Shown here: in pieces, positions 1 through 64,000 of the stretch
Layout: each line of letters starts with the position of its first letter
Position numbering within the stretch: position 1 is the stretch's first letter
Source: Terriglobia bacterium
GTDB taxonomy: Bacteria; Acidobacteriota; Terriglobia; 20CM-2-55-15
Assembly: GCA_965218585.1 (NCBI GenBank)
Contig: CBDCLE010000004.1
Span: 64,001 to 128,000 of the forward strand
Length of the DNA stretch: 64,000 nucleotides
Reading direction: 5' to 3'
Made by a program: the position numbers and the translations under genes
Notes under the pieces: generated by a model
Databases searched by the model: none
The model's input: the letters and a program-made list of their open reading frames with translations, nothing else
What the model was told of the DNA's origin: nothing

Positions 1-240
1 TAGGCAGGGCCCTTAGTTGTGGGGTGAAATCGTACGGAATCACTGCTGGGCGAGTAGTGCCTCCTCTGTTGACATATTCCCATACTATCTCGCCGTCAGG
101 TTTAACCTGAAAGAGCCAGCCCGTGTTGTCTTCGGCTATGTATTGCCGTTAGGAAGCCGCTTCTGGGTTCCCATGCTCTTGCTGAAGAACTTTATGTTCG
201 CATAACCCTCTGTTTCATATATCCAGACTATCTCCTGAGT
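1..240 (-). pseudogene. C-terminal fragment of an aryl-sulfate sulfotransferase (ASST)-like beta-propeller protein, frameshifted
   Basis: Minus strand reads DPTTQEIVWIYE...FFSKSMGTQKRLPNGNT, then after a frameshift near 138 IAEDNTGWLFQVKPDGEIVWEYVN. The LPNGNT and DGEIVWEY motifs are typical of ASST-family repeats. Confidence 0.55.
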
Positions 241-837
241 TGTCGGATCCCGAACCATGGGTCCGGTTCCGTAGTCGACCTGGGCTTCTTCTCCAGGGTC
301 GGTTTGGATGATGCCGACCGCTACGGGAGACCGCACGCCCCGGAGTTTGCGAACGAACCGCTTGACCGCTTCGTAGCTGCTGGCAAAGCCATGATCCGTA
401 ACCAGGTCCTGCCAGATCGCCATCGCGTTGCGGCCACGCTCCAGCGCCTGTTCGATCGTCTCCCGGTACGGCTCGCAGGAACTGCTCGACGGTGGGCTCG
501 ACGACTCTGCCGGACCGGATTCTCGGCCTCCGAGTCGGTGGTCACTTCGTTGGCCGGTTTTGCCGGTCGCCGGCCCCAGCTACCGGGCGGCCGTACGGGG
601 ATTCCGGCCGCTCTCAGATACCCACTGGCCGTCTCACGGCGAACGCCAGTGGTCTGTTCAATCCGACGCAGCGGCCATCCAAGCCGCCCCAATGCAACAA
701 CTTGTTCTCTCTTTTCTGTGCTCAAGACATTGCTCATGCCGACGGAGATTACTCCGCCTGCTGTCAATGTCCCGGGCCTCTATCGTTGGCCGGTTTTCAG
801 GTGACCACCATTGGCCGGTTTTGGGTGACCGCCGAGG
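240..837 (-). mobile_element. istA: Truncated IS21-family element: one end plus the 5' part of istA, frameshifted
   Basis: ATG at 737 gives MSNVLSTEKREQVVALGRLGWPLRRIEQTTGVRRETAS (HTH). Another frame continues CEPYRETIEQALERGRNAMAIWQDL...PGEEAQVDYG. Tandem end repeats TTGGCCGGTTTT..GGTGACC lie at 786-806 and 811-830. Confidence 0.8.
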
Positions 838-2064
838 GTGATAGCGATAGCGTGGATTCCCTTAGCCGCCCGAAACAATCGCTTTGGCGGTATCTATGTA
901 GATCTGGACGCACGGCGATTTTCTGAAGCGGAGATGGAATTCCTGACGAGTATCGGGATTATCGCATCTCATGTCCTAGCAGCGATTCTGTGGGCATCGG
1001 TGAAACCCGAAACAAGCGATAAGAACCTGGAAATAGAAAATATAGTCGGACGGTCCAGGAAGATCCGAGAAGTTTATTCCCAAATCGATGTCGCGGCTAA
1101 GGGCAACGCTACAGTTCTCATCGAGGGAGAAAGTGGTACGGGAAAGGAACTTGTAGCCCAGGCGATTCACGAAAACAGCGACCGTGCCAAAGCACCTCTA
1201 ATTACCGTAGATTGCGGCGCCATTCCCGATACTCTCATTGAAAGCGAACTCTTCGGCAGTCGAAAAGGCTCGTTCACTGGCGCCACGAGTGACCGAGCGG
1301 GCCTCATCGAGGCTGCGCACAAAGGTACCCTTTTTCTGGACGAGATATCGAACACGAGCCCAAGCCTTCAAATCCGTCTGTTGCGAGTGCTCCAGGAAAA
1401 AGAAGTCCGCAGGATAGGAGACGCAAAGAATCGATCAGTCGACGTACGATTGATCGCAGCGACTAATTCAAACCTAGAATCGCTAGTAGAGAAAGGCCAG
1501 TTTCGTCAGGACCTCTTCTACCGTTTGAACGTCCTCCATATCACCATACCGCCTCTTCGGAAACGCAAGGAAGACATCCCGGATATCGCACGCTCGTTTC
1601 TGAAGCGGTTGAACACAACCAACAAGACACGAAAACGATTTAGTACAGTTGCGCTCGAACAACTTACGACGGGAAACTACCGGGGAAATGTCCGCGAGCT
1701 TCAGAATATGGTTGAACGCGCCTACTTCCTAGCTGCCGATAGCAATACGATCAAGGAGGTAGCCGTGAATTCTGCGGCCGCAGGGCAGGACTCGGACGAA
1801 GTCGATTCCTGGTTCAAAGACCTACAGGCAGGACGTACTGATTTCTGGTCCGCCATTCACGGTCGCTACAAGAAACGCGACATCTCGCGACAAAAGGTGG
1901 TAGCCCTGATGCACCTCGGACTCCGAGAAACCCATGGCACGTACAAGGCTGTCGCAAGGCTATTTCGTGTAAAGGACAAGGAATACCGGCGCTTTATGGA
2001 TTTTCTCAGGCGAAACGACTGTTTGCCGGACTTCAGACCATACCGACGATTGCGTCTGGAATAG
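838..2064 (+). CDS. Sigma-54-dependent enhancer-binding protein (partial GAF + AAA+ + C-terminal HTH), probably 5'-truncated by the IS21 end
   Basis: Motifs [35 protein letters not shown] and GNVREL. The ORF begins directly at the IS end, apparently inside a GAF domain. Confidence 0.85.
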
Positions 2065-2292
2065 CCCATTCCTCACCCGTCGTTCCGATCATCGACGAGC
2101 AGGACCGAATGTGTTTCAGGAAACAGGTCTTGAAGGGTCGGCAATCACTGTAGACCGGAAGGCGGTAGTTGTAGGTTCATTAAAGGAGAGGCATCGAGAG
2201 ACCAGTTCAGCAAAGACAAGGCCTCTGCCGGATTGGCAACGATTCTGAACTGCCCAAACAGCTACAATTACCCCACATGCTACTATCCTCCC

Positions 2293-2961
2293 ATGCCGCC
2301 CCTGGTCCGAATCTCCTCTGTCCGCAAGGTCTACGACGCTGACGGGAAGCCTGTTGCGGCGCTCAAAGGCGTGTCCCTATCAGTTGATCCTGGTGAATTT
2401 CTGGCCCTGATGGGCCCGAGCGGCTGCGGGAAATCGACCCTCCTCCACATCATCGGCGCCATGGACCGGCCCACGGAAGGTGAGGCCTGGATCGAAGACG
2501 CGCCGATTCACCAACTGCCTGAAGAAGATCTGACTTTAGTCCGCAGGAACAGGGTCGGTTTCGTCTTTCAGTTCTTTCATCTCCTTCCCACGCTGACAGT
2601 CGAAGAAAACGTCTCACTGCCTTTGTTGCTGACCAATGGACACAACGTGGATCATGCCCATGTCAGATCTATTCTGGAAACCGTCGGCTTGGAAGATCAG
2701 CTCGGCGCTCGCCCCAGCCAGCTTTCCGGAGGGGAACTACAGCGGACCGCCCTCGCGCGCGCAATCGTCCACAACCCGGCGCTGGTCGTAGCCGACGAAC
2801 CGACAGGGAACCTCGATTCCGAAAATGGGCAGATTGTCCTGGAGCTCCTCACCGGTTTGGCCAGGCGGGGGACGACCGTCGTCATGGCCACACATAGCAC
2901 CACCGCTGCGGGGTATGCGGCTCGCACGGTCCGCCTAAAAGACGGTCAACTGCAGGAATAG
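2293..2961 (+). CDS. ABC transporter ATP-binding protein (LolD/YbbA-like)
   Basis: GPSGCGKS, LSGGELQR and ADEPTGNLD motifs; likely ATG at 2293. Confidence 0.92.
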   Translation: MPPLVRISSVRKVYDADGKPVAALKGVSLSVDPGEFLALMGPSGCGKSTLLHIIGAMDRPTEGEAWIEDAPIHQLPEEDLTLVRRNRVGFVFQFFHLLPTLTVEENVSLPLLLTNGHNVDHAHVRSILETVGLEDQLGARPSQLSGGELQRTALARAIVHNPALVVADEPTGNLDSENGQIVLELLTGLARRGTTVVMATHSTTAAGYAARTVRLKDGQLQE

Positions 2962-2964
2962 GCC

Positions 2965-5565
2965 ATGGTTTCCTTCATCCGCCTTTTTCACTGCGTCATC
3001 ATCAAAGATACCCTCGCAAACAGGCTCCGCACATTGCTCACGCTGACCGGCGTGGCGCTCGGAATTGCCGTCGTCGTGGGCGTTCATCTGGCGAACGAAC
3101 GCGCCATCGATTCGTTCAACGACAGCCTCGGGATCCTGAACGGGAGGGCCGACCTGCAGATTGAGGCCAACGGTCTGGATCTGGACGAAACGCTGGTGGG
3201 CGACCTCTCCTGGGTATGGGACATAGGCGTCATGGCCGCGATTGTCGAAGGCCGGATGGAGCTGGACATCCAGGGCATCCAACCGGACCGCGATCGTTTC
3301 GATGGGCCCTCGGTCCGGCTATTCGGTATCGATCTTCTTTCGGACGCACCGTTCAGGACATACCAGACGGAAGGAGATCAAGGCGAACTGGGTTTGGACA
3401 CGACTCGGGAGAACTTCATCGATCTCCTCGTCGAACCCAACGCGGTGATCCTGCCCACGGCGCTGGCCGACCAACTGGGTGTCGGTGTAGACGATACCGT
3501 CCCGTTTCTTGTCTCGAACCGGGTCGAAGACTTTGTAGTTAAGGCCATCCTGACGGATAGCGGAATCGCGCGCGCTTTCGACGGACGGATCGTCTTCATG
3601 GACATCGCCGCCGCCCAAGTAACATTGGGCCGAATGGGCAGGATTGACCGGTTAGAGGTCCTGCTGGATGACCCCTTGATGGCGGACACCGTGGCCGAGC
3701 GGATCCGCGTACAGCTTCCCGAATCGGTGGTCGTTTACCGGCCCGAGGATACCGAAGCGGAAACCGAACGGATGACCCGGGCCTTCCGCTACAACCTGCG
3801 GGCCCTGAGCTATATCGCCCTCATCGTTGGCATGATCCTCATATACAACACGCTGAACATCGCTGTTGTCCGGCGCCGCGGTGAGATTGGAGCGCTCAGG
3901 ACGCTGGGAACGTCGCGGGCAACCATCAAGTGGATGTTCCTGATCGAGGCAACCTTGTTCGGCGTGGTGGGTGCAGCCATGGGAATCGGGCTCGGAGAGC
4001 TCCTGGCGCGGATCTCCGGTGCGCTCGTCTCCCAGACCATATCCTTGCTCTACACAGGAACGCCCGCGGCTGGAGCATCGAGTGGCGTGGACTGGGTCTT
4101 CTATGTCGAAATCCTCGTCCTCGGTGGAATTCTGGCGGCGGCTTCGGGGGCCGGGCCTGCGCTGCGGGCAACAACCATCTCTCCAGTCGAAACCTTGCGC
4201 GCGCGCGGTTCGGGGAAAATGCCACGGTCTCTGACGATCGGAGGCATAGCGGCCATCGTGGCCGGAGTCGGATTGAGCTTTGCGCCGGCCATAGAAGGTT
4301 TTCCGTTTCTCGGTTACGTTTCGGGAGTTTCCTTTATCGCCGGTTTTGGTCTGCTTTCGCCCGTGCTGGCTATGGCATTGATCGCTTTGGGGCGCGGTGT
4401 CGTTACGCGCGTCTTTCCCGGTGAAGGGCGCCTGGCTATACAAACGATAGAAGCGAGCCTCGGACGGGTTGTCGTAGCCGTGATGTCCCTGGCGATTGCC
4501 GTGGCGATGCTCTCAAGCGTGGCGATCATGGTCGCCAGCTTCCGGGACACGATCGTCGTCTGGGTAGATCAGACACTGGAAGGGGACCTCTACCTGAGCC
4601 CGGCCGCGCCAGGTGGGAGCAACGCTCTGGAAGATGAGACGCTCGAGCTATTGTCGGCGGTTCCGGGAATTGCCGCCATCGATCGCTTCCGCGCGATCAG
4701 TATCGACTACGAGGGATTCCCTGCCGTTGTCGGGGCGAGCGAGTTCCAGACCCTGGCCGCTTACAGTCGCCTGCTCTTTGTGGACGGCCGGGCGACATCG
4801 GACGTCGCCCCCCGACTGATCGGGGAGGAGCGTGTGGTGGTGTCCGAACCTTTCGCCCTGCGGCACGATGTCGGTGCCGGGGACACGATCGAACTGCCTA
4901 CGCCCTCCGGGATGGCATCGTTCGAGGTGGAATCGGTCTTCTATGACTATTCGTCGGAAGGCGGTCTTGTGATGATGGATCGGAGTACGTATGTCGCCAG
5001 TTTCACCGATTCGGCAGTCAGCAACGTCGCGGTTTATCTCGATCCGGGCTCCGATTCTGACGTGGTGCGCGCCGATATCGCAGGTCGATTACCCGGTGTC
5101 GAACTTCGGATCGCAACGAATCGGGAACTCCGCACCCTGGTGCTTCGCGTGTTCGACCAGACGTTCCAGATCACGTATGCACTCGAGTTGATAGCACTGG
5201 CGGTGGCCATGCTGGGTATCGCCAACACTCTGGCGGCATTGATCATCGAAAGACGCCCGGAACTTGCTATGTTGCGTTTCATAGGAGCGGCGCGCTCTCA
5301 GATTCGTCGCATTATCGTTATCGAATCAGGGTTGATCGGCGTTCTCGGTGCGACGATCGGTCTGGGTCTGGGCATCGTGCTTTCGCTGCTTCTGGTCAAC
5401 GTCATCAACTTCCAATCCTTCGGCTGGACAATCCAGTTCACGATACCCGTCGGTTTCCTCGCACAGTCGATGGTGGTGGTCCTGCTGGCGACGATTGCTG
5501 CCGGGCTCTACCCTGCGTCTCTGGCTCTACAGATGGATCCGATCGAAGGAATACGCGCAGAGTGA
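2965..5565 (+). CDS. ABC transporter permease, double FtsX/MacB type
   Basis: 866 aa with two periplasmic domain + TM blocks, and RRGEIGALRTLG / RRPELAMLRFIG motifs. Confidence 0.9.
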   Translation: MVSFIRLFHCVIIKDTLANRLRTLLTLTGVALGIAVVVGVHLANERAIDSFNDSLGILNGRADLQIEANGLDLDETLVGDLSWVWDIGVMAAIVEGRMELDIQGIQPDRDRFDGPSVRLFGIDLLSDAPFRTYQTEGDQGELGLDTTRENFIDLLVEPNAVILPTALADQLGVGVDDTVPFLVSNRVEDFVVKAILTDSGIARAFDGRIVFMDIAAAQVTLGRMGRIDRLEVLLDDPLMADTVAERIRVQLPESVVVYRPEDTEAETERMTRAFRYNLRALSYIALIVGMILIYNTLNIAVVRRRGEIGALRTLGTSRATIKWMFLIEATLFGVVGAAMGIGLGELLARISGALVSQTISLLYTGTPAAGASSGVDWVFYVEILVLGGILAAASGAGPALRATTISPVETLRARGSGKMPRSLTIGGIAAIVAGVGLSFAPAIEGFPFLGYVSGVSFIAGFGLLSPVLAMALIALGRGVVTRVFPGEGRLAIQTIEASLGRVVVAVMSLAIAVAMLSSVAIMVASFRDTIVVWVDQTLEGDLYLSPAAPGGSNALEDETLELLSAVPGIAAIDRFRAISIDYEGFPAVVGASEFQTLAAYSRLLFVDGRATSDVAPRLIGEERVVVSEPFALRHDVGAGDTIELPTPSGMASFEVESVFYDYSSEGGLVMMDRSTYVASFTDSAVSNVAVYLDPGSDSDVVRADIAGRLPGVELRIATNRELRTLVLRVFDQTFQITYALELIALAVAMLGIANTLAALIIERRPELAMLRFIGAARSQIRRIIVIESGLIGVLGATIGLGLGIVLSLLLVNVINFQSFGWTIQFTIPVGFLAQSMVVVLLATIAAGLYPASLALQMDPIEGIRAE

Positions 5566-6695
5566 TGGCATATATGCACAGAAGGAAGATTGTTCTGGTC
5601 GCGCTGGCGATTTTCTTGGCGGCACGGGCCGTTGCGCAGGCGCCAATACCCGTGGAAGTCTTCGAACCCGAGTATCGACTCGCGGTTCCCGGCTATCAGT
5701 ACGAGTTTCCGCGCGATCACGGGGCACATCCGGATTACAAATTGGAATGGTGGTACTACACCGGGCAACTGGACGCGGAAGACGGCCGAAGCTTCGGTTA
5801 CGAACTGGCATTCTTCCGGATCGGCATGGACCGACGAGCCCTCAGCCCTTCGGCATGGGCGATCGATGATCTGCACGTAGCGCACTTTGCCATCAGCCGG
5901 TTGTCGGACGATGGTTTCCAGTTCTGGGAACGTGTGAACCGGGCCGGGCCGGGGATCGCTCACGCCGGCGTGGACACGCTGGACGTCAAAAACGAAAGCT
6001 GGACGGCAGTCCTCGAAGAAGACGTCATGAAACTGCGTGCGTTTGCCGACGGCGTTCTGCTGGAGCTGGAATTGCGATCGGACAAACCACCTGTTGTACA
6101 TGGACCCAATGGAGTGAGTCAGAAGGCGGACGGCGTGGGACAGGCGTCGCATTACTATTCAATGACACGCATGCAGACTGAAGGGTTGCTCTCGATCGAG
6201 AGCGTTCCACTTCGCGTGTCCGGAACTAGCTGGATGGACCACGAATTTGGAACCAACCAGCTGGCCCCCGATCAGGTGGGTTGGGATTGGTTCAGCCTGC
6301 AGTTAGACAACGGCGAAGAACTCATGCTCTACCAGTTGCGATTTGCCGACGGTCGGATCGATCCGAACTCGAGCGGGACTGTCATATCGGTCGATGGCGA
6401 ACCTACACACGTCGAACTTAACGAGTTCACCATCCAGTCCCTGCGCGAGTGGGCCAGCCCCACCAGCGAAGCTGTGTACCGGCTGGATTGGGAACTGGCA
6501 TTGCCGGACCAGGACACGGTGTTGCGCGTCATTCCGTTGATGGACAACCAGGAACTCTATACGGTCCGATCGACCGGTATCGTCTATTGGGAAGGCGCCG
6601 TGCGAGTGGAAGGCATCTGGAAAGGCGAAGCGGTGACCGGGCACGGTTATGTGGAGCTGACCGGTTACTCCGACCGGTATCGGCCCAGCGTATGA
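5562..6695 (+). CDS. AttH/CrtC-like lipocalin-fold secreted protein
   Basis: Signal peptide; FPRDHGAHPDYKLEWWYYTG, WMDHEF, GWDWFSLQL, YWEGAV and GYVELTGY. ATGA overlap with the permease. Confidence 0.85.
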   Translation: MMAYMHRRKIVLVALAIFLAARAVAQAPIPVEVFEPEYRLAVPGYQYEFPRDHGAHPDYKLEWWYYTGQLDAEDGRSFGYELAFFRIGMDRRALSPSAWAIDDLHVAHFAISRLSDDGFQFWERVNRAGPGIAHAGVDTLDVKNESWTAVLEEDVMKLRAFADGVLLELELRSDKPPVVHGPNGVSQKADGVGQASHYYSMTRMQTEGLLSIESVPLRVSGTSWMDHEFGTNQLAPDQVGWDWFSLQLDNGEELMLYQLRFADGRIDPNSSGTVISVDGEPTHVELNEFTIQSLREWASPTSEAVYRLDWELALPDQDTVLRVIPLMDNQELYTVRSTGIVYWEGAVRVEGIWKGEAVTGHGYVELTGYSDRYRPSV

Positions 6696-7087
6696 CATCC
6701 TCCGTACTCACGGTAGTCGCCGCTATCATCCGGCGTGACGGACGCCTGCTCCTGACCGAGCGCCCTCGAGGCGTTCACCTGGGAGGACGGTGGGAGTTTC
6801 CCGGTGGCAAATTGGAACCGGGTGAGTCGCTCGAATCAGCTCTCCAGAGAGAGCTCGCCGAAGAACTCGGCATCACAGTCGAAGCGGACCGTCTCTATAT
6901 GGAAACCAGGCATCGATACCCGGAACGCGAAGTCCATTTACACTTTTTCGAATGCCGGATTAAGACCGGAACGCCCGAGGCTCGCAGCGCCACAGCGTTG
7001 GGCTGGTTCCGGCCTGAAGAACTCGGCGGACTGAGTCTACCGGAAGGGAACCGGGAACTCGTGGCAAAGCTGCAAACAGAAGAGTGA
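6692..7087 (+). CDS. NUDIX hydrolase, MutT/NudG-like
   Basis: Nudix box GGKLEPGESLESALQRELAEELG; ATG at 6692 overlaps the upstream stop. Confidence 0.88.
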   Translation: MTSSVLTVVAAIIRRDGRLLLTERPRGVHLGGRWEFPGGKLEPGESLESALQRELAEELGITVEADRLYMETRHRYPEREVHLHFFECRIKTGTPEARSATALGWFRPEELGGLSLPEGNRELVAKLQTEE

Positions 7088-7093
7088 AGCTTT

Positions 7094-7366
7094 CTACTGG
7101 CTGACGACCAGGCTCCCGGCGTTGATCCAACCTTCTCTTCCCACGTTGCGACCTTCCAGGGCACGAACGATGACGTTGGTGAATCGGGTCTCGACGATCA
7201 CGACCCGCGTCCTTTCATTGATGACGAAAGCCCGCCCCGCGGCCACAAGCTGATTGAGTCCCGTCTGATCGCCCGAAGTCTCGAGAGCGCTGACTGCGGA
7301 CCACGCATCCTCGTCCACACCCAGAACGGAAGCGATAGTGACGACGGCCTCCTGACCGGCGGTCAT
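7094..7366 (-). CDS. Small hypothetical protein or C-terminal gene fragment
   Basis: Coding-like MTAGQEAVVTIASVLGVDEDAW...VRALEGRNVGREGWI. The upstream part of the ORF-track call lies inside the IS110 non-coding end. Confidence 0.4.
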   Translation of the reverse strand: MTAGQEAVVTIASVLGVDEDAWSAVSALETSGDQTGLNQLVAAGRAFVINERTRVVIVETRFTNVIVRALEGRNVGREGWINAGSLVVSQ

Positions 7367-7624
7367 ACCACCTAGACCGCGACGATTTGGTCTGGGCGCG
7401 TAAATCACCAGCGCAACAACCTTCCGCTTATACGGGGCTCTATGGAAGGGGCTGTCAAGAGAAACACGTCCCCGCCGAGCGGACCACCGTACCCAACACT
7501 GTCGTGGCAGCCAGCCCCTGTCTCCGTTGAGACGAACTGTTGATCCGGCATCGCAGAGAAGTCGATCACTCATCACAACGTGGTGTGGTTTCGAGAAACT
7601 GAAAAGCGCAAAGGGGTCGTGATT

Positions 7625-7755
7625 GCCGACCACGGTTCTATCTGAGCCTCGAGGGCTATCGCTTTTCCAGGTCGTGCGAGGGGGGATAGAGTATTACATG
7701 GGCCTTCAGCAAGCGCTGTGTGCCAACCGCGTATCGGATCCTCACCCTCGACCCT
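7625..7755 (-). ncRNA. Putative bridge/seekRNA of the first IS110
   Basis: Segments match the empty target and the circle junction (see findings); boundaries approximate. Confidence 0.55.
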
Positions 7756-7824
7756 ACCGTTCCGACGCCTCACCGACGACGAGCGGTCGAATGCCTCGCG
7801 CTGTCGGCAGAAGTCTGGAAACGG

Positions 7825-8886
7825 CTATGTCGCCAAGTTCAGTTTCTTTGCGTTAAACGTGTCTCCTTTCTTCCACATCTTCAGTGCGGTCGCTGCAATC
7901 TTCCTCGCCAGTGTCAGCCGAGCCATCTCCTTACGCTTGCCGTCTTTCTGGAGCCCCTCCAGGTAGCTTTTCCAAGGTTCGGCCCCCATGCCTCCGGTCG
8001 CCGCCCCGATGAACACATCTTTCAAACGTCGGTTGCCGTTGCGGTTCAGTCCCCGCGTGGCGATCGGCTTTCGACGACGTACCACACGACTCCCTTCCTG
8101 CTCATACTCCGCACTCATGTGCATTGCCACGGCCAGACCGCTGTAGTTCCAGAGCTGGCGTTTGGTTCGAAATCGATGCGGGGTGTCCCCCGTCGCTACA
8201 ATCAAGGCGCAACGTATCGGTCCCAACTGGGGAATCGTCTGCAATATCCCCACCGCACGATGCTTGCGGCTCTCGGTTAACATCGCCAGCTTCGCTTTTT
8301 TTCTTAACCCTCTCAGATGATCCAGCTCCTCATACAACCATCCGGTACGCCGCCGTGCACCGGTATTGGCGAGCTGTTCGATCCAGTGTTCCCGCTGCGA
8401 TGGGAGGTAGACGCCGTGGCCCGGCGTCCGGATCCCACGTCCTCGATACATTGCCTTGATCCGAACCATCGTCCGCTGCGTATCCAGGGTCAAGGTCTCA
8501 TATCCGCGGACCAGTTCTTTCAACGTCCGCGTCGCATCGTGCCCGTGGTAGACCGACCGCAGCCATCCGGCCCGGAGCAGCTCGGCCAGTTTCAGGGCAT
8601 CCACCCGGTCGGTCTTGGACCCGTCACTGAGCAGTTTGTTCCGTCTGGGATCACACACGATCACTTCGCTCACATATCCCCGGACCACGTTGTAGAGCCA
8701 TTCGGCCTGCGTGGTTTCTTCAAACGTCACGTGCAGCTCACCACTCAGACTCTCCAGCAAATCAATGATTGGCCCGGCCTGGGTCTCTACGATCTTTTCC
8801 CAGACCAGTTTGCCGTCTGCGTTTAAGACCATCACCACCGTCGTTGCCTGGTGCACATCCATGCCGATATACTTGGCCTGTTTCAT
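7825..8886 (-). CDS. IS110-family DEDD recombinase/transposase
   Basis: YIGMDVH, FEET, KTDRVDALKLA, IPQLGPI and YSGL...HMSA motifs. Confidence 0.93.
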   Translation of the reverse strand: MKQAKYIGMDVHQATTVVMVLNADGKLVWEKIVETQAGPIIDLLESLSGELHVTFEETTQAEWLYNVVRGYVSEVIVCDPRRNKLLSDGSKTDRVDALKLAELLRAGWLRSVYHGHDATRTLKELVRGYETLTLDTQRTMVRIKAMYRGRGIRTPGHGVYLPSQREHWIEQLANTGARRRTGWLYEELDHLRGLRKKAKLAMLTESRKHRAVGILQTIPQLGPIRCALIVATGDTPHRFRTKRQLWNYSGLAVAMHMSAEYEQEGSRVVRRRKPIATRGLNRNGNRRLKDVFIGAATGGMGAEPWKSYLEGLQKDGKRKEMARLTLARKIAATALKMWKKGDTFNAKKLNLAT

Positions 8887-8993
8887 TTACGTGCTCCTTT
8901 GTCTTTGAATTCAACGCAGCTACGTTGAATGGGTTGTTGTCGGGAGATTTTCCTCCTGGCAACAGCCGACAAAGGGGCGTCCTTCCTTATAGC

Positions 8994-10043
8994 GTATTCT
9001 TTGGGGTGAATCCCGGGGAGGAACAAAGTACTGAACCTCCCCGCTGTTGGATGGATCGCTTATCACAGACGATCCTCGGACCCTTTCAGGACGAAAACCC
9101 GGCGTTTGCAAGACCGATGTTCCCACCCCCGTTGGATGTTCCTTTTGAAGAAAGAGCATCTGAAGATCGCAGGCCCGAAACGGAAGATTTTGACTATCTG
9201 CTTGATTATTACAACGATATCGCAGCTCGGACCATCTGGACACTATTCAGCCTGGTAGCACTGACTCTCTTTTCCTCGGGTATGTTCCGTCAACAACCAA
9301 AGTCAAAGTTGGTGGCGGCAGTTTTCGTTATCGCTGTCACCTTTTTACACCTGTTGCAGTGGACCTCACTCGCCTCCGCTTACGGTCGTCTTTACGTACC
9401 TAGCGTGGTTTTTCAAAATGTGCTGAGAACAGTGGATTTGGAACAGAATGTTCGTCTGGAAGACGAAAAATGGCCCTTTCCTGGACCTGGCTTGGACCGT
9501 GATGACGCGCTGGGTGAGCCAGTGCGGCTCACAAACTACTGGCCCATTCGTCCGGAGCAGGAGAATTCCTTCGCAGTTGCTTTCCGCTGTTTTCAAACAA
9601 GCGGTAACTCCAGAGAACTGAGACGGACACACGCTCAAGCCAGACCTGCCCCCAGGGGCGACGGAGTCACGGTTTTTGAGGGAGTCCTGTTTTCGGAGGT
9701 AATCGACCTTTGCTCGAGCACTGAGACTGAAGGAACCAGCTTCCTCGAGATCTACGATGGCTATGGAGACGTAACCGGCGACCTGAACGTGAGCGAGGCC
9801 TTAGGGGCCTTGGAGGAGTGGAGGGAACGCGAGAGCGAATTTGACATTTTGGAGGAGTTCCTGATTGATCAACGGACCGCACTGACAGAAGAATTAGGAA
9901 GCCTCGAACAAGAGGAAGGCCAACCGGGAGCACGAGAGGTAGAATTACAAGATTCGCTCAGGCAATTTGACGAGCAACTGAGTGAAGCACAGAGACAGTT
10001 GGACGAGGAACGGCAACGACTGTTGGGGCCACGAGGAATATGA
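8994..10043 (+). pseudogene. 5'-truncated membrane protein with C-terminal coiled coil
   Basis: Two TM segments and a heptad-rich tail. The frame runs back across the IS110 empty site only to a stop at 7373-7375, with no convincing start. Confidence 0.5.
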
Positions 10044-10095
10044 AACGAATGCTTCGGGCGGGCGAGACCGAGACCCCATGACTGTCGGACGCGTT

Positions 10096-10400
10096 AAGCG
10101 TCGCGGCTTCCCGTGACCGTTCCGGTATCCTCGTCGATTCGGACTCCGCTCCGACTTTTCCCGACCCAGAAATTGAGTGACTTCGTCCTCGAGCAGCTCC
10201 TGTAGCCAGACTTGGACCCGGGATCGCGCCCAGTCCTCCAAACCTTCATACGCGTTCGTTGACGCCACTGATGCCGGTATGTTCTTCTTCTTCATGGGTG
10301 GTGTACCTTTCTCCCGATTGCTGCCGGGATTGCTTACGGTTTCGAATTCACCGAAAGCGTACACCGCCTTCTCTTTTTACACACCGATTGGAACGACCTC
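10096..10400 (-). mobile_element. Truncated copy (left end + tnp 5') of the IS256-family element
   Basis: Matches the first ~305 bp of the copies at 15372-16736 and 43083-44447, including IR GAGGTCGTTCCAATCGGTGTGTAAAAAG. Confidence 0.93.
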
Positions 10401-10636
10401 TCGGCGGCTCCACAGGGACCTACAGCTTCGGAGTATCGCTAAGTGCACCAGCGAAATGAGTGACTAGCGCCTTCGTAGCAACGTTCCCAGCCTCAGAGAA
10501 CCCAGAGATCCACAGTTCCTGCCGGGACGCGCTGCTTAGCCTTATACCCGGTAGAACTCTAGTCCGCGGCAAACAAGCCGCTATAGAGATCGAAGCTGGC
10601 GAGGGTCAAACCGGATACTTGCAAGCGTCCCGCCTT

Positions 10637-11068
10637 TCAGTCTTCTCCCTCGTCTTCGACTTCCTCAAGAATCTCATCCAGAATCGGAATGTTCTCCGCA
10701 TCCGGCGAACCTGACGGAAGCGACAGGATGTAAGCATAAATATCAGCCAGGTTCTGGTCCGTCGCCTCGTCCTGCTGGTAGGGGGGCATTCGCCTCGGAT
10801 TGGATGGGTTGCGCAGGTATGCGATGAACCCCTCTTGTGTCCTGAACATCGGGTTCAGGCGCGGAGCCAGTCCGGTCTCGCCCGTGTATCCGTGGCACCC
10901 GTAGCAGGTATAAGTCTTAAACAACTCAGCACCGTTCTCCGAATCGCCGGTGAGGTCTCCCGGACCCTGTGCCCCGGCCGGGATGACGGGTAAAGTCATC
11001 GCGATAGCCATAAGGAGAACGATCCACATTCCATTGGCCGAATAGATCAGATCAACAATTCGTTTCAC
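10637..11068 (-). CDS. Exported monoheme c-type cytochrome
   Basis: Signal peptide, CYGCH heme motif and distal Met (RRMPPY); strong RBS (GGAGGA). Confidence 0.9.
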   Translation of the reverse strand: MKRIVDLIYSANGMWIVLLMAIAMTLPVIPAGAQGPGDLTGDSENGAELFKTYTCYGCHGYTGETGLAPRLNPMFRTQEGFIAYLRNPSNPRRMPPYQQDEATDQNLADIYAYILSLPSGSPDAENIPILDEILEEVEDEGED

Positions 11069-11079
11069 GTTTTCCTCCT

Positions 11080-12969
11080 TTATCTTGGCTGAGTAACGAC
11101 GTCGATCAATGCCGGTTCACCCGCCCGGACACGCTCCAGTGCAGCGGCAAGTGCAGGACGCAGGTCGTTCGGGTTATCGATCGGGCCCGAGCTGTACATA
11201 CCGTACGCCTTGGCCATCTGTGCATAGTCGATGTTCGGGTCCTTGATTGTAGTACCGATGTCGGCCCGATCCACACCGCGATTCCGGGCTGCACACTGCT
11301 GCTGCAGGAACATAGTTTCCTGATGATATGCACGATTGTTGTGCACGATGGTGAGCAGGGGGATCTCGTGATGGCAGGCAGTCCACAGAATTCCCGGTGC
11401 ATAGTTCAGGTCGCCGTCGCAATTGATGTTGACCGTCAACCGGCCATACTTTCTGTTCGCGAGGGCCGCACCAACCGACGCGGGAGCCGTATAGCCGATG
11501 CCGCCGCCACCCTGACCTCCAATGGCATGGTAAGTCTTGTTCATATCCCACAGACGACCGGGCCAGCCGCCGATGAACCCTTGTGGTGAAGTAAATGACC
11601 AGTCGTCGCTCTGGATCAGCGGCCAGAGTTCGCCTGCGATCCGGGCCAGACTCACCGGGCTCGAGTTCCATCCATAGCGCGCGTTCGAAATCGCCCGCTT
11701 TCGGGATTCCAGATTGGCAGCTGCGACCTGGGCTCCTCTCTCTTCGAAGAAGCGTCTCCGGTCATCGGTAATGATCTTGGCGACTTCTTCTATCAGAGCA
11801 GGGAGCGTGGCTTCGGCGTCAGCAGCAATCAGGAGATCGGCATTTCCCGCTCCGTTGCTGTTCACGTTGTAATTGCTGGTGACGAGGAATTCCGTCGATG
11901 TGATCGAGATCGTCTTCACTCCTTCAACCGTGAGCTGCCCCCCACGACTCCGGACTTCGAGATTCAGGATGACGTCCGGCTGGCCCGTACCCGTCCCTGC
12001 CAGCGGGTGACGGGATGGGAAGTTCACGAATCCGCCGGTATCATTGACGGGGGCCTGAATCAATTCGGCCAGCTCCACGAGCAGATCGATACCATGCTGT
12101 GTTCGTGCCGATCGGGAGGTGTTGATTCTGGGATTTTCGGCATCAACCAGGAGGCGAGCGATCTCCCGTACCGAACCCAGATCCGCGCTCGGGAACTTGG
12201 GCATCGAAAACGACGGCACCGAGGGATTGCCTTCGAGCGGCTGCTTCTGGATCTCGGCAGTCGAAACCAGCAGCACAGGCGCCATCGGCGGTGTTGTGGC
12301 TATGGTGTAGGCACGCATGGCGGAGCGGGCGAAGCCCTCGAGGGAAGACGGCTGATCGTCCCACTTTACGAAATCGCGCACCATGGCCGCCATGTCTATG
12401 GCGTTGTGGGCCGCCACCGGGCCATCGTAGTCGAGACCCGCAACAATATAGATGGGGACACGGTCGACATATGCGTTGTACATCGCCATCGAACCGTGCT
12501 GAAGACCAATCGGACCGTGAAGCAGCGCCATCATCGGCTTGCCTTCGATCTTCGCGTAACCGTGTGCCATTGCCACTGCCGACTCTTCGTGTAATCACGT
12601 TAAGAATTCCGGCATCCGGTTATCTCCGTAATTGACCATCGATTCCTGCAATCCTTCGAAGCTGGATCCGGGATTGGAGGCACAGTATTCGAGGTCGAGC
12701 GCCCGGAGTACATCGACCATGTAGTCGGATCCCGGCTTTTCGACGATGTACTGATCGACAGCGTCGCTACGGCTGAATGCCTGTGTTTCAGTTGCGATCT
12801 GTTCTTCGGTGGGAGGCAACACGGATGGAAGGGCCGGGGTCGCTGCTTCCCCGCCCTGCGTGGGAGCTGCAAACGCTGCGGCACCCGCAGCTGCGCCGAC
12901 AGCGGCACCCTTCAAAAATCCTCGCCGATCCAGAGGATGTTTCTTTGATTTCTTCGATACCTTGGCCAC
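11080..12969 (-). CDS. Tat-exported thiamine-diphosphate-dependent enzyme (acetolactate synthase/benzoylformate decarboxylase superfamily) with in-frame TGA at 12597-12595
   Basis: Twin-arginine signal LDRRGFLKGAA; NPGSSFEGL; PEFLT*LHEESAVAMAHGY; ThDP motif GDGD...HNN. The two ORF-track pieces are in one frame, separated only by TGA. Confidence 0.85.
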
Positions 12970-13183
12970 GGTTCTATCTCCTTGCTTACCTTCACCAACA
13001 CCTGCTTTGGCTCAAAGCGGGTGCCAGCAAGCTGCTTCGGGTTTCCAGCCACACTTGATCAAATGAGAATGTCGCAGGATGCTTCGAAAACGTCGAGGGA
13101 GTCAAGACAAACAATAGGATGGATGGTGTGCTCTCGGACGGCGCCCAGAATCGCAAAGTCGAACGGAAAACCTACTTCCGCAA

Positions 13184-13909
13184 CTATTTGGTTTCCCGAG
13201 CAGCGCCGACGCTCTCGTCCCTGTCGATCTTTCCATCGAGTATGTGGACGATTCGGTGCGCGGAACGGGCGACATGATCCTCGTGCGTCACGAGAATAAT
13301 GGTGTTTCCGTCTTCGTGAAGACGCTGGAACAGCTGCATGATTTCGGCCCCCGTCTTGGAATCGAGGTTTCCTGTGGGTTCATCGGCCAAAAGAATAGAA
13401 GGACGATTGACCAGCGCCCGGGCAATCGCCACGCGTTGACGTTGGCCACCGGAAAGCTCGCTGGGCCAATGACTCTTACGGTCAACGAGTTCAACCATCT
13501 CCAGAGCTTCGAAGACGCGTTCCCTTCGCTCCTGTGCGGACATGCCGCTGTATATCAACGGCAACTCGACGTTCTGCAGTGCGCTAGCACGAGGCAGCAG
13601 ATTGAATGTTTGAAAAACGAATCCGATTTCCTTATTGCGGATATGTGCCAGCTCGTCTTCATCCATGTCGCTCGCCAGTCTTCCGTTCAGCCAGTATTGG
13701 CCCTGGGTCGGAGTGTCGAGACAACCGATCAGGTTCATCAAGGTGGACTTGCCCGAGCCGGACGGCCCCATGATGGCGACGTATTCGTTAGGCTGAATGT
13801 GAAAGGTAACGCCCTGGAGTGCGTGGATAACATTGTCCACGCCCATCGTGTAGGTCTTCCAGAGATCTTCGGTGCGGATTATCTCGCTGGCTGGTTCACG
13901 AGCTTTCAT
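13184..13909 (-). CDS. ABC transporter ATP-binding protein (MacB-like)
   Basis: [16 protein letters not shown] and ADEPTGNLD motifs; likely ATG at 13909. Confidence 0.92.
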
Positions 13910-15296
13910 CGTCTTCTTCGACCTTGACCCGTGTGTCCTCCTCGAGCGTTCGAAGAACCCGGTAGCTGCCGATAACAATTTCTTCGCCTTCGGCAAGACC
14001 GTTCAATACCTGGATGTCCGTGGTACCGACGATGCCGGTCTGAACCGGGCGAAACTCGACCGCTCCATCGGACATAACAAAAACGCCTTCCTGCTCGACC
14101 TTGACGGGTTCTCCGGGCCTGGAGTTGACGAAGACGGGGTTCTGGACAAAATCCGGCACATCTGCTTCATCGAGTTCACGAATCGTCAGCGCCTGTATTG
14201 GTATCGTGACGACGTTGGACTCTCCGGCTGTTTCGATAGTTGCCGTGCACGACAAGCCCGGACGTAATTCCTCCGGAGGCTCATCCAGCGTAATGACCAC
14301 CTTGAAGTCCTTGGCTTCGTCCGTAATGGGGGTGGTGGCGACAACACCCCCGCCACCTTCAGTCAACGCGGTGTTGCCGATTTCGGAAACGTAACCGCTG
14401 AGAACACGGTTGCCCAATGCGTCCACGCGAACTTCTGTCCTCTGCCCGAGTTTGAGATTCACGATGTCGGTCTCGTCCACCCGCAGTTCGGCTGTAATCA
14501 CCGACAGGTCCGCGATCGTCATCAACGTCGTCCCGGGCTGGTTTTGCATGCCCACGATGGCGATCTCGCCTTGGTTGACCGGCAAGTAGGTAATCACTCC
14601 CGCCAGCGGAGAGGTAATCGTCGTCTTGCTCAGTTCATCCCTGGCGCGTGTCAGGGCCGCACGGTGCTGTCCCATTGCAAACGTCAAGCCGTCACGCGCG
14701 CTCAGAATACGTGCCAGTTCAGCGTCGGCCTGGCCGATGCGCGCATCCGCCGCTTCGATCTGGGCAACGGCTACCTGAAACGTCGATTCCTGTCGATCGA
14801 ATTGTTCGCGGGAGATCAGCCCTCCTTCCAATAACTCCTGGGCGCGCTTGAATTCCTGCTCCGATCGTGTAAAGTCCGCCTCGATTCGCCGTCTCTCCGC
14901 TTCGGCGCTGACCACGGATGCTTCAGCCGATCGGATCGAGGCCTCCGTCCCTTCCAGTTCAGACGCCGCTGCGTCCAGGCTCGCCTCCGCGCTCAACACT
15001 GCGGATTCGGTCTGCACCGATTCGATCTGCGCCAGAAACTCCGACTCTTCTACACTATCGCCTTCGCTCACCGGCAGGTTCACGATGCGACCAAAAGCGT
15101 TTGAGCTGATGTTGACGTACTGCTTAGGCCGGATCTCACCGTTGGCCGTAACGGACTGCACAAGGTCCTGCCGGGCCACACGCTCCGTTTCGACCGTCAC
15201 GATCTCGCGGTTCCGGCGCGCGACGGCAAAAGCTACTGCCCCACCGACAATGGCGACGAGGATCACGGCAATTAGAAGCTTCTTCATCAGGTTCAT
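13896..15296 (-). CDS. Efflux periplasmic adaptor (MacA/HlyD family)
   Basis: N-terminal TM, lipoyl halves flanking a long coiled coil, [10 protein letters not shown] and [11 protein letters not shown]. Confidence 0.9.
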
Positions 15297-15371
15297 ACAT
15301 CTTTGACGGACCGGGAGGCGAAAAAGTTCCCTATCCAGCCATAGCTACGTAGCAAAAGTTCATCAACAGCG

Positions 15372-16736
15372 GAGGTCATTACAAAAGGTGTGTAAAAGTC
15401 ATCAGGCGGCGGCCTTCGATTTCATCACGACTCTGATGCCGTCAGCGAATTGCTGACCATCATAGACCTCTTGTAAGAGTTCGGATCCTTTTAAGTGTCG
15501 CCAAGCCTTCTCAGCGACACGTAGTAGCTTCCAGATCATTGCCGTTGCATTCTCGACACGCTTGAATCGGCGAGCGGCGTTGGTGCGGAGGCGAACCATG
15601 TCGAAGGGCGATTCGACGATGTTGGTTGTTCTCAGATGCACCCAGTGTTGTTTCGGGAACTCATAGAAAGTAATCATCCGGTCCCAGTCCCGCAACAGCG
15701 TCTCACCCGCTTTGGGATAGTTCTTCTCATATCGGCGGACGAACTGATCCCGCTTTCGTTCGCAGGCCGCGCGGGAGTTCGCGAAGGCCATCCCATGGAG
15801 CAGCTGTCTGGCCGCGGGCTGCTCGGTCTTCGGCAGATGATCGACCACGTTGATCGACTTGTGGTTCCAGCAGCGTTGTTCCTGGCCCTGGGGCTGTTGC
15901 TCGGCCAGCGCGGACCAGATGCCCAGGTGACCGTCCGCGACAGTCAGCCGTCCCAGCTTCAGGCCCCGTCTCTGGAGATTGCGCAGAATGCGGCTCCAGG
16001 ACTCCTTGCTTTCCCGCTGCCCGCTCTCACAGGCCAACAGCACTTTGCGCCCGTCTGACAAGGCTCCGATGATCACCAGCAATGCCGCTCGCTCTTTCGC
16101 GATCCCCGCTTTCACGTACAAGCCGTCTGCCCACTGGTACACGACCTCGAGGCCGGACAGGTCCTGCTGGACCCACTCGTCATACTCCAACTGCCAGGTC
16201 GATTTCAGTCGTTGGATCGATGCTCGCGACAACGGAGCGCCAGCGCCAAGCAGTCCGCGCATGGCCTGCTCGAAGTCCCCTGTGGCCAGACCGTGGAGGT
16301 AGAGATCGGGAAGTAGCTCGCCCAGCTGTTTCGATTTCCGTCGAAAATACGGCAGGATCTGACTCTCGAACCGCTCGGCGGTGTTTCGAACCCGAGGTCG
16401 TCGAACCTCCATCGTACCGTTCATCATTGCGAAGCGTCGCGGCTTCCCGTGACCGTTCCGGTATCCTCGTCGATTCGGACTCCGCTCCGACTTTTCCCGA
16501 CCCAGAAATTGAGTGACTTCGTCCTCGAGCAGCTCCTGTAGCCAGACTTGGACCCGGGATCGCGCCCAGTCCTCCAAACCTTCATACGCGTTCGTTGACG
16601 CCACTGATGCCGGTATGTTCTTCTTCTTCATGGGTGGTGTACCTTTCTCCCGATTGCTGCCGGGATTGCTTACGGTTTCGAATTCACCGAAAGCGTACAC
16701 CGCCTTCTCTTTTTACACACCGATTGGAACGACCTC
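15372..16736 (-). mobile_element. IS256-family element, complete, 1365 bp
   Basis: IRs GAGGTCATTACAAAAGGTGTGTAAAA / GAGGTCGTTCCAATCGGTGTGTAAAA; 8-bp TSD CAACAGCG at 15364-15371 and 16737-16744. Confidence 0.95.
15402..16631 (-). CDS. IS256-family (Mutator-like) DDE transposase
   Basis: YRNGH, WADGLY, VADGHLG, QRCWNHK and LRTTNIVES motifs; likely start MKKKN at 16631. Confidence 0.93.
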   Translation of the reverse strand: MKKKNIPASVASTNAYEGLEDWARSRVQVWLQELLEDEVTQFLGREKSERSPNRRGYRNGHGKPRRFAMMNGTMEVRRPRVRNTAERFESQILPYFRRKSKQLGELLPDLYLHGLATGDFEQAMRGLLGAGAPLSRASIQRLKSTWQLEYDEWVQQDLSGLEVVYQWADGLYVKAGIAKERAALLVIIGALSDGRKVLLACESGQRESKESWSRILRNLQRRGLKLGRLTVADGHLGIWSALAEQQPQGQEQRCWNHKSINVVDHLPKTEQPAARQLLHGMAFANSRAACERKRDQFVRRYEKNYPKAGETLLRDWDRMITFYEFPKQHWVHLRTTNIVESPFDMVRLRTNAARRFKRVENATAMIWKLLRVAEKAWRHLKGSELLQEVYDGQQFADGIRVVMKSKAAA

Positions 16737-17137
16737 CAACAGCGCTTCAATAAGGATACATCTGAAGCGGCGACAAGTTCACTCAATGAGACACAATTCG
16801 TCGAAAACGTTCGTAACTCGAAATAAATACCCACAGAAATCAAAGTAAATGTTTTCTCCGTTAACATCCCTCCAATAAGATTTTCGATTCACTTTAGATT
16901 TTTTTGAAAAAAGAATTTCGATTACTGATTTCGGTCAAACAGACGCTGCTGTCTTGAAACGCTTATACAGTGTGGCTTTCAACGCGTGCATCATCGACTG
17001 CTCTTAATGGTTTTTTGTTTTCAAAAGGAAATGTAATTTTTATTTTGAATTTTGTGATCACTTATCTTACAAATAACCACACAAGTTGCTTACCCAAGTT
17101 AGGTGAGCAAGTGTTGTAAAGAGAGAAAAGGACTCAT

Positions 17138-17167
17138 AGCCCCGTCGTCTGGCGGGGCTTTTTTGTT
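17138..17167 (+). terminator. Rho-independent terminator
   Basis: AGCCCCGTC-GTCT-GGCGGGGCT hairpin followed by a T-tract. Confidence 0.75.
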
Positions 17168-17188
17168 GGGGGATTCTACGGACCGCCG

Positions 17189-18430
17189 TCAGTGGATAGT
17201 TTCCACTTTCTTCTTGAGGTAGTCCATCAACAAATATTGACCTAGTGTCGACGTCGAAGTGAAGTAAGCCTTCCCGCGTGCAATCTCGGTCACCTTCTTG
17301 ACGAACTCCACCAGATAGTGGTCGTTTGCCAGCATGAACGTGTTGATCAGGATGCCTGCCTTTCGGCAGATGGCCACTTCCTTGAAGGTCTCTTCGAGGA
17401 TTACCGGATCCAGACCAAAAGCATTCTTGTATATGCGCCCGTTGGGGAGGGTCATGGCCGAGGGCTTTCCGTCGGTGATCATGATGATCTGGCGCATGTC
17501 CTTCTTTTCCGCCATCAGGAGCTTCCGCGCGAGTCGCAGGCCTTCTCGCGTGTTCGTGTGGTACGGGCCTACGACAACGCGGGCGAGCTTCTTGAACGGA
17601 ATTTCCTCCGCTGAATCGTGGAACAGCACCATCCGGAGCGAATCGCCCGGATACTGTGTCCGGATCAGGTGAGACAAAGCCAGGGCGACGCGCTTGGCCG
17701 GCGTGAAGCGGTCTTCGCCATAGAGAATCATGCTGTGGCTGGTGTCGAGCATCAAGACCGTGGCACATGAGCTTTCATAGTCCGCCTGATGCACCTGAAG
17801 ATCGTCGCTCTCGAGGTTGATCGGCACTCCCAACCCTTCACGTGATATAGCGCTCAACAGGGTCTGACTGATATCGAGATTAAGCGTATCTCCGAATTCG
17901 TATGGCTTCGACGACTGGAATGCCTCCACACCGGTGGAGAGGTAGGCCGTTTCGTGACGCCCGAAGCTGCTCTTGCCCAACGAGCCGAGCAGGTGCCGCA
18001 ACGCCCGGAACCCAAGAAAGTCGATTGACTTGTCTGTGATTTCAAACCGGGCGAAGCCCGGTTCGCTTTCAGTAGGTTCCCCCTCCTGCGGCTGCGGTGG
18101 CGCGTCGCCTTCCATCTGCTCCTGCATCCATCCCTCATCCACCATTTGCCGGATCAACTCGTCCAGCATCTCGTCCATTTCCTTGGCCTCGCCCTCGGTT
18201 GGATCGTTCATCCACTCTTCCATCAGTTCAGGGGGGATCCGGCCCATTTCAACGAGCTTCTCCATGATGGCCTGTCGCAGCGCATCCATGTCTCGGGGGC
18301 GGGAAACGTCTTCAAAGCCGTACTGAAAACCGCTTTGCAAAAGGAAGTCCGAAAGAGAGTCGAGCAGGTCTTCGATACTCAGTCCGTCCAGCGGCGACGG
18401 CGTGTACTTTGTGTACTTGATCTTCGGCAT
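17189..18430 (-). CDS. vWA-domain protein (partner of the adjacent AAA+ ATPase)
   Basis: MIDAS motif DTSHSM, plus HTNT and MITDGKPS. Confidence 0.88.
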
Positions 18431-18464
18431 CGGTTTGAAATCAGAATCTCATTCGACCGGTGGG

Positions 18465-19946
<1,482 letters not shown>

Positions 19947-20019
19947 GCTCAAAATCCCCGTCTCACGTATATCTCAAAAGAAATCATCGCTGTCAAATCC
20001 GACGCCGACACTCCTCCGG

Positions 20020-20715
20020 TCAGGACAGGTACGACACACTGAAGAAGAGGAAGTTTGCAACGAAATGTGCTGCAATCGCGCTCTCGATGCCGCTTTTCAT
20101 AAATATAAATCCCAACATCAGGCCACCACAGAAAGCTCCGCTAAAACCGTTGACGTTGTGCGCCACGGCGAACAGGAGGGACGAAAGAACCAGGGCCATG
20201 GCTCGCGGAAGAACCGAGACAAGGACCGGCCAGACAGCCTTGACGTTCTGATACAGATGCTGCAGCAGGAACAGAAGGCACGACATTATGAATAGCCTGT
20301 AAACAACCTCCTCGAAGATACTCGAATCGAAAGAAATGAGGAACGAATCGTACACGTCTTCCATGTCCCGGATCCGGGGAACAATCAGCGGGCTGTAGCG
20401 GTTGATAAAAAAGAAGAGGTAGTTGATAAGACCGATCATGACGCCGGGCAGGATGCCATAGTTGAGAAGTTCCTGAAAATTAGCCCGGGCGTCATCCGAG
20501 GTCAGTATGATGGACCCTCTCATCTCGCTCTGGTTGGCAGAATACATCCCGAAGGCCGCAAAAACGGCCACGATTCCGAAGCGTGATACCATGATCCAGA
20601 GGAGAGATTCCGACCCCCGCTCAGCGTTGAGTTCCGAAAGTACGGCGGTGCCTGCTGCGATCCCGGCGAGGACAAGGCAGAAGCCAACGACAGATTTGGG
20701 GTTCATCGCGACCAT
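20020..20715 (-). CDS. CPBP (CAAX/Abi) intramembrane glutamic protease
   Basis: FEEVVYR, LFAVAH and AHFVAN motifs; multiple TMs; start uncertain. Confidence 0.85.
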   Translation of the reverse strand: MVAMNPKSVVGFCLVLAGIAAGTAVLSELNAERGSESLLWIMVSRFGIVAVFAAFGMYSANQSEMRGSIILTSDDARANFQELLNYGILPGVMIGLINYLFFFINRYSPLIVPRIRDMEDVYDSFLISFDSSIFEEVVYRLFIMSCLLFLLQHLYQNVKAVWPVLVSVLPRAMALVLSSLLFAVAHNVNGFSGAFCGGLMLGFIFMKSGIESAIAAHFVANFLFFSVSYLS

Positions 20716-20795
20716 GATACACCAAAGGAACACGAGCCACAGGGGGCGTAAAAAGCTCGATTCGCCACCGGTGAGGTCGGCGGCAGAACCCGGTC

Positions 20796-21542
20796 ATGCG
20801 ACGCCTTTTGCTCAGCGATATCCACGCCAACATGGAGGCACTCGACGCCTGTCTTGTTCGTGCCAACGAGATTGGTTTTGATTCAGTCCTTTGCTGTGGC
20901 GACATCGTTGGTTATGGCCCGGAACCGAATGAAGCGGTCGAGAAAGTCGCTGATCTTGAGGCTCTTACGATCCGAGGCAACCACGACCGGGTCGCCTGCG
21001 GGCAAGACGAACCGACCGGATTCAATCCCTACGCCAAGGCCGCCGCATTTTGGACCCGCGAAACCCTGACAGAAGAAAATCACGCTTACCTGCGCGCCCT
21101 TCCGATCGGCCCGCTCGATGTTGACGACGGTGCCCAACTGGTGCATGGCGCAGTGACTGACGAAGACGACTACATCATGTCGGAAAGTCACGCAGCGGAA
21201 AGCTTCGCAATGACCGAACGACATCTCACCTTCTTCGGGCATAGCCATCATCCAGGCGTCTACACATACGACAGATCGGCCAACATCGTCGAAGAGATCC
21301 TCAAGGATGAGGACGGATCAGTGACGATGCATCTACGAAACGACATGCAGTATCTGATCAATCCGGGATCAGTGGGTCAGCCGCGTGATGGGGATACGCG
21401 AGCCGCCTTCCTGATATGGGACAACGCCGAGCTTCGGCTGGAGTTCTACCGCGCCGAATACCCTTTCGAGATTACACAGGGGAAAATGCTGGAAGCCAGC
21501 CTTCCGCATTATCTGATTGATCGTCTGACATACGGACGCTAA
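20796..21542 (+). CDS. Metallophosphoesterase (calcineurin-like)
   Basis: SDIHAN, GDIVGYG, RGNHD, VHG, GHSH and NPGSVGQPRD motifs. Confidence 0.92.
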   Translation: MRRLLLSDIHANMEALDACLVRANEIGFDSVLCCGDIVGYGPEPNEAVEKVADLEALTIRGNHDRVACGQDEPTGFNPYAKAAAFWTRETLTEENHAYLRALPIGPLDVDDGAQLVHGAVTDEDDYIMSESHAAESFAMTERHLTFFGHSHHPGVYTYDRSANIVEEILKDEDGSVTMHLRNDMQYLINPGSVGQPRDGDTRAAFLIWDNAELRLEFYRAEYPFEITQGKMLEASLPHYLIDRLTYGR

Positions 21543-21586
21543 AGACGTGTGACTCGCTGCGCCGGAAATGTCAATGCATGGAACCT

Positions 21587-22021
21587 TCAGTATCCGATTC
21601 TGATAATCTCGACGTCCGGAACTCGGTAGTTCCAATCTTGAGGCAGGTTTTCGAACCGGAACGTGTAGAGACGCTCCTGGCCCGGAGGCAGCGGTGAACC
21701 CAGGCCCTGCTCCTCGGACTCCAGTACGACGTCACCGTCGAAACTGTTGAACGCCAGGTTCAACTCCACCGAACGCAAGGTTTGTTCGCTGACGTTGCGA
21801 ATCGTCCCTTCGATTATTCGAATCCTGTGACCCACAAAATTGGTGCTGGTCAGAATTCCGAGACGGGGCAACTCGGCGTAGGAGGAAAAGTCGGCTTCGT
21901 TGTCGACTAAGACAAGGGGTTCAGTGTCGGCCGCCGTTGGCTGGGAGGCGAGCCCCCAGAGGCCGATCAGGCCAAGGCCAAGCAGGAGAAAAGCTCCGAT
22001 GATGATGCGTGTCTGGGCCAT
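21587..22021 (-). CDS. Membrane-anchored Ig-like (FxLYD/DUF3426-like) protein
   Basis: N-terminal TM; IEGTIRNVS..L and PLPPGQER.YTFRFE pattern. Confidence 0.6.
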   Translation of the reverse strand: MAQTRIIIGAFLLLGLGLIGLWGLASQPTAADTEPLVLVDNEADFSSYAELPRLGILTSTNFVGHRIRIIEGTIRNVSEQTLRSVELNLAFNSFDGDVVLESEEQGLGSPLPPGQERLYTFRFENLPQDWNYRVPDVEIIRIGY

Positions 22022-22036
22022 CGAAGAAAAGAATAC

Positions 22037-23386
22037 CTAAAGATCACCCCACAAACCAGCTTCTCCTGACACCTCTTCGGGACCGGAAACCACCAGGGAA
22101 TAGTGCTCGGTGCTTAGATGCTGGGCAGCGACACGCGAAATGTCGCCGAGGGTCACGCCTTCGATATAGCCGGGATATTTCTCAACGTGGTCGAACCCCA
22201 AACCGAACACCTCCGCATTCACCAAGAATCGTGCGATTTGTGAATTTGATTCGAAGGCAAATACGAAGTTGCCGGTCAGATATGCCTTTGCATCGGCCAA
22301 CTCCTCGGAAGACACACCGCCGCTTACGACCGTTTGAATTTCCGTCTTGAAGCCCTCGATTGCTCTCCCGACATTCTCAGGGGAGGTTCCCATGTAAGCC
22401 AGGAACTTTCCCTGGTCTGTACCGGCCGAACTCGTGATGCTGGCGAAAGTCGTGTATGCCAACCCTTGCTCGTCTCTGAGCTTTCGGGGAATTCGTGCGG
22501 TAAGACCGGCACCTCCTCCGAGAATCGTATCGAGCACTTGCAGTGCATAAAAATCCGGATGCGTCCTCCGAACACCCAGATGCCCGAAGTAAATGTGTGC
22601 CTGCTCGCTGTCAACCTTCAGGAACTTCCGACGCACATCGCGCTGCCGCTCCAATACCTCCGTATTACCGTTCTCGATCTTGCCCGGTTTCCATCTTCCA
22701 AACACCGTTTCCAGCCGGGACAACATGTCTTTGGTCGCGAAATCGCCGACCACTGAGAGGATCGCGTTGTTAGGGTGGACGTAGCGTTGATGGAATTGAC
22801 CGAGATCTTCCTCGGTGATCTTTTCAATGGTCTCGGGGTAACCTTGCACCGGTCGGTGCAAGGGGTGGCCGCGATAAACGAGCTCGTTGAACTCCCATCC
22901 GGCGACAACCTGCGGTCTGTCCATCGCGCTGCGGATCTCGGTCAGGATTCGTTCCTTCTCTTTCGCCAGCGCCTCCTCTCGGAGAACTGGATTCATCACT
23001 ATATCGGCGACGAGCTCCAGTCCGAGATCGATGTCCTTGCTCAATACCCCAAGGAACGCGGAAACACGCTCGTAGGAACAATCGCAATCGATCGCCCCAC
23101 CGACGGACTCTATGGCTTCGGCGATCTCCAGCGACGTTCGTGTTCGCGTTCCCTCGTCAAGAAGGCGACTCAGCAAGACGGCGCTTCCCGCCCTCTCTTC
23201 CGGCTCCCGGCGGGCGCCCGCCATGACGCTGAGACTCAAGGAAACGGCCGGCAGCGAGGAGTTTTCGGCAAGGAAGACTTTGAGGCCGTTATCCAGGGTA
23301 AACCTCTCTGGATGGAAGGCGGTTGCCGCTCTGGGGGCTTTATCGATATCGCGACTGTTACGCCAGTGAGGTTGCGATGTCTTCAA
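22037..23386 (-). CDS. M16-family peptidase, non-catalytic subunit
   Basis: M16 fold motifs (LDNGL, LRDEQGLAY) but no HxxEH. Confidence 0.88.
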   Translation of the reverse strand: MKTSQPHWRNSRDIDKAPRAATAFHPERFTLDNGLKVFLAENSSLPAVSLSLSVMAGARREPEERAGSAVLLSRLLDEGTRTRTSLEIAEAIESVGGAIDCDCSYERVSAFLGVLSKDIDLGLELVADIVMNPVLREEALAKEKERILTEIRSAMDRPQVVAGWEFNELVYRGHPLHRPVQGYPETIEKITEEDLGQFHQRYVHPNNAILSVVGDFATKDMLSRLETVFGRWKPGKIENGNTEVLERQRDVRRKFLKVDSEQAHIYFGHLGVRRTHPDFYALQVLDTILGGGAGLTARIPRKLRDEQGLAYTTFASITSSAGTDQGKFLAYMGTSPENVGRAIEGFKTEIQTVVSGGVSSEELADAKAYLTGNFVFAFESNSQIARFLVNAEVFGLGFDHVEKYPGYIEGVTLGDISRVAAQHLSTEHYSLVVSGPEEVSGEAGLWGDL

Positions 23387-24663
23387 CTATTGGCCTCATC
23401 GGACAATAACCAGCCGACTGTTCGGTTGTTCTCGTGCAGGTATTTTCCGCAGACCGCGGCGACGCCGGCGGCATCCACGGCCGCGACCTCAGATAGATAC
23501 TGATCGATGTAATCCAGTTCAGCGAGGGTTTCGATCTGACCAAGCAACATCGCCTGATCCAGGGTTCGTTCCATGGAAAAAACAAAATGGGCCTCAATCT
23601 GATGCTTCGCGCGCTTCAACTCGGCGTCAGTGATCCCTTCGGCCGCGATCCGGGCCAACTCGTCATGAACGCTGGCTTCAATCGCTTCCGGCCCACGCTC
23701 ACCGCAGCTTTCGCCGCGGATGTAGAAGAGGGTTGGATCCATTGATTCTCCGTATTCGGCAGTCACAAACGTCGTCGCGTTTTCGCTCTCGACTAACCGC
23801 TGGTAAAGCCGGGACGCCTTACCCTCCGCGAGTGCGACGGCCAGAACCTGCAGCGGGTAGGAGTCGGGATGACCGATTTCCGGAGTGTGATAGGCAATCG
23901 CCATCCGCGGAACGTCAGAACGCCATCGGACATCGATGCGCTTCTCCACGCTCTGACGGGGCTCGGTGGCGGTTCCTCTCGGTATTATCTCGCCGCCGGG
24001 AATCTTGTTGAAAGCGTCTGACACTTCCTCCAACGCCTGCTCGGTTTCGAAATCACCCACAAGTACAAGCGTGGCATTCGACGGGTGATAGTACTTTCTA
24101 TAGTGCGCTTCCATCGTGGCTGGCGTTGCAGCTTCCAGATCCGGAAGCCAGCCAATCACTGGATTGCGATAGGTGTGCCGCTCGAACGCCTTGGTATTGA
24201 GTTCCTGCATCAACTTACCCCAGGGCTGGTCGAGGCCGGATTTCAATTCTTCGATGACCACGTTCTTTTCGGCTTCAAACTCGGCAGGGTCGAAAATTGT
24301 ATGGACCATGCGGTCGGCTTCGATGTCGAGCGCCGTTTGCCAGCGGTCAGAGGCAAAGCTGAAATAGTAGGCTGTGAAGTCGTAAGACGTGAAGGCATTG
24401 TTGCTGCCCCCGTTTCTCATCGTCAACAGATCGATGATTCCCTTGCCGTATCGTTCGGTCCCTTTAAAGAGCATGTGCTCCAGAAAATGAGAGCTTCCCG
24501 TGTGCCCCGCCACCTCATCGGCAGCGCCCACGCGATACCAGATCATGCTCGTGACGGTGGGGGAACGGTGACTTTCCCGTGTGAGGACCACTAATCCGTT
24601 GTCGAGTACCGTCCTCCGGACATCGGCGGTCGAGAGGACTGAAGAATTGGATCGTGCTGGCAT
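23383..24663 (-). CDS. M16-family zinc peptidase, catalytic subunit
   Basis: HFLEHMLFKGT, NAFTS.D.T.Y and VVIEE motifs. Confidence 0.92.
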   Translation of the reverse strand: MPARSNSSVLSTADVRRTVLDNGLVVLTRESHRSPTVTSMIWYRVGAADEVAGHTGSSHFLEHMLFKGTERYGKGIIDLLTMRNGGSNNAFTSYDFTAYYFSFASDRWQTALDIEADRMVHTIFDPAEFEAEKNVVIEELKSGLDQPWGKLMQELNTKAFERHTYRNPVIGWLPDLEAATPATMEAHYRKYYHPSNATLVLVGDFETEQALEEVSDAFNKIPGGEIIPRGTATEPRQSVEKRIDVRWRSDVPRMAIAYHTPEIGHPDSYPLQVLAVALAEGKASRLYQRLVESENATTFVTAEYGESMDPTLFYIRGESCGERGPEAIEASVHDELARIAAEGITDAELKRAKHQIEAHFVFSMERTLDQAMLLGQIETLAELDYIDQYLSEVAAVDAAGVAAVCGKYLHENNRTVGWLLSDEANS

Positions 24664-24894
24664 TTTCGATTTTTCGGTCTACTATCTGTCCTGAACCGGC
24701 GGGGAACAGAACCTTCTTTCCCGGGATTCCTGTCTCCCGAGCTGGTGTTTGACAAATACGACTCGCAAACTACCATAGCCCAAAGTGGCTGTCAATTGTA
24801 ACTGCCAATATAACTTAGAGTTACGGGTGGAGGAGTTTTTCATATCGACGGGTGTGTCCCCGAGGGAAGAAAATATAACTACAAAGATAGTAAT

Positions 24895-25375
24895 ATGTCC
24901 AAAACGCCTTCACACTCTCAATTGTCTCCGCCCGAAGTCCAGAAGTCCTTTGATCTTCTTGGAATTCCAAGCCGCTTCACCGAAACGGAGATCGAACGGT
25001 TGGAATCCGATAAGGTACTGGCGCAAGAGGGGTTTCTCACGTTCCCAACACCCGATGACAACAACGCCCTGTCGATCCTAACCCTGAGGAAAGCCTTGGG
25101 TACGAACCCATCGCGGGAACCGGTTTTTTACGATCATCCGTGGTACCTGGAAGACGCGTTCGGGTCTCTCCGCTGTGACCCGGGATGGCATTCTGTCCGG
25201 ATGGAGGTCACTGCCGACAGCATCGGCCAGCCAGTATACTATGCAGATAGTATTAAATCGTCCGGGCACTTCCTTCCCTCCGCGATCGAGGTGGCCCTTA
25301 TGCTCTTCCTGAACTTCACCCTCACCGGGAAACGCCTGCTTGTGAACAAACATAGCTGGACCAGAGATCGTACGG
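24895..25375 (+). pseudogene. Hypothetical protein, 3'-truncated
   Basis: Coding-like up to KHSWTRDRT, then runs into the antisense of the diguanylate cyclase fragment. Confidence 0.5.
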
Positions 25376-26310
25376 AAAGGCTGACGCCACCGGCGGGCAA
25401 ATGACAAGGTGCGAACCATGTCTTCTTCCAGAAATTTCCGGTTTGCCAATCCGGTCAGAGGGTCTTTGCGCATGAGGCGGCTGATCGTCTTTTTGGCCTC
25501 CTCCAGGCTCTTCTCAGATCCCTTGCGTTGACTGATATCGTGTATGAACGCGTTGAAGTGAGCCGACTCGCCGTTCCGTTTGGCCGAAATGGTCAGTTCG
25601 ATCGGAAACTCTCGGCCAGTCTTGTCACGTGCGGTCAGGCCGAGGTTTTGTGAAAGCACCTGGCTTACCTGGAGCTCGCCGAGGCGTCGCATTCCTTCAC
25701 GCCGCTTTTCAGGAGGATCCGCCGGTATGATCGTTTCAACGAACGATTCGCCAAGGACGACCTCCCGTTTCCAACCAAAGACAGTTTCCGCCTGCCGGTT
25801 CCACTCCTTGATCCTTCCTTCCGCATCGATCGTGACGAGAGCAACGGGCACTTCCTCGACAACTTCCCGCCACTCCCGAGCCGCTGCTTCGTGCCGTCTT
25901 TGCTCTGTGACGTCTGAAACGAAGCCTTCAATGCGAGGGGGGTACTCCTCGAGCGGCGACACACGGCGGCCGTTGTCGGTCACCCATTTTTCTGTTCCGT
26001 CGGGGAGCGAGAGCCGGTAGGTGATCCCGAACGCCTCACCTTGCTTCAGCGCTGAACGCACATCTTTCGATACTCGACCGAGGTCGTCTGTGTGAATCAG
26101 GCGGCTCCAGGAAGCCATGGGGTTTGCCGTGAGGTCTTCCGGACGGTATCCGGTCAGGGCCTGACTCCCCTGGCTGACAAATTCCATCGTCCAGTCACCG
26201 TCCCACCGACACCGGTAAACCATCCCCGGTAAGTGATCGAATAACCCGATCGCGTCAAAATCGGTCAGGCCGGTGACATTTTGTGGCGATTCCTGAATGG
26301 GGTTGTGCAT
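25373..26310 (-). pseudogene. PAS-PAS diguanylate cyclase truncated at the start of the GGDEF domain
   Basis: Two PAS/PAC domains, then DPLTGLANRK...ARRWRQPF. No GGDEF motif follows; the ORF continues as antisense of the neighbour. Confidence 0.8.
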
Positions 26311-26467
26311 GGGTCCCTCGGGTCAAACGCCTCTGCCGTTTGAACTTCGTGAGAATCGGTAGCGAATCCCACCGTTTCTCCATCATTAATTACAGCAATT
26401 CTAGTTCCGTAAGGCGAGGGTTCTGGATTGTGAAGGATTCGACGGACGGAGCCGAGGGGCCTCGGAT

Positions 26468-27250
26468 TCAGTGGGTCATCGAGTAGACGATCCAGTTGAT
26501 TCCCATGCGGAACGCAAAGCCAGCAAATTGAGCGGGATAGCAATCGAGATCGGCCCACTCCCAGGCGTCGCCGATGTCGGTATTGAAATTGATCACCATC
26601 ATGGGCCGGCGGTCATCGTCGAAAATCGCCATCGCATAGGGAACATAGCCATCACCCTGGGAAGTCGACCCACCGTAACAACCATTGTTTACGTTGGGTA
26701 TCTGCAGGATTTCTTCGATGTCAAAGAACGAGTGGAAAAGCTGGTGCGACAGGGGGATATCTTCGGGTTCCCGTCCGGGAAAGATCTTCTTGAGCTGAGT
26801 GTAGAAGTTCCGCCACTCGTACGAGCCCCAGAAATCGTCTATTACGAGAAAACCCCCGCGCAACATGTACTCACGCAAACGTTCGGCTTCCGGCTGGCTG
26901 AGGTTCATACCGCGTCCGACTTCGAGCGCATAGAGCAACGGATAGCTGAACAGGTTGGGATCCATGATTTCGATCGCAACATCCTGGTCCATGACGACCC
27001 GGACGTTGGACATGCGATCGATAGCGTATATGAACTGCTTGTCTGCCTTGGGCCAATCAGTTGCCCAACTGCCTCGACGGCCAAAACCACGGAAATTGCT
27101 CAAACCCTCGTTGTAGATCAAACGCGCAAAGACGAACTCGGAGCCGTCTGCTCCGCCGTAGCCCCCCAACTGCGCTCCGGGAAAGAGTTGAATCGCGAGA
27201 AGGGGCAATGGGAGCAGCGCCACACCGACAATCAGTAACAATCGTTTCAT
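26468..27250 (-). CDS. DUF4159-domain secreted protein
   Basis: WATDWPKAD, LREYMLRGGFLVIDDFWG, NTDIGDAWEW and MGINWIVYSMTH; signal peptide from ATG 27250. Confidence 0.8.
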   Translation of the reverse strand: MKRLLLIVGVALLPLPLLAIQLFPGAQLGGYGGADGSEFVFARLIYNEGLSNFRGFGRRGSWATDWPKADKQFIYAIDRMSNVRVVMDQDVAIEIMDPNLFSYPLLYALEVGRGMNLSQPEAERLREYMLRGGFLVIDDFWGSYEWRNFYTQLKKIFPGREPEDIPLSHQLFHSFFDIEEILQIPNVNNGCYGGSTSQGDGYVPYAMAIFDDDRRPMMVINFNTDIGDAWEWADLDCYPAQFAGFAFRMGINWIVYSMTH

Positions 27251-27381
27251 TGGTTCGACAATCTTCTCTAGCACGCGGATCGATCCCGACCATTCTACTC
27301 ATACACCTGGTCAAACAGAAGCCCTTAGACCCCGATCGACAGGCACAATGTGATAGAAAAGGGTCTGACGCGAAGGAGCCC

Positions 27382-29400
27382 ATGGAGCGACGACCACTAT
27401 CAGGAAGGGTTCGGAAAGCTTTTCTCGATCTCGGTCGATCGACGCGGTTTCTCGTCGTCCTTATTCTCCTTGAGATCATCCACAGGGGTTCGGCAATCCT
27501 CCTGAGAGCGGAACTCCCGTCGGCCGGCCTGGTCCGATTTCTGCTCGTGATCGCTTTGGTCTTCCGGCTCTTTTCCGGATTGCTATTTCTTGCGAAGAAG
27601 ATCCTTTGGCGCGTTCGCAATCGGCTTCTCGTCACCTACGTTCTCGTTGGATTGGTTCCCATCGTCCTCGTTCTGGCGATGGTATCTATTATCGCGACCA
27701 TACTGATGGGACAGATCACGGGGTATCTCTTGATCTCCAGTCTGGACAGCAGGTACGAAGCCCTGGAAGCGGCTGCTTCCAATATCGCTGTGAGCACGGC
27801 GTTGGGAAACGAACCGGTCGGGGCAGCAACAGAAGCGCTGACCCGGGGCCGCGAGGCCCTACCCTTCCTGAATGCTGTCGTTGAGGTCGACGACCAGCCT
27901 CTTCCAACCGAAGCTTCCGCACTGAATGCTATACCCGAATGGATCGAACCCGGCTTCAAGGGATTGCTGGTCTCCGAGACGAATTATCTTCTGGTGGCCC
28001 GTTCAGCTGAGACCTTCGCGTCTTCGGTGGCGGTCATGACCTACGAAGTTCTGGACCCGACGATTCTGTCCCAGGTATTGCCCGGATTCGCAACGATTCA
28101 ACTCATCAACATTCAGACTCTTCCCTCGGGAGCACCAGAGCTTGGACGCCTTGAAGAGGAGCTCGAGCGTCTAGAGGTTGAGGTCGATGTGGAAACCCTG
28201 TCGACGCTAAGTTCGGCCACTGCCGTTCCGCTTTCCGAGCAGCGTGGATTTTGGGACCTTCCCATTGCCTGGCCGTCGCGGGTGCCCGCACAGGTTCTCG
28301 AAGACGGAACAGACTATCTGGTGGCCGCAGTTGTCGGATCGCATCCGTCATTGATCGTCCGAGAACTCTTCAGCACCTTTGAGCTTGCCGGGATACTCGG
28401 CACAGCTCTCATCCTGGTGGCTGTGGCCTTCCTCTCCGTAGAAGCGGGATCGTTACTGTTCATCGGACAGTTGACCCGATCGATAACACGCACGGTCAAA
28501 GACACCTACGAGGCAACAAAACAAGTCGAGGCCGGTAATCTGTCCCACCGCATTCCGATTCGAAACGACGACCAGTTGAACAGCCTCGCTTCGTCGTTCA
28601 ACGGAATGACAGAGAACGTTCAGCAACTGATCGCGGAGGTCAAGGACAAGGAACGGCAGGATCTGGAACTACAGATTGCCCGCGAGGTTCAGATCGGCCT
28701 GTTTCCGAAACAACGACTCCATCTCGAAAATCTGGAAGTGGTCGGAGTTTGCAGGCCGGCACGGTTGGTGAGTGGTGACTATTACGACTTCGTGCCACTC
28801 GATAAGACGAAGGCCGCTCTCGTAATCGGAGACATTTCAGGGAAGGGGATTTCGGCTGCGCTTCTCATGGCCAGCCTGCAATCTTCAGTACGTTCGCAAA
28901 TCATGATGGCGAAGAACTCCTCCACGGCCGCCATATCCCCCGCACATGTGGTCGGCCTCCTGAACGAGCAGTTGTACCAGAGCACGACGCCCGAAAGGTT
29001 CGCGACGTTCTATTACTCCGTTTACGACGACGATACCGGCGAACTGCGCTACACAAACGCCGGCCACGTGCCTCCGGTTCTTATCCGGGAAAGGTCTGCG
29101 ATCCAACTGGAGCCGACCGGAACCATCGTCGGCGCCTTTCCAGGCACCCGCTATGAAGAAAGCCGTATTCAGCTCGAGCCGGGGGACCTGATGGTGGCAA
29201 CAACCGACGGGGTCACTGAATGCGAAAATGCCGCAGGAGATCAGTTCGGTGAAGACCGTCTGATCGAACTTCTGCTCGAACACTCAAATAAGCCGCTCGA
29301 CGAACTCATCGACATCATCGTTCGGTCGGTCAACGGCTGGGCGCACGATCTTCCCGGCCAGGACGACACAACACTTCTCCTGGCACGACGCGCTTCTTAA
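27382..29400 (+). CDS. Membrane HAMP + PP2C (SpoIIE/RsbU-like) phosphatase
   Basis: TMs and HAMP, then VSGDYYD, IGDISGKG, NAGH, TDGVTE and QDDTT; RBS AAGGAG before ATG 27382. Confidence 0.92.
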   Translation: MERRPLSGRVRKAFLDLGRSTRFLVVLILLEIIHRGSAILLRAELPSAGLVRFLLVIALVFRLFSGLLFLAKKILWRVRNRLLVTYVLVGLVPIVLVLAMVSIIATILMGQITGYLLISSLDSRYEALEAAASNIAVSTALGNEPVGAATEALTRGREALPFLNAVVEVDDQPLPTEASALNAIPEWIEPGFKGLLVSETNYLLVARSAETFASSVAVMTYEVLDPTILSQVLPGFATIQLINIQTLPSGAPELGRLEEELERLEVEVDVETLSTLSSATAVPLSEQRGFWDLPIAWPSRVPAQVLEDGTDYLVAAVVGSHPSLIVRELFSTFELAGILGTALILVAVAFLSVEAGSLLFIGQLTRSITRTVKDTYEATKQVEAGNLSHRIPIRNDDQLNSLASSFNGMTENVQQLIAEVKDKERQDLELQIAREVQIGLFPKQRLHLENLEVVGVCRPARLVSGDYYDFVPLDKTKAALVIGDISGKGISAALLMASLQSSVRSQIMMAKNSSTAAISPAHVVGLLNEQLYQSTTPERFATFYYSVYDDDTGELRYTNAGHVPPVLIRERSAIQLEPTGTIVGAFPGTRYEESRIQLEPGDLMVATTDGVTECENAAGDQFGEDRLIELLLEHSNKPLDELIDIIVRSVNGWAHDLPGQDDTTLLLARRAS

Positions 29401-29406
29401 GCCGCC

Positions 29407-30036
29407 TCAGAATATTCCGTAGTCGATGACGTCGTCGAAGAAACCGGCGACGGTGAGTGTAATCGTAACGGGAAACTCGTTGTAGTTGACCCAGTACCAG
29501 CCGTGCTCCCCGTCGAAAGGCGCCACTAACGACCCGTTGTGGCCGGATCCTTCCTGATGTTCCCTGTAGCGCACGAAGAACGTATTGCCAACAGCCGGAT
29601 CATGGCCATGAAAGTCTGAATAGACCGAACCCTGATCGACCTGCCAGGAATAGGTGACGACTTTCCCCTCTCTCAAGACCGTTTTTATCTCGGTTTCCTC
29701 CCCCGGCCCGACCATGATCTCGAGAGTGCGGGTGTCGGCAGGTTCTCCTTGATCCTGGTGAATCTCAGTATTTGGCAGGGGAACGGGTTCTCCAAAATCG
29801 GGCACCTCTACTTCACGAACCCCTTCGTTGCCACCGAGAACATCCGTGATCTCCAGGGTCCGGGATGGGTTGCCAAGCGCCATCAATCCGAACACGTTTC
29901 CAATTCCCGTCGGGTCGATACCATACTCGGCAGGCAAGACTGTCGTTACGAGAACGACTAGTGCGACGACTGCGGCGCCAACGGTTGCCTGTCCGATGCG
30001 CCTTCGTGATGCAGGTTGCGGGTTTGACTCAGCCAT
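29407..30036 (-). CDS. Membrane-anchored hypothetical protein
   Basis: TM followed by LPAEYGIDPTG, DFHG and APFDGEHGWYW. Confidence 0.75.
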   Translation of the reverse strand: MAESNPQPASRRRIGQATVGAAVVALVVLVTTVLPAEYGIDPTGIGNVFGLMALGNPSRTLEITDVLGGNEGVREVEVPDFGEPVPLPNTEIHQDQGEPADTRTLEIMVGPGEETEIKTVLREGKVVTYSWQVDQGSVYSDFHGHDPAVGNTFFVRYREHQEGSGHNGSLVAPFDGEHGWYWVNYNEFPVTITLTVAGFFDDVIDYGIF

Positions 30037-30222
30037 CTGCTGTCGACCTCCTCTTAGGCTTCATAGGGCACAGCGTCAATTGCACCGCATCGAATGGGCC
30101 TATAGCTCATCAGGTTAATGAGAACAGCCACTAAATACAACAACACTCCTGATTGAGACATGAAGAGTTGGTGAAGTTTTCGTCAAAAACGCCAGGGTCG
30201 ACCTTCAGAAAACGACTGGCAG

Positions 30223-31752
30223 CTAGCGCGAAGGCGGTGGCGCGGCGCCAGAATCCGGAACGAGCATGCGTATCATCCCGTCCTGCCTTGATGTGATAAA
30301 GAGTTCGCCGTCGCGGCTGCGGCTGATATGCATGTCGGTCCGTGTGGCGGTGGCGCCGTTTGTAGCTTCGACAAGCTCCCGAAAGTTCACGAACGTGCGG
30401 TCGCCGCTCGAATTACGAATATAGAGCTGGATCTCTTCGATTGGGGCAACCGTCTCCGGAATACCATCATCGGCCGCTTTCATCGCGGCGAGATCAGCTG
30501 CGAAAAGCCGACCCCTGTTGAGGTCGCCAAACACGAACTTCCCGCGGAGTTCTTCGATAACACCGTAGTAGGCGAACCCGCCAGACACGACCTGGCCATC
30601 GTTGTGGTCGTAGATCGCCACCGGATAGGTGAATTCATCCTCTCTGTCTCCGTTGAGAACAGCTGCCGGCAACGGAAACAACTGATTGAGTGCCCCACCG
30701 GGACGGGTGACGCCATTCTCCCAATACCCTTCGCGCAACATCCAGCCGTAGTTTTCGCCTTCACGGACGATGTTGATCTCCTCGATGTGGTTCATTCCGA
30801 TGTCGGAGGCGAACATCGTTCCATCGGTGAGATCCCACGAAAGCCTGTGGGCGTTCCGAAACCCGTACGCATAAATCTCGCCGAGCGTGTTCGGGTCGTC
30901 GTCTGAAGCGAACGGGTTGATCGTCGGAATAGTGTAATCCCCAAGCCCTTTCGTCCCTCCTGATACGGAAGGACTGCGCGGATCGATCCTCAGAATGGCA
31001 CCGATGACGGTATCGAGGCGTTGCACCTGTTCGGGGCTGTTCGCGTTCGGTCCGCCGCCGTTGCTGAATCCGAAGTCACTGCCACTGGTGTAGATCAAAC
31101 CGTAGTCAGCGTCACCCGGCATCGACGTCGGATTGAAGCCCACATGACCGAGTGGGTGGGTGAGGTTGTTGACCACATGGGCCACACGGATCAGTTCCCG
31201 CCGCGTGCCCTCGAAGGTGTCCGCCGCCGGGTTCGTCGCGCGCCATTCCGTGATGATGTTGTGGTGGGTCACATCACTTCGAGTGAACCCCGGAGGAATG
31301 AAATCCGCAGTAGCGGGGTTGCCCGGCGCGTTCTCGGCATGCACGGTGTAGAACAGTCCGTTCTGTTCGAATTCCGGATGGAAATCGAATCCGATGAATC
31401 CGCTCTCGAGCCGGTTGTAAACCGCAAACGGAAAGACCTCGCCAACGTTCGTATAAATCGCGGGCTGGTTGTTGCCATCAAGGAAATACAAGAACCCGCG
31501 CGAGTCGTTGGCGAAGCGGCGGCCGTCAGCAAGGTCGCGAACGTAACTCACTCGGGCCCACCCTGCCGGATTCACGTCCTGATCGGCAGGACGCATCCCT
31601 CTCGACTCTGGTAGACGCACGACATCGGTGATCTCGACCATCAGGCCACGCTTCTCAACCGGAGCCGGGATTGGATCTGTGATCTGTGTGGCCATCGCAC
31701 TCGCGTTTCCCGCCAGCGAGATGACCATGACGAGCAATGTCCAAACGCGCAT
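30223..31752 (-). CDS. PQQ-dependent glucose/sorbosone dehydrogenase-family protein
   Basis: Signal peptide; ILRIDP, IYAYGFRN, EEINIV and NYGW motifs. Confidence 0.85.
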   Translation of the reverse strand: MRVWTLLVMVISLAGNASAMATQITDPIPAPVEKRGLMVEITDVVRLPESRGMRPADQDVNPAGWARVSYVRDLADGRRFANDSRGFLYFLDGNNQPAIYTNVGEVFPFAVYNRLESGFIGFDFHPEFEQNGLFYTVHAENAPGNPATADFIPPGFTRSDVTHHNIITEWRATNPAADTFEGTRRELIRVAHVVNNLTHPLGHVGFNPTSMPGDADYGLIYTSGSDFGFSNGGGPNANSPEQVQRLDTVIGAILRIDPRSPSVSGGTKGLGDYTIPTINPFASDDDPNTLGEIYAYGFRNAHRLSWDLTDGTMFASDIGMNHIEEINIVREGENYGWMLREGYWENGVTRPGGALNQLFPLPAAVLNGDREDEFTYPVAIYDHNDGQVVSGGFAYYGVIEELRGKFVFGDLNRGRLFAADLAAMKAADDGIPETVAPIEEIQLYIRNSSGDRTFVNFRELVEATNGATATRTDMHISRSRDGELFITSRQDGMIRMLVPDSGAAPPPSR

Positions 31753-31773
31753 AAACCCTCCTCTGAAGAGGCA

Positions 31774-32871
31774 TCAAGCCTTGAGCGAATTCACGGCAGA
31801 CGGATAGGCGTTGATGCCAAGAGCTTCCCGAAAATCTTCCGAACCTTTGATCATCATCGGTTCCAGGGGAAGACCGAGGCAATTCGCTAGACGGTCGTTC
31901 TTGCTGAAACACCCGGCAATCAGGGAGGCGGCGGCGACTGCGGCTTCTCCGAGCTCCTCGGCAAGGGCGGCTCTTGCCTGGTTCAGCCTGTCCAGGTCGT
32001 CTCCCAATAGGGCGTCAGCAAATTCTGCGAGCGAAGTTCCGCCATCAACCCCAATCTCGATGCCGGGTTCAACGAGTCCATGCAGGTTGAAGTTCTTCCC
32101 GATCATGCGGCCACTCTCACGGAGGACCATGGCGTGACCGGCCGTTCAGTAAAAGCATTCATTGATCGCCGAAACCCGTCCGGCAACGACTTCGACCTGT
32201 GGACGTGTCAGTCCTGCATGCTGCTGATAGTCGAATTCGGCAAAGTGATGCGCGGGCAGGTACTGCGCCTCATCGAGTTTCATGTGGGCCAGGTTCTCGG
32301 AAGGCGCAAGGCTCATCCCCCGAAAGATGAAAGACACCATCTTAGCGTCGCCGTACATTTCCCGGGCGGCATCACCGCCACTCGCCCCTGCAGGCACGGT
32401 ATCGACCCATGCTCCCTCGGCGATCGCCGTGGTCGGTCGCCGTCGAGACGGATTATCTCCTCCCGACACGCCGATAGCTCTGGGCCCGATACCCAGACCA
32501 CGGGCAATGACGTCGAAATTTACAAGACGCCCCACAATCCCGACGATCTCGACGTATTCGGCGTCAGTCAACCCGTCTCGAACGGCCTCCTCATAGAACT
32601 CACGCACGAAAGTTCCCGGCGAAAGCGCCGCTTCCCGCGCCACGTGTTTCGCGGTATCCGAAAGATCGGCGCCATCGTTGACCGGAGCCGGCGCACCAAC
32701 GGTTTCCTGAACGCCCGCTTCGATACGCGCAGCGTGCACCTCTTTCACGAGGGCGACGCGCTGGCTTCGCGTGAACCAGGTCCCAGGCCCGCCAAGCGCA
32801 TCAAGCTGGGCTTCATGGATCGCTTGTAACGCCGCGTCTACGGGATATTCAGAATCACTGTATAAACTCAT
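31774..32871 (-). CDS. AhpD/CMD-like protein with CxxU motif (in-frame TGA at 32148-32146, probable selenocysteine)
   Basis: LTRPQVEVVAGRVSAINECFY*TAGHAMVLRESG: both ORF-track pieces share a frame. Hairpin GGTC-CTC-CGT-GAG-AGT-GGCC follows the TGA. Confidence 0.8.
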
Positions 32872-32941
32872 TCACTCTGTCCTTGTTGTATTAACCGATT
32901 CATTAGAAGCCTACCAGAATCCGAAAACTGTCGAAATCCGT

Positions 32942-33701
32942 CTACCCCAAAACTTGCTCGACTGCCGGTGGAAATATTTCTCCGACTTCGCCTTCAACCC
33001 TCAGGGAAACACCGGGTTCGGAATCATGCTCGGTCATGCCTTGATTTATGATCAACGTAGGGAACTCCGCGCTGGGCAGCCATCAGCGGAAACCCGGCAG
33101 CCGGATACACCGAAAGCGTGGACCCTAAGGCAACAACAAGGTCCGTTTCCTCGGCAGCCTGGCTGGCTCGTTCGAGCGATTCCGGATCCAGGCCCTGGCC
33201 GAAACTGATCGTCGCCATCTTCAGGAATCCGCCGCATTCGCATGAAGGTGCGGTCCCGCTTGCGCGAAAATTCTCGAGGTGCGATTCGGGATCGTCACGC
33301 CAGTGGCATGTCTGACATTCCACGAGCAGATTCGTTCCATGGAGTTCGACCAGCCGCTCCGCGCTCGTTCCCGCAAGCGAGTGCAGCCCATCGATATTCT
33401 GGGTCACAACCGTCCCGACTTTTTCGGCCTTTTCCAGCCGAACGATTGCATGGTGCACGGAGTTGGGTCGCGCTGCGGTCATTACCGGCCATCCTTCAAG
33501 CTTGTCCGCCCAGTGCTCGATGCGCGCCTCTTCCGACTTCATGAAGTCCTGATAGTAAACAGGCTTCTTTCGTTTCCATACTCCCTGCGGACCACGAAAA
33601 TCAGGGATGCCACTTGAGGTGGAAACACCCGCACCGGTAAATATCATCATCCGGTCGGATTGGCTGAGATACGCCGCCAATTCTTGGGAGGTGTCGTTCA
33701 T
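32942..33701 (-). pseudogene. Sir2-family NAD-dependent deacylase with one extra base near 33055 (real frameshift or sequencing error)
   Basis: TGAGVSTSSGIPDFRG, TQNIDGLH, ELHG, Zn-binding Cys pairs and GSTLSVYPAA. Deleting one T restores YVIINQGMTEHD...EQVLG*. Confidence 0.85.
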
Positions 33702-33773
33702 CACATTCTAAGAGACTGGGCCGGAGATCTCTAAGCGGCCCGAATCGCAACAGGAGGATGGGGACGGGTCGGT

Positions 33774-34178
33774 CTATTTGCGACCGGCTACTGCTATGCG
33801 AACGGCTGCGCGTTGAAGCGCATCCTGAGCCCGGGGATAGTCGACGTCATCGCCGCCTTTGGAGATCAATTCTTCCGCTCGGGACCGGGCCTCGCCGGCG
33901 CGCTCTACATCTATGTTTGTAGCCGGTTCGGCAACGTCAGCCAATACCCGTACTTCGTCGTTTGAGATTTCCACGAAACCTTTCGCAAGCGCGATGGAGC
34001 TTTTCTGCCCTTCGCGGGTGTAGGAAAGCTCACCGATCGCTAGCTCGGAAAAGAGTGGAGCGTGACCGGGCAACAGGCCCAGGTAGCCGTTGAGTCCGGG
34101 AACCTGGACTTCGTCCACTTCTTCGTGGACAAGCGCCTGCTCGGGTGTGACAACTGTAAGATCGAGCCCGTTCGCCAT
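33774..34178 (-). CDS. atpC: ATP synthase F1 epsilon subunit
   Basis: VVTPE, GLLPGHAP and GFVEI motifs; operon position. Confidence 0.96.
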   Translation of the reverse strand: MANGLDLTVVTPEQALVHEEVDEVQVPGLNGYLGLLPGHAPLFSELAIGELSYTREGQKSSIALAKGFVEISNDEVRVLADVAEPATNIDVERAGEARSRAEELISKGGDDVDYPRAQDALQRAAVRIAVAGRK

Positions 34179-34187
34179 AAAAACTGC

Positions 34188-35618
<1,431 letters not shown>

Positions 35619-35648
35619 TTACGCTATTTAGTTTCAGAAACTCTACCG

Positions 35649-36503
35649 CTACGCGCTCGCGCCGCTGACAACCTCGATGATTTCACGCGTAATAGCCGCC
35701 TGCCGAATTCGATTCATGTTCAGCGTTAGGCTCTCGATCATCTCACCCGCGTTGCGGGCAGCCGTGTCCATCGCAGCCATTCGAGCGCCGTGTTCCGACG
35801 CTGCCGATTCGAGCAGAGCGCGGTGGACCTGTATGTCGACAAACTGCGGAAGCAGCCGGTCGAATATGGCCTGCGGAGGTTGCTCGTAAATGTAGTCGCC
35901 GCCATTGGCATCATCACCATCGAGTTCGGTTCCACTCAGCGGCAAGAGCGGCTCGACGACCAGTCGCTGCTGGATGACGGACTTGAACTCGTTGTATGCC
36001 AGGTAGACGCTGTCGATTTCCGCGCCGCCGTAGAGCTCAACGATACGTTCTCCGATCGTGCGCGCGTGTTTGAAGTCGAGTTGGGAAAAAATGCCGATGT
36101 GCTCTTCGAAGATCGAGGTGGCTCGACTCCGGAAGTAGTCGCGCCCCTTGCGACCAACAGTCATCAGCTGCACTTCCTGTTCCGGATGCGACCTTGTGAA
36201 GTCCTGGGCCGAACGGGAAATATTCGTGTTGAACGCACCGCACAGCCCGCGGTCTGCCGTAACAAGGACCAGCAGAATTCGTTTTTCGGGACGTAGTTCC
36301 AAGAGGGGGTGGCGTAAATTCTCGATGCGGGCCGAGAGGTCGGCGAGGACTGCCTTCAACTCATTCGCGTACGGGCGCGCAGCAAACACACGCTCCTGCG
36401 CGCGCCGAAGCTTCGCGGCAGAAACGGTTTTCATAGCGCGTGTGATCTGCTGGGTGTTCTTGACCGAGCGGATTCGTCGTCGGATGTCGAGAAGGTTCGG
36501 CAT
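35649..36503 (-). CDS. atpG: ATP synthase F1 gamma subunit
   Basis: ITRAMK, DRGLCG and RQAAITREI motifs. Confidence 0.98.
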   Translation of the reverse strand: MPNLLDIRRRIRSVKNTQQITRAMKTVSAAKLRRAQERVFAARPYANELKAVLADLSARIENLRHPLLELRPEKRILLVLVTADRGLCGAFNTNISRSAQDFTRSHPEQEVQLMTVGRKGRDYFRSRATSIFEEHIGIFSQLDFKHARTIGERIVELYGGAEIDSVYLAYNEFKSVIQQRLVVEPLLPLSGTELDGDDANGGDYIYEQPPQAIFDRLLPQFVDIQVHRALLESAASEHGARMAAMDTAARNAGEMIESLTLNMNRIRQAAITREIIEVVSGASA

Positions 36504-36516
36504 TCAGTCTTCGTCC

Positions 36517-38040
36517 TTACCGGGCCTCACGTTCCTGTTTGAACTTCTGCTTGGCTTCGTTGATTGCGCCTTCGAGCTCTGCACTCAGTTCGTCATCGAG
36601 AATCTTTTTCTCCGTGATGTTCTTGAGCACTTCCGGCTTACTTGTATCCAGAAAACGCAACAGTTCGGCTTCGAAATCCCCGAGATCGGCAACCTCGAGG
36701 TCATCGAGGAGGCCTTTGGTTCCGGCATAAATGATCGCAACCTGTTTAGCCACTGGAAGAGGCACGTACTGACCCTGCTTGAGAATTTCCGTGAGGCGTT
36801 CGCCGCGCGCCAACTGCGCCTGCGTAGCCTTGTCCAGATCGGACCCGAACTGCGCAAAGGCAGCCAGGTCGCGGTACTGAGCCAGATCCAGGCGGAGACT
36901 ACCGGCAATCTGCCGCATTGCCTTGATCTGGGCGCTTCCACCCACGCGTGAAACCGACAGACCGACGTTGACGGCGGGACGGATACCGGAGTGGAACAGA
37001 TCCGACTCCAGATAGATCTGTCCGTCGGTGATCGAAATGACGTTGGTCGGAATGTAAGCCGAAACATCACCCGCCTGGGTTTCGATGATGGGAAGGGCGG
37101 TTAGCGATCCGCCGCCGTTTTCGTCACTGAGCTTGGACGCGCGTTCGAGAAGTCTCGAGTGAAGATAGAACACGTCGCCCGGGTAGGCCTCACGTCCGGG
37201 AGGACGGCGGAGCAAGAGCGAAATCTCCCGGTAGGCCGCTGCGTGTTTTGAAAGGTCGTCGTAAATACACAGGACGTGGCGTCCCGTATCGCGGTAATAC
37301 TCACCAATAGCACAGCCTGAATAGGGCGCCAGAAACTGCATCGGTGCGGGGTCGCTGGCCGAAGCTGAAACGACAATCGAATAATCCATCGCGCCGGCTT
37401 CTTGAAGCGTTTTTACAACCTGCGCCACCGTCGATCTCTTCTGGCCGATCGCAACGTAGATACAGATGACGTCGAGGCCTTTCTGATTGATGATCGTGTC
37501 GATCGCAACGGCGGTCTTACCTGTCTGACGGTCACCGATGATCAACTCGCGCTGGCCGCGACCAATGGGAATCATCGAGTCGATCGGCTTGAGCCCTGTT
37601 TGTAGCGGCTCACCCACCGGTTGTCGATCGACAACTCCGGGAGCCAGCCGTTCGATCGGTTGCGTCTTGTCAGATGTGATCGCACCTTTACCGTCAATCG
37701 GCTCGGTGAGAGCGTTTACCACGCGGCCGGCCAGGGTCTCGCCGACAGGAACCTCTATGATGCGGCCCGTCCGCCGGACCTGATCGCCCTCTCGAATTTG
37801 GGTGAACTCACCCAGCAGAACCGCACCCACCTGAGATTCTTCCAGGTTCAGGGTGAGGCCCATCACGCCATGTGGAAACTCGAGCAGCTCTCCGGCCATG
37901 GCTTTTTCAAGTCCGTACACGCGCGCGATGCCGTCACCGACCGAGATCACGCTACCGACTTCACTGACCTCGAGCCCCGGACGGTATTCGTCGATCTGCT
38001 CTCGAATAATCTTGCTGATTTCTTCTGCCTTGATGTCCAT
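36517..38040 (-). CDS. atpA: ATP synthase F1 alpha subunit
   Basis: GDRQTGKT and [21 protein letters not shown] motifs. Confidence 0.99.
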
Positions 38041-38095
38041 GCGGCTCCCTGAATCAAAAGCTCAACCGAGCTTAGAAATAAAAAGTGTTATGACT

Positions 38096-38638
38096 TCAGT
38101 CTGCAAGCAGGCTTTCTTTGAAACCCGCCAGATGCTGAAGGAGCGATCCGTCATAGACCGTGCTGCCGATCCTAACGACCAGGCCACCGATCAATGAAGA
38201 GTCCTCTTCCACTTCCATAACAACGCGCTGTCCCAGTGACTTTTCTAGCTTGCCGATGACCTCCAGCTGCTGTGCCTCCGAGAGCGGGCCGGCGGAGGTG
38301 ACTATGGCCCGGACAATGCCGTTCCTGTCATCCAGCATCTTTCGGTATGCTTCGGTCAGATCATCCAGAATCTCAAGACGACGACGCTCGACGATCAACT
38401 TCAGCAACTTACCGACTCGCGGGTCCAGACCCAGAGCGCGGCTCATCTCGTCCACAAACCGGTCCCGGCGGTCGGGAGGTATCACGGGGTTTATCAGCAA
38501 CTTGCGGGCGTCCGGCTCTGTCTCCAGAAGCTCTCGGATCTGACCCAGCTGTTCCAGCCCGGCATCAGGGCCTACGGTGTTTTCCGCGCTCAGGGACTCG
38601 ATCAGAGCCCTCGCGTACCTGCTTGCTACTACTGTCAT
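38096..38638 (-). CDS. atpH: ATP synthase delta subunit
   Basis: ASRYARAL and LIGGLVVRIGSTVYDGS motifs. Confidence 0.95.
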   Translation of the reverse strand: MTVVASRYARALIESLSAENTVGPDAGLEQLGQIRELLETEPDARKLLINPVIPPDRRDRFVDEMSRALGLDPRVGKLLKLIVERRRLEILDDLTEAYRKMLDDRNGIVRAIVTSAGPLSEAQQLEVIGKLEKSLGQRVVMEVEEDSSLIGGLVVRIGSTVYDGSLLQHLAGFKESLLAD

Positions 38639-38647
38639 AGTAAATAT

Positions 38648-39271
38648 CTAGAGCTTATCTACGGCCCGCCGCACAATACGCCCGTGGTCGTCTCCGGTCA
38701 GTTTGGACCGTAGCTTCTCTTCGGCACTCCGGACGACCCCGTCGGCGATGTGCGAACGGATCTCCTGCTCCATCCCCCGAGCCACCCGCTGAACCTCGGC
38801 CCCGGACTGCTCGACGGCCCTGCCGGCCTCCGCCTTGGCATCGGCAACTATCCGCTCCCGTTCCGTGCGTGCCAACTCCTCCGCATCCGACTTTATGCCC
38901 GCCATCTCCGTTGACAGGCGGGACAGGCGGCCCTCGATGCCGGACATACGCTCGGCAGCATCCTTCTGAGCGGCGCGGGATTTCTGAAGCCCCCCCAGGA
39001 TCTCTTCCTTGCGTGCCTCGAAAAACGCCACTGCCGGTTCTCTCAGCAAATAACCCAGGCCACCGAAAAGAATGATGGCGTTTATCCAGCGCATGGCGAG
39101 GGCAAGTGGACCGCCCTCCTCTTCTTCGCCCTCTTCTCCTTCACCTTCCTCGGCTTCGGAAACTTCTTCGGTTTCGGCTTCCTGTGCCCGAGCAGTAAAC
39201 GAGGTGGGTGTCAGCCCAATCACCATAGCGAAGGCCAGTACACCGAAAATGGATAGCCAGTGGATTTTCAT
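38648..39271 (-). CDS. atpF: ATP synthase F0 subunit b
   Basis: TM (WINAIILFGGL) + coiled coil, with a signal-like/acidic N-terminal extension. Confidence 0.88.
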   Translation of the reverse strand: MKIHWLSIFGVLAFAMVIGLTPTSFTARAQEAETEEVSEAEEGEGEEGEEEEGGPLALAMRWINAIILFGGLGYLLREPAVAFFEARKEEILGGLQKSRAAQKDAAERMSGIEGRLSRLSTEMAGIKSDAEELARTERERIVADAKAEAGRAVEQSGAEVQRVARGMEQEIRSHIADGVVRSAEEKLRSKLTGDDHGRIVRRAVDKL

Positions 39272-39279
39272 TCTGGTCT

Positions 39280-39699
39280 TCAGCCTTCGAGAAGCGTTTC
39301 AGTGAGGCGCGACGCAAGGGCATCGATTTCGCCTTCGAGTTTCTTTCGGGCTTCTTCGGTTTCGGCTCCCAGTCGCGCCCTCGCATCCGCGATGATCTGG
39401 TCCGCTTCGCGTCGGGCCTCGCCGAGCAGTCGCGCGCGTTCCTCAAGAGCCTCCTCACGAATGGCTTCCTGGTGCTTGTACGCTTCCGCCCGAGCCTCAC
39501 GAACCGCCGACTCGTATTCGGCGGTCTTTTTCTCTACTTCTTCAATGCGACGCGCTGCTTCCTCGAGGCTGCCTTCCATTGCCTGGCGGCGTTCGGCCAG
39601 AATCCGGGTCACCGGCCCAAAAAAAAACTTGGAAAGAAACACGTATAAGATGGCGACATAGATGATCGTTACGAGGATGGAAAGGTCCAGATCAATCAT
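39280..39699 (-). CDS. ATP synthase F0 subunit b'
   Basis: TM + FFGPVTRILAERR coiled coil; first gene of the operon. Confidence 0.88.
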   Translation of the reverse strand: MIDLDLSILVTIIYVAILYVFLSKFFFGPVTRILAERRQAMEGSLEEAARRIEEVEKKTAEYESAVREARAEAYKHQEAIREEALEERARLLGEARREADQIIADARARLGAETEEARKKLEGEIDALASRLTETLLEG

Positions 39700-39758
39700 C
39701 GTTTTATACTGGAAGGAAGCGCGAAATTACCCGAGACACCATTGACAACAAACGAGTT

Positions 39759-39787
39759 AAAGTAGCACCGCCATTATGGGGTGTCAA
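39759..39787 (-). promoter_or_regulatory. Sigma-70 promoter of the atp operon
   Basis: TTGACA-17 nt-TACTTT with extended -10 TG, 60 nt upstream of the b' start. Confidence 0.65.
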
Positions 39788-39844
39788 GGCCCTCGGGAGG
39801 CAGGTAGTGCGGGATTAGCGTGTGCTGCCCCTGTGTAGTTAGGT

Positions 39845-40117
39845 TTAGGGTTGCGTGGCAGACTCAACAACGGGGCCTACGACGAACCCGTCGTGTTCAA
39901 TGGTCCAGCCAAGATTCCGAAGGACGCTAAACATCTTATTCGGCCCAATTCTTTCCGTGCTCAGAATCTTTCGTAGATGGTCAGGATTAAGCCCCGCCTC
40001 TTCAGCGAATGTGCCTTGATTTCCCCGTCCGCGTACCTCTGATTCTTCTTGCAACCGCGCAATGAAGACAGCGGTCAGAGCATCCGCCAGAGATAGGGAT
40101 GGGGCATGGCTAGACAT
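39845..40117 (-). CDS. Small XRE/Cro-like HTH protein (transposon cargo)
   Basis: QGTFAEEAGLNPDHLRKIL resembles an XRE helix-turn-helix. Confidence 0.55.
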   Translation of the reverse strand: MSSHAPSLSLADALTAVFIARLQEESEVRGRGNQGTFAEEAGLNPDHLRKILSTERIGPNKMFSVLRNLGWTIEHDGFVVGPVVESATQP

Positions 40118-40402
40118 TTGTGTAAGCTTTTACACAAACTATGAATTGGAGTGTGGGGCCTCAAATCTCCACATACCATATATTCAATAGTTATTGTGGC
40201 GACCATATAGCATTGGACCAGATATGTCTATTTGTGTATTACTATACACAGATAGAGAGCAGTGCGACTGTTACTCTCTTCTTGACGGCATGACGACCAA
40301 TGATTACAATGAGCGATTCCACCGTGCGGGGCCCCCTCTCGTCCCTGTACAATGGTTATTGGGGCAGTTTTTCCTTTCTTCTGCCTTATCTGGGGTGATT
40401 CA

Positions 40403-41173
40403 ATGGCAACAGTCGGCAATGAAGCCCGCCTGAGGCAGGCAGATCCAACTCTGCCCGCCCGCGAGCGGTTGATCGTTGCGCTCGATTTTAACAACCGCGA
40501 CGATGCGCTGGGGCTTGTTGATAAGCTTCAAGGCGAGGTGGAAACCTATAAAGTAGGCTACGAACTCTTTATCTCTGAAGGGCCGCAGATCATTGTGAGT
40601 CTCGTACAGCACCAGAAGAAAGTGTTTCTCGATCTCAAGATGGATGATATTGGTGTCACCATGTCGCGGGCTGTGACTGCAATCAAGACTCTCGGGGTTT
40701 CTTTTCTGACGCTGAAGGGTAATGGAGCGACTGCAAGAGCGGCACGTGAAGGGCGTGGGGCTGGCCCGCCACCGCTTTTCTTGCAGGTCACGTACTTGTC
40801 GAGTCAAGATGAAGCGGACCTGCACGATGAGTATGGTGCGAATATCCCGCTGCAGCAGTTCATCAGGATTCGGGCAGAAAAGATTCTTGAGGCGGGCTGC
40901 GATGGCGTAATCGCTTCAGGTGCAAGCGTTGGGGATCTTCGAGGTTATTTGGATGGCCGCGTTGCTCGGGTGAAGACGCCAACAATCGTTGTTCCTGGTA
41001 TCAGGCCGGAGTGGGCAGAGCCGGACGACCATAAGAGATTCTTGACGCCAACGGATGCCATTCATACCGGTGCCGACTACTTAGTTGTGGGACGGCCGAT
41101 CAGGCATGCATCCGATCCAGCTGATGCAGCCCATCGAATCATCGACGAAATACATAGCGCATCTAACGTATAA
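40403..41173 (+). CDS. pyrF: Orotidine-5'-phosphate decarboxylase, divergent (transposon cargo)
   Basis: LIVALD, YKVG, FLDLKMDDI (DxKxxD), PGIRP and GADYLVVGRPI; ATG 40403 follows GGGGTGA. Confidence 0.88.
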   Translation: MATVGNEARLRQADPTLPARERLIVALDFNNRDDALGLVDKLQGEVETYKVGYELFISEGPQIIVSLVQHQKKVFLDLKMDDIGVTMSRAVTAIKTLGVSFLTLKGNGATARAAREGRGAGPPPLFLQVTYLSSQDEADLHDEYGANIPLQQFIRIRAEKILEAGCDGVIASGASVGDLRGYLDGRVARVKTPTIVVPGIRPEWAEPDDHKRFLTPTDAIHTGADYLVVGRPIRHASDPADAAHRIIDEIHSASNV

Positions 41174-41177
41174 AGTT

Positions 41178-41270
41178 TGACGGAGGGGACGGGATTCGAA
41201 CCCGCGAACTGTGGTATCAGCACAGCGCCCGATCCTAAGTCGGGTCGTTTCACCTGACAACAGCCCCTCC
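41178..41270 (-). tRNA. Atypical class II tRNA, anticodon TAG (Leu), with Ser-like acceptor stem and G73
   Basis: Acceptor GGAGGGG/CCCCTCC; anticodon arm CCCGA-CTTAGGA-TCGGG; V-arm CTGTG/CACAG; T-arm GCGGG-TTCGAAT-CCCGT; 3' end G-TCA. Confidence 0.85.
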
Positions 41271-41331
41271 GTCAATTCCCCACCCTACCCACTCCGCAGT
41301 CACATCCGGTCCATAACTCTCAACTAATAAC

Positions 41332-41360
41332 TTGCATACGGGCGTATCATATGATACATT
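41332..41360 (+). promoter_or_regulatory. Sigma-70 promoter with overlapping palindromic operator
   Basis: TTGCAT-17 nt-TACATT, with ATG 6 nt downstream (leaderless). Palindromes ATACG-GG-CGTAT and GTATCATATGATAC overlap the spacer. Confidence 0.65.
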
Positions 41361-41366
41361 ACATAA

Positions 41367-41531
41367 ATGACGACAAAGACTATTAACCTTCGGGACATGC
41401 CAGAAGATCTAGTGAGGAAAGCCAAGGCACACGCGGCACTAGAGGGAATCAGCCTGAAGGCTCTCGTCATTCAGGCCCTAGACCAGGTTGTCCGAGAGGA
41501 AAAGACAGGAAAGAAGATTAAAGAGAAATAG
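41367..41531 (+). CDS. 54-aa ribbon-helix-helix (Arc/CopG-like) protein, below the ORF-track cutoff
   Basis: MTTKTINLRDMPEDLVRKAKAHAALEGISLKALVIQALDQVV...; alternating beta-strand followed by two helices. Confidence 0.8.
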   Translation: MTTKTINLRDMPEDLVRKAKAHAALEGISLKALVIQALDQVVREEKTGKKIKEK

Positions 41532-41956
41532 ATCGGCCCTGCCCGGTGCGACTAACACCAGACAGGGCCTAACTAACTCACGCGATAGAGCCGCATGAGC
41601 CAGCCATCAAACTCATTGTGAACCTGTCCGCGTGGAAAGGCAAGGTTCACAATGACCTGCATCCACTGCCAGCACGACCGAGTTAGAAAGTCCGGCACCT
41701 ACGGTAAGAAACGCATCCAGCGTTACCGTTGCACGTTCTGCGATAAGACCTTCTCAGAAGCCCAAGAAAAGCCTCTCGGAAAGCTCCGTATATCAGTCGA
41801 GAAAGCCGTCCAGATCGTCAATTGCCTCGTCGAAGGTTGCGGTATCCGTGCCACTTCGAGATTGTGTGACGTAGACGCAAAGACGGTTCTTGCCGTACTT
41901 GAGTTGGCCGGAGAACGATGCCAACGGCTCATGGACCGAAAGTTGTACGGCATCAA

Positions 41957-42995
41957 TCGCTTTGACAACGTAAAAAGAGCCCACCCCCGGGTTAATGGTT
42001 TGTAAGTAAATCCGCCGTCGGGGTTGCGGGAAGTGTGGAAGCCGAAAGCTTCCAAGCCGCGGTGGTAACGCGCCGGCTTTGCAGCGGGTTTCCACGGTGG
42101 CGACACTTTCCACAGCCGCTCGCTCGCGTGTGTTTCACGCGGAACCTTGGGCGGACCGGGGTTTCTTCTTCCGTTTGCCCGCGGCACCGAGACTCTCGGT
42201 GAAGCGGATACTTTCCCAATCGAACTGATGAATCGCACAGTGATGGGTCAATCGGTCCAGCAGGGCCGCGGTCAGGGCGGCATCGCCGAACACGCTGGTC
42301 CACTGCGCAAACGGCAGGTTCGACGTCACGATGAGGGAACCCTTTTCGTACCGGTCCGAGAAGACCTGAAACAGCAACTGGGCACCCTCGGCCGAGAACG
42401 GGATATAGCCGACCTCGTCGACGATGAGCAGCTCGAAGCGGGACAACTTCGCCAGTTGCCGCTTCAACTGTCGCTCCTCACGGGACTCGATCAGCGTATT
42501 GACCCGCCCCGCGGCCGTGGTGAACCCGACGCGGTAGCCCCTCCGGCAGGCTTCCACGCCCAGCACCGTCGCGGCGTGGGTCTTGCCGGTGCCGTGCTTG
42601 CCCAACAGCACGACGTTCTCGCACCGGGTGATGGTGTCGCACTCGGCCGGCTGCTCCCGATCGGCCCGCAGCCAGCCCTCCACGATCCCGGCCACCGGGT
42701 CCATCACCGGACAGGCCGGCTCCTTCTCCCGCCGATACTTCGGCTCCTGGCCGGCCAATACTTTCCGGACCGTCCGTCTCGTGTGCCCGGTCTCCCGGGC
42801 GATCTGTCGAATGCTTTTCTTGTAAACTCGATGTGCGGTCCTGACCATCTCGTACTGATCCATCCCTAACAACTCCTTATCCTCCCTCCGCCATGCCGGT
42901 TCATCCAGGCACTCGCCGGGGGAGGCTATCAGGGTGGGTCCTTTTTCCTCGATCAGAACCCCGTTTGGTGGGTCCTTTTTACGTTATCGAAATCA
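41957..42995 (-). mobile_element. Internally deleted IS21-family element (1039 bp)
   Basis: IRs ..AACGTAAAAAG..CCCACC at both ends with an internal repeat; 5-bp TSD ATCAA at 41952-41956 and 42996-43000. Confidence 0.9.
42135..42872 (-). CDS. In-frame IstA(HTH)::IstB(AAA+) deletion fusion
   Basis: SIRQIARETGHTRRTVRK...EQPA is joined to ECDTITRCENVVLLGKHGTGKT...LIVDEVGY...ALLDRLTHH. Confidence 0.85.
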   Translation of the reverse strand: MLGMDQYEMVRTAHRVYKKSIRQIARETGHTRRTVRKVLAGQEPKYRREKEPACPVMDPVAGIVEGWLRADREQPAECDTITRCENVVLLGKHGTGKTHAATVLGVEACRRGYRVGFTTAAGRVNTLIESREERQLKRQLAKLSRFELLIVDEVGYIPFSAEGAQLLFQVFSDRYEKGSLIVTSNLPFAQWTSVFGDAALTAALLDRLTHHCAIHQFDWESIRFTESLGAAGKRKKKPRSAQGSA

Positions 42996-43082
42996 ATCAA
43001 TGCACAGCAGATCCAGTGCGACGAAATTTGGACTTTTGTTCAGAAGAAAGAAAGGCGCATTAAACCTTGGGAGAATGGCAAT

Positions 43083-44447
43083 GAGGTCGTTCCAATCGGT
43101 GTGTAAAAAGAGAAGGCGGTGTACGCTTTCGGTGAATTCGAAACCGTAAGCAATCCCGGCAGCAATCGGGAGAAAGGTACACCACCCATGAAGAAGAAGA
43201 ACATACCGGCATCAGTGGCGTCAACGAACGCGTATGAAGGTTTGGAGGACTGGGCGCGATCCCGGGTCCAAGTCTGGCTACAGGAGCTGCTCGAGGACGA
43301 AGTCACTCAATTTCTGGGTCGGGAAAAGTCGGAGCGGAGTCCGAATCGACGAGGATACCGGAACGGTCACGGGAAACCGCGACGCTTCGCAATGATGAAC
43401 GGTACGATGGAGGTTCGACGACCTCGGGTTCGAAACACCGCCGAGCGGTTCGAGAGTCAGATCCTGCCGTATTTTCGACGGAAATCGAAACAGCTGGGCG
43501 AGCTACTTCCCGATCTCTACCTCCACGGTCTGGCCACAGGGGACTTCGAGCAGGCCATGCGCGGACTGCTTGGCGCTGGCGCTCCGTTGTCGCGAGCATC
43601 GATCCAACGACTGAAATCGACCTGGCAGTTGGAGTATGACGAGTGGGTCCAGCAGGACCTGTCCGGCCTCGAGGTCGTGTACCAGTGGGCAGACGGCTTG
43701 TACGTGAAAGCGGGGATCGCGAAAGAGCGAGCGGCATTGCTGGTGATCATCGGAGCCTTGTCAGACGGGCGCAAAGTGCTGTTGGCCTGTGAGAGCGGGC
43801 AGCGGGAAAGCAAGGAGTCCTGGAGCCGCATTCTGCGCAATCTCCAGAGACGGGGCCTGAAGCTGGGACGGCTGACTGTCGCGGACGGTCACCTGGGCAT
43901 CTGGTCCGCGCTGGCCGAGCAACAGCCCCAGGGCCAGGAACAACGCTGCTGGAACCACAAGTCGATCAACGTGGTCGATCATCTGCCGAAGACCGAGCAG
44001 CCCGCGGCCAGACAGCTGCTTCATGGGATGGCCTTCGCGAACTCCCGCGCGGCCTGCGAACGAAAGCGGGATCAGTTCGTCCGCCGATATGAGAAGAACT
44101 ATCCCAAAGCGGGTGAGACGCTGTTGCGGGACTGGGACCGGATGATTACTTTCTATGAGTTCCCGAAACAACACTGGGTGCATCTGAGAACAACCAACAT
44201 CGTCGAATCGCCCTTCGACATGGTTCGCCTCCGCACCAACGCCGCTCGCCGATTCAAGCGTGTCGAGAATGCAACGGCAATGATCTGGAAGCTACTACGT
44301 GTCGCTGAGAAGGCTTGGCGACACTTAAAAGGATCCGAACTCTTACAAGAGGTCTATGATGGTCAGCAATTCGCTGACGGCATCAGAGTCGTGATGAAAT
44401 CGAAGGCCGCCGCCTGATGACTTTTACACACCTTTTGTAATAACCTC
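43083..44447 (+). mobile_element. IS256-family element, complete second copy
   Basis: Near-identical to 15372-16736; 8-bp TSD ATGGCAAT at 43075-43082 and 44448-44455. Confidence 0.95.
43188..44417 (+). CDS. IS256-family transposase
   Basis: Protein identical to the other full copy. Confidence 0.93.
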   Translation: MKKKNIPASVASTNAYEGLEDWARSRVQVWLQELLEDEVTQFLGREKSERSPNRRGYRNGHGKPRRFAMMNGTMEVRRPRVRNTAERFESQILPYFRRKSKQLGELLPDLYLHGLATGDFEQAMRGLLGAGAPLSRASIQRLKSTWQLEYDEWVQQDLSGLEVVYQWADGLYVKAGIAKERAALLVIIGALSDGRKVLLACESGQRESKESWSRILRNLQRRGLKLGRLTVADGHLGIWSALAEQQPQGQEQRCWNHKSINVVDHLPKTEQPAARQLLHGMAFANSRAACERKRDQFVRRYEKNYPKAGETLLRDWDRMITFYEFPKQHWVHLRTTNIVESPFDMVRLRTNAARRFKRVENATAMIWKLLRVAEKAWRHLKGSELLQEVYDGQQFADGIRVVMKSKAAA

Positions 44448-44674
44448 ATGGCAATGAGATCGGAAGCCAGTACGTTTTCGTGGCGTTTGACCGTGACTCG
44501 AAACTCGCTATCAACCACACGATAGGAAAGCGTAGCCCAGCTACAACCCGTCAATTCGTGGGTGACCTGAAACGCCGTGTCAGTGGGAGGGTGCAAATCA
44601 GCACAGACGGATTTGGAGCTTATCTTGGCGCAATCGAGGATACGTTCGGGGCCAACGTCGATTACGCTCAACTA

Positions 44675-45488
44675 GAGCGTGTTAACACTAATGTAGTGCC
44701 TCGACGATGAGTGCGAAGTGAAGGAAAGCGAGGAACATGACGTCGAGTTTATCGAAACGGGAGAAGATACGCCGAAAATCCTTGAGTCGGCGGAAGAGCC
44801 TCTCGACTTCGTTCCTGCGGCGGTAGAGCACGCGGTCGTATTCCCACGGCTCCAGGCGGTTGCGCTTGGGCGGCACGACGGGAATCCACCCAAAATCCAG
44901 AGCCAATTGGCGGGTCTGGTCGTCCTGGTAGGCACGGTCCATCAGCAGCGGCAGTGGCGCGGGCAACGGCCCCAGGCCGGCGAGCAGATCGCGGCCCTGC
45001 GGGGCGTCGTGCGCTTGGCCGGGCGAGAGCGCAAACGTTATCGCCGTTCGAGCATTCGCGGCAACCAGATGAATCTTGGTGGTCCATCCACCGCGGGATT
45101 TGCCGATCGCTTGCGGACCGTTTTTTTTAACGCTCCCGTGCCGTCGGGATGCACCTTCACAATGGTCGAGTCCATCGAAACGGCTTCCACCCGGATGCGC
45201 ACCAGTTGCTCGCGCTGGAGTTTTTCGAAGACGGCGTCGAGCACCCCGTTCTTGGACCAGCGGTTCATCCGGGTGTAGATGGTGTGCCAGTTGCCAAAGC
45301 GCTTGGGCAGACCGCGCCACTTGCAGCCCTGCTCAGCCACATACAAAATGGCGTTCAAGACCGTCAGGTTCGAAAGACTGACGTTGCCCCGCCGACGCGG
45401 CAGTTCCGGCTCGATGCGACAATACTGCTCCTGTGTGATCTCCATGCCTGATTATAAAACATTCATGCTCATTAGTGTTAACACACCC
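44675..45488 (-). mobile_element. IS5-family (IS427-like) element, two ORFs (45445-45038 and through 44688) joined by a probable -1 frameshift
   Basis: IR G.G.GTGTTAACACTAAT; TA duplication in a CTAG target; A8 run at 45121-45128 (ALKK / KKNGPQAIG); GWTTKIH, MDRAY and RNEVERLF motifs. Confidence 0.92.
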
Positions 45489-45833
45489 TAGTGAAGGTCT
45501 ACCAGAATGAACCCGCAAGGCGAGGACGTTATGCCCCATCGAAGTTCGTCCGGGCGATCTCAACCACCATATCGGGCAATCCCGATCCCAAGCTCATCTG
45601 TACGTCCCACGTCGAACGATGCAATCTCACTATGCGCACCTTCATGCGGCGATTGACGCGCCTATGCCTCGGATTCTCGAAGAAGTTGGACAATCTGAAA
45701 GCCGCAGTCGCATTGCATTTCGCGTGGTACAACTTCTGCCGGGTTCACAGGAGCCTTCGGGTGACTCCTTGTATGGAGGCTGGGTTGGAGGATCATATCT
45801 GGACGATTGAGGAGCTAATCGCATGAGATACTA

Positions 45834-47072
45834 CTACTATGTTACAAACGGTCTATTTTATGTTAGCATCCGGTCATGAGCGCCAAATCGAAGGCGCCAG
45901 GCACTCAGGAAAAACGTTTTGCGGCCTATTTGGAACGCCTGGCGTCGGCCGCAGGACACGCCGATCGTCATGAACCGTTGAAGTCGTACTGCACCGGGTT
46001 GTTGCTGCCGATCAAACGTAAGAGTGTGGAGCCGATGGCTGCACGATTGGCTCCGGATAATGTACGCCGAATGCACCAGTCGCTACATCATCTGGTCGCG
46101 GATGCGCCCTGGGACGATGCGGCTCTGTTGGCAGAAGTTCGACAGTACGCGCTGGGGGCGATGGAAGCCAACGGTCCGATTGAAGCCTGGATTGTCGACG
46201 ACACCGGATTCGTGAAAAAGGGGACCCACTCGGTGGGTGTGGCCCGGCAATACTGTGGACAGGTCGGCAAACCTGAGAACTGCCGGGTGGCGGTGAGCCT
46301 GTCGGTGGCGACAGCGAAATCCAGCTTGCCGGTGGCATGGCGACTCTACCTCCCCGAGACCTGGGCGAAGGATCCGGAACGTCGAAGCAAAGCCGCTATT
46401 CCCGAAGACGTTCGATTTCAAACTAAACCTCAAATTGCTTTGGAACAAATCCGGCAGGCCGTCGATGACGGCATTGCTCCGGCACCGGTTCTGGGCGATA
46501 CGGCCTACGGCAACAACTACAAGTTCCGGCACGGCATCACCGAACTCGGACTTAGCTACGTCCTAGGGGTGCAAGGCACCACGACCGTGTGGAAACCGGG
46601 CCAGGGTCCCTTGCCGCCGAAATCCTTGACCGGCCGCGGACGGACACCGACCCGCATGCAGCGCAACAAGAAACATCAACCGGTTTCGGTCAAGCAACTG
46701 GCCCTCTCGTTGTCTCCCCAGCGTTGGAAGAACGTCTCCTGGCGCGAAGGCACCTCCGAGACCCTGCGTTCCCGTTTCGCCGCAGTTCGCATTCGTCCCG
46801 CTCATCTGGATCACGAGCGCCACTCGCCGCATCCGAAAGAGTGGTTGTTGGTCGCCGAGCGGAGCTGTTTTTCCCCCTCTGCATTTGTCGAGCATGTTGG
46901 ACTATCCGTCCCCAAACTCCCCAAACACTTCAAACCCCGCAGAACCCCGGATCCGGCCCGAACGACATAACCCCTGCTCGATTGCCACGCTTCGCATTCG
47001 CATCGCCCGCTTCCTGATTCAGCAGCTTCCTCATTGTCCGTTCTGTGGACCGCTTCGTTTATAACACAGTAG
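45834..47072 (+). mobile_element. IS701-family element
   Basis: IRs CTACTATGTTACAAACG / CGTTTATAACACAGTAG; TSD TACTA at 45829-45833 and 47073-47077. Confidence 0.9.
45876..46970 (+). pseudogene. IS701-family transposase with probable in-frame internal deletion
   Basis: IVDDTGFVKKG, QYCG and GDTAYG are present. EWLL runs straight into VAER, so the usual RWxIE catalytic segment is missing. Confidence 0.75.
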
Positions 47073-47173
47073 TACTACAAGGGCTACAGGAAAAAAATAT
47101 CAGAACAAAAGCACACGCTGATATGGATTGACCCTGTCAAGCTTCCGTTACGTTTCTCGAATGCGCCTCCTTC

Positions 47174-47375
47174 AATGTGCTGGATTCAGGGCGCGGCCGG
47201 CATGATTCGCGACGGTGGATCACTCTGATATTCGTGGGTTGGCTACCACCTGACATCACTTCGTCGCGGAGCTGCCTCGGTCTAAGGACGTGGGTCGGTC
47301 TGGCTGAGCCAAGCCTCTCATAGCGTGCACGAGGATTCTCCTCACCGGCCTGCCACGCCCTGAATCCAACACATT
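47174..47375 (-). ncRNA. Putative bridge/seekRNA
   Basis: A 24-bp closing stem (47174-47197 with 47352-47375) encloses segments matching the target and the donor junction. Confidence 0.7.
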
Positions 47376-47527
47376 ACGTTTTTTGGGTCCAGCCTTGCTC
47401 CGGAAGCGCATGATGGCATTGCGCCCGGGGAGGCGTCGGAGGAGTTTTCCACACCTTGTCCATGGCACCGCGTGCTTCGAATACACGGCGGAGCAGTGGC
47501 AAGGTGTGGAGAACTCCGGCCCATCTC

Positions 47528-48658
47528 TCAGCTCCGCGCCCGCGTTGCATGGGCTCGGCCCATCACCTCGCAAGCAATCGCCCAGATGAACCCCACCAGC
47601 TCGCGGGCCACCGCGGTGGTGACCACGCACTTCGCCTTGCCCGCGCTATACAGATGCCGGTACCGCGCACACAGCCGCTTCTGGGCTGCCCAGGCGATGG
47701 CCTGCACTGCTGGCGGCGCCGCACTCGCCTTGCATCTCAAGTGCCTGGTTTTGCGCGCAGGGAACCGGTAGCTCCAGGCCGATTCAACCAGCACGCGGCG
47801 CACGTGTCCATTGCCTGTTTTCGTGATGGCTCCTTGGCGCCGCCGCGGCCCCGAGGAGTGCTCGCTCGGCACCAGCCCCAGAAAGCTCATCAGCTCGCGC
47901 GGCGAATCAAAACGCGTCAGGTCCCCGAGTTCGGCCAGCACCGTCATGGCCGTGACCACATCCACCCCGCGCAACGCGATCAGCGCCTCGACCATCGGAC
48001 GCAGCGACCACCGCTCCAACACCTCGCGCATCTGCCCTTCCAGGCCCGCCACGCGGCGGCGCGCCTCCATCACCGTATCGACGTATTCCTGAAACACCAC
48101 CTGCTGTACCGGATGCTCGAACCGCTGCTCCTCCAGCCACCGAAAGTGCCGTTGCGTCCACCGGCTCTTGCCTTCCCGATACACTCGATCATGACGCAGC
48201 AGAAACACCCCCAGTCGCTGCCGAGCCTTGGCCTCGATCGCCTTCATGTCCTCGCGCGCCCGCGTCAGGTCGCGCATCGCCTCCTGCTCCTCGTCGGGCA
48301 CCCACACCGCCGTCAGCTCCCCCGACCGATGCAGCCGCGCCAGCTTCACCGCGTCGCGCCGATCCGTCTTCACTCGCTCCCCCGCGCGCCGCGGGATCAG
48401 GCTCGGCGCGACCACCTCGCAATAGTGGCCGGTGTCGATGATCTCTCGATACACCCCATACCCGCACGGTCCCGCCTCGTAGCAGAAGCTCAACACCTCT
48501 GCGTGCGGACTCAGGCTGCGAATGAGTCGCAGCAGCGATTTGCGTTGATTCTTGATCTCGCCCCGGTACACCGGCGCCTCACGTCCGGGCAGCGCTACCG
48601 CCACCGCGATCGTGTCCTTGTGAACGTCCAGTCCAACGTATGCACTACACTTGTTCAT
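47528..48658 (-). CDS. IS110-family recombinase
   Basis: YVGLDVHK, YEAGPCG, KTDRRDA, GLVPSEHSSG and ITKTGN motifs; ATG at 48658. Confidence 0.95.
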   Translation of the reverse strand: MNKCSAYVGLDVHKDTIAVAVALPGREAPVYRGEIKNQRKSLLRLIRSLSPHAEVLSFCYEAGPCGYGVYREIIDTGHYCEVVAPSLIPRRAGERVKTDRRDAVKLARLHRSGELTAVWVPDEEQEAMRDLTRAREDMKAIEAKARQRLGVFLLRHDRVYREGKSRWTQRHFRWLEEQRFEHPVQQVVFQEYVDTVMEARRRVAGLEGQMREVLERWSLRPMVEALIALRGVDVVTAMTVLAELGDLTRFDSPRELMSFLGLVPSEHSSGPRRRQGAITKTGNGHVRRVLVESAWSYRFPARKTRHLRCKASAAPPAVQAIAWAAQKRLCARYRHLYSAGKAKCVVTTAVARELVGFIWAIACEVMGRAHATRARS

Positions 48659-48901
48659 GACCTGCCCTCCTCGTTGTGGCTCTGTGTCGAAGGTTCCTCG
48701 CCCCGCAACATAACCCACGCGTACGAGGCCAGGGCAGGTCAATCCATGGTGTCTAATCCCGCACTACCGGGAGGCAAGAGTTGGCCGTCTTTCGGGGCCT
48801 CTCCGCGCATTTTCCTGGTAGGCGGTGCTGGCACGCCCGGCACCGTTCTTATGAAAGGACTTTCGTCGTTTGGTGGGACCCCTTATCTCCGCAGAAAGGA
48901 G

Positions 48902-49930
48902 TCACACAACGTGGATGCAGGCTTCGCTGTGCGGAAGAGCGCGGCCGATTTCAGCGACATCGATGCCCTCCCCAACAAGTGCATCGATCAGGCTGGAAGA
49001 ATCTGCTTCGTTTATGAAAATAAGCAAGCCACCGGAGGTCTGGGGATCGAATAGAACGCTCTGGTGGTCTTCCGGTATCTGGGGACTCCAGGTGACGTGG
49101 GGAGAAAAGAATTCGCGATTGCTGTTCAATCCGCCAGCGCGGTGCCCCTTGGCGCTGTAATCGAGAGCACCATCAAAGATCGGCAGGCGGGTGTGGTCGA
49201 CTTCGATGGTCAGATTGCTGGCGCGCGCCACTTCAACGGCATGGCCTGTCAAACCAAAACCACTGATATCGGTCATCGTGCGGACGTCGAACTGAGACAC
49301 GATTTCGGCTGCCCTCTTATTGGTTTCAATCATCGAACGGAGCGCGGCATCAACATGCGCTGCCTCCGCCTCTTCTCTCTTCGAGGCTGTCGCGATGAGT
49401 CCCGTCCCCAGGCGTTTGGTCAGCAACACGCTGTCGCCGGCGAGCGCTCCACTGTTATCTCGAATCCGTGTGGGATCCACAGTCCCCGTCACTGCATAGC
49501 CAAACTTTATCTCTTCGTCCTTAACCGAATGCCCTCCCAGCAGCGCCACACCGCACTCGTTGAGCTTGTCCAAACCCCCGTCAATGATGTCCCTCAGCAG
49601 GCTGGGATCCGCCTTGCCTTCCGGAAAACCTACGACCGAAAGCGCCGTCAGGGGCGTAGCGCCCATCGCGTATATGTCGCTCAACGCGTTTGCTGCGGCG
49701 ATCTGCCCGAAGGAGAAAGCGTCATCAACGATGGGTGCAAAGAAATCGACGGTTTGGACCAGGGCGATATCGTCGGTGAGGCGATACACTCCGGCGTCAT
49801 CGGCATGATCGAAGCCGACGAGGATTTCAGGAATTTGCTGGGCCTTGAGGCCTTTGAGCGCGCGGTCCAAGTCCCTTGGACTTAACTTACCTGCTCAGCC
49901 GGCACATTTCGCAAAACTAGTTAGCTTCAT
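48902..49930 (-). CDS. selD: Selenide, water dikinase, selenocysteine-containing
   Basis: MKLTSFAKCAG(TGA 49897-49895)AGKLSP; DDAGVY, QTVDFF, ANALSDIYAMG and DPQTSGGLL motifs. Confidence 0.95.
49865..49881 (-). promoter_or_regulatory. SECIS hairpin of selD
   Basis: Perfect GTCCAAG-GGA-CTTGGAC stem-loop beginning 14 nt after the TGA. Confidence 0.75.
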
Positions 49931-50327
49931 CCACTCCCTCGAACGCTGCCTGACTTGGGCCAGACTCTTCGCCATCCGGGTGATCTTCACTCATACGACT
50001 GCGGCCGTTGAGTGAACCGCCGTCTTCGATGACCAAGGCTGGCGTGCGGATATCGGCGGTGACGCGCCCCGTAGATCGGATCTCGATCCTCCGGGCGGCT
50101 TCGATGTTTCCAGAAACACGCCCATGGATTTCGACCTCACCGGCATGAATGTCGGCGTGAACGTCGGCGTGCTCACCAACGGTTAAAACATCATCGGTTG
50201 CAATGGAGCCGTGGAAATCGCCATCGATTCTGAGCGTTCCAGAAAACCGGAGTTCCCCGGTTACGGCAGTGCCGTGATCCAGAAAACCGGTGATCTCTTC
50301 AGAGGAAACCTTTCCCCGACGTCGCAT
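49917..50327 (-). CDS. Bactofilin (polymer-forming cytoskeletal protein)
   Basis: GELRFSGTLRIDGDFHGSI...LVIEDGGSLNG beta-helix repeats. Confidence 0.9.
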   Translation of the reverse strand: MRRRGKVSSEEITGFLDHGTAVTGELRFSGTLRIDGDFHGSIATDDVLTVGEHADVHADIHAGEVEIHGRVSGNIEAARRIEIRSTGRVTADIRTPALVIEDGGSLNGRSRMSEDHPDGEESGPSQAAFEGVDEAN

Positions 50328-50345
50328 GGAACCTCCCGGGCGCGG

Positions 50346-51203
50346 TCAGAAGCGCGCCTGAAGCAATCCATTGTAAAGCCTGTCGAGTTCATCTTTCGAA
50401 TGAAAGTGAATCTCGATCTTGCCCTTGTTGCCCGACTGTCGAATCGTCACCTTTGTCGCCAGAGCGCGCTCCAGCCCGCGGATAGCTGCCCGTACGTTCG
50501 GATCGATATCTGTACCCGTCTTTCCCTTCTCACGTTTCGGTCTGCCGGGACGGTTGACCAGGGCCTCGGCTTGCCGAACCGAATAGTTGCCACGGATCAT
50601 TTCCTGGGCCGCGGCCAGAATCTCTTCCGCATCCGTCAGTGAAAGCAGCGCTTTGGCGTGCCCGACCGTGAGTTTTCCGTCCTGCAGCCACAATTGCACT
50701 TCCCCGGGGAGCTTCAACAGTCGAAGCATGTTGGCTATCGTGGCGCGGCTCTTGCCCACACGCTCAGCTAACTCGTCCTGCTTCAGCCCGAACTCCGACA
50801 AGAGTCGTTGATAGGCCTGGGCTTCGTCGATCGGGTTGAGATCTTCCCGTTGAACGTTTTCGACCAGTGCCAATTCCAACGCCTGGTGCTGGTGGGTTTC
50901 ACGGACCAGAGCCGGCACCCGCGCCAGCCCCGCCTTCTGGGCTGCCCGCCATCGGCGCTCTCCGGCAACGATCTGAAAGACGCCGTCCTGGAGCGATCGC
51001 ACCACGATGGGCTGGACCACACCGTGGATCCGAATCGACGCAGCGAGATCATCTAAACCACTGACATTAAATGACTTACGTGGCTGATCAGCGTTCGGAA
51101 TAATCCTGTCGATATCTATTTCACGTAAGCGGTCCGACTCAAGATCGGGTGTGCCGAGCAGTGCGCTCAGCCCCCGGCCTAAAGCTTTTCTCTGCGCGGG
51201 CAT
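50346..51203 (-). CDS. parB: Chromosome partitioning protein ParB
   Basis: LGRGLSALL, QPRK, GERRWRA and ENVQREDL motifs; HTH. Confidence 0.97.
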   Translation of the reverse strand: MPAQRKALGRGLSALLGTPDLESDRLREIDIDRIIPNADQPRKSFNVSGLDDLAASIRIHGVVQPIVVRSLQDGVFQIVAGERRWRAAQKAGLARVPALVRETHQHQALELALVENVQREDLNPIDEAQAYQRLLSEFGLKQDELAERVGKSRATIANMLRLLKLPGEVQLWLQDGKLTVGHAKALLSLTDAEEILAAAQEMIRGNYSVRQAEALVNRPGRPKREKGKTGTDIDPNVRAAIRGLERALATKVTIRQSGNKGKIEIHFHSKDELDRLYNGLLQARF

Positions 51204-51954
51204 TGATGACCTCCTTGGCCAGCCGAATATAGCTCACCGCGCCCTTCGACTTAATATCATAGAGCAGGATGGGCTGGCCGTGGCTTGGGGCTTCGCCAAG
51301 CCGAACGTTCCTGGGTATTTTCGTCGAAAATAACTGAGGGCCAAAGAAAGATGCCAGGTCTGCATGAACTTGCTGCGCGAGGTTGGTTCTCTCATCGAAC
51401 ATGGTAACCAAGACCCCTTCGATTTCAAGGTCCGGATTCCTTTGACGACGGATCTGGCGGATCGTCTCGACGAGCTCGGAGATACCCTCCAGGGCAAAAT
51501 ACTCGCACTGGATGGGGATCAGAACGCTGTCGGCCGCCACGAGGGCGTTTACGGTCAACAGATCCATAGCCGGCGGGCAATCGATCAGAATGAAATCGTA
51601 ATCATCTGCGATAGGATGAAGCAAATCACGGAGTCGACGATCTCTGCCCTCTTCCTGGGCAAGTTCTAGCGTCAAACCGACCAACTCGCGGCCTGCAGGG
51701 GCCAGAAAAAGCGACTCAAGCTCGGTAGGCAGGAGAATGGACGAGATGGGCTCTCCGAACGCCAGCGAGTGATAGGTCGAGTTTTCATAAGCATCCCGCC
51801 GCACACCAAGTCCGGAGGTCGCGTTTCCCTGGGAATCCAGATCCACGAGGAGGGTCCGCATCTCGGCTGCGGCCAAAGACGCGGCCAGATTGATGGCGGT
51901 CGTTGTCTTGCCGACACCACCTTTCTGGTTCGAAATGGCGATGATTCGTCCCAT
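51175..51954 (-). CDS. parA: Chromosome partitioning ATPase ParA/Soj (ORF track extends to 51139, overlapping parB)
   Basis: NQKGGVGKTT, DCPP and IPRNVRLGEAPSHG motifs. The first in-frame stop is at 51139; the conserved domain ends near 51200. Confidence 0.9.
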
Positions 51955-51986
51955 ATGAGGCGGAATGTACCACAGGGCCGGAAAAG

Positions 51987-52002
51987 TGTTCCACGTGGAA
52001 CA
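51987..52002. promoter_or_regulatory. parS centromere site
   Basis: Perfect palindrome TGTTCCACGTGGAACA just upstream of parA. Confidence 0.93.
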
Positions 52003-52143
52003 CTACCCTTAGAGCCCCTTGACCTTGGCTTACTCTGGCCTCCGGAATCGGCTTTTCGACCCAAAAAACTCATCCTGAGTCTGTTGGAGATTCCGGAGTC
52101 TGTTTGAATCCTCTCTCCCAACAGACCCAGAAGAGGTCCGGAC

Positions 52144-52731
52144 TCAAAGCTCAAAAACAAGGGCGCGGCGGTCAGAAAAGGGTATTTCGAGATCATGGGT
52201 GGGCAGCTCCGGAGGTTCGGCTGTCTTGGTAAACCAAACCACATTAGTGGCTTCTGTCTTCTTGGGGCGCATTTTCTCCAGCAACCGGGCTGTCAGCCGC
52301 ACCCCCTGAAGCGTTACCCAATTTGCTGGTGTGATTTCGCTGGCGACATCTTCGAAGCGTCCCCGATGAACCGTAACTCTTTCGAGGCCGAGCTTACGCG
52401 CGGCTTGTCTCAAGAAGGCCGCACGGCGAGTCCGCGCCTCTACCAATTGCGTCGCGGCAAAATCGCCTCGAATATGCCAGGGGATGGCGGGGGAGCCGTT
52501 TCCCGACCCGATGTCCAGATAATATCCCCTTGGCGACAGCCGCTCTAACGCCCAAAGAGGCTCAATGACCAGGTGGCGAATCAGGGAAGGGCCCTTGAGG
52601 GCAGTGAGATTGATGGTTCGGTTCCATCGCTCGAGCTCGAAGATATAGCTCAGAAGCTGTTCGAGCTCCCCATCTCTCAAACGCAACTCGTACTCTTTCA
52701 GTTGAGCTTGGAGAATCGCAGCGTGAGACAC
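52144..52731 (-). CDS. rsmG: 16S rRNA m7G527 methyltransferase (GidB)
   Basis: WNRTINLTA and LDIGSGNGSP motifs; lies after mnmG. Confidence 0.88.
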   Translation of the reverse strand: MSHAAILQAQLKEYELRLRDGELEQLLSYIFELERWNRTINLTALKGPSLIRHLVIEPLWALERLSPRGYYLDIGSGNGSPAIPWHIRGDFAATQLVEARTRRAAFLRQAARKLGLERVTVHRGRFEDVASEITPANWVTLQGVRLTARLLEKMRPKKTEATNVVWFTKTAEPPELPTHDLEIPFSDRRALVFEL

Positions 52732-52766
52732 TAAGCACCGGCGTCAAAGCAATAACTCATTTATTA

Positions 52767-54653
52767 CTATATAGTTACGGCCGATTTGGGGATGGGTTTG
52801 CGGTTTCGCCCCAGCTCCAGATGGAGCAGGACGATGGAGAGCGCTGCAGGCGTGATTCCAGGGATTCGGCTTGCCTGGCCGATCGATTCAGGGCGGATCT
52901 GGGTGAGTTTTTCGGTGACTTCCGCTGAAAGGCCCGGCATAGCGGAATAATCGAGCTCTGCGGGCAGCGTCCGTTCTTCCGACTTCCGTAACCTTTCGAT
53001 CTGGCGTTCCTGCTGCTTGAGATAGCCTTCGTACTTGATCGCTGTCTCGACCGACACAACATCTTCCGGTCTCAGGCCGTCTGTTGACACGATCCCGGCC
53101 GCGGCAAGCGCTTCGAGCCGGATTTCCGGCCTTTTCAATAGGTCATGCAGCCGCGGTTTTTCCCGCAGCTCGATTCCTTGTTCTGCAAAGAACCGATGCG
53201 AAGGATCTATCCGAGTGTCCGCCACGGAAGCGCGTAGGCGGTCGATCCGGACGCGGCGGGCTTCAAAGAGTTCCCACTGGCTGTCGTCAACGAGTCCACA
53301 GGCCCGGCCCACCGGTGTTAGGCGCAGGTCTGCGTTGTCGATACGCAGCTTCAGCCGGAACTCCGCTCTCGACGTGAACATGCGGTACGGCTCGTTCGTT
53401 CCTTTCGTTACCAGGTCGTCGATCATGATGCCGATGTACGCGTCGGATCGGCCCAGCACGAGCGGGCGCTCACCCTGAACCTGTCGTGCCGCGTTGATTC
53501 CCGCCATGACCCCCTGTGCTGCGGCCTCTTCATAGCCGGTCGTGCCGTTAATCTGTCCGGCGAGGAAAAGGCCCGGATAGCGCTTGGTCTCCAACGAACG
53601 CTCCAACTCCGTTGGCTGGACAAAATCGTACTCGATCGCGTACCCAGGACGAATCATGGTAGCCGACCGGAGACCGTCCATCTCGGCGAGCATCTCCCGC
53701 TGAACCTCAATGGGGAGGCTCGTGGACAGCCCGTTCACATAGACCTCGTGGGTGTTCAGGCCTTCGGGTTCGAGAACGATCTGATGCTGGTTCCTGTCGG
53801 GAAACTTAACGACCTTGTCTTCGATCGATGGGCAGTAGCGGGGCCCCAGACCCTTTATCTGCCCGCTGTAAAGCGGCGATCGGTCCATGTTCTTCCGGAT
53901 GAGTTCGTGGATACGCTCGTCGGTTCGCGTGATGTAACAGGAGATCTTGTTCTGGAGAGGCTGCTCGGTCCGAAAAGAAAACGGCGTTGGGTTCGCGTCG
54001 CCCGGCTGTTTCTCGAAACGGTCGAAGTCGATCGTCCGGGCGTCCAGCCGAGGCGGTGTGCCGGTTTTGAGGCGGCCCCACTCGAATCCCATTGCCCGGA
54101 CGGAGTTGCCCAGAGCGCTGGACGCCGCTTCGCCATTGCGCCCTGCAGCAAACTGCTTCTCGCCGATATGGATCAGGCCGTTCAGGAAGGTTCCCGTCGT
54201 CAGTATTAGAGCCCCGGCTGCCACACGACGTCCATCCATCAATTCGATACCGGAAGCACGGGATCCTTCAAATAGAATCTCCGTCACTTCGGCCTGCTTG
54301 ATGTAAAGGTTCTCCTGCAGCTCGAGGACGTTCCGCATTTCCTGTCGGTAGGCGGCCTTGTCGGCCTGTGCTCGCGGTGACCAGACGGCCGGACCGCGAC
54401 TCGTATTCAACAGGCGGAACTGAATTCCAGCGCGATCTGCAACGACGCCCATGATGCCGCCAATCGCGTCTATTTCCCGCACAAGGTGACCCTTGGCAAC
54501 ACCTCCGACAGCAGGATTGCAGGACATCTGCGCAATCAGGTCGGCGTTCATCGTGTAGAGCGCGGTCTGAAGGCCCAGCTGCGCTGCAGCATGCGCCGCC
54601 TCACAACCGGCGTGTCCGGCACCAACCACTACAACTTCGTAACTTTCGTCCAT
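52767..54653 (-). CDS. mnmG: tRNA U34 modification enzyme GidA
   Basis: [29 protein letters not shown] and [12 protein letters not shown] motifs. Confidence 0.98.
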
Positions 54654-54708
54654 TATTTAGCGTCGGGCCCACCGGACCTGTGTCTGGCGCCGACCCTCCC
54701 GCTCGTCA

Positions 54709-56070
54709 CTACTTCCCGATACAGAACGTCGAAAAAATTCTATCCAGTATATCGTCCGTTGCGACTTCACCGGTCAACTCGCCAATGGAAGACAATGCTG
54801 CGTAGAGATCCAACAGGACCATTTCGTGGGGGACCTCGGTCATCAAAGCTGTCGCCGCACTCTCGAGGTTGTCCGTGGCTGCCTTCAGAGCTTCCAGCTG
54901 CCGCTGGTTTGTAAGGACAAACCCTTCGGCGTCGGCGGGACGTTGTTCGTTAATATAACTTCCGATTTCTCGTTCAAGATCTTCCATTCCCGTGCCCGCA
55001 AGCGCGCTCACCCTCACTGCATTCCATCCATTGGATTCTTCCCACTCGGCGGGTAGATCCTGCTTGTTGATGACGACCAGGTGCGGTCGATCCTGAACCC
55101 TTTCGAGAATGGAACGGTCGTCCTCGTCCAGCTCCCGGGAACGATCCAGCACTACCAACGTCAGGTCGGCCTCTCCAAGTGCGGCCAGCGTTCGTGAGAC
55201 GCCCATTGCCTCCACGGTCTCTGTCGCGTCCCGGACCCCGGCGGTATCGGCAAATCGTACGGGCACTCCGCCAACGGAAACGGTTTCGGTCAGCACGTCG
55301 CGTGTTGTGCCAGCAACTTCTGTGACGATTGCGCGGTCATTGGAAACGAGCCGGTTAAACAAGCTCGACTTTCCAACGTTGGGTTTTCCGGCGATCGCGA
55401 GACACAGCCCACCGCCGAGGAGCCGCCCGTACTGAAACGTTTCGGTCAGTTTCCGAAGGCTCGCTGCAATCATCGAAATCCTCTTCGCGGCTTCGGTCGG
55501 TGCGGGTGGTTCGACTTCGTCTTCGGCGAAGTCGATGCCGGCCTCCAGCTCTGCAATTACCGCAACCAGTGTGTCCTTGTCCGGACCGACACGCTTTGAA
55601 AGTGCTCCGTCCATCTGCAACATGGCGGTGCGAGCCTGCGTTTCGGTCTGCGCTTCGATAAAGTCTCGGACAGCTTCAGCCCCGGCTAGATCCATCTTTC
55701 CGTGAGCGACAGCTCGTAAGGTGAATTCTCCCGGCCCCGCGCGCCGTGCACCCGAAGAAACCAGCTCAGAAGTGATCGTGTTCAGTATTAGCGGATTGCC
55801 GTGGGCACTGATTTCAGCGACGTCTTCGCCAGTGTATGAGTGCGGTCCTTTGAAGAACGTGACCACGACTCGGTCGAGTGTGTCTCCCTGGCTTGTGCGA
55901 AAGCTACCGTAGCGCGCGCGCCGGTCTTCAAAAGACTCTTTGCTCTGGAACGAGCGTTCGACGATTGTCTGAGCGTCCGAACCTGAAAGCCGGACAATAC
56001 CGATGCCGCTCCGTCCATGCGGCGTGGATATAGCTACGATCGTGTCGTCGGATGGATAGGTCGCCGGCAT
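54709..56070 (-). CDS. mnmE: tRNA modification GTPase TrmE
   Basis: DTIVAIST, GKPNVGKS, GTTRD and C-terminal FCIGK. Confidence 0.98.
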   Translation of the reverse strand: MPATYPSDDTIVAISTPHGRSGIGIVRLSGSDAQTIVERSFQSKESFEDRRARYGSFRTSQGDTLDRVVVTFFKGPHSYTGEDVAEISAHGNPLILNTITSELVSSGARRAGPGEFTLRAVAHGKMDLAGAEAVRDFIEAQTETQARTAMLQMDGALSKRVGPDKDTLVAVIAELEAGIDFAEDEVEPPAPTEAAKRISMIAASLRKLTETFQYGRLLGGGLCLAIAGKPNVGKSSLFNRLVSNDRAIVTEVAGTTRDVLTETVSVGGVPVRFADTAGVRDATETVEAMGVSRTLAALGEADLTLVVLDRSRELDEDDRSILERVQDRPHLVVINKQDLPAEWEESNGWNAVRVSALAGTGMEDLEREIGSYINEQRPADAEGFVLTNQRQLEALKAATDNLESAATALMTEVPHEMVLLDLYAALSSIGELTGEVATDDILDRIFSTFCIGK

Positions 56071-56134
56071 TTTCCCTAAAGTTGTAAAGATGAAAATCCT
56101 GCCGTACAGGCTCTCCTCAACAGATAACTTCTAG

Positions 56135-57907
56135 CTATTTTTTGCGTCCCTTCCGGCGTCTGCGTTTGGGCGCGGCGGGCTTCGCGTCCGGCGTTGGCTC
56201 GGGTGAGATCATCTCCTCGGGAGGCGATTCTTCTTCTTTCTCTTTCTCGTCCTGCTTGTTCTTCCCTACGTCGGACCGGTAACGCTTGTTGATGTAGTAC
56301 TGCTGTCCGATACCCAGCAGGTTCCCCGTCAGCCAATAGAGCATGAGTCCACTCGATTGGGTCGCGAACATCACGATGAGCACGAGTGGCATGAGTCGCA
56401 TCATCCGAACCATGTTCGGATCACCTGTCATCGGCGTCATGGTCTGCATTGCAAACATCGAACCACCCATCAGGACTGGCATAACGTAGTAGGGGTCAGC
56501 GGCAGACAAGTCATGGATCCACAGCGCCCAGGGCGCGCCGCGCAATTCGATCGAGGTTCGGAGCATGCTGAATACCGCGAACAGAAACGGCATCTGCAAG
56601 AGGATGGGCAGACACCCGCCCATGGGGTTGACGCCGTGTTTCTTGTAGAGGCCCATCATCTCCGCCTGCACTTCCTGCTTGCGCGGGTCACTGCCCTTGA
56701 GCTTCTTGAGCTTGTCCTGTAGCGTCCGCATCTGCGGCTGGATCTTGCTCATCTTCAACATCGACAACTGCTGTTTGAGGCGTAGCGGAAAAAGGATGAA
56801 GTTGATCCCGAGCGTCAGGATGATGATGGCCCACCCGAAGTTGCCCACGTATCCATGGATCCACAGAAGGATAAATAGCAGGGGGCGTACCATGATTTCG
56901 AAGAAACCGTAATTGACTGCTTCGACCAGATTAGGATCGACCTGCCGAAGAGCGTCCTGCTGTTTCGGCCCAACGTAAAGTTCGATGGCTTCGCCGTCGT
57001 AGGGAATCTGAACGCGAGGGGCAAGTACTGCGTCCTCGGCCGCCGGATCCACAACCACACCCGTTGCCGCGGGAAGAGCGCCGTTGGGCAGGCGGAACAT
57101 CGCCAGGAAAAACTGGTCTTCAAGGCCCACATAGGTTGTGGGCGTCACACCCTGCGGCTCATCCAGTCTGCTTACGTTGATCCGCTCGAACTCTCCGGCC
57201 TCGAAGTAAACGATGTTCGTCTCACGCGGTTGATAGTCTCTGGACTGGTCTCCGAATTCTCCCTGAAGCACGAAGGAAAACGGAACCGGTTCGCCATTCC
57301 GCGTGACGTCGGCGTCGACCACTACCGCATATGTTTCCGGGTCGAAAGTAAACTCCTTGACCACCTGAAGCCCACCCGAACCGTAGCGCAATCGCACGCC
57401 GTTGGCATCCTGTTCCGTCACGAAAAGCGCCGACTGGATAGCTTCGTCGAGTGCGGCATCGCCGGTAGCGATCGCTAGGGGCCATCCAACGCTTTCGCCA
57501 ACATCAGAATCAATGAGTTCGAGCGGTTCGCCCTCTTCCCCTGCATAATTCTTTAACCGAACGCTTTCCAGGCTCGCGCCCTGGTTGCTGATACGAACTT
57601 CGAACCGGGCTGTGTCGATCCGGATCGTCTCTACGTTCGCGGCTTCCAACTCCAGCACGACTTCTTCGGTATCCGCCGATTCAAGAACCGCTTCTTCTAC
57701 GTTCGCGGCTTCGTTTAAAGGCGGGGCCGTCGGTTCGCTCTCCACGGGAACGGACGGTGTTTCACTTTCCTCGGCAATCTCGCTTCCGGCATCAGGAATT
57801 ACTTCGGGGGAGGTGGGTGGTGGCGAGAACAACCAGAACCAGGCCGACAGCACAGCCAAAGAGAGGGCAAAGGAGAGAAGGATCCGTTTTTCCATTGATT
57901 CTTCCAC
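56135..57907 (-). CDS. yidC: Membrane protein insertase
   Basis: GNFGWAIIILT, NPMGGCLPILLQMP and GLMLYW motifs. Confidence 0.97.
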   Translation of the reverse strand: MEESMEKRILLSFALSLAVLSAWFWLFSPPPTSPEVIPDAGSEIAEESETPSVPVESEPTAPPLNEAANVEEAVLESADTEEVVLELEAANVETIRIDTARFEVRISNQGASLESVRLKNYAGEEGEPLELIDSDVGESVGWPLAIATGDAALDEAIQSALFVTEQDANGVRLRYGSGGLQVVKEFTFDPETYAVVVDADVTRNGEPVPFSFVLQGEFGDQSRDYQPRETNIVYFEAGEFERINVSRLDEPQGVTPTTYVGLEDQFFLAMFRLPNGALPAATGVVVDPAAEDAVLAPRVQIPYDGEAIELYVGPKQQDALRQVDPNLVEAVNYGFFEIMVRPLLFILLWIHGYVGNFGWAIIILTLGINFILFPLRLKQQLSMLKMSKIQPQMRTLQDKLKKLKGSDPRKQEVQAEMMGLYKKHGVNPMGGCLPILLQMPFLFAVFSMLRTSIELRGAPWALWIHDLSAADPYYVMPVLMGGSMFAMQTMTPMTGDPNMVRMMRLMPLVLIVMFATQSSGLMLYWLTGNLLGIGQQYYINKRYRSDVGKNKQDEKEKEEESPPEEMISPEPTPDAKPAAPKRRRRKGRKK

Positions 57908-57916
57908 GGTCCCTCC

Positions 57917-58153
57917 TCAGTCCAACAGATCCACACCCCCGCTGTGCAGCGGGTGGCATCTCGACAAACGCCGAAGTGTTTTCCAAGATCCCCGAATCAC
58001 GCCGTACTTTTCTACGGCCTGGCTTGCATACTCCGAGCATGTTGGCACAAACCGGCATGCGGGAGGCAGCCAGGGCGACAGGACTTTCTTATATCCCCAG
58101 ATCATTCCGAGCGCGATCGATGAAAAAAATGATGTGGTCTCGGTGTCTTTCAT
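57917..58153 (-). CDS. yidD: Membrane protein insertion efficiency factor
   Basis: CRFVPTCSEY and RCHP motifs. Confidence 0.95.
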   Translation of the reverse strand: MKDTETTSFFSSIALGMIWGYKKVLSPWLPPACRFVPTCSEYASQAVEKYGVIRGSWKTLRRLSRCHPLHSGGVDLLD

Positions 58154-58521
58154 GGCGTCGTCCGGAGCACAGACACTAGCTCCGTTCGAAGCGTCTCGAA
58201 GTCCCTCTCCAGGACCGATCGCCGCAGATTAAGAACAACATCAAAACCGGACGGAAATCCTCTTCGCTCCCGCCGAAGAATTTCTCGGATTCTGCGACGA
58301 ATTCGATTTCTTTCATGAGCTTTCCCGAGTTTGCGCGGGGTCGTCAACCCGAACCGGGTCACTTTCGTATCGTTGGGCAGGAAAAAAACGACGAACGAGC
58401 GGGATGTTTTCTTCTTTCCGCCGGCGTAAACAGCTTTGAATTCGCCCGCCTTCCGAAGCCGGGCTTCTTTCGGAAATCGGGCGTCGCCCTCCGTCGCCGG
58501 ATTGCGATCAGTAGTGCTCAA
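58150..58521 (-). CDS. rnpA: RNase P protein subunit
   Basis: RLRKAGEF and [14 protein letters not shown] (RNR motif). Confidence 0.95.
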
Positions 58522-58654
58522 CTGAAAGTCGTTTTCGGCCCCTGGCCCGCCGACGTTTCAGTACCAAGCGTCCGGCCTTTGTACTCATGCGGTGCCGGAA
58601 GCCATGCTTCTTGGCGCGCCTTCGATTGTTCGGTTGAAAGGTTCTCAGTGGCAT
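58508..58654 (-). CDS. rpmH: 50S ribosomal protein L34 (48 aa, not in ORF track)
   Basis: [48 protein letters not shown]. Confidence 0.96.
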
Positions 58655-58863
58655 TCTTATAGCTCTGTGTGTTTGGAAAACCATGAATTTACCATCTGGC
58701 TGGGCTGGGGGTCAAGCTACGTCTTTGATATAAAACCTTTTACTTGATCGGCGTGTCCCTTCCGGCGCGTAAATTTTTCGCGCTTTTCCTGATTGAAAAC
58801 GCCCGGCGAAAAGTGTTACGCTTCGCGCTCGCACGGCAGGAAAAGTAACCTGTAAACCCCCAG

Positions 58864-58896
58864 ATTTCCACAGGTTGTGGAAATCTCTGTGGAAAT
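58864..58896. promoter_or_regulatory. DnaA-box cluster upstream of dnaA
   Basis: ATTTCCACA and two TGTGGAAAT, each a 2-mismatch version of TTATCCACA. Confidence 0.65.
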
Positions 58897-58929
58897 CTAC
58901 CCCCTTTCCTTCGCTTTACGGACCGCAAA

Positions 58930-60234
58930 ATGGACACCTGGCAGCAAGTTCTCTCTGTTATCGAGAAAAAGGTCAACCGGCAAAGCTACAACACCTGGTT
59001 CAGGCCGACTCAGTTGGTGCGTCATGACGGAAGCGCACTCTACGTCCGTGTTCCGAATTCCTTCTTTCAGGATTGGCTCAACGATCACATCGATGTCGTC
59101 ATCGAGGCGGCCCAAAAGGCCGGCATTGGGGACATCAAGGTGGTCTATGTCGTCGAGGAAAAACCCGCCGTTACCCCGAAAGGAACGCTTCAGGGTCAGC
59201 TGGATTTCGACTCGGTCGCGAACACGCTCAACTCCAAATACACCTTCGACACGTTCGTTGTCGGCTCCTCGAACCAGTTCGCCCATGCCGCAGCTCTCGC
59301 TGTAGCCGAGCGACCATCAAAAGCCTACAACCCGCTTTTCCTGTACGGCGGCGTGGGCCTGGGCAAGACCCACCTGATGCATGCAATCGGTCAATCCATC
59401 AAGGGTGGAGACCAGTCGCTTCGCCTCGCCTATGTCTCGACCGAGAAGTTCACCAATGAGATGATCAACGCGATTCGTTATGACCGGCTTCCCGCTTTCC
59501 GCGAGCGCTACCGCGGTCATGATGTCCTCCTGATAGACGACATTCAGTTTATTGCCGGCAAAGAACGCACCCAGGAAGAGCTCTTTCACACCTTCAATGC
59601 GCTTTACGACAGGCAGAAACAGATTGTTATATCTGCGGACTGTCCGCCACGCGAGATTCCAACCCTCGAAGAGCGGCTGCGCTCCCGCTTCGAGTGGGGC
59701 CTGATCGCCGATATCCAACAACCGGATCTCGAAACCAAGATCGCGATTCTTCGTAAGAAAGCAGAGCGTCAAAAGATCATTCTTCCGGACAATGTCGCGA
59801 TTTATATCGCCAGCAAGGTCCGGTCGAATATTCGCGAACTCGAAGGCGCCCTTGTTCGCCTCATTGCGTATTGCTCGTTAACCGGGGCGGAAATCACGCT
59901 TCCAATGGCCCAGGAGACCCTCCGTGATCTCTTTAATCCCGGCGAGAAACCGATTTCGATCGAAATGATCCAGAAAGCTATTTCCGACCACTATGGGCTT
60001 CGCGTCCAGGAGTTGAAGTCCAAGAACAACTCCAGAGCGATTGCGCTGCCGCGGCAAATCTGCATGTACCTTTGCAAGCAACTCACCGGGGCATCCCTGC
60101 CCAAGATCGGGCGAGAGTTCGGGGGAAAACACCACACAACGGTCCTCCATTCCGTCTCGAAAATTGATCAACTCCGGCAGAAGGATAAGGAGATCGACAA
60201 ACTTCTCCGGACATTTACGGACTCGTTTAACTGA
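58930..60234 (+). CDS. dnaA: Chromosomal replication initiator
   Basis: YNPLFLYGGVGLGKTHL, LLIDDIQF, RLRSRFEWGL and HTTVLH motifs. Confidence 0.99.
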   Translation: MDTWQQVLSVIEKKVNRQSYNTWFRPTQLVRHDGSALYVRVPNSFFQDWLNDHIDVVIEAAQKAGIGDIKVVYVVEEKPAVTPKGTLQGQLDFDSVANTLNSKYTFDTFVVGSSNQFAHAAALAVAERPSKAYNPLFLYGGVGLGKTHLMHAIGQSIKGGDQSLRLAYVSTEKFTNEMINAIRYDRLPAFRERYRGHDVLLIDDIQFIAGKERTQEELFHTFNALYDRQKQIVISADCPPREIPTLEERLRSRFEWGLIADIQQPDLETKIAILRKKAERQKIILPDNVAIYIASKVRSNIRELEGALVRLIAYCSLTGAEITLPMAQETLRDLFNPGEKPISIEMIQKAISDHYGLRVQELKSKNNSRAIALPRQICMYLCKQLTGASLPKIGREFGGKHHTTVLHSVSKIDQLRQKDKEIDKLLRTFTDSFN

Positions 60235-60469
60235 TCCCCCGGGGTAGGGTTCGCGCGCCGAGACGGGGGCTCTTTCCTCAGGCTGGTGGGTCCTGATGTG
60301 GACAAGCTGTGAATAGGATTAATGAGGCGACATTTCCACAGATGTTACACCGATTGCGGCTTGCTATCTCCACACGTAAAGACGGCGTAAGGCGCACAAA
60401 ACATAACGATTTATGGATAGTATCCTCTGTATCCACAGGATATAGAGATAAAGATATATAACAACCAGT
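60235..60469. other. Probable oriC
   Basis: dnaA-dnaN spacer with DnaA boxes TGTGGACAA (60297), TGTGAATAG (60308), ATTTCCACA (60332) and GTATCCACA (60429), followed by an AT-rich GATA-repeat tract. Confidence 0.8.
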
Positions 60470-61582
60470 ATGGAATTTAAGATTAAGAAGTTCGATCTCT
60501 TGCACGAACTGACGCTGATTCAGGGTGTTGTCGAGCGCAAAACGACGATTCCTATTCTGGCGAATGTTCTACTTCACGTCGAAGAAAACAGGCTGGGGAT
60601 TATCGCAACAGACCTCGAAACAGGTTTGAAGTCGGCTTGCGAGGCCAAGGTAACCGCGAGCGGAACGATCACGCTGCCTGCGAAGCGACTGTATGAAATC
60701 GTCCGGGCCTTACCGGACAAAGAGATTCGTTTCAAACAGGGCGATGCCAACTGGGCAACCGTAACATGCGGGTCGAGTCGCTTTCGGATAGCCGGCCTAC
60801 CGCAGGAAGATTTCCCGAAGCTTCCCGATGCGGCCGGCAACGGAATCACGATTCCCGGTGAGACGATGTCACAGTTGATAACACGGACGATCTATGCGAT
60901 CAGCACGGAGGACTCGAAATATACGTTCAGCGGGGCACTTCTGGTCATGAAGCCTGGATCGTTGACGATGGTTGCAACCGACGGGCATCGGCTCTCTTAT
61001 GTCGAGAAACGCGGCGAGCTGGAGGATCTTTCCGAAGAGACGAAAATTCTGATTCCCAAGAAGGCGATGAGCGAATTACTCCGAATGCTCACAGAGAGTA
61101 ATGAGCAGGAAGACATCCGATTCTCTCGTGACGAGAATCACCTGTTTTTCGATTTGGGTCAGCGGTTGCTGACTTCCCGGGTGCTGAGCGGACAGTTTCC
61201 AAACTGGGAGGCCGTGCTGCCCCGAAGCAACGATCGTACATTTGCGATCGGGCGGGACGAGGTCGCCGCAGCCATCCGACGCATCGCAATCCTTGCTGAT
61301 GAGCGATCTAAGACCGTTCGCTTTGGCCTGAGCAAGGGTTCGCTGGAGTTAGCCTCCAGCCATTCCGACCTTGGAGAGGCAACCGAAACGATAGAAATCG
61401 AATATGACGGCGAGGAGTTTCAGATCGGATTTAATTACCAGTATCTGATCGATTTCCTGTCGACGATTCCCGAGACAGAGGTTTCTTTTGAATTCAAGGA
61501 TGGAGAGAGCGCGACCCAATTGAGGGCATTGCCGGGAGAGGACTACAACAGCCGTTATATCGTGATGCCTATGCGTATTTAG
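60470..61582 (+). CDS. dnaN: DNA polymerase III beta clamp
   Basis: TTIPILANVL, ATDLE, ATDGHRL and C-terminal VMPMRI. Confidence 0.98.
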   Translation: MEFKIKKFDLLHELTLIQGVVERKTTIPILANVLLHVEENRLGIIATDLETGLKSACEAKVTASGTITLPAKRLYEIVRALPDKEIRFKQGDANWATVTCGSSRFRIAGLPQEDFPKLPDAAGNGITIPGETMSQLITRTIYAISTEDSKYTFSGALLVMKPGSLTMVATDGHRLSYVEKRGELEDLSEETKILIPKKAMSELLRMLTESNEQEDIRFSRDENHLFFDLGQRLLTSRVLSGQFPNWEAVLPRSNDRTFAIGRDEVAAAIRRIAILADERSKTVRFGLSKGSLELASSHSDLGEATETIEIEYDGEEFQIGFNYQYLIDFLSTIPETEVSFEFKDGESATQLRALPGEDYNSRYIVMPMRI

Positions 61583-61912
61583 CCAACCAGACGAAAACCC
61601 GACATAAACAGCTCTATTATATTGACTTATGCCCGATCCGCCGACTTCCCACTTTTGGGCTGATCGGAATCTGCCCAAATACCCCCCGATTTCGTCTTCC
61701 TGCCGCCCCTTTCATAAGGCAAAAGCCGTTATTTTCTGGTAAAATAGCGGCTTGTTTAACCCCCCGGAGGCCGACCTGAGACACCATCTGAGCAGATCAA
61801 GGCGCCCGCGCCACCCAAGGCCCCATAAGCGCATACAAATAAATAGCTTACAGCGAATCCGGCCTCTTGCCTCGATTCGCTCCGCTTCTTGGCAGTGGCG
61901 AGGACCTGCTGA

Positions 61913-64000
<2,088 letters not shown>

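Follow-up and report, generated by a model that had tools for sequence, protein, structure and literature searches.

Members of the IS1 family with a single ORF, as collected in ISfinder, encode a transposase with an N-terminal CxxC...CxxC zinc finger and an HTH, followed by a DDE-type core, and the family has terminal repeats of about 24 bp starting with GGT and an 8-bp target duplication. ISfinder lists within it a subgroup, ISMhu11, of 900–4,600 bp. Passenger-carrying IS, or transporter IS (tIS), are also a known class: passenger genes lie within the terminal repeats of an element that has a single IS-type transposase and a target duplication. As for the choice of target, yeast Ty3 inserts at Pol III start sites. 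According to the accessible text of two reports, the IS1202 group targets dif/pdif sites (PMC10132070) and IS110 relatives target REP sequences (PMC12288879). Odd acidobacterial tRNAs, described in part of Mukai et al. 2017 (PMC5389517), adjoin a transposon-related ORF and toxin-antitoxin (TA) genes.

The element described here lies in a window of 64,000 nucleotides from a Terriglobia bacterium (genome G000). It shares all of the above IS1 features, and in NCBIfam its type of transposase matches IS1 best and no other model strongly; it differs in having one ORF, whereas InsA and InsB' are joined by a frameshift in IS1, and 1–4 kb of passenger DNA, unlike the IS1 family. From the tIS, which it resembles in general organisation, its clade differs in being IS1-like and in its apparently obligatory cargo (27/27 validated relatives). 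Its tRNA is comparable with the allo-tRNAs or 'irregular' tRNAs of Acidobacteria, the same phylum, which in the accessible part of the report (PMC5389517) have Sec-like features, a long variable arm, G73/U73, a non-serine anticodon (with CUA/CUG readers among the (9/3) allo-tRNAs) and a similar proximity to a transposon ORF and TA genes; it was, however, drawn as 8/5 (or 7/5) by ARAGORN, versus the 8/4 or 9/3 that define allo-tRNAs there. The present case also names the carrier, an IS1-like transposon whose ends are proven; transposase neighbours may, though, already appear in the same report. Tn3-family transposons with TA pairs, as far as the accessible text goes (10.1101/848275), are matched by relatives of the window element with TA-like passengers (HicAB, DUF433/PIN, Panacea, HigB), but they have another transposase family, the window-type element has no resolvase, and in place of a complete TA pair the window copy has a metabolic gene and an orphan RHH gene. 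Like the IS1202 group, the IS110 relatives and Ty3 as they are described, the clade appears to insert at a set distance from a functional DNA site; the landmark here looks like a sigma-70-type -35 hexamer, and both orientations occur.

Structure and reconstruction of the element

The segment 39803–48768 is the span of a single IS1-like insertion (Table 1). As claimed in the initial annotation, a pair of 24-bp inverted repeats, complementary at 24/24 end bases, and an 8-bp duplication, GGGAGGCA on both sides, bound it, and the predicted unit of 2,854 bp was rebuilt exactly, by a script joining six segments (39803–41956, 43001–43082, 44456–44675, 45492–45834, 47079–47119 and 48755–48768). The rebuilt element restores an open transposase frame of 313 aa with its start at 41652, the only transposase gene of IS1-like type between the ends, and has the gene order previously given: HTH(-), pyrF(+), tRNA(-), RHH(+), tnp(+).

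Table 1. Features of the insertion and of its flank (positions in the window)
Feature	Position	Strand	Basis
Host promoter-like site, atp operon: TTGACA (39787->39782), 17-bp spacer, TACTTT (39764->39759)	39759..39787	-	sequence read, alignment
Target duplication, left copy, 8 bp, GGGAGGCA	39795..39802	.	sequence read
IRL, left terminal inverted repeat, 24 bp, GGTAGTGCGGGATTAGCGTGTGCT	39803..39826	+	sequence read, end comparison
XRE/CI-like HTH protein, 90 aa, divergent from pyrF	39845..40117	-	ORF
Promoter-like site 5' of pyrF, TTGACG-17-TACAAT, 10/12	40282..40310	+	consensus match only
pyrF (orotidine-5'-phosphate decarboxylase), likely true start 40403	40352..41173	+	Pfam, NCBIfam
Non-canonical class-II tRNA, anticodon UAG, acceptor stem GGAGGGG/CCCCTCC, G73	41179..41271	-	ARAGORN
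Perfect 14-bp palindrome GTATCATATGATAC, candidate RHH operator	41344..41357	.	10 bp upstream of RHH start codon
RHH protein, 54 aa	41367..41531	+	FitA-like RHH 23.7 bits, below cut-off of 27
Hairpin GGCCCTG...CAGGGCC between RHH and tnp, conserved	41535..41569	+
Hairpin TTGTGAACC ... GGTTCACAA; 3' arm ends in A of tnp start codon	41616..41652	+
Transposase piece 1: zinc finger CxxC...CxxC + HTH	41652..41956	+	ORF, reconstruction, NCBIfam
Intruder 1: IS21-family, 1,580-bp internal deletion, duplication ATCAA (second copy 42996-43000)	41957..42995	-
Transposase piece 2: IQCDEIW, first catalytic Asp region	43001..43082	+	reconstruction
Intruder 2: IS256-family, duplication ATGGCAAT (second copy 44448-44455)	43083..44447	+
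Transposase piece 3	44456..44675	+	ORF, reconstruction
Intruder 3: IS5-like, flanked by CTAG (second copy 45488-45491)	44676..45487	-
Transposase piece 4: HVERCNLTMR region, stop codon at end	45492..45826	+	ORF, profile search, reconstruction
Intruder 4: IS701-family, flanked by TACTAC, limits ambiguous ~3-6 bp	45835..47072	+
IRR inner 10 bp	47110..47119	-	reconstruction
Intruder 5: IS110-family, inside IRR, limits good to ~2-5 bp	47120..48754	-
IRR outer 14 bp	48755..48768	-	reconstruction
Target duplication, right copy, 8 bp, GGGAGGCA	48769..48776	.	sequence read

Five later IS have inactivated the element; the transposase gene took three of them, IRR one, and the remaining one lies downstream of the gene. 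All five have further copies in the G000 genome, and four are flanked by their own direct repeat, the IS110 copy having no duplication. This copy splits IRR; since all five full copies have ACGCT...CTAA at their edges, its limits can be placed only to within a few bases. A coincidence of about 4^-7 would be needed if the seven edge bases that complete the perfect 24-bp repeat belonged to IS110. One contig of run X1 joins 45828 to 47073, leaving out 1,244 bp, which is weak evidence on the IS701 copy.

The label 'IS1-family' given initially is the best one available, but the transposase stays under NCBI's curated cut-off: against the IS1 model (NF033558) scores of 90.7, 87.6 and 89.2 bits were obtained (E 1e-24 to 1e-25; cut-off 100), with an alignment reaching only model positions 1–170 of 199, and the match is near or below Pfam's cut-off. 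The RHH gene is kept beside tnp in the elements of two related genomes, G001 and G003. A stretch nearly identical to the 14-bp palindrome, the candidate RHH operator, is implied in G001 by ORF translation; the RHH promoter was not flagged by a simple promoter scan. The hairpin between RHH and tnp has an equivalent, GGCCCCA...TGGGGCC, in C7-type relatives, and an equivalent of the start-codon hairpin is present in five relatives.

No match to the 24-mer repeat with ≤6 mismatches was found at any IS1-like gene elsewhere in the 4.55-Mb genome, the two loose 6-mismatch matches both lying away from such genes, and the exact element has no second copy in G000. The exact 24-mer had 0 matches in metagenome contigs. 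The search for uninterrupted copies of the 2,854-bp core, proposed as a check, turned up none in the genome, the metagenome contigs or the genome relatives searched, the best metagenome and genome relatives being ≤52% identical. Because no second copy was found, we infer the movement of the HTH-pyrF-tRNA cargo with these ends from one duplication.

Related elements and their cargo

A survey yielded 212 relatives, from which 80 loci were retained. Ends were regarded as proven where GGTAGTG-type repeats and an 8-bp duplication with ≤1 mismatch were present, as in 27 of the 80; the other 53 were left out of the cargo-size and target counts. Every relative with proven ends (27/27) has 1.1–3.8 kb between IRL and tnp (1,095–3,770 bp), the total length being 2,058–4,790 bp, and cargo appears to be obligatory in this IS1-like clade. 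Among 81 cargo ORFs, Pfam matches were HTH_3 (5), SDH_protease (4), Peptidase_M78 (3), N6_N4_Mtase (2), P63C (2), HNH (2) and HigB (1). The survey of cargo between related ends, also suggested initially, thus found it elsewhere: the G001 element carries a tRNA(UAG) and HicAB, the G003 element (3,670 bp) an RHH gene together with a Panacea antitoxin pair, and an element on contig C2 of G000 a DUF433 and PIN_10 pair.

The earlier view of the cargo as a mobile module not yet described holds only in part, since passenger-carrying IS are known. Odd acidobacterial tRNAs near a transposon ORF have likewise been reported, in the accessible text of PMC5389517.

Cargo genes and the tRNA

The 90-aa HTH protein has no Pfam or NCBIfam match; its neighbours by language model (0.94) are repressors of the XRE/CI type, to be taken as no more than a lead. 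The pyrF product matches OMPdecase of Pfam (149.8 bits) and NF001273 of NCBIfam (202.5 against a cut-off of 193), and apparently is a functional OMP decarboxylase. It is the second pyrF of the genome, 40% identical to the other, chromosomal one on C2 and ≤46% identical to the pyrF of 40 relatives, with a best match of 67% in a search of 5.8 billion proteins. The cargo is of foreign origin.

The tRNA lies on the strand opposite to tnp, and in Rfam it matches tRNA-Sec best, with 43.9 bits against a gathering score of 47. Set against the tRNAs of the host, it has an acceptor stem of the serine type; this stem is intact, as are G73, the anticodon loop and the T arm, the D arm being aberrant. No full-length BLAST relative was found in 400 genomes of the class, and G000 keeps a normal tRNA-Leu(TAG) elsewhere. 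The tRNA(UAG) of the G001 element has a tRNA-Ser acceptor stem, GGAGAGG/CCTCTCC, with G73, and the acceptor stem covaries between the two elements. From the acceptor stem, G73 and long variable arm, charging by SerRS is predicted; such a Sec-like tRNA would be charged by SerRS yet read Leu CUN codons and, if active at all, would be mistranslating or regulatory, of the allo-tRNA kind.

At little short of an even chance, the tRNA is no serine-inserting decoder: it has either decayed or serves in cis as a tRNA-like structure, for example as a signal for RNase P/Z processing or for insulation where cargo and tnp meet. The aberrant D arm and the score under the Rfam threshold point that way, as does the finding that C7-type elements, with transposases 87–95% identical, carry upstream tRNA-likes with differing anticodons (UUA, GGC, UGC) or none. 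In addition, the tRNA-like gene of the relatives abuts the tnp promoter region, and many allo-tRNA(UAU) were inactive in E. coli in the accessible part of Mukai et al. 2017 (PMC5389517). The intact parts listed above and the covarying acceptor stem argue for a decoder, and, according to the text available of PMC7609411, Ser insertion in E. coli has been seen for some allo-tRNAs with a Leu anticodon. Furthermore, twelve tRNA-like genes of relatives, upstream of tnp or inside the element, in 12 of 13 loci scanned, pass the Rfam tRNA gathering score. At 12/80 loci, against 0.2 expected, a tRNA was called in the 400 bp preceding tnp and on its strand, this -400..0 interval having been defined after viewing the same data. 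A second set has a tRNA placed in this way at 5/68 loci and none called elsewhere in the 494 kb covered; altogether tRNA-like genes were detected in only 17/148 relatives.

A probable target-site preference

In the window, the -35 hexamer of the atp promoter-like site starts 7 bp outside the duplication, and the GGGGTGTCAAGG block at this site is conserved in 5/5 relatives aligned; a simple promoter scan does not list the site because its -10 matches only 3/6. TTG occurs at an offset of 7 or 8 bp outside the duplication in 21/31 proven insertions (background 6.6%, binomial 4e-18), with counts of 14 and 7 at these offsets against 0–2 at each of the remaining offsets between 0 and 39, and TAnnnT follows after a 16–18 bp spacer in 11 of the 21 (background 1.4%). 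The IS1-like clade would accordingly be expected to land preferentially with its duplication 7–8 bp upstream of a sigma-70-type -35 hexamer, a preference that would explain why one atp-operon promoter was hit in both G000 and G001, once in each orientation. Transposon insertion keyed to a -35 hexamer was not found described in a literature search at the level of abstracts.

It is rather unlikely, at perhaps one case in four, that the excess reflects the survival of harmless intergenic insertions or sampling bias and not target selection. The test was defined post hoc on the same single data set, dominated by related alphaproteobacterial elements, 10/31 sites have no TTG at 7–8 bp, and neither does the sole further site with validated ends (one distinct metagenome site, 877 bp of cargo). 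A peak only 2 bp wide is nevertheless unexpected from survival alone, the 31 sites all differ in their duplications and flanks and are therefore separate events, and the atp promoter was struck twice independently.

Origin of the cargo and of the insertion

An improbable course of events is that the HTH-pyrF-tRNA block joined, by another route, a compact RHH-tnp element already in place, so that the cargo never transposed with these ends. The element is single-copy, no other element with HTH-pyrF-tRNA cargo was found, and the cargo is wholly different among G000, G001 and G003. Against this order stand the 27 + 3 relatives with proven ends, which all hold 0.9–3.8 kb at the matching internal position and include no compact one; nor was a vestigial inner repeat found between cargo and RHH.

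The atpF'-selD spacer is uninterrupted (85–277 bp) in four of five related genomes (G002, G003, G004 and G013), none of which carries pyrF or the tRNA at this site. The first three belong to the same genus and their sites are empty; the predicted empty site with one copy of the duplication was found in G003, as a single AGGAACTA in the alignment column of the window's duplication. In the fifth genome, G001, the homologous 8 bp are occupied by a related element (L011 2507–6801) that is oppositely oriented, carries different cargo and is flanked on both sides by its own duplication TAGTTCCC in the same alignment column. The two transposases share 180/213 and 73/95 residues, and the DNA is 80–94% identical in the RHH-tnp module versus 72–76% in the flanking selD and atp genes. 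The G001 element is a second relative, inserted independently at the homologous 8 bp. One ancestral insertion, later inverted in one lineage and with its cargo swapped, might be read from the shared 8 bp of one spacer and the related RHH-tnp modules, but is most improbable: the paired identical duplications of each genome, GGGAGGCA versus GGGAACTA, differ at 3/8 positions, so that identical three changes in both copies would be needed, the sites of the congeners G002, G003 and G004 are empty, the element DNA is more alike than the flanking genes, and a promoter-proximal target preference is a simpler reason for recurrence.

A resident chromosomal origin of pyrF, the tRNA and the small genes, lying between two unrelated IS ends by composite or accidental arrangement, has virtually no probability left: chance juxtaposition of IS ends is common because the genome is riddled with IS, but here the ends match at 24/24 between identical 8-mers and enclose one IS1-like transposase gene, the uninterrupted spacers without pyrF or tRNA in 4/5 relatives refute it, another pyrF and a normal tRNA-Leu(TAG) lie elsewhere in G000, and the cargo pyrF is distant from that of 40 relatives.

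Proposed workings of the element

The segment is, with high probability, one insertion of a 2,854-bp IS1-like transporter IS, wrecked by five later IS, with the target choice given above and the workings that follow. The single-ORF transposase, with its zinc finger, HTH and DDE-type core, would bind the 24-bp repeats and make staggered target cuts 8 bp apart. Its gene may be expressed from the RHH promoter, which the RHH protein would repress through the 14-bp palindrome, and the start-codon hairpin would limit translation. In the clade as a whole, variable cargo would be bordered on one side by a short conserved segment at IRL and on the other by the RHH (or tRNA-like)-tnp module, likewise conserved, and has probably been swapped among related elements through recombination in these shared flanks.

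Architecture of the element

The element is bounded by 24-bp terminal repeats, the left of which (IRL, GGTAGTGCGGGATTAGCGTGTGCT) has its complement at the other end (IRR), split there by an IS110 copy, and GGGAGGCA is present at both outer edges as an 8-bp duplication. The window covers 64001-128000 of contig C4 in the source genome (G000). BLAST of window positions 39600-49000 against that whole genome delimited five multi-copy IS blocks, belonging by Pfam to five families, and the DNA between them proved to be single-copy and confined to this locus. When the six unique stretches were joined by script, every number of the initial annotation was reproduced: a core of 2,854 bp, ends that start with GGTAGTG and are complementary at 24/24 positions, an 8-bp duplication and a transposase gene (tnp) whose frame is open over 313 aa. 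Four of the five nested IS have flanking direct repeats of their own; ACGCT...CTAA, found at the edges of all five full IS110 copies, is read as target preference because exactly those bases complete IRR. The element is dead now, with tnp hit by three IS, one IS lying downstream and IRR split by one. Only one IS1-like transposase gene occurs within it, and the other five IS interrupt the element and do not bound it; a composite transposon is ruled out, as two flanking copies of one IS are lacking. No vestigial inner repeat pointing to capture by end-skipping was found. The recurrent GGTAGTGCGGGCAT (7 copies), considered as an element end, is instead internal to another repeat.

Coordinates of the cargo element, its neighbours and related features (positions are those of the window unless a contig or locus is named)
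Feature	Location	Strand	Remarks
Cargo element	39803-48768		8,966 bp
IRL	39803-39826
atpF'	39280-39699	minus	flanking gene
selD	48902-49870	minus	flanking gene
Cargo tRNA-Leu(UAG)	41179-41271	minus	ARAGORN, 93 nt
Nested IS21 copy	41957-42995		1,580-bp internal deletion
Nested IS256
Nested IS5-like
Nested IS701
Nested IS110, edges	47114-47124 and 48750-48760		copies on G000 contigs C16, C10, C4, C19
RNA-run contig (X8) in cargo pyrF	40833-41048		216 nt, 0 differences
Related element of G001	L011 2507-6801
Extra bases in G001 tnp	L011 6417-6447		31 bases, frame shifted
End beside the G003 element	L132 10331-10360		GGTAGTGGGGTATTG...
Small basic protein	relatives' loci L049, L054, L070, L071, L079; G000 C2 73090-73350 and C26

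Family of the transposase

The NCBIfam IS1 model NF033558 was the top match for the fragment from the congener G001 (90.7 bits), the intact copy on G000 contig C7 (87.6 bits) and that, likewise intact, of a relative's locus, L020 (89.2 bits), all three below its curated cut-off of 100 bits, and the next families (IS1595, ISL3, IS6) reached 35 bits or less. With the Pfam IS1 model PF03400 (cut-off 24.1), the transposase pieces scored 19.9 and 19.1 and the copy on contig C2 24.7; NF050000, the IS1/IS1595 Zn domain, gave 24.9-26.1 bits, just below its cut-off of 28. A zinc finger, with CxxC...CxxC at residues 3-6 and 27-30, and an HTH precede the catalytic core, and from the conserved blocks IQCDEIW, STDG and HVERxNLTxR we infer the catalytic D, D and E. 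Members of the IS1 family have inverted repeats of about 20-25 bp starting with GGT and duplications of 8-9 bp, and GGT-type ends with an 8-bp duplication also hold in 27 relatives of the element. Classical IS1 fuses its InsA and InsB' ORFs by a programmed -1 frameshift; this two-ORF layout is absent here, the transposase being a single ORF of 313-316 aa in the reconstruction and in intact relatives. As IS1 members with one ORF also exist, it is only the classical subgroup that is thereby excluded, and 'IS1-like' is, on these sequence comparisons, the honest family label. ISfinder includes an IS1 subgroup reaching 4.6 kb; the name 'ISMhu11' was not found in the literature searched.

Two insertions at the atp promoter

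The empty selD-atpF' site anticipated by the initial annotation was seen in three congeners (G002, G003 and G004) and in G013 of the same family, where 85-277 bp separate the flanks and nothing lies between them; in G003, a single AGGAACTA aligns with the column of the window's duplication. Another congener, G001, carries a related element at the homologous 8 bp in reversed orientation, with a perfect duplication of TAGTTCCC, which is GGGAACTA in the orientation of the window. Common to both elements are only about 50 bp at IRL, the module formed by the 54-aa ribbon-helix-helix gene (RHH) and tnp, and IRR. The RHH-tnp module is 80-94% identical in DNA (180/213 and 73/95 residues), compared with only 72-76% for the flanking housekeeping genes. 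The cargo of the G001 element comprises a tRNA(UAG), a nested IS256-like element and a HicB-like/HicA pair. Two separate insertions are, on sequence comparison, far more likely than one inherited insertion, since the duplication copies are identical within each genome and differ between the two at 3/8 positions, and three congeners are empty. The G001 copy is the older or more decayed, its terminal repeats matching each other at only 16/24 positions; its tnp also has an insertion that shifts the frame.

Uninterrupted copies were not found by BLAST in the G000 genome, where core segments match only themselves, and the exact 24-mer repeat had 0 matches in metagenome contigs; relatives from protein-guided scans were at most 50-52% identical. 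Contigs of the sequencing run X2, from another study, contain the atpF'/IRL junction and IS junctions identical to the window, and because there are 0 differences they represent the same structure and are not independent support. None of the run contigs compared with the window spans the whole stretch, and uncovered stretches prove nothing. One contig of run X1 joins 45828 to 47073 and so skips exactly 1,244 bp, that is IS701 plus one duplication copy; with only 30 letters on the shorter side of the junction, it is a weak sign that the population may contain an allele lacking IS701.

Cargo in the IS1-like clade

Relatives were surveyed with one genome per species, and the best 80 loci of 212 relatives found were kept. 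Ends were considered proven when tnp had GGTAGTG-type repeats on both sides and the two copies of an 8-bp duplication differed at no more than 1 position, and this held at 26 loci, to which L042 with GGCACTG ends was added (27/80); the other 53 were dropped for want of an end pair or because the contig was too short. IRL stands 1,095-3,770 bp upstream of the tnp start in all 27, which measure 2,058-4,790 bp in total, none being compact. Cargo between ends of this type, which the initial annotation had proposed to survey elsewhere, is thus found in 27/27 proven relatives and also in G001, in G003 (3,670 bp, RHH-bearing, with a Panacea antitoxin) and on contig C2 of G000 (2,536 bp, 8-bp duplication, with a DUF433/PIN_10 pair), and cargo seems to be the rule in this clade. 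Pfam families among the 81 cargo ORFs were HTH_3 (5), SDH-type protease (4), Peptidase_M78 (3), DNA methylase, P63C and HNH (2 each) and HigB (1); many ORFs have no Pfam family, and some are probably antisense artefacts of GC-rich DNA.

Adjoining IRL, a small basic protein of about 74-120 aa with the motif ...GGKARA...RRxEIAKKAAxARW is encoded in many relatives; in C7/C22-type copies it takes the form of a zinc-ribbon variant. This protein, which is absent from the window element and belongs to no Pfam family, may serve the clade as a conserved accessory factor. The right duplication of the G003 element is followed at once by another end, belonging either to a second IS1-like element or to a solo repeat.

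The window element is a single IS-type unit with a target duplication, and its repeats enclose the genes for HTH (XRE-like), pyrF and the tRNA, as in a passenger-carrying IS (tIS). With its ends and duplication, the empty sites and the cargo in relatives, the initial interpretation as a cargo-carrying mobile unit holds. The tIS are an accepted class (PMC9330008), which according to the TnCentral preprint comprises only IS1595 and IS66, whereas the present carrier is an IS1-like clade. The class is thereby extended to a clade in which cargo seems the rule, and which is spread over Acidobacteriota, Rhodobacterales and other phyla.

The passenger pyrF

The cargo PyrF passes the equivalog model NF001273 (202.5 against a cut-off of 193), and the motif LDLKMDDIG is readable in it, fitting DxKxxD, the active-site motif of orotidine-5'-phosphate decarboxylase. 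A further pyrF, 40% identical to the cargo copy, lies on contig C2 of G000, which is the only one of 41 genomes searched with two pyrF matches. The cargo gene is at most 46% identical to the pyrF of any relative. Its best matches among 5.8 billion proteins (67, 64, 59, 57 and 56% identical) are all metagenome proteins, followed by a plateau near 50-53% whose few named members are not Acidobacteria; from the low identity to relatives and the matches outside Acidobacteria, the cargo pyrF is therefore foreign. As a metabolic, housekeeping-type passenger it is unusual compared with the toxin-antitoxin (TA) and regulator-type cargo of relatives. PADLOC gave no match for HTH, pyrF or RHH. The RNA run X8 contributed one contig within the gene, a weak hint of transcription that could also be DNA carry-over.

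The cargo tRNA and tRNA-like genes beside the transposase

In the ARAGORN fold of the cargo tRNA, the acceptor stem has 8 bp, the T stem 5 bp and the variable stem 6 bp (reading from G1 gives 7/5). Its best Rfam family is tRNA-Sec (43.9 bits, below the gathering score of 47), in whose alignment its D stem spans 6 bp, with one bulge, and closes a loop of 4 nt. The Sec-like D arm, the long variable arm, G73 and the non-serine anticodon UAG are traits of allo-tRNAs; their defining 12-bp acceptor branch in 8/4 or 9/3 arrangement is absent, and a 9/3 reading needs a C:U mismatch. Compared with the allo-tRNAs of Mukai et al. 2017 (PMC5389517), the cargo tRNA agrees in everything but this geometry. 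Its acceptor, GGAGGGG/CCCCTCC with G73, is like that of the host tRNA-Ser (GGAGAGG...G73) and unlike that of the host tRNA-Leu (GCC...A73); a normal 83-nt tRNA-Leu(TAG) is encoded on contig C22. The tRNA(UAG) of the G001 element has an acceptor stem exactly of tRNA-Ser type, its sole difference from the window copy being a compensated pair. Because SerRS recognises the long arm and G73/U73 and not the anticodon (PMC5389517), the cargo tRNA, if charged at all, is predicted to carry serine. BLAST against 400 genomes of the class (among them the unpublished G327, G090, G118, G349, G253, G389 and G293) revealed no full-length relatives, only T-arm matches of 22-40 nt; these seven genomes underlie none of the other claims.

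Among the 80 loci, ARAGORN called a tRNA on the tnp strand, at most 400 bp upstream of its start, in 12, compared with 0.2 expected from the 15 other tRNA calls in 1.24 Mb on two strands; six of the 12 lie inside elements with proven ends. The Rfam tRNA gathering score was passed by 12 genes at 12 of 13 loci scanned (36-71 bits), all upstream of tnp or, in L011, within the element. Anticodons of these tRNA-like genes were GGC, GUA, ACU, UGC, GCU, UUG, CGU, GUU and UUA, and several genes have tRNA-Ser-like bodies with G73. The same placement recurred in 5/68 loci (3 distinct) of the metagenome set, with no other tRNA call in 494 kb. The tRNA-like gene beside tnp is thus a real but minority feature, which ARAGORN detects in 17/148 loci. 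In the lineage with RHH (G000, G001, G003), that gene fills the slot, about 120-150 nt upstream of tnp, that elsewhere belongs to the tRNA-like gene.

At five loci with transposases 87-96% identical (L005, L006, L019, L018 and L023), the tRNA-like gene 330 bp upstream varies, the anticodon being UUA, GGC or UGC, with a remnant in L023 or no such gene. The following ~190 bp are conserved, with TTGACA-17-TTTAAT, a hairpin followed by ATTTT, and a start-codon hairpin. UUA tRNAs as suppressors pairing with in-frame stops in tnp were rejected, as the aligned parts of tnp in L005 and L043 have no stops.

Mukai et al. 2017 (PMC5389517) and a 2020 review (PMC7609411) mention allo-tRNAs in the vicinity of TA genes, as well as an allo-tRNA pseudogene that overlaps an ORF related to transposons. 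By title and abstract, none of the papers that use the term allo-tRNA appears to define a carrier, and their figures and supplements may bear on the point. The elements described here supply proven transposon boundaries for this association, previously noted in passing, and the horizontal spread of mistranslating tRNAs on transposons becomes testable.

Apparent landing next to -35 hexamers

Target sites were rebuilt for 31 insertions, namely the 27 proven loci, the window, G001, G003 and the C2 element of G000. TTG stands 7 or 8 bp outside the duplication in 21 of them (14 beyond IRR, 7 beyond IRL), compared with 6.6% at random sites in the same sequences (binomial 4e-18); the data in which this rule was noticed are also those that served to test it, and the set is dominated by related alphaproteobacterial elements. 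At every other offset from 0 to 39, TTG counts were 0-2. TAnnnT follows after a 16-18-bp spacer in 11/21 TTG sites, against a background of 1.4%. The window site reads TTGACA-17-TACTTT towards atpF' and its counterpart in G001 TTGACA-17-TAACCT; the block of the atp -35 hexamer is conserved in all relatives aligned. These elements appear, from the rebuilt sites, to insert just upstream of sigma-70-type -35 hexamers in either orientation, which would explain the double hit at the atp promoter. Neither the atp promoter nor that of RHH came up in a simple promoter scan. Ends were provable in 2/80 loci (1 distinct) of the metagenome set, and at this one extra validated site the TTG motif is absent. 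A literature search on promoter-proximal IS targeting found nothing similar in the titles and abstracts covered, though the papers' figures and supplements may bear on the matter. The landing rule, if real, would be a new kind of bacterial target selection, with uses in promoter mapping and safe-site insertion tools.

Nested IS and a possible burst

The IS110 copies (five full and four partial) are bounded by ACGCT at one edge and CTAA at the opposite edge, and the similarity of their flanks ends there, which points to ACG-CT-AA, with CT as its core, as the preferred target. The same target is present in both terminal repeats of the IS1-like element, and this IS110 may be prone to hitting such ends. 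Compared with full copies on contigs C24, C2 and C19, the IS21 copy has a deletion that joins the beginning of IstA to IstB, giving one ORF of 245 aa. Very many near-identical IS256, IS701 and IS5-like copies populate the 4.55-Mb genome, and five different IS landed in the single 2.9-kb element within one 7-kb stretch, which suggests a recent transposition burst in G000.

Proposed working of the element

RHH and tnp presumably act together as a unit. The RHH start codon is preceded, at a distance of 10 bp, by a perfect 14-bp palindrome. Of two hairpins that are also seen, with compensating changes, in C7-type relatives, one is conserved between RHH and tnp and the other includes the first base of the tnp start codon in its pairing. 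These features suggest that RHH may repress itself through the palindrome as a candidate operator and that the start-codon hairpin could dampen translation of the transposase. Exchange between related elements by recombination would be the simplest route for cargo, because it always lies between the short conserved IRL segment and the RHH-tnp module.

What raises these elements above ordinary IS is the combination of tRNA-like genes adjoining tnp and apparent landing 7-8 bp upstream of -35 hexamers. It is conceivable, though rather unlikely, that the clade both homes to sites 7-8 bp upstream of sigma-70 -35 hexamers and naturally spreads tRNAs of serine identity with non-serine anticodons. Homing would then rely either on direct reading of the hexamer or on contact with RNA polymerase already bound at the promoter, as a bacterial counterpart of Ty3-type promoter targeting; the UAG tRNA would convert Leu CUN codons to Ser, and TA and other cargo would travel along. 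If this is true, the genetic-code-bending tRNAs of Acidobacteria would be mobile passengers of a promoter-seeking transposon.

Follow-up and report, generated by a model that had tools for sequence, protein, structure and literature searches.

A Ser-type tRNA gene with a UAG anticodon as cargo of a probable IS1-family transposon in a Terriglobia bacterium

The tRNA-like gene and its carrier transposon

The window analysed here is a 64,000-nt stretch of a Terriglobia bacterium (GCA_965218585.1, contig CBDCLE010000004.1, positions 64,001-128,000 of the forward strand), and ARAGORN makes a single tRNA call in the whole of it, 'tRNA-Leu(tag)' at 41179-41271 on the minus strand. The call lies within an IS1-family transposon whose parts, in window coordinates, are listed below with the evidence on which each rests.

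39803-48768: IS1-family transposon of 8,966 bp with the tRNA as cargo (inverted repeats, target duplication, empty site)
39845-40117, minus strand: 90-aa ORF, cargo (ORF list; no Pfam match at E <= 0.01)
40352-41173, plus strand: second, divergent OMP-decarboxylase-like gene, cargo, ending 7 nt from the tRNA 3' end (Pfam OMPdecase)
41181-41270, minus strand: class II tRNA-like gene of 90 nt, G1 to G73 (ARAGORN, sequence, cmscan, family alignment)
41235-41237, minus strand: anticodon UAG (positions 34-36), in the loop C32 U33 UAG G37 A38 (ARAGORN, sequence)
41271-41275, minus strand: 5' leader UUGAC, which pairs with G73 and the trailer UCAA at 41177-41181 (sequence)
41344-41357: palindrome GTATCATATGATAC between the tRNA and the RHH gene, a candidate operator (sequence)
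41367-41531, plus strand: 54-aa ribbon-helix-helix (RHH) gene, divergent from the tRNA (Pfam HicB PF05534)
41652-45826, plus strand: IS1-family transposase gene in four pieces, 41652-42005, ~42993-43079, ~44456-44675 and 45488-45826 (Pfam, tblastx)
41961-42991: nested element with an IstB (IS21) ATPase gene fragment (inverted repeats 41961-41985 and 42967-42991; Pfam IstB_IS21)
43075-44455: nested IS256-type element with a Mutator-family transposase gene at 43119-44417 (inverted repeats; Pfam Transposase_mut)
44671-45492: nested IS4/IS5-type element (inverted repeats, 91% complementary; Pfam DDE_Tnp_1, DUF4096)
45876-46970, plus strand: DDE_5 transposase gene lying after the IS1 transposase stop and before the right inverted repeat (Pfam)
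47528-48742, minus strand: IS110-type transposase gene before the right inverted repeat (Pfam)

Read on the minus strand, the tRNA begins with G1 at 41270, ends with G73 at 41181 and is followed by TCA. Its acceptor stem is GGAGGGG/CCCCUCC, with G1-C72, G2-C71 and A3-U70 formed, its anticodon arm has the stem CCCGA/UCGGG and the loop CUUAGGA, its T-arm is GCGGG-UUCGAAU-CCCGU, and its long variable arm consists of a 6-bp stem and a 7-nt loop, with two unpaired bases on the 3' side of the stem. Apart from the D-stem, all 23 of 23 stem pairs (acceptor, anticodon, variable and T) are formed. Position 8 is a C. Further, the leader and trailer extend the acceptor helix to 12 contiguous pairs (7+5), and the five extra pairs, compared with 0-2 in 11 relatives, might hinder 5' processing. 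An initial annotation of this DNA had described the acceptor pairs, G73, the long variable arm and the UAG anticodon, together with C8, the TCA tail and the 12-bp helix, and both the sequence and, for the cloverleaf features, ARAGORN bear it out.

The best cmscan match of the gene, in E-value mode, is the tRNA-Sec model (43.9 bits, E 1.2e-7), short of the 47-bit cut-off; with this score and the anticodon UAG, it does not qualify as a tRNA-Sec (RF01852), a class marked by a UCA anticodon and an 8/5 branch. No Rfam gathering score, including that of the general tRNA model (RF00005), is reached anywhere in the window or in L149.

The boundaries of the transposon are sharp. At each end stands a perfect 16-nt inverted repeat, GGTAGTGCGGGATTAG (39803-39818 and 48753-48768), and the two are flanked by an 8-bp target duplication, GGGAGGCA, at 39795-39802 and 48769-48776. 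The distance from the thiL-like gene to the first ATP-synthase gene (atpF') is 9.2 kb in the window as against ~190-270 bp in four of five relatives (G002, G003, G004 and G013), which all lack the transposon at this site, and the empty target site is seen in G003. The window tRNA, a real tRNA-derived gene, is carried as cargo by a probable IS1-family transposon, the inverted repeats and target duplication upholding the earlier description of it as transposon-borne. The OMP-decarboxylase-like gene beside it was considered as a 'pyrF' synteny marker and ruled out: it is a second, divergent copy (~41% identity to the relatives' pyrF, with the other copy elsewhere in the genome) and is itself cargo.

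The RHH gene and the transposase form the conserved backbone of the transposon. The RHH product passes the Pfam cut-off for HicB PF05534 (21.2 bits versus 21, E 2.7e-4) and also matches FitA-like_RHH (23.7 bits, E 4.8e-5), below the 27-bit cut-off of that model; its gene is 82% identical at the nucleotide level to that of the G001 element described below. The transposase gene is interrupted by the three nested insertions. Its C-terminal piece matches DDE_Tnp_IS1 at 19.9 bits (E 1e-3), below the 24.1-bit cut-off, while tblastx links the window transposase to the IS1 transposases of L103 (E 4e-52) and L105 (E 6e-25), and the L105 homolog passes the DDE_Tnp_IS1 cut-off with 31.6 bits. The palindrome GTATCATATGATAC overlaps the -10 of a sigma-70-like promoter on the tRNA strand (-35 at 41373-41368, -10 at 41351-41346), as located by a consensus scan only.

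Related elements carry such tRNAs elsewhere. In G001, a genome of the same genus, an element whose RHH-transposase backbone matches that of the window element at 79-82% nucleotide identity occupies the same target site in the opposite orientation, flanked by a perfect 9-bp duplication of its own. It retains an intact RHH ORF, and its transposase gene is colinear with that of the window and has no nested insertion, leaving the frame of its homologues after about residue 212. Its cargo includes a Ser-type tRNA with the anticodon UAG (L147:660-744), which scores 61.3 bits on the Rfam tRNA model. A second tRNA-like hairpin directly adjoins this tRNA. In L103, an IS1-type transposase and a Ser-type tRNA(UAG) at L103:1794-1880 lie between perfect inverted repeats of 16 nt, GGTAGTGGGTCAGTTT, flanked by an 8-bp duplication, and in L105, perfect 15-nt inverted repeats surround an IS1 transposase, a tRNA(UAU) and a small ORF; GGTAGTG termini are common to the window element, L103 and L154. 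Beyond these, G171 holds two 2.5-kb copies, 99.9% identical, of an ORF-tRNA(UAU)-DDE/SWIM transposase unit, and L129 has an IS1595-type fragment. Counting elements of this tRNA family only, a transposase gene lies within 2 kb of the tRNA in at least 6 of 11, including those of the window and G001. The distribution within the host's family is patchy, with the tRNA present in G000 and G001 among 35 genomes under a wider pattern scan. The same pattern also matched one odd sequence in G003 and three spurious ones.

A tRNA family on the 7/5 cloverleaf

Relatives of the tRNA were sought by scanning a T-arm/acceptor 22-mer over one genome per species, which returned 45 loci. By ARAGORN and inspection, about 21 of these are canonical tRNA-Ser, while the others include class II tRNAs with a GGAG.. 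acceptor end and the anticodons UAA, CAA, UAG or UAU. These class II tRNAs with non-Ser anticodons have G73 in all but one case and come from Acidobacteriota and from MAGs labelled Proteobacteria, Dehalococcoidia, Kapaibacterium and Aquilonibacter. Twelve distinct sequences, including those of the window, G001, G112 and G171, were aligned as a family.

On a canonical 7/5 cloverleaf, 97.2% of the 251 cells of this alignment pair (n=12), a count whose cells are not independent events since the sequences are related, and both sides change in 12 of the 21 pairs across the family (n=12). None of 500 shuffles reached the observed pairing percentage or covariation score, and sliding the partners by 1-3 columns lowers the pairing to 43-61%. 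Nine of the twelve members came from a search whose pattern holds the 3' T-arm and acceptor strand constant, a design that leaves no room for variation on that strand. The changes that carry information are at pairs 1-72, 5-68 and 49-65 and in the stems of the D and anticodon arms. Comparing the window tRNA with the G001 tRNA alone shows both sides altered at pairs 5-68, 29-41 and 31-39. Absence of covariation among homologs had been named beforehand as a refuting result, and the family instead covaries.

The same alignment bears on the suggestion that this is an allo-tRNA. Mukai et al. (2017, NAR 45:2776, PMC5389517) take as the defining features of allo-tRNAs a Sec-like D-arm and a 12-bp acceptor branch arranged as 8/4 or 9/3, and describe genes for them in Acidobacteria near toxin-antitoxin and transposon genes. 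Insertion of Ser, or of Ala, at the codon matching the anticodon is a further mark of the class. The window tRNA shares several marks of that class, namely a long variable arm (6-bp stem), G73 where G73 or U73 is called for, and a non-Ser anticodon (UAG). Its best cmscan match is to tRNA-Sec, the route by which allo-tRNAs were first found (PMC5389517), and bulging G13 would allow a 6-bp D-stem of the Sec kind, capped by an AGGU tetraloop. Yet pair 8-65, needed for an 8/4 or 9/3 branch, is formed in none of the twelve members and is C-U here, whereas pair 49-65 of the 7/5 fold is formed in all twelve (G-U in five, A-U in five, G-C in two), and the 9/3 fold of the window tRNA is 5 kcal/mol worse (-29.5 kcal/mol versus -34.4 to -35.1 for cloverleaf variants). 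The single published 9/3 allo-tRNA(UAG), which has a perfect 9-bp acceptor stem (PMC5389517), is unrelated in sequence, and the motifs CTTAGGA, TTTAGGA, CTTAGAA and CTTAGA are absent from the whole of the supplementary tRNA table of Mukai et al. (PMC5389517). An 8/4 or 9/3 structure is refuted at the level of sequence covariation, and the chance that this is a genuine allo-tRNA is negligible. Judged by its sequence, the window tRNA is allo-tRNA-like in concept and fails the structural test that defines the class.

The members also look like decoders. U33 is present in 12/12, and the base at position 37 goes with that at position 36 in the way seen in genuine decoders, with G37 in all four UAG members and A37 in all eight UAA, CAA and UAU members. 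L127, whose tRNA lies at L127:1999-2104, has a canonical tRNA-Ser(UGA) body in which only the anticodon arm is changed, and that arm is identical to the one in the window. The D-arms of the 11 relatives are ordinary, with 3-5-bp stems and 7-11-nt loops. The family is one of tRNA-Ser-derived class II tRNAs with a 7/5 cloverleaf and with anticodons changed for rare Leu and Ile codons.

These decoding rules would be unneeded in a purely structural RNA, and so they argue against a tRNA-like RNA that has no translational role and instead marks transposon transcripts for processing, acts as a regulator or partners the RHH protein in the manner of a toxin. The divergent arrangement of the tRNA and RHH genes, with a shared palindrome between them, would suit such a role, as would the hairpin abutting the homologous tRNA in G001 and the finding of Mukai et al. 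(PMC5389517) that six of six allo-tRNA(UAU) variants were inactive in translation, for which transposon or toxin-antitoxin roles were suggested. Against this, the tRNA and RHH genes lie 2.5 kb apart in G001, and the partner genes differ in L103, L105 and G171, so that there is no fixed protein partner; we consider this explanation quite improbable. As a candidate in its own right, a fixed toxin-antitoxin-like pair of RHH and tRNA is weakened, as the RHH gene moves with the transposase while the position, orientation and neighbours of the tRNA differ in G001.

Other searches returned few close homologs. BLAST in 40 relatives gave T-arm matches only, with no close homolog, and in 400 genomes of the phylum a long match in G171 alone. 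A pattern scan of 401 genomes of the class found the window copy and two chance-like matches; this pattern was too strict, as it missed the known G001 copy. Secondary matches of the tRNA-Sec model over 151 genomes, on inspection, were five canonical Leu(UAA), eight canonical Ser(UGA) and one Ser-like UAU tRNA (G112); the 151-genome and 401-genome tallies take in three unpublished genomes (G090, G110 and G118), which underpin none of the claims made here. Five matches in the metagenome collection to a pattern of UAG plus the 3' half were rejected, all being canonical tRNA-Ser with CTTAGGA in the leader.

Charging identity, codon use and condition of the window copy

The host genome (26 contigs, 4.55 Mb; 51 ARAGORN tRNAs) provides a standard against which the identity of the tRNA can be read. 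By ARAGORN, it encodes a canonical 83-nt tRNA-Leu(UAG), five Leu and four Ser isoacceptors and, elsewhere in the genome, a true tRNA-Sec. Since this canonical tRNA-Leu(UAG) and complete complements of Leu and Ser tRNAs are already in the host, the window tRNA is an extra one. The GGAG start and G73, both present in the window tRNA, are found in all four host Ser tRNAs and in none of the five host Leu tRNAs, which uniformly (5/5) have A73 and a GC. start; a Ser-like acceptor end, as first described, is thus well founded. None of the nine host Leu and Ser tRNA genes encodes CCA, so that the TCA tail is unremarkable. Further, the best partial BLAST matches of the 3' half of the window tRNA are canonical tRNA-Ser(UGA) in 7/7 loci inspected, and across the T-arm and acceptor the window tRNA shares 93-94% identity with tRNA-Ser(UGA) from elsewhere in the phylum. 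The spacing of the variable arm points the other way: two unpaired bases 3' of the V-stem occur in four of five host Leu tRNAs, whereas all four host Ser tRNAs have a single one, their 6-bp V-stems being flanked by one unpaired base on each side. The Leu-like spacing and its conflict with the Ser-type acceptor end, both raised at the outset, are therefore real.

In PMC9976931, G1-C72, G2-C71, G73 and a long variable arm are given as features of bacterial tRNA-Ser, serine identity is decided by the variable arm and not by the anticodon, and A73 is described as crucial for leucine identity, such that a change from A73 to G73 can switch a tRNA from Leu to Ser. From these statements, serylation would be the likeliest charging, and SerRS is the synthetase most likely to charge the window tRNA.

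Over 1,137 long ORFs, the host uses CUA at 3.4, UUA at 2.5, AUA at 5.1 and AGA at 5.0 per 1000 codons, and the anticodons of the family correspond to the host's rarest codons. In related transposase genes (window, G001 and L103), CUA occurs 9 times in 710 codons, above the host rate, while the two same-genus elements alone (4 in 440) show no significant excess. These CUA codons align with conserved Leu, Ile or Val rather than Ser, which implies that the element does not depend on CUA being read as Ser and that Ser insertion would, if anything, harm its own enzyme, a point against a Ser-inserting tRNA.

A leucine-accepting tRNA that supplies a CUA decoder for the transposon's own genes, in the manner of phage-encoded tRNAs, would account for several of these observations, including the variable-arm spacing shared with four of five host Leu tRNAs, a G37 like that of CUN-reading Leu tRNAs, and a codon that is rare in the host, commoner in the related transposases and placed there at hydrophobic positions. 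The acceptor end speaks against it, with G73 in place of the A73 and GC. start seen in 5/5 host Leu tRNAs, an acceptor and T-arm of the tRNA-Ser(UGA) type, and the A73-to-G73 switch to Ser described in PMC9976931; the codon enrichment, moreover, is drawn from tiny counts, and those of the same-genus pair are not significant. A leucine acceptor is accordingly improbable, and serine acceptance remains the preferred reading.

The window copy is the weakest and most degenerate member of the family. In the register of the relatives, its D-stem retains one of four pairs (G-G, U-C, U-A, G-A), compared with at least three of four in all 11 relatives, which agrees with the irregular D-arm noted from the start; 10-25 is G-G and 11-24 is U-C, so that C11-G24 is missing, and the copy departs from most relatives at positions 8, 14 and 15. 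All 11 relatives pass the Rfam gathering score (33-62 bits) and the window copy alone fails. In its minimum free energy (MFE) fold, at -39.3 kcal/mol, nt 8-17 form a 10-bp pairing with the 3' strand of the variable arm, and this fold is 4-5 kcal/mol better than any cloverleaf. MFE folding is not decisive for function, given that the cloverleaf is the MFE fold in only 7 of the 12 members.

The copy could, on this evidence, be a dead relic, an ex-member of the family that no longer folds or is processed or charged and is decaying in a defunct transposon. The broken D-stem, the competing 10-bp pairing and the sub-threshold Rfam score are what such a relic would show, three insertions split the transposase of its element, five other transposase genes lie around that one, and a pattern specific to the window D-arm has 0 exact matches in the metagenome collection. 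Set against this are the 23/23 pairs kept in the other arms, the canonical anticodon loop, the possibility of drawing a shifted 3-4-bp D-stem, and the anticodon arm, T-arm and acceptor, which are letter-for-letter those of the well-formed L127. With the other arms intact and identical to L127, the damage is confined to one arm and not spread as neutral decay would predict. We regard a dead relic as a serious, if minority, possibility: the clause of the initial annotation that allowed for a decayed pseudo-tRNA is a live option for this copy and does not hold for the family. The damaged D-arm and destroyed transposase together suggest that the activity of the window tRNA is probably weak or being lost.

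Transcript data touch the neighbourhood. One RNA-library contig is an exact match to 40833-41048, within the decarboxylase-like gene; at the tRNA itself, the contigs of four runs (assembled contigs, not raw reads) include only short, mismatched T-arm pieces of other organisms.

Proposed working and comparison with known systems

Our main reading, to which we assign a probability of roughly 55%, is that the window tRNA is a member of this family that is, or recently was, a Ser-inserting decoder of CUA. The tRNA would be transcribed from its own promoter adjoining the RHH gene, and the transcript would be trimmed and receive its CCA, as for the host's other CCA-less tRNA genes. SerRS would then charge it with serine, because that enzyme takes no account of the anticodon and recognises the long variable arm together with the acceptor end bearing G73. 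The charged tRNA would compete with the host tRNA-Leu(UAG) at the rare CUA codon, and more weakly at CUG, placing Ser in the stead of Leu.

More tentatively, and with the odds against so broad a proposal, IS1-family (and some other) transposons may, in several phyla, spread serine-accepting 7/5 class II tRNAs whose anticodon loops, including position 37, have been retuned to the host's rarest A-ending codons (CUA, UUA, AUA and perhaps AGA). Such tRNAs would make up a mistranslation module that is mobile and specific to particular codons, and they would stand apart from the allo-tRNAs with their unusual structures. The module might fall harder on AT-rich foreign genes than on those of the host, or might act as a device for stress or addiction.

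It is rare for a natural tRNA to have an anticodon at odds with its charging identity, and such tRNAs are relevant to the evolution of the genetic code, to deliberate mistranslation as a physiological strategy and to chassis for code engineering. The literature searched (full text; that library only) yielded no description of IS1-family elements carrying tRNA genes, nor of bacterial Ser-type tRNAs that combine a 7/5 fold with a Leu anticodon. Where the published allo-tRNAs are marked by their strange fold, the present family appears to be a parallel set with a normal fold, which passes unnoticed because standard tRNA finders label its members 'Leu' or 'Ile'. If the members are serine-charged, a recipient could come to read a codon differently after horizontal transfer, and the intact relatives in G001, L103 and L127 are a directly testable set.

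Among known systems, canonical tRNA-Ser shares with the window tRNA G1-C72, G2-C71, A3-U70, G73 and the 6-bp variable stem. It differs in that the window tRNA has the anticodon UAG (not NGA or GCU) with G37, a 7-nt V-loop and two rather than one unpaired bases 3' of the V-stem, and in that the host-type 3-bp D-stem (10-12/23-25) is broken, with C11-G24 and U8 absent. Canonical tRNA-Leu(UAG) has the variable-arm 3' spacing and G37 of the window tRNA, and is unlike it in that the latter carries G73 rather than A73 and misses the RF00005 gathering score. A Ser-type tRNA that reads a CUN Leu codon is reportedly found as tRNA-Ser(CAG) in CTG-clade yeasts and Ascoidea, in one case in competition with a Leu tRNA. 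That system is eukaryotic and chromosomal and amounts to a fixed or stochastic genome-wide change of code, whereas the window tRNA sits on a bacterial mobile element in a host that keeps its Leu decoder.

Normanly et al. are said to have engineered, in 1986, a Leu-to-Ser identity swap of an E. coli tRNA. The engineered E. coli swaps, as summarised in PMC9976931, resemble the window tRNA in joining a class II Leu-like body to a Ser-type acceptor end with G73, which there led to serine acceptance; they are laboratory constructs, while the window tRNA is a natural mobile gene whose charging is predicted.

The allo-tRNAs come closest in concept. They too combine a long variable arm, G73 and a GGAG-type start with non-Ser anticodons, including those for Leu codons, and they too occur in Acidobacteria near transposon or toxin-antitoxin genes and score best on the tRNA-Sec model. 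In PMC5389517, 9/3 allo-tRNAs are reported with AGA/AGG, UUA/UUG/CUA/CUG and UAA anticodons, and some inserted Ser at CUC and UUA in E. coli, with toxic effect. The differences are that theirs is an 8/4 or 9/3 structure with a long D-stem and a tetraloop, whereas the present family is 7/5, and that the window tRNA is shown to lie inside a bounded IS1-family transposon. That transposon, finally, is like other IS1-family insertion sequences with passengers in its probable DDE_Tnp_IS1-type transposase, its inverted repeats starting with GGTAGTG and a target duplication in the 8-9-bp range; unlike them, it carries as its passenger a tRNA gene of conflicting identity.

Insertion target and gene content of the window transposon

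The intergenic region between a thiL-like gene and the ATP-synthase operon is a target that holds related IS1-family transposons in two species of one genus, the source genome G000 and its congener G001.

Window 39795-48776: IS1-family transposon, including target duplications
Window 40352-41173: OMP-decarboxylase-like gene adjoining the Ser-type tRNA(UAG)
L147 (G001:C9:454200-459100): related IS1-family transposon of G001

Because the two transposons share this target, lie there in opposite orientations and are each bounded by their own perfect target duplication (GGGAGGCA in the window, TAGTTCCCG in G001), the arrangement suggests independent insertions at a preferred target site. The OMP-decarboxylase-like gene is a divergent second copy borne on the window transposon, and a sponge metatranscriptome contains an RNA-library contig that exactly matches window positions 40833-41048. 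Adjoining, at window 48902-64000, is the replication-origin gene cluster (parB, parA, rsmG, mnmG, mnmE, yidC, dnaA, dnaN and gyrB), with dnaA about 10 kb from the window's transposon stack.

Further irregular tRNAs of the source genome

Beyond the window, G000 encodes a second conflicted tRNA and a third odd one.

G000:C19:34293-34379 (L153:2794-2880): 87-nt tRNA, anticodon UCU
G000:C22:178573-178661 (L152:2574-2662): 89-nt tRNA, anticodon UGC (Ala)

The first (Rfam tRNA score, 62.1 bits) joins a Ser-type body, beginning GGAGAGG, with a V-arm spacing of 1/5/1 and U73, to an anticodon that corresponds to the Arg codon AGA; a normal 74-nt tRNA-Arg(UCU) is present elsewhere in the genome. The tRNA is separated by 677 bp from an rve-type IS, which has inverted repeats of 53 nt and appears to have interrupted an FAD-binding (sdhA-like) gene. 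The tRNA(UGC), which scored 36.3 bits on the Rfam tRNA model, has a long variable arm, the acceptor GGCGCGG, U73 and C33. On one side of it is a GTAGTGGTCTG-type terminus (at about L152:2433), on the other a further IS1-family transposase gene, so it is probably transposon cargo as well. Among the 51 tRNAs listed by ARAGORN across the whole G000 genome, none was tRNA-His, a gene that may be missing from the assembly only, given that the latter is 95.5% complete.

Elements and RNA features in other genomes

G171, a genome of the same phylum, carries two copies of an element that are 99.9% identical.

L067:86-2618 and L084:86-2618: 2,533-bp element of G171

On a single strand, it encodes, in order, a 174-aa ORF matching no known family, a well-formed Ser-type tRNA(UAU) with CCA encoded, and a DDE_Tnp_1 + SWIM transposase. 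In an Acidobacteriaceae MAG, a Ser-type tRNA(UAA) is followed 366 nt downstream by an Acido-Lenti-1 RNA (L101:2390-2435; Rfam RF01687, its 48 bits exceeding the cut-off). G003, a relative with an empty site, has a tRNA-like stretch (G003:C2:2981291-2981362) with an anticodon-type loop, ACUUAAGAU, a T-arm, GGGTTCGATTCCC, and no recognisable D-arm.

In G001, the sequence immediately adjoining the 5' end of the Ser-type tRNA(UAG), L147:581-659, drew no tRNA call from either ARAGORN or Rfam; it contains acceptor-like GCCCGGG/CCCGGGC pairing and a T-loop, GGTTCGAATCC. It is reminiscent of the "polycistrons of irregular tRNAs" in Mukai et al. (PMC5389517).

Follow-up and report, generated by a model that had tools for sequence, protein, structure and literature searches.

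The insertion sequences IS4321 and IS5075, which belong to the IS1111 group, target the 38-bp terminal inverted repeats (IRs) of Tn21-family transposons, and their original description is reportedly that of Partridge and Hall in 2003. RNA-guided IS110/IS1111 recombinases are under development for genome editing, which lends interest to the ways in which guides are aimed in nature. A guide RNA, the seekRNA, has been demonstrated for ISEc11, ISKpn4, ISPst6, and ISPa11 (PMC11187229, in part). The excerpted text of that paper gives IS1111 elements subterminal inverted repeats that are about 11-13 bp long, terminal extensions of 7 bases on the left and 3 on the right, a junction promoter, and transposases with the motif GL-P----S(T)G, for which 330-350 aa is a descriptive range and not a strict criterion; in their seekRNAs, a match to the top strand lies 5′ of a match to the bottom strand and the two overlap in the target. 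In IS621, of the IS110 group, a bridge RNA has a target and a donor loop and is encoded upstream of the gene, at the left end, whereas IS1111-type elements have long subterminal repeats and encode the RNA downstream, at the right end (PMC11208160, in part).

We analysed a window of 64,000 nucleotides from a Terriglobia bacterium, which is the whole stretch of DNA to which all positions refer. It contains, on the minus strand at 47120-48754, an IS1111-type insertion sequence of 1,635 bp including one copy of its CT core (48753-48754), and the letters and coordinates of the element, the core, and the flanks were as a preliminary description had given them. The boundaries are set exactly by an intact, IS-free twin of the occupied IR (39826-39803), since this uninterrupted copy is the empty site and fixes both the IS edges and the core. 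AGCACACGCT at 47110-47119 includes the target-side core (47118-47119, plus strand; ACG-CT-AA in the IS-free twin) and is followed by the IS-specific part (47120-48752), the second CT, and AATCCCGCACTACC at 48755-48768. The same junctions, ACGCT/GATATGG...GGTGTCT/AA, are common to all copies in the genome.

The anatomy of the element agrees with that of the IS1111 group. Perfect 11-bp subterminal repeats lie at 48737-48747 on the left, followed by a 7-base terminal extension (48748-48754), and at 47123-47133 on the right, with a 3-base extension (47120-47122); the two pair with one another, and the sequence of the right repeat is kept in most related loci. Non-coding DNA extends for 408 nt downstream of the transposase gene (47120-47527) versus 96 nt upstream (48659-48754), the longer region thus being downstream as in IS1111 elements. 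As in the IS1111 group, all 8 insertion events in this genome are site- and orientation-specific, and nothing but the CT core is duplicated. Near the right end, a -35-like hexamer TTGACA (47135-47140, minus strand) precedes the repeat, as it does in most related loci; if the ends were joined in a circle, it would face CACCAT of the left end and could form a putative junction promoter. The gene at 47528-48658 (minus strand) encodes a DEDD transposase of 376 aa in which both the RuvC-like N-terminal domain (PF01548, E = 1.3e-15) and the C-terminal domain (PF02371, E = 1.9e-20) were found, the latter with GLVPSEHSSG, which fits the IS1111 motif. The NCBIfam model NF033542 "IS110 family RNA-guided transposase" scored 262.6 bits against a cut-off of 140. 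The protein and its relatives (369-387 aa) are outside the published descriptive range of length. The element is an ordinary IS1111-group member of the RNA-guided insertion sequences.

The element occupies the right IR of a 9-kb transposon (39803-48768, plus strand) that has 24-bp perfect terminal IRs and carries pyrF as a passenger. The left IR (39803-39826, plus strand) is intact and unoccupied, and read on the minus strand it provides all 24 of the 24 bases that the insertion splits at the CT core on the right. An 8-bp direct repeat, GGGAGGCA, lies outside both IRs (39795-39802 and 48769-48776) as a target duplication, and the whole insertion is absent from 3 of 4 same-genus genomes, in which its flanks are only 85-239 bases apart. 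The twin and the duplication bear out the earlier claim that the element splits the right IR exactly at a CT core, and they rule out the reading that we considered in which an IS701-like element was the host and the insertion lay outside any IR. That IS701-family element (45829-47077, plus strand; NCBIfam NF033540, 325 bits; Pfam DDE_5) inserted independently and stops about 40 bp short of the insertion point of the IS1111-type element, and its first ~1 kb is matched at 23 other places in the genome.

Elements of the IS1 family have terminal IRs of about 20-25 bp and generate target duplications of 8-9 bp, a pattern that the ends of the host fit. The transposase gene of the host, located by tblastn with a 325-aa homologue from contig C7, lies in four pieces on the plus strand (41637-41954, 42990-43064, 44459-44716, and 45488-45823, with a stop codon at 45824-45826). 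The IS1 model NF033558 was the best family for both the homologue (87.5 bits) and the first piece in the window (47.2 bits), and both scores are under its cut-off of 100; the IS1/IS1595 zinc-binding domain reached 28 bits, which equals its cut-off, and PF03400 reached 18.5 bits against a cut-off of 24.1. The IS1-family label given to the host in the preliminary description is thus reasonable as a best match and stays below the curated threshold. In the IS1-like relatives on contigs C7 and C22, homology stops at the ORF. Five elements are nested in the host, namely an IS21-like fragment, an IS256-like, a DDE_Tnp_1-type, and an IS701-like element, and the IS1111-type element itself, and three of the other insertions break the transposase gene. 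Since the host was already broken, the suggestion that the IS1111-type element would immobilise it is moot. This build-up of five layers of nested elements is relevant to genome annotation.

We then considered the non-coding end. It is predicted to specify a structured RNA (47173-47376, minus strand), a seekRNA or bridge RNA precursor that combines a closing stem with target and donor loops. The sequence in the window folds at -94.7 kcal/mol (MFE z = -5.1). Structure and guide covariation were drawn from 51-63 related elements among the matches listed; the related loci analysed were 80 of 490 confirmed in the genome collection, 78 of these 80 keep the non-coding block, and there are also 7,998 protein relatives. 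In the consensus of 51 related sequences, the closing stem proposed earlier has 24 pairs (10 + 14), all 24 with compensatory changes, and the whole consensus has 51 pairs, 36 of them with a compensatory change. Paired cells amounted to 93.1%, versus 75.2% in shuffles (0/500) and 36.6-44.1% when the partners were slid. Rfam, searched over 46900-48900 with permissive filters, returned no bridge RNA or seekRNA family and 3 chance-level microRNA matches (E = 0.12-0.52). The domains, the NF033542 score, and the covarying fold support the earlier assignment, that is, a predicted bridge/seekRNA-like guide of the DEDD recombinase.

The four guide segments lie where the preliminary description placed them, and they correspond to two target and two donor guides. 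Target guide 1, GUGCACGCUAU (47320-47330, minus strand), is on the 5′ side of the target loop and would pair with the element-sense target strand across the core; both of its mismatches to the site in the window are G-U compatible, as had been noted. Target guide 2, UCCUUAG (47282-47288, minus strand), is on the 3′ side and would pair with the other strand. Guide 1 (47330-47320) thus lies 5′ of guide 2 (47288-47282) and the two overlap on T-AG, which is the IS1111 guide order. Together, the target guides are predicted to specify about GCACG-CT-AAG(G). The arrangement resembles that of ISEc11, ISKpn4, ISPst6, and ISPa11, which also have a downstream non-coding region, 7- and 3-base extensions, and two overlapping strand matches with the top-strand match first, and whose relatives are likewise naturally reprogrammed to other targets (PMC11187229, in part). 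It is also like the IS621 bridge RNA in having target and donor loops, in each of which both DNA strands around a CT core have their own guide (PMC11208160, in part).

Both target guides covary with the flanks of the elements that carry them. The guide 1 hexamer agreed with the 6 bases 5′ of the core at 4.33 of 6 positions in true pairs and at 1.93 of 6 in mismatched pairs (49 unique pairs, 32 guides), and the observed value was met by 0 of 10,000 permutations. For guide 2 (51 unique pairs; 0 of 10,000 permutations), identity in true versus mismatched pairs was 0.90 versus 0.28 at position -2 and 0.57 versus 0.26 at position -3. These 32 guides with their flanks, and the covarying fold, define the loop positions that would read the target in this subfamily. 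Donor guide 1, GUGAUGUCA (47251-47259, minus strand), has a position in the donor loop that mirrors guide 1 and is predicted to pair with the IS left end beside the core. It matches at 6 of 7 positions, which is also the commonest pairing among the tabulated loci; a 7/7 match was present in only 2 of 61 tabulated related loci (GTGATGTC beside the left end AGACATCA), and its covariation is weak because the IS ends hardly vary. Donor guide 2, GAAUAUCAGA (47224-47233, minus strand), has the same sense as the IS right end plus core and covaries with the right end, ATACCAG occurring with CCATACCAG in 13 of 14 loci and ATATCAG with CATATCAG in 53 of 55.

Matches to the flanks of the window copy itself are less informative. 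In 2000 dinucleotide shuffles of the non-coding end, matches as good as those observed arose 268 times for guide 1 (at least 8/10), 671 times for UUAG, 861 times for donor guide 1 (at least 6/7), and 26 times for donor guide 2, so that three of the four are not unusual by chance. The exact 9-mer TGCACGCTA, common to the flanks of two other copies, arose in 1 of 2000 shuffles. The main support for the guides is this 9-mer, shared with the flanks of other copies, together with the guide-flank covariation across relatives. One could suppose that the protein picks the target and that the structure in the conserved non-coding region serves only for regulation or termination, given that an RNA role for this element is read from sequence and that three of its own guide matches are within chance. 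We regard this as barely credible: variable loop bases covary with the flanks over 32 guides, the stems covary while the loop positions hold their register across relatives, and the need for RNA has been shown experimentally in other IS1111 members (PMC11187229, in part).

Where the guide is aimed was assessed from the other insertions in the same genome, which holds 4 further full copies with 99.7-99.8% identity, as well as partial ones. The guide region is present 8 times, which represents 8 insertion events, in one orientation throughout. All 8 right ends adjoin ...ACGCT, and all left ends that are present adjoin AA(G). The flanks of the seven other events are unrelated and have in common only (Y)ACG-CT-AA(G). 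The preliminary description had proposed that the guide was programmed against the IS1-family IR, expecting the same IR beside other insertions and naming insertion in unrelated sequences with only a short shared motif as evidence to the contrary; the latter is what we found. A guide that had evolved against the IS1-family IR, in a dedicated parasite of such ends, would account for the exact split of the IS1-like right IR at the core and for the 8/10 match with two wobble-compatible differences. It is nevertheless very improbable, given that 7 of the 8 events are outside the IS1-like IR, that the identical left IR is empty, and that an 8/10 match arises so readily in shuffles. Allowing 6 mismatches, we found no other copy of the host IR in the genome save 2 chance-like matches at 6 mismatches. 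Two other sites, on contigs C16 and C10, also surpass the window on guide 1, with contiguous matches 5′ of the core of 6 bases versus 4.

The terminal IRs of Tn3-family transposons are about 38 bp long, begin with GGGG, and end with TAAG, features that we checked against one plasmid IR. Five of the 8 occupied sites are 38-bp Tn3-type IRs (GGGG...ACGCT/IS/CTAAG), of which the 38-mers begin with GGGGTC where the flanks of the copies diverge. A pair of copies on contig C19 brackets a single tnpR-tnpA transposon, with a resolvase and a PF01526 Tn3-type tnpA, and copy C4b has a resolvase remnant alongside. We found no 5-bp target duplications around the Tn3-type IRs of this genome. IR variants without the motif (ACTTTAAG and ACGATAAG) are unoccupied in the genome, and in the Tn21-family IR of a public plasmid the last 10 bases equal the predicted target. 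The motif runs outwards in the IS1-like IR and inwards in the Tn3-type IRs; this opposite polarity means that the two share no common geometry and is a further argument against dedication to IS1-family ends.

We consider it probable, at roughly three chances in four, that the inner tip of Tn3-family ends is the target to which the guide RNA is tuned and that the window copy occupies a look-alike site in an unrelated IS1-like end. Under this reading, the DEDD recombinase would be guided by an RNA from the 408-nt non-coding end, in which GUGCACGCUAU of the target loop would pair with one target strand across the CT core and UCCUUAG with the other, while GUGAUGUCA and GAAUAUCAGA of the donor loop would recognise the joined IS ends likewise. 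Recombination at the core would then place the IS in a single orientation with only the core duplicated; a circle intermediate, RNA processing, and the chemistry of strand exchange are presumed from the literature on the family. The 10 specified bases would be the inner tip of the 38-bp terminal IRs of Tn3/Tn21-type transposons, and the window copy would have entered a less well matched site (CACG-CT-AA), in the right IR of an IS1-like transposon that is unrelated and was already broken. The part of the earlier proposal that likened the element to IS4321/IS5075 as a parasite of transposon ends therefore stands in a modified form: the lineage parasitises transposon ends as those elements do, and the dedication to the IS1 family falls away.

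Pairing may not be the whole explanation. At the Tn3-type sites, the contiguous match to guide 1 extends over only 3 bases 5′ of the core, which is insufficient to explain their preference by pairing alone, and the two best-matched sites of the 8 (C16 and C10a) are without a transposon-family assignment. TniA-type transposons beside the C16 and C10a copies were considered and rejected, as the rve and Mu-C-terminal ORFs there adjoin IstB and are more likely IS21 IstA; a look-alike of the C16 site at position 182820 of contig C26 lies near hrcA and dnaJ and is probably due to chance. Each of the 8 occupied sites is the end of a repeated element, and 67 intact sites in the genome match the guides at least as well as the six weaker-matched occupied sites; among these 67, the only known element end is the twin IR. 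Insertion confined to mobile-element ends amid many equal free sites hints that pairing is not the sole determinant of target use.

These counts bear on an alternative in which a short motif of about 8-10 bp is targeted anywhere, and the excess of transposon ends is a by-product of such sites being neutral and carried around while copies in genes are lost. Several observations would be expected under it: a metagenome element with 86% identity and the same guide (locus L125) lies beside genes for a TctC-type receptor and an Ig-like domain with no recognisable IR, one contig from run X3 continues into a flank that is not IR-like, the window copy lies in an IR that is unrelated and has no more than the motif in common, and relatives that carry other guides insert into sequences of many kinds. 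We nonetheless judge it unlikely in view of the occupancy of repeated-element ends in every event, the near absence of known element ends among the equal-or-better free sites, and the agreement of the full 10 bases of the guide with the conserved inner tip of the Tn21-family IR.

Tuning to the inner tip of Tn3-family ends would place the insertion at a particular point of the transposon. In the Tn3-type IRs the element separates positions 35 and 36 at the tnpA stop codon, leaving this codon in place, and 36 of the 38 IR positions are unchanged on the outer side. On contig C19, the tnpA stop TAG is kept at 188598-188600, and the IS transposase gene begins 95 bases downstream on the same strand. 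From the retained stop and the nearly unchanged IR we infer that the IS probably travels as cargo of the Tn3-type transposon rather than killing its host, and read-through from tnpA into the IS is possible. More tentatively, these elements may be combined into a scheme that we offer as a speculation: the lineage would have evolved, independently of IS4321/IS5075, a guide against the 10 invariant bp at the inner side of Tn3-family IRs, and the element would board at the boundary of IR and tnpA stop, damage neither, ride as cargo, possibly be expressed by read-through, and perhaps need more than pairing, such as bound transposase, a DNA state, or replication timing. An additional need of this sort at transposon ends would explain both the 8 of 8 events in mobile-element ends and the 67 sites left empty.

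The comparison with IS4321/IS5075 shows shared architecture and a different point of entry. Both encode a DEDD transposase, have a non-coding region downstream of its gene, and enter a terminal IR of Tn3/Tn21-family transposons in a specific orientation. Unlike them, the window element has a transposase that is only 24.6-25.6% identical to theirs over 61% of the query, and IS5075 at a plasmid locus (L118) cuts the IR mid-way, with 17 inner-end bases on one side and 23 to the outer GGGG end on the other, whereas the element described here cuts at the inner boundary (35/36), keeping both the tnpA stop codon and the 35 outer bases whole. With about 25% identity and another cut position, it falls outside the IS4321/IS5075 subgroup. 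With it, Tn3/Tn21-family ends would be the aim of a second lineage, which is only distantly related to the first and enters at a new position that appears to be non-destructive; in the open-access literature we found no IS110/IS1111 element described as cutting the inner end of a Tn3-family IR. The predicted target also differs from those of ISEc11, ISKpn4, ISPst6, and ISPa11, which are linear sites, attC or REP (PMC11187229, in part), and would here be the inner tip of a transposon IR.

The element has a narrow known distribution. An identical guide was present in 1 of 401 genomes of the phylum, which is the window's own, and in 1 contig of a metagenome scan. Among 40 relatives of the window's genome, only G018 has the transposase at E ≤ 1e-40, with 50% identity. 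In the plasmid collection, identity to the transposase reached at most 65.4% in the protein search, and the DNA search with the non-coding end gave 14 records with the conserved donor-loop core only and 0 with the window's guide. The closest named relative that we found was of the ISEc45 family, annotated in an E. coli plasmid record, with 48.5% identity over 95% of the transposase. RNA-library run X20 contained a single 153-nt contig on 47931-48082, within the transposase gene, which has no bearing on expression, and nothing over the guide RNA. Next to an element with 97% identity in another genome, a resolvase gene lies 145 bp from the left end.

The bases given in the preliminary description for 47110-48768 were correct when rechecked in the window, and comprise a target-side flank AGCACACGCT (47110-47119), IS-specific DNA (47120-48752), a second CT (48753-54) and the other flank AATCCCGCACTACC (48755-48768). 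The claim that the IS splits a terminal inverted repeat (IR) at a CT core was borne out by an uninterrupted inverted copy of the same 24 bases at 39803-39826. An 8-bp direct repeat, GGGAGGCA, lies outside both IR copies (39795-39802 and 48769-48776), and the DNA left of 39803 and right of 48768 is separated by 85-239 bases in 3 of 4 same-genus genomes and by about 4.5 kb in the fourth. The twin IR, the direct repeat and this spacing identify 39803-48768 as an insertion bounded by 24-bp IRs and flanked by an 8-bp duplication, and make the site at 47110-48768 a real transposon end. Since the intact twin IR acts as an empty site, the IS boundaries and the CT core are fixed.

The minus-strand transposase ORF of the IS (48658-47528, 376 aa) contains the Pfam DEDD_Tnp_IS110 and Transposase_20 domains and the motif GLVPSEHSSG, and scored 262.6 bits against the NCBIfam model 'IS110 family RNA-guided transposase' (cut-off 140). 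Perfect 11-bp subterminal repeats (47123-47133 and 48737-48747) are followed by terminal extensions of 7 bases on the transposase-proximal side and 3 on the opposite side, with 96 nt of non-coding DNA upstream of the gene and 408 nt downstream. The same domains and motif, subterminal repeats with 7- and 3-base extensions and non-coding layout are described for the IS1111 group in PMC11187229; the IS shares 6 of 7 testable features, the exception being transposase length, 330-350 aa in that description versus 376 aa here. At least 7,998 of 8,000 scored candidates were relatives of the transposase at E <= 1e-30, the top 120 being 73-93% identical.

The downstream non-coding end encodes a putative guide RNA. 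The predicted fold of minus-strand RNA from 47376 to 47173 has a free energy of -94.7 kcal/mol (z = -5.1) and includes a long closing stem, and no Rfam family matched the region. The RNA block was kept in 78 of 80 related loci taken from named genomes. We aligned 51 distinct sequences: 49 from the 63 distinct loci, plus the window and L125, a locus from a metagenome. The 14 loci omitted were near-duplicates of lineages already represented. The consensus fold had 51 pairs in 9 helices, with changes on both sides in 36 pairs; 93.1% of cells were paired, compared to 75.2% in column shuffles (0 of 500 reached the observed value) and 36.6-44.1% when partners were slid by 1-3 columns. The closing stem of 24 pairs was recovered, and the four segments proposed as guides were those found in its two loops. 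The target loop, enclosed by the helix pair GGAG..CCUC with GAGG..CUCC, carries GUGCACGCUAU on the 5' side, a variable hairpin and UCCUUAG on the 3' side; the donor loop, enclosed by GCGACG with CGUCGC, carries GUGAUGUCA and GAAUAUCAGA with a GGUGG/CCCAC hairpin between them. For IS1111 elements, PMC11208160 predicts a bridge RNA with two loops at the right end. A 77-nt imperfect hairpin (47441-47517), missing from most relatives, lies upstream of the guide RNA and immediately 3' of the transposase stop codon; a 57-nt piece overlapping its first arm (47424-47480) also stands alone, 100% identical, on contig C1 of this genome (48163-48219).

From the window copy's own flanks alone, the case that the segments are guides is weak, matches as good being found in 268 (target guide 1), 671 (target guide 2), 861 (donor guide 1) and 26 (donor guide 2) of 2000 shuffles of the non-coding end. 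Comparison across relatives makes a strong case. The guide-1 hexamer was set against the 6 bases adjoining the core on the right-end side wherever a locus had both, which gave 64 loci, 49 unique pairs and 32 different hexamers. Agreement was 4.33 of 6 positions in true pairs and 1.93 with the flanks of other elements, a few low scores reflecting a shift of register by one base in the alignment. At the base two positions from the core, guide 2 agreed in 0.90 versus 0.28 (51 unique pairs), with 0.57 versus 0.26 at the third base and 0.37 versus 0.26 at the fourth. For either guide 0 of 10,000 permutations reached the observed agreement, counts that overstate significance because related loci are not independent; the signal over 32 guides is nevertheless plain. 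Donor guide 2 tracks the right end: of 14 loci with ATACCAG, 13 have CCATACCAG, and of 55 with ATATCAG, 53 have CATATCAG. Donor guide 1 shows little variation and is less telling. As for IS1111 seekRNAs in PMC11187229, one strand is matched first and then the other, with overlap at the core. In the set L060, L077, L081, L083, L094-L098, L107, L109 and L110, related elements from different bacterial lineages share the near-identical target ...TAAGTCCGACAGGCTC-CT, and others sit in REP-like palindromes starting GGAGC. Loci L087, L088, L091 (Halomonas), L095 and L096 have a tandem duplicate right end including the subterminal repeat, the copies 164 or 77 bases apart; the three Halomonas loci also have part of the donor loop in duplicate.

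Eight insertion events, one per copy of the guide region, are present in this genome. Five are full copies (99.7-100% identical), two are truncated copies on contig C9, and one is divided between C19 and C10. The right end adjoins ...ACGCT in 8/8, all left ends present adjoin AA(G), and beyond these bases the flanks are unrelated. The target as effectively read is about five guide-1 bases, the CT core and three guide-2 bases, GCACG-CT-AAG(G). In five events the site is a 38-mer, GGGGTC...(T)ACGCT/IS/CTAAG, with inter-copy homology beginning exactly at GGGG; one IR sequence is common to two of these five Tn3-type events. On C19, a resolvase gene and a Tn3-type tnpA disrupted by another IS stand between a full copy and the left-end fragment of the split copy, and the outer IR half matching the split copy is now on C10. 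A third event adjoins a resolvase remnant, and the C9 pair has lost all DNA between its two IS copies. The C10a and C16 events, unassigned to a family, have the best guide matches (TTGCACG-CT-AA). The C10a site has one diverged, unoccupied look-alike elsewhere (27/30 outer bases, tip ACGATAAG), and a GGGGTC-type IR variant reading ACTTTAAG is also without insertion.

Beyond this genome, an element of 97% identity from a named MAG adjoins CTAAG and has a resolvase gene at a distance of 145 bp from the left end, and in a contig of run X8, possibly not independent of this genome, an GGGGTCGAG-type IR is joined to the right end. On a metagenome contig, an element that is 86% identical and carries the same guide lies at ...TTCGCACG-CT/IS/CT-AGGATT beside ordinary genes. 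In a public plasmid, a Tn21-family IR has the predicted target as its inner ten bases. A second lineage (L061, Paracoccaceae MAG), whose guide is AUCACGCU, has 1 of 5 insertions in GGGG...ACGCT/IS/CTAAGG of Tn3-IR form, the other four sites being looser.

Two irregular arrangements of copies were noted. At C9 158656-160447, the truncated copies meet head to head through IS positions 574 and 1169 (contig position 159254), and each adjoins the outer part of a Tn3-type IR with the entire transposon interior absent; the arrangement reflects either a true palindromic rearrangement or an error of assembly. The split copy (C19 188597-188957 and C10 133836-135127) has an 11-base overlap (IS positions 1287-1297) and both parts adjoin a 419-aa ORF of another IS, which suggests insertion followed by recombination, or a repeat-induced misjoin.

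The preliminary description proposed that the guide is aimed at an IS1-family IR, but the other insertions collected do not share that IR: they lie in flanks that are unrelated beyond (Y)ACG-CT-AA(G), five of Tn3 type and two, C10a and C16, of no assigned family. The outcome named in the preliminary description as refuting, other copies in unrelated sequences with just CACGCT in common, thus holds for the IS1 claim. The window site matches guide 1 at 4 contiguous bases and guide 2 at 2, a class with 28 intact genome sites, the twin IR included, and the motif is read outwards in the IS1-like IR but inwards in Tn3-type IRs. Because of the weak match, the like sites left intact and the opposite polarity, we read the window copy as a secondary insertion at a look-alike site and not at the site for which the guide was selected.

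The 'IS1-family' label of the host is fair, IS1 being the best family, but unproven, since scores sit under cut-offs (an intact 325-aa homologue reaches 87.5 bits and the first piece 47.2, cut-off 100; Pfam IS1 domain sub-threshold). Its plus-strand transposase gene is in four pieces (41637-41954, 42990-43064, 44459-44716 and 45488-45823), interrupted by an IS21-like fragment, an IS256-like element and a DDE_Tnp_1-type element, with an IS701-family element (45829-47077) right after the stop codon and pyrF (40352-41173) as apparent passenger between the left IR and this gene. Splitting the IR into 10 + 14 bases is probably disabling, but the host was already dead, which makes the suggested immobilisation moot. 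Three of 4 same-genus genomes lack the 9-kb transposon at this place; it holds five other nested IS elements or fragments. Its IS701-family copy lacks about 213 bp found in other copies, between 12-bp repeats (46840-46860; query positions 1544-1555 align twice), so its transposase is split into frames 45876-46970 and 46589-47017.

Tn3-type IRs are cut between positions 35 and 36, and 36 of 38 positions are unchanged because the outer side reads ...ACGCT then GAT in place of AAG. The tnpA stop codon TAG is retained from one flank base plus the core (C19 188598-188600), and the IS transposase gene starts 95 bases past it on the same strand. With these features preserved, the IS may ride as a passenger inside a still-functional Tn3-type transposon and be read through from tnpA. 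IS5075, in contrast, cuts the Tn21-family IR of the public plasmid near the middle and its transposase is only about 25% identical; by this comparison the IS is not a close relative of IS4321/IS5075. RNA-guided DEDD recombinases, natural guide retargeting and IS1111 elements in Tn21-family IRs are already in print, and no account of such a lineage or cut position was found in open-access text. New here are the lineage, the cut position and the likely harmlessness to the host transposon.

Insertions are present at both of the best-matched genome sites and at six with weaker matches, each of these six being a mobile-element end, while 67 intact sites of equal or better contiguous match are empty. 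Purifying selection, spread on transposons, unseen contacts or a DNA-state preference at transposon ends could each be the cause. A repeated end-like sequence, ...GGGGGACGGTGGGCCCG-ACGCTAA..., carries the target 7-mer in about 16 places in the genome (e.g. C4 118663 and C4 31287) and is never occupied; a second repeat, ...CTGGCCTCTCCC-ACGCTAAC..., likewise has no insertion in its 14 copies.
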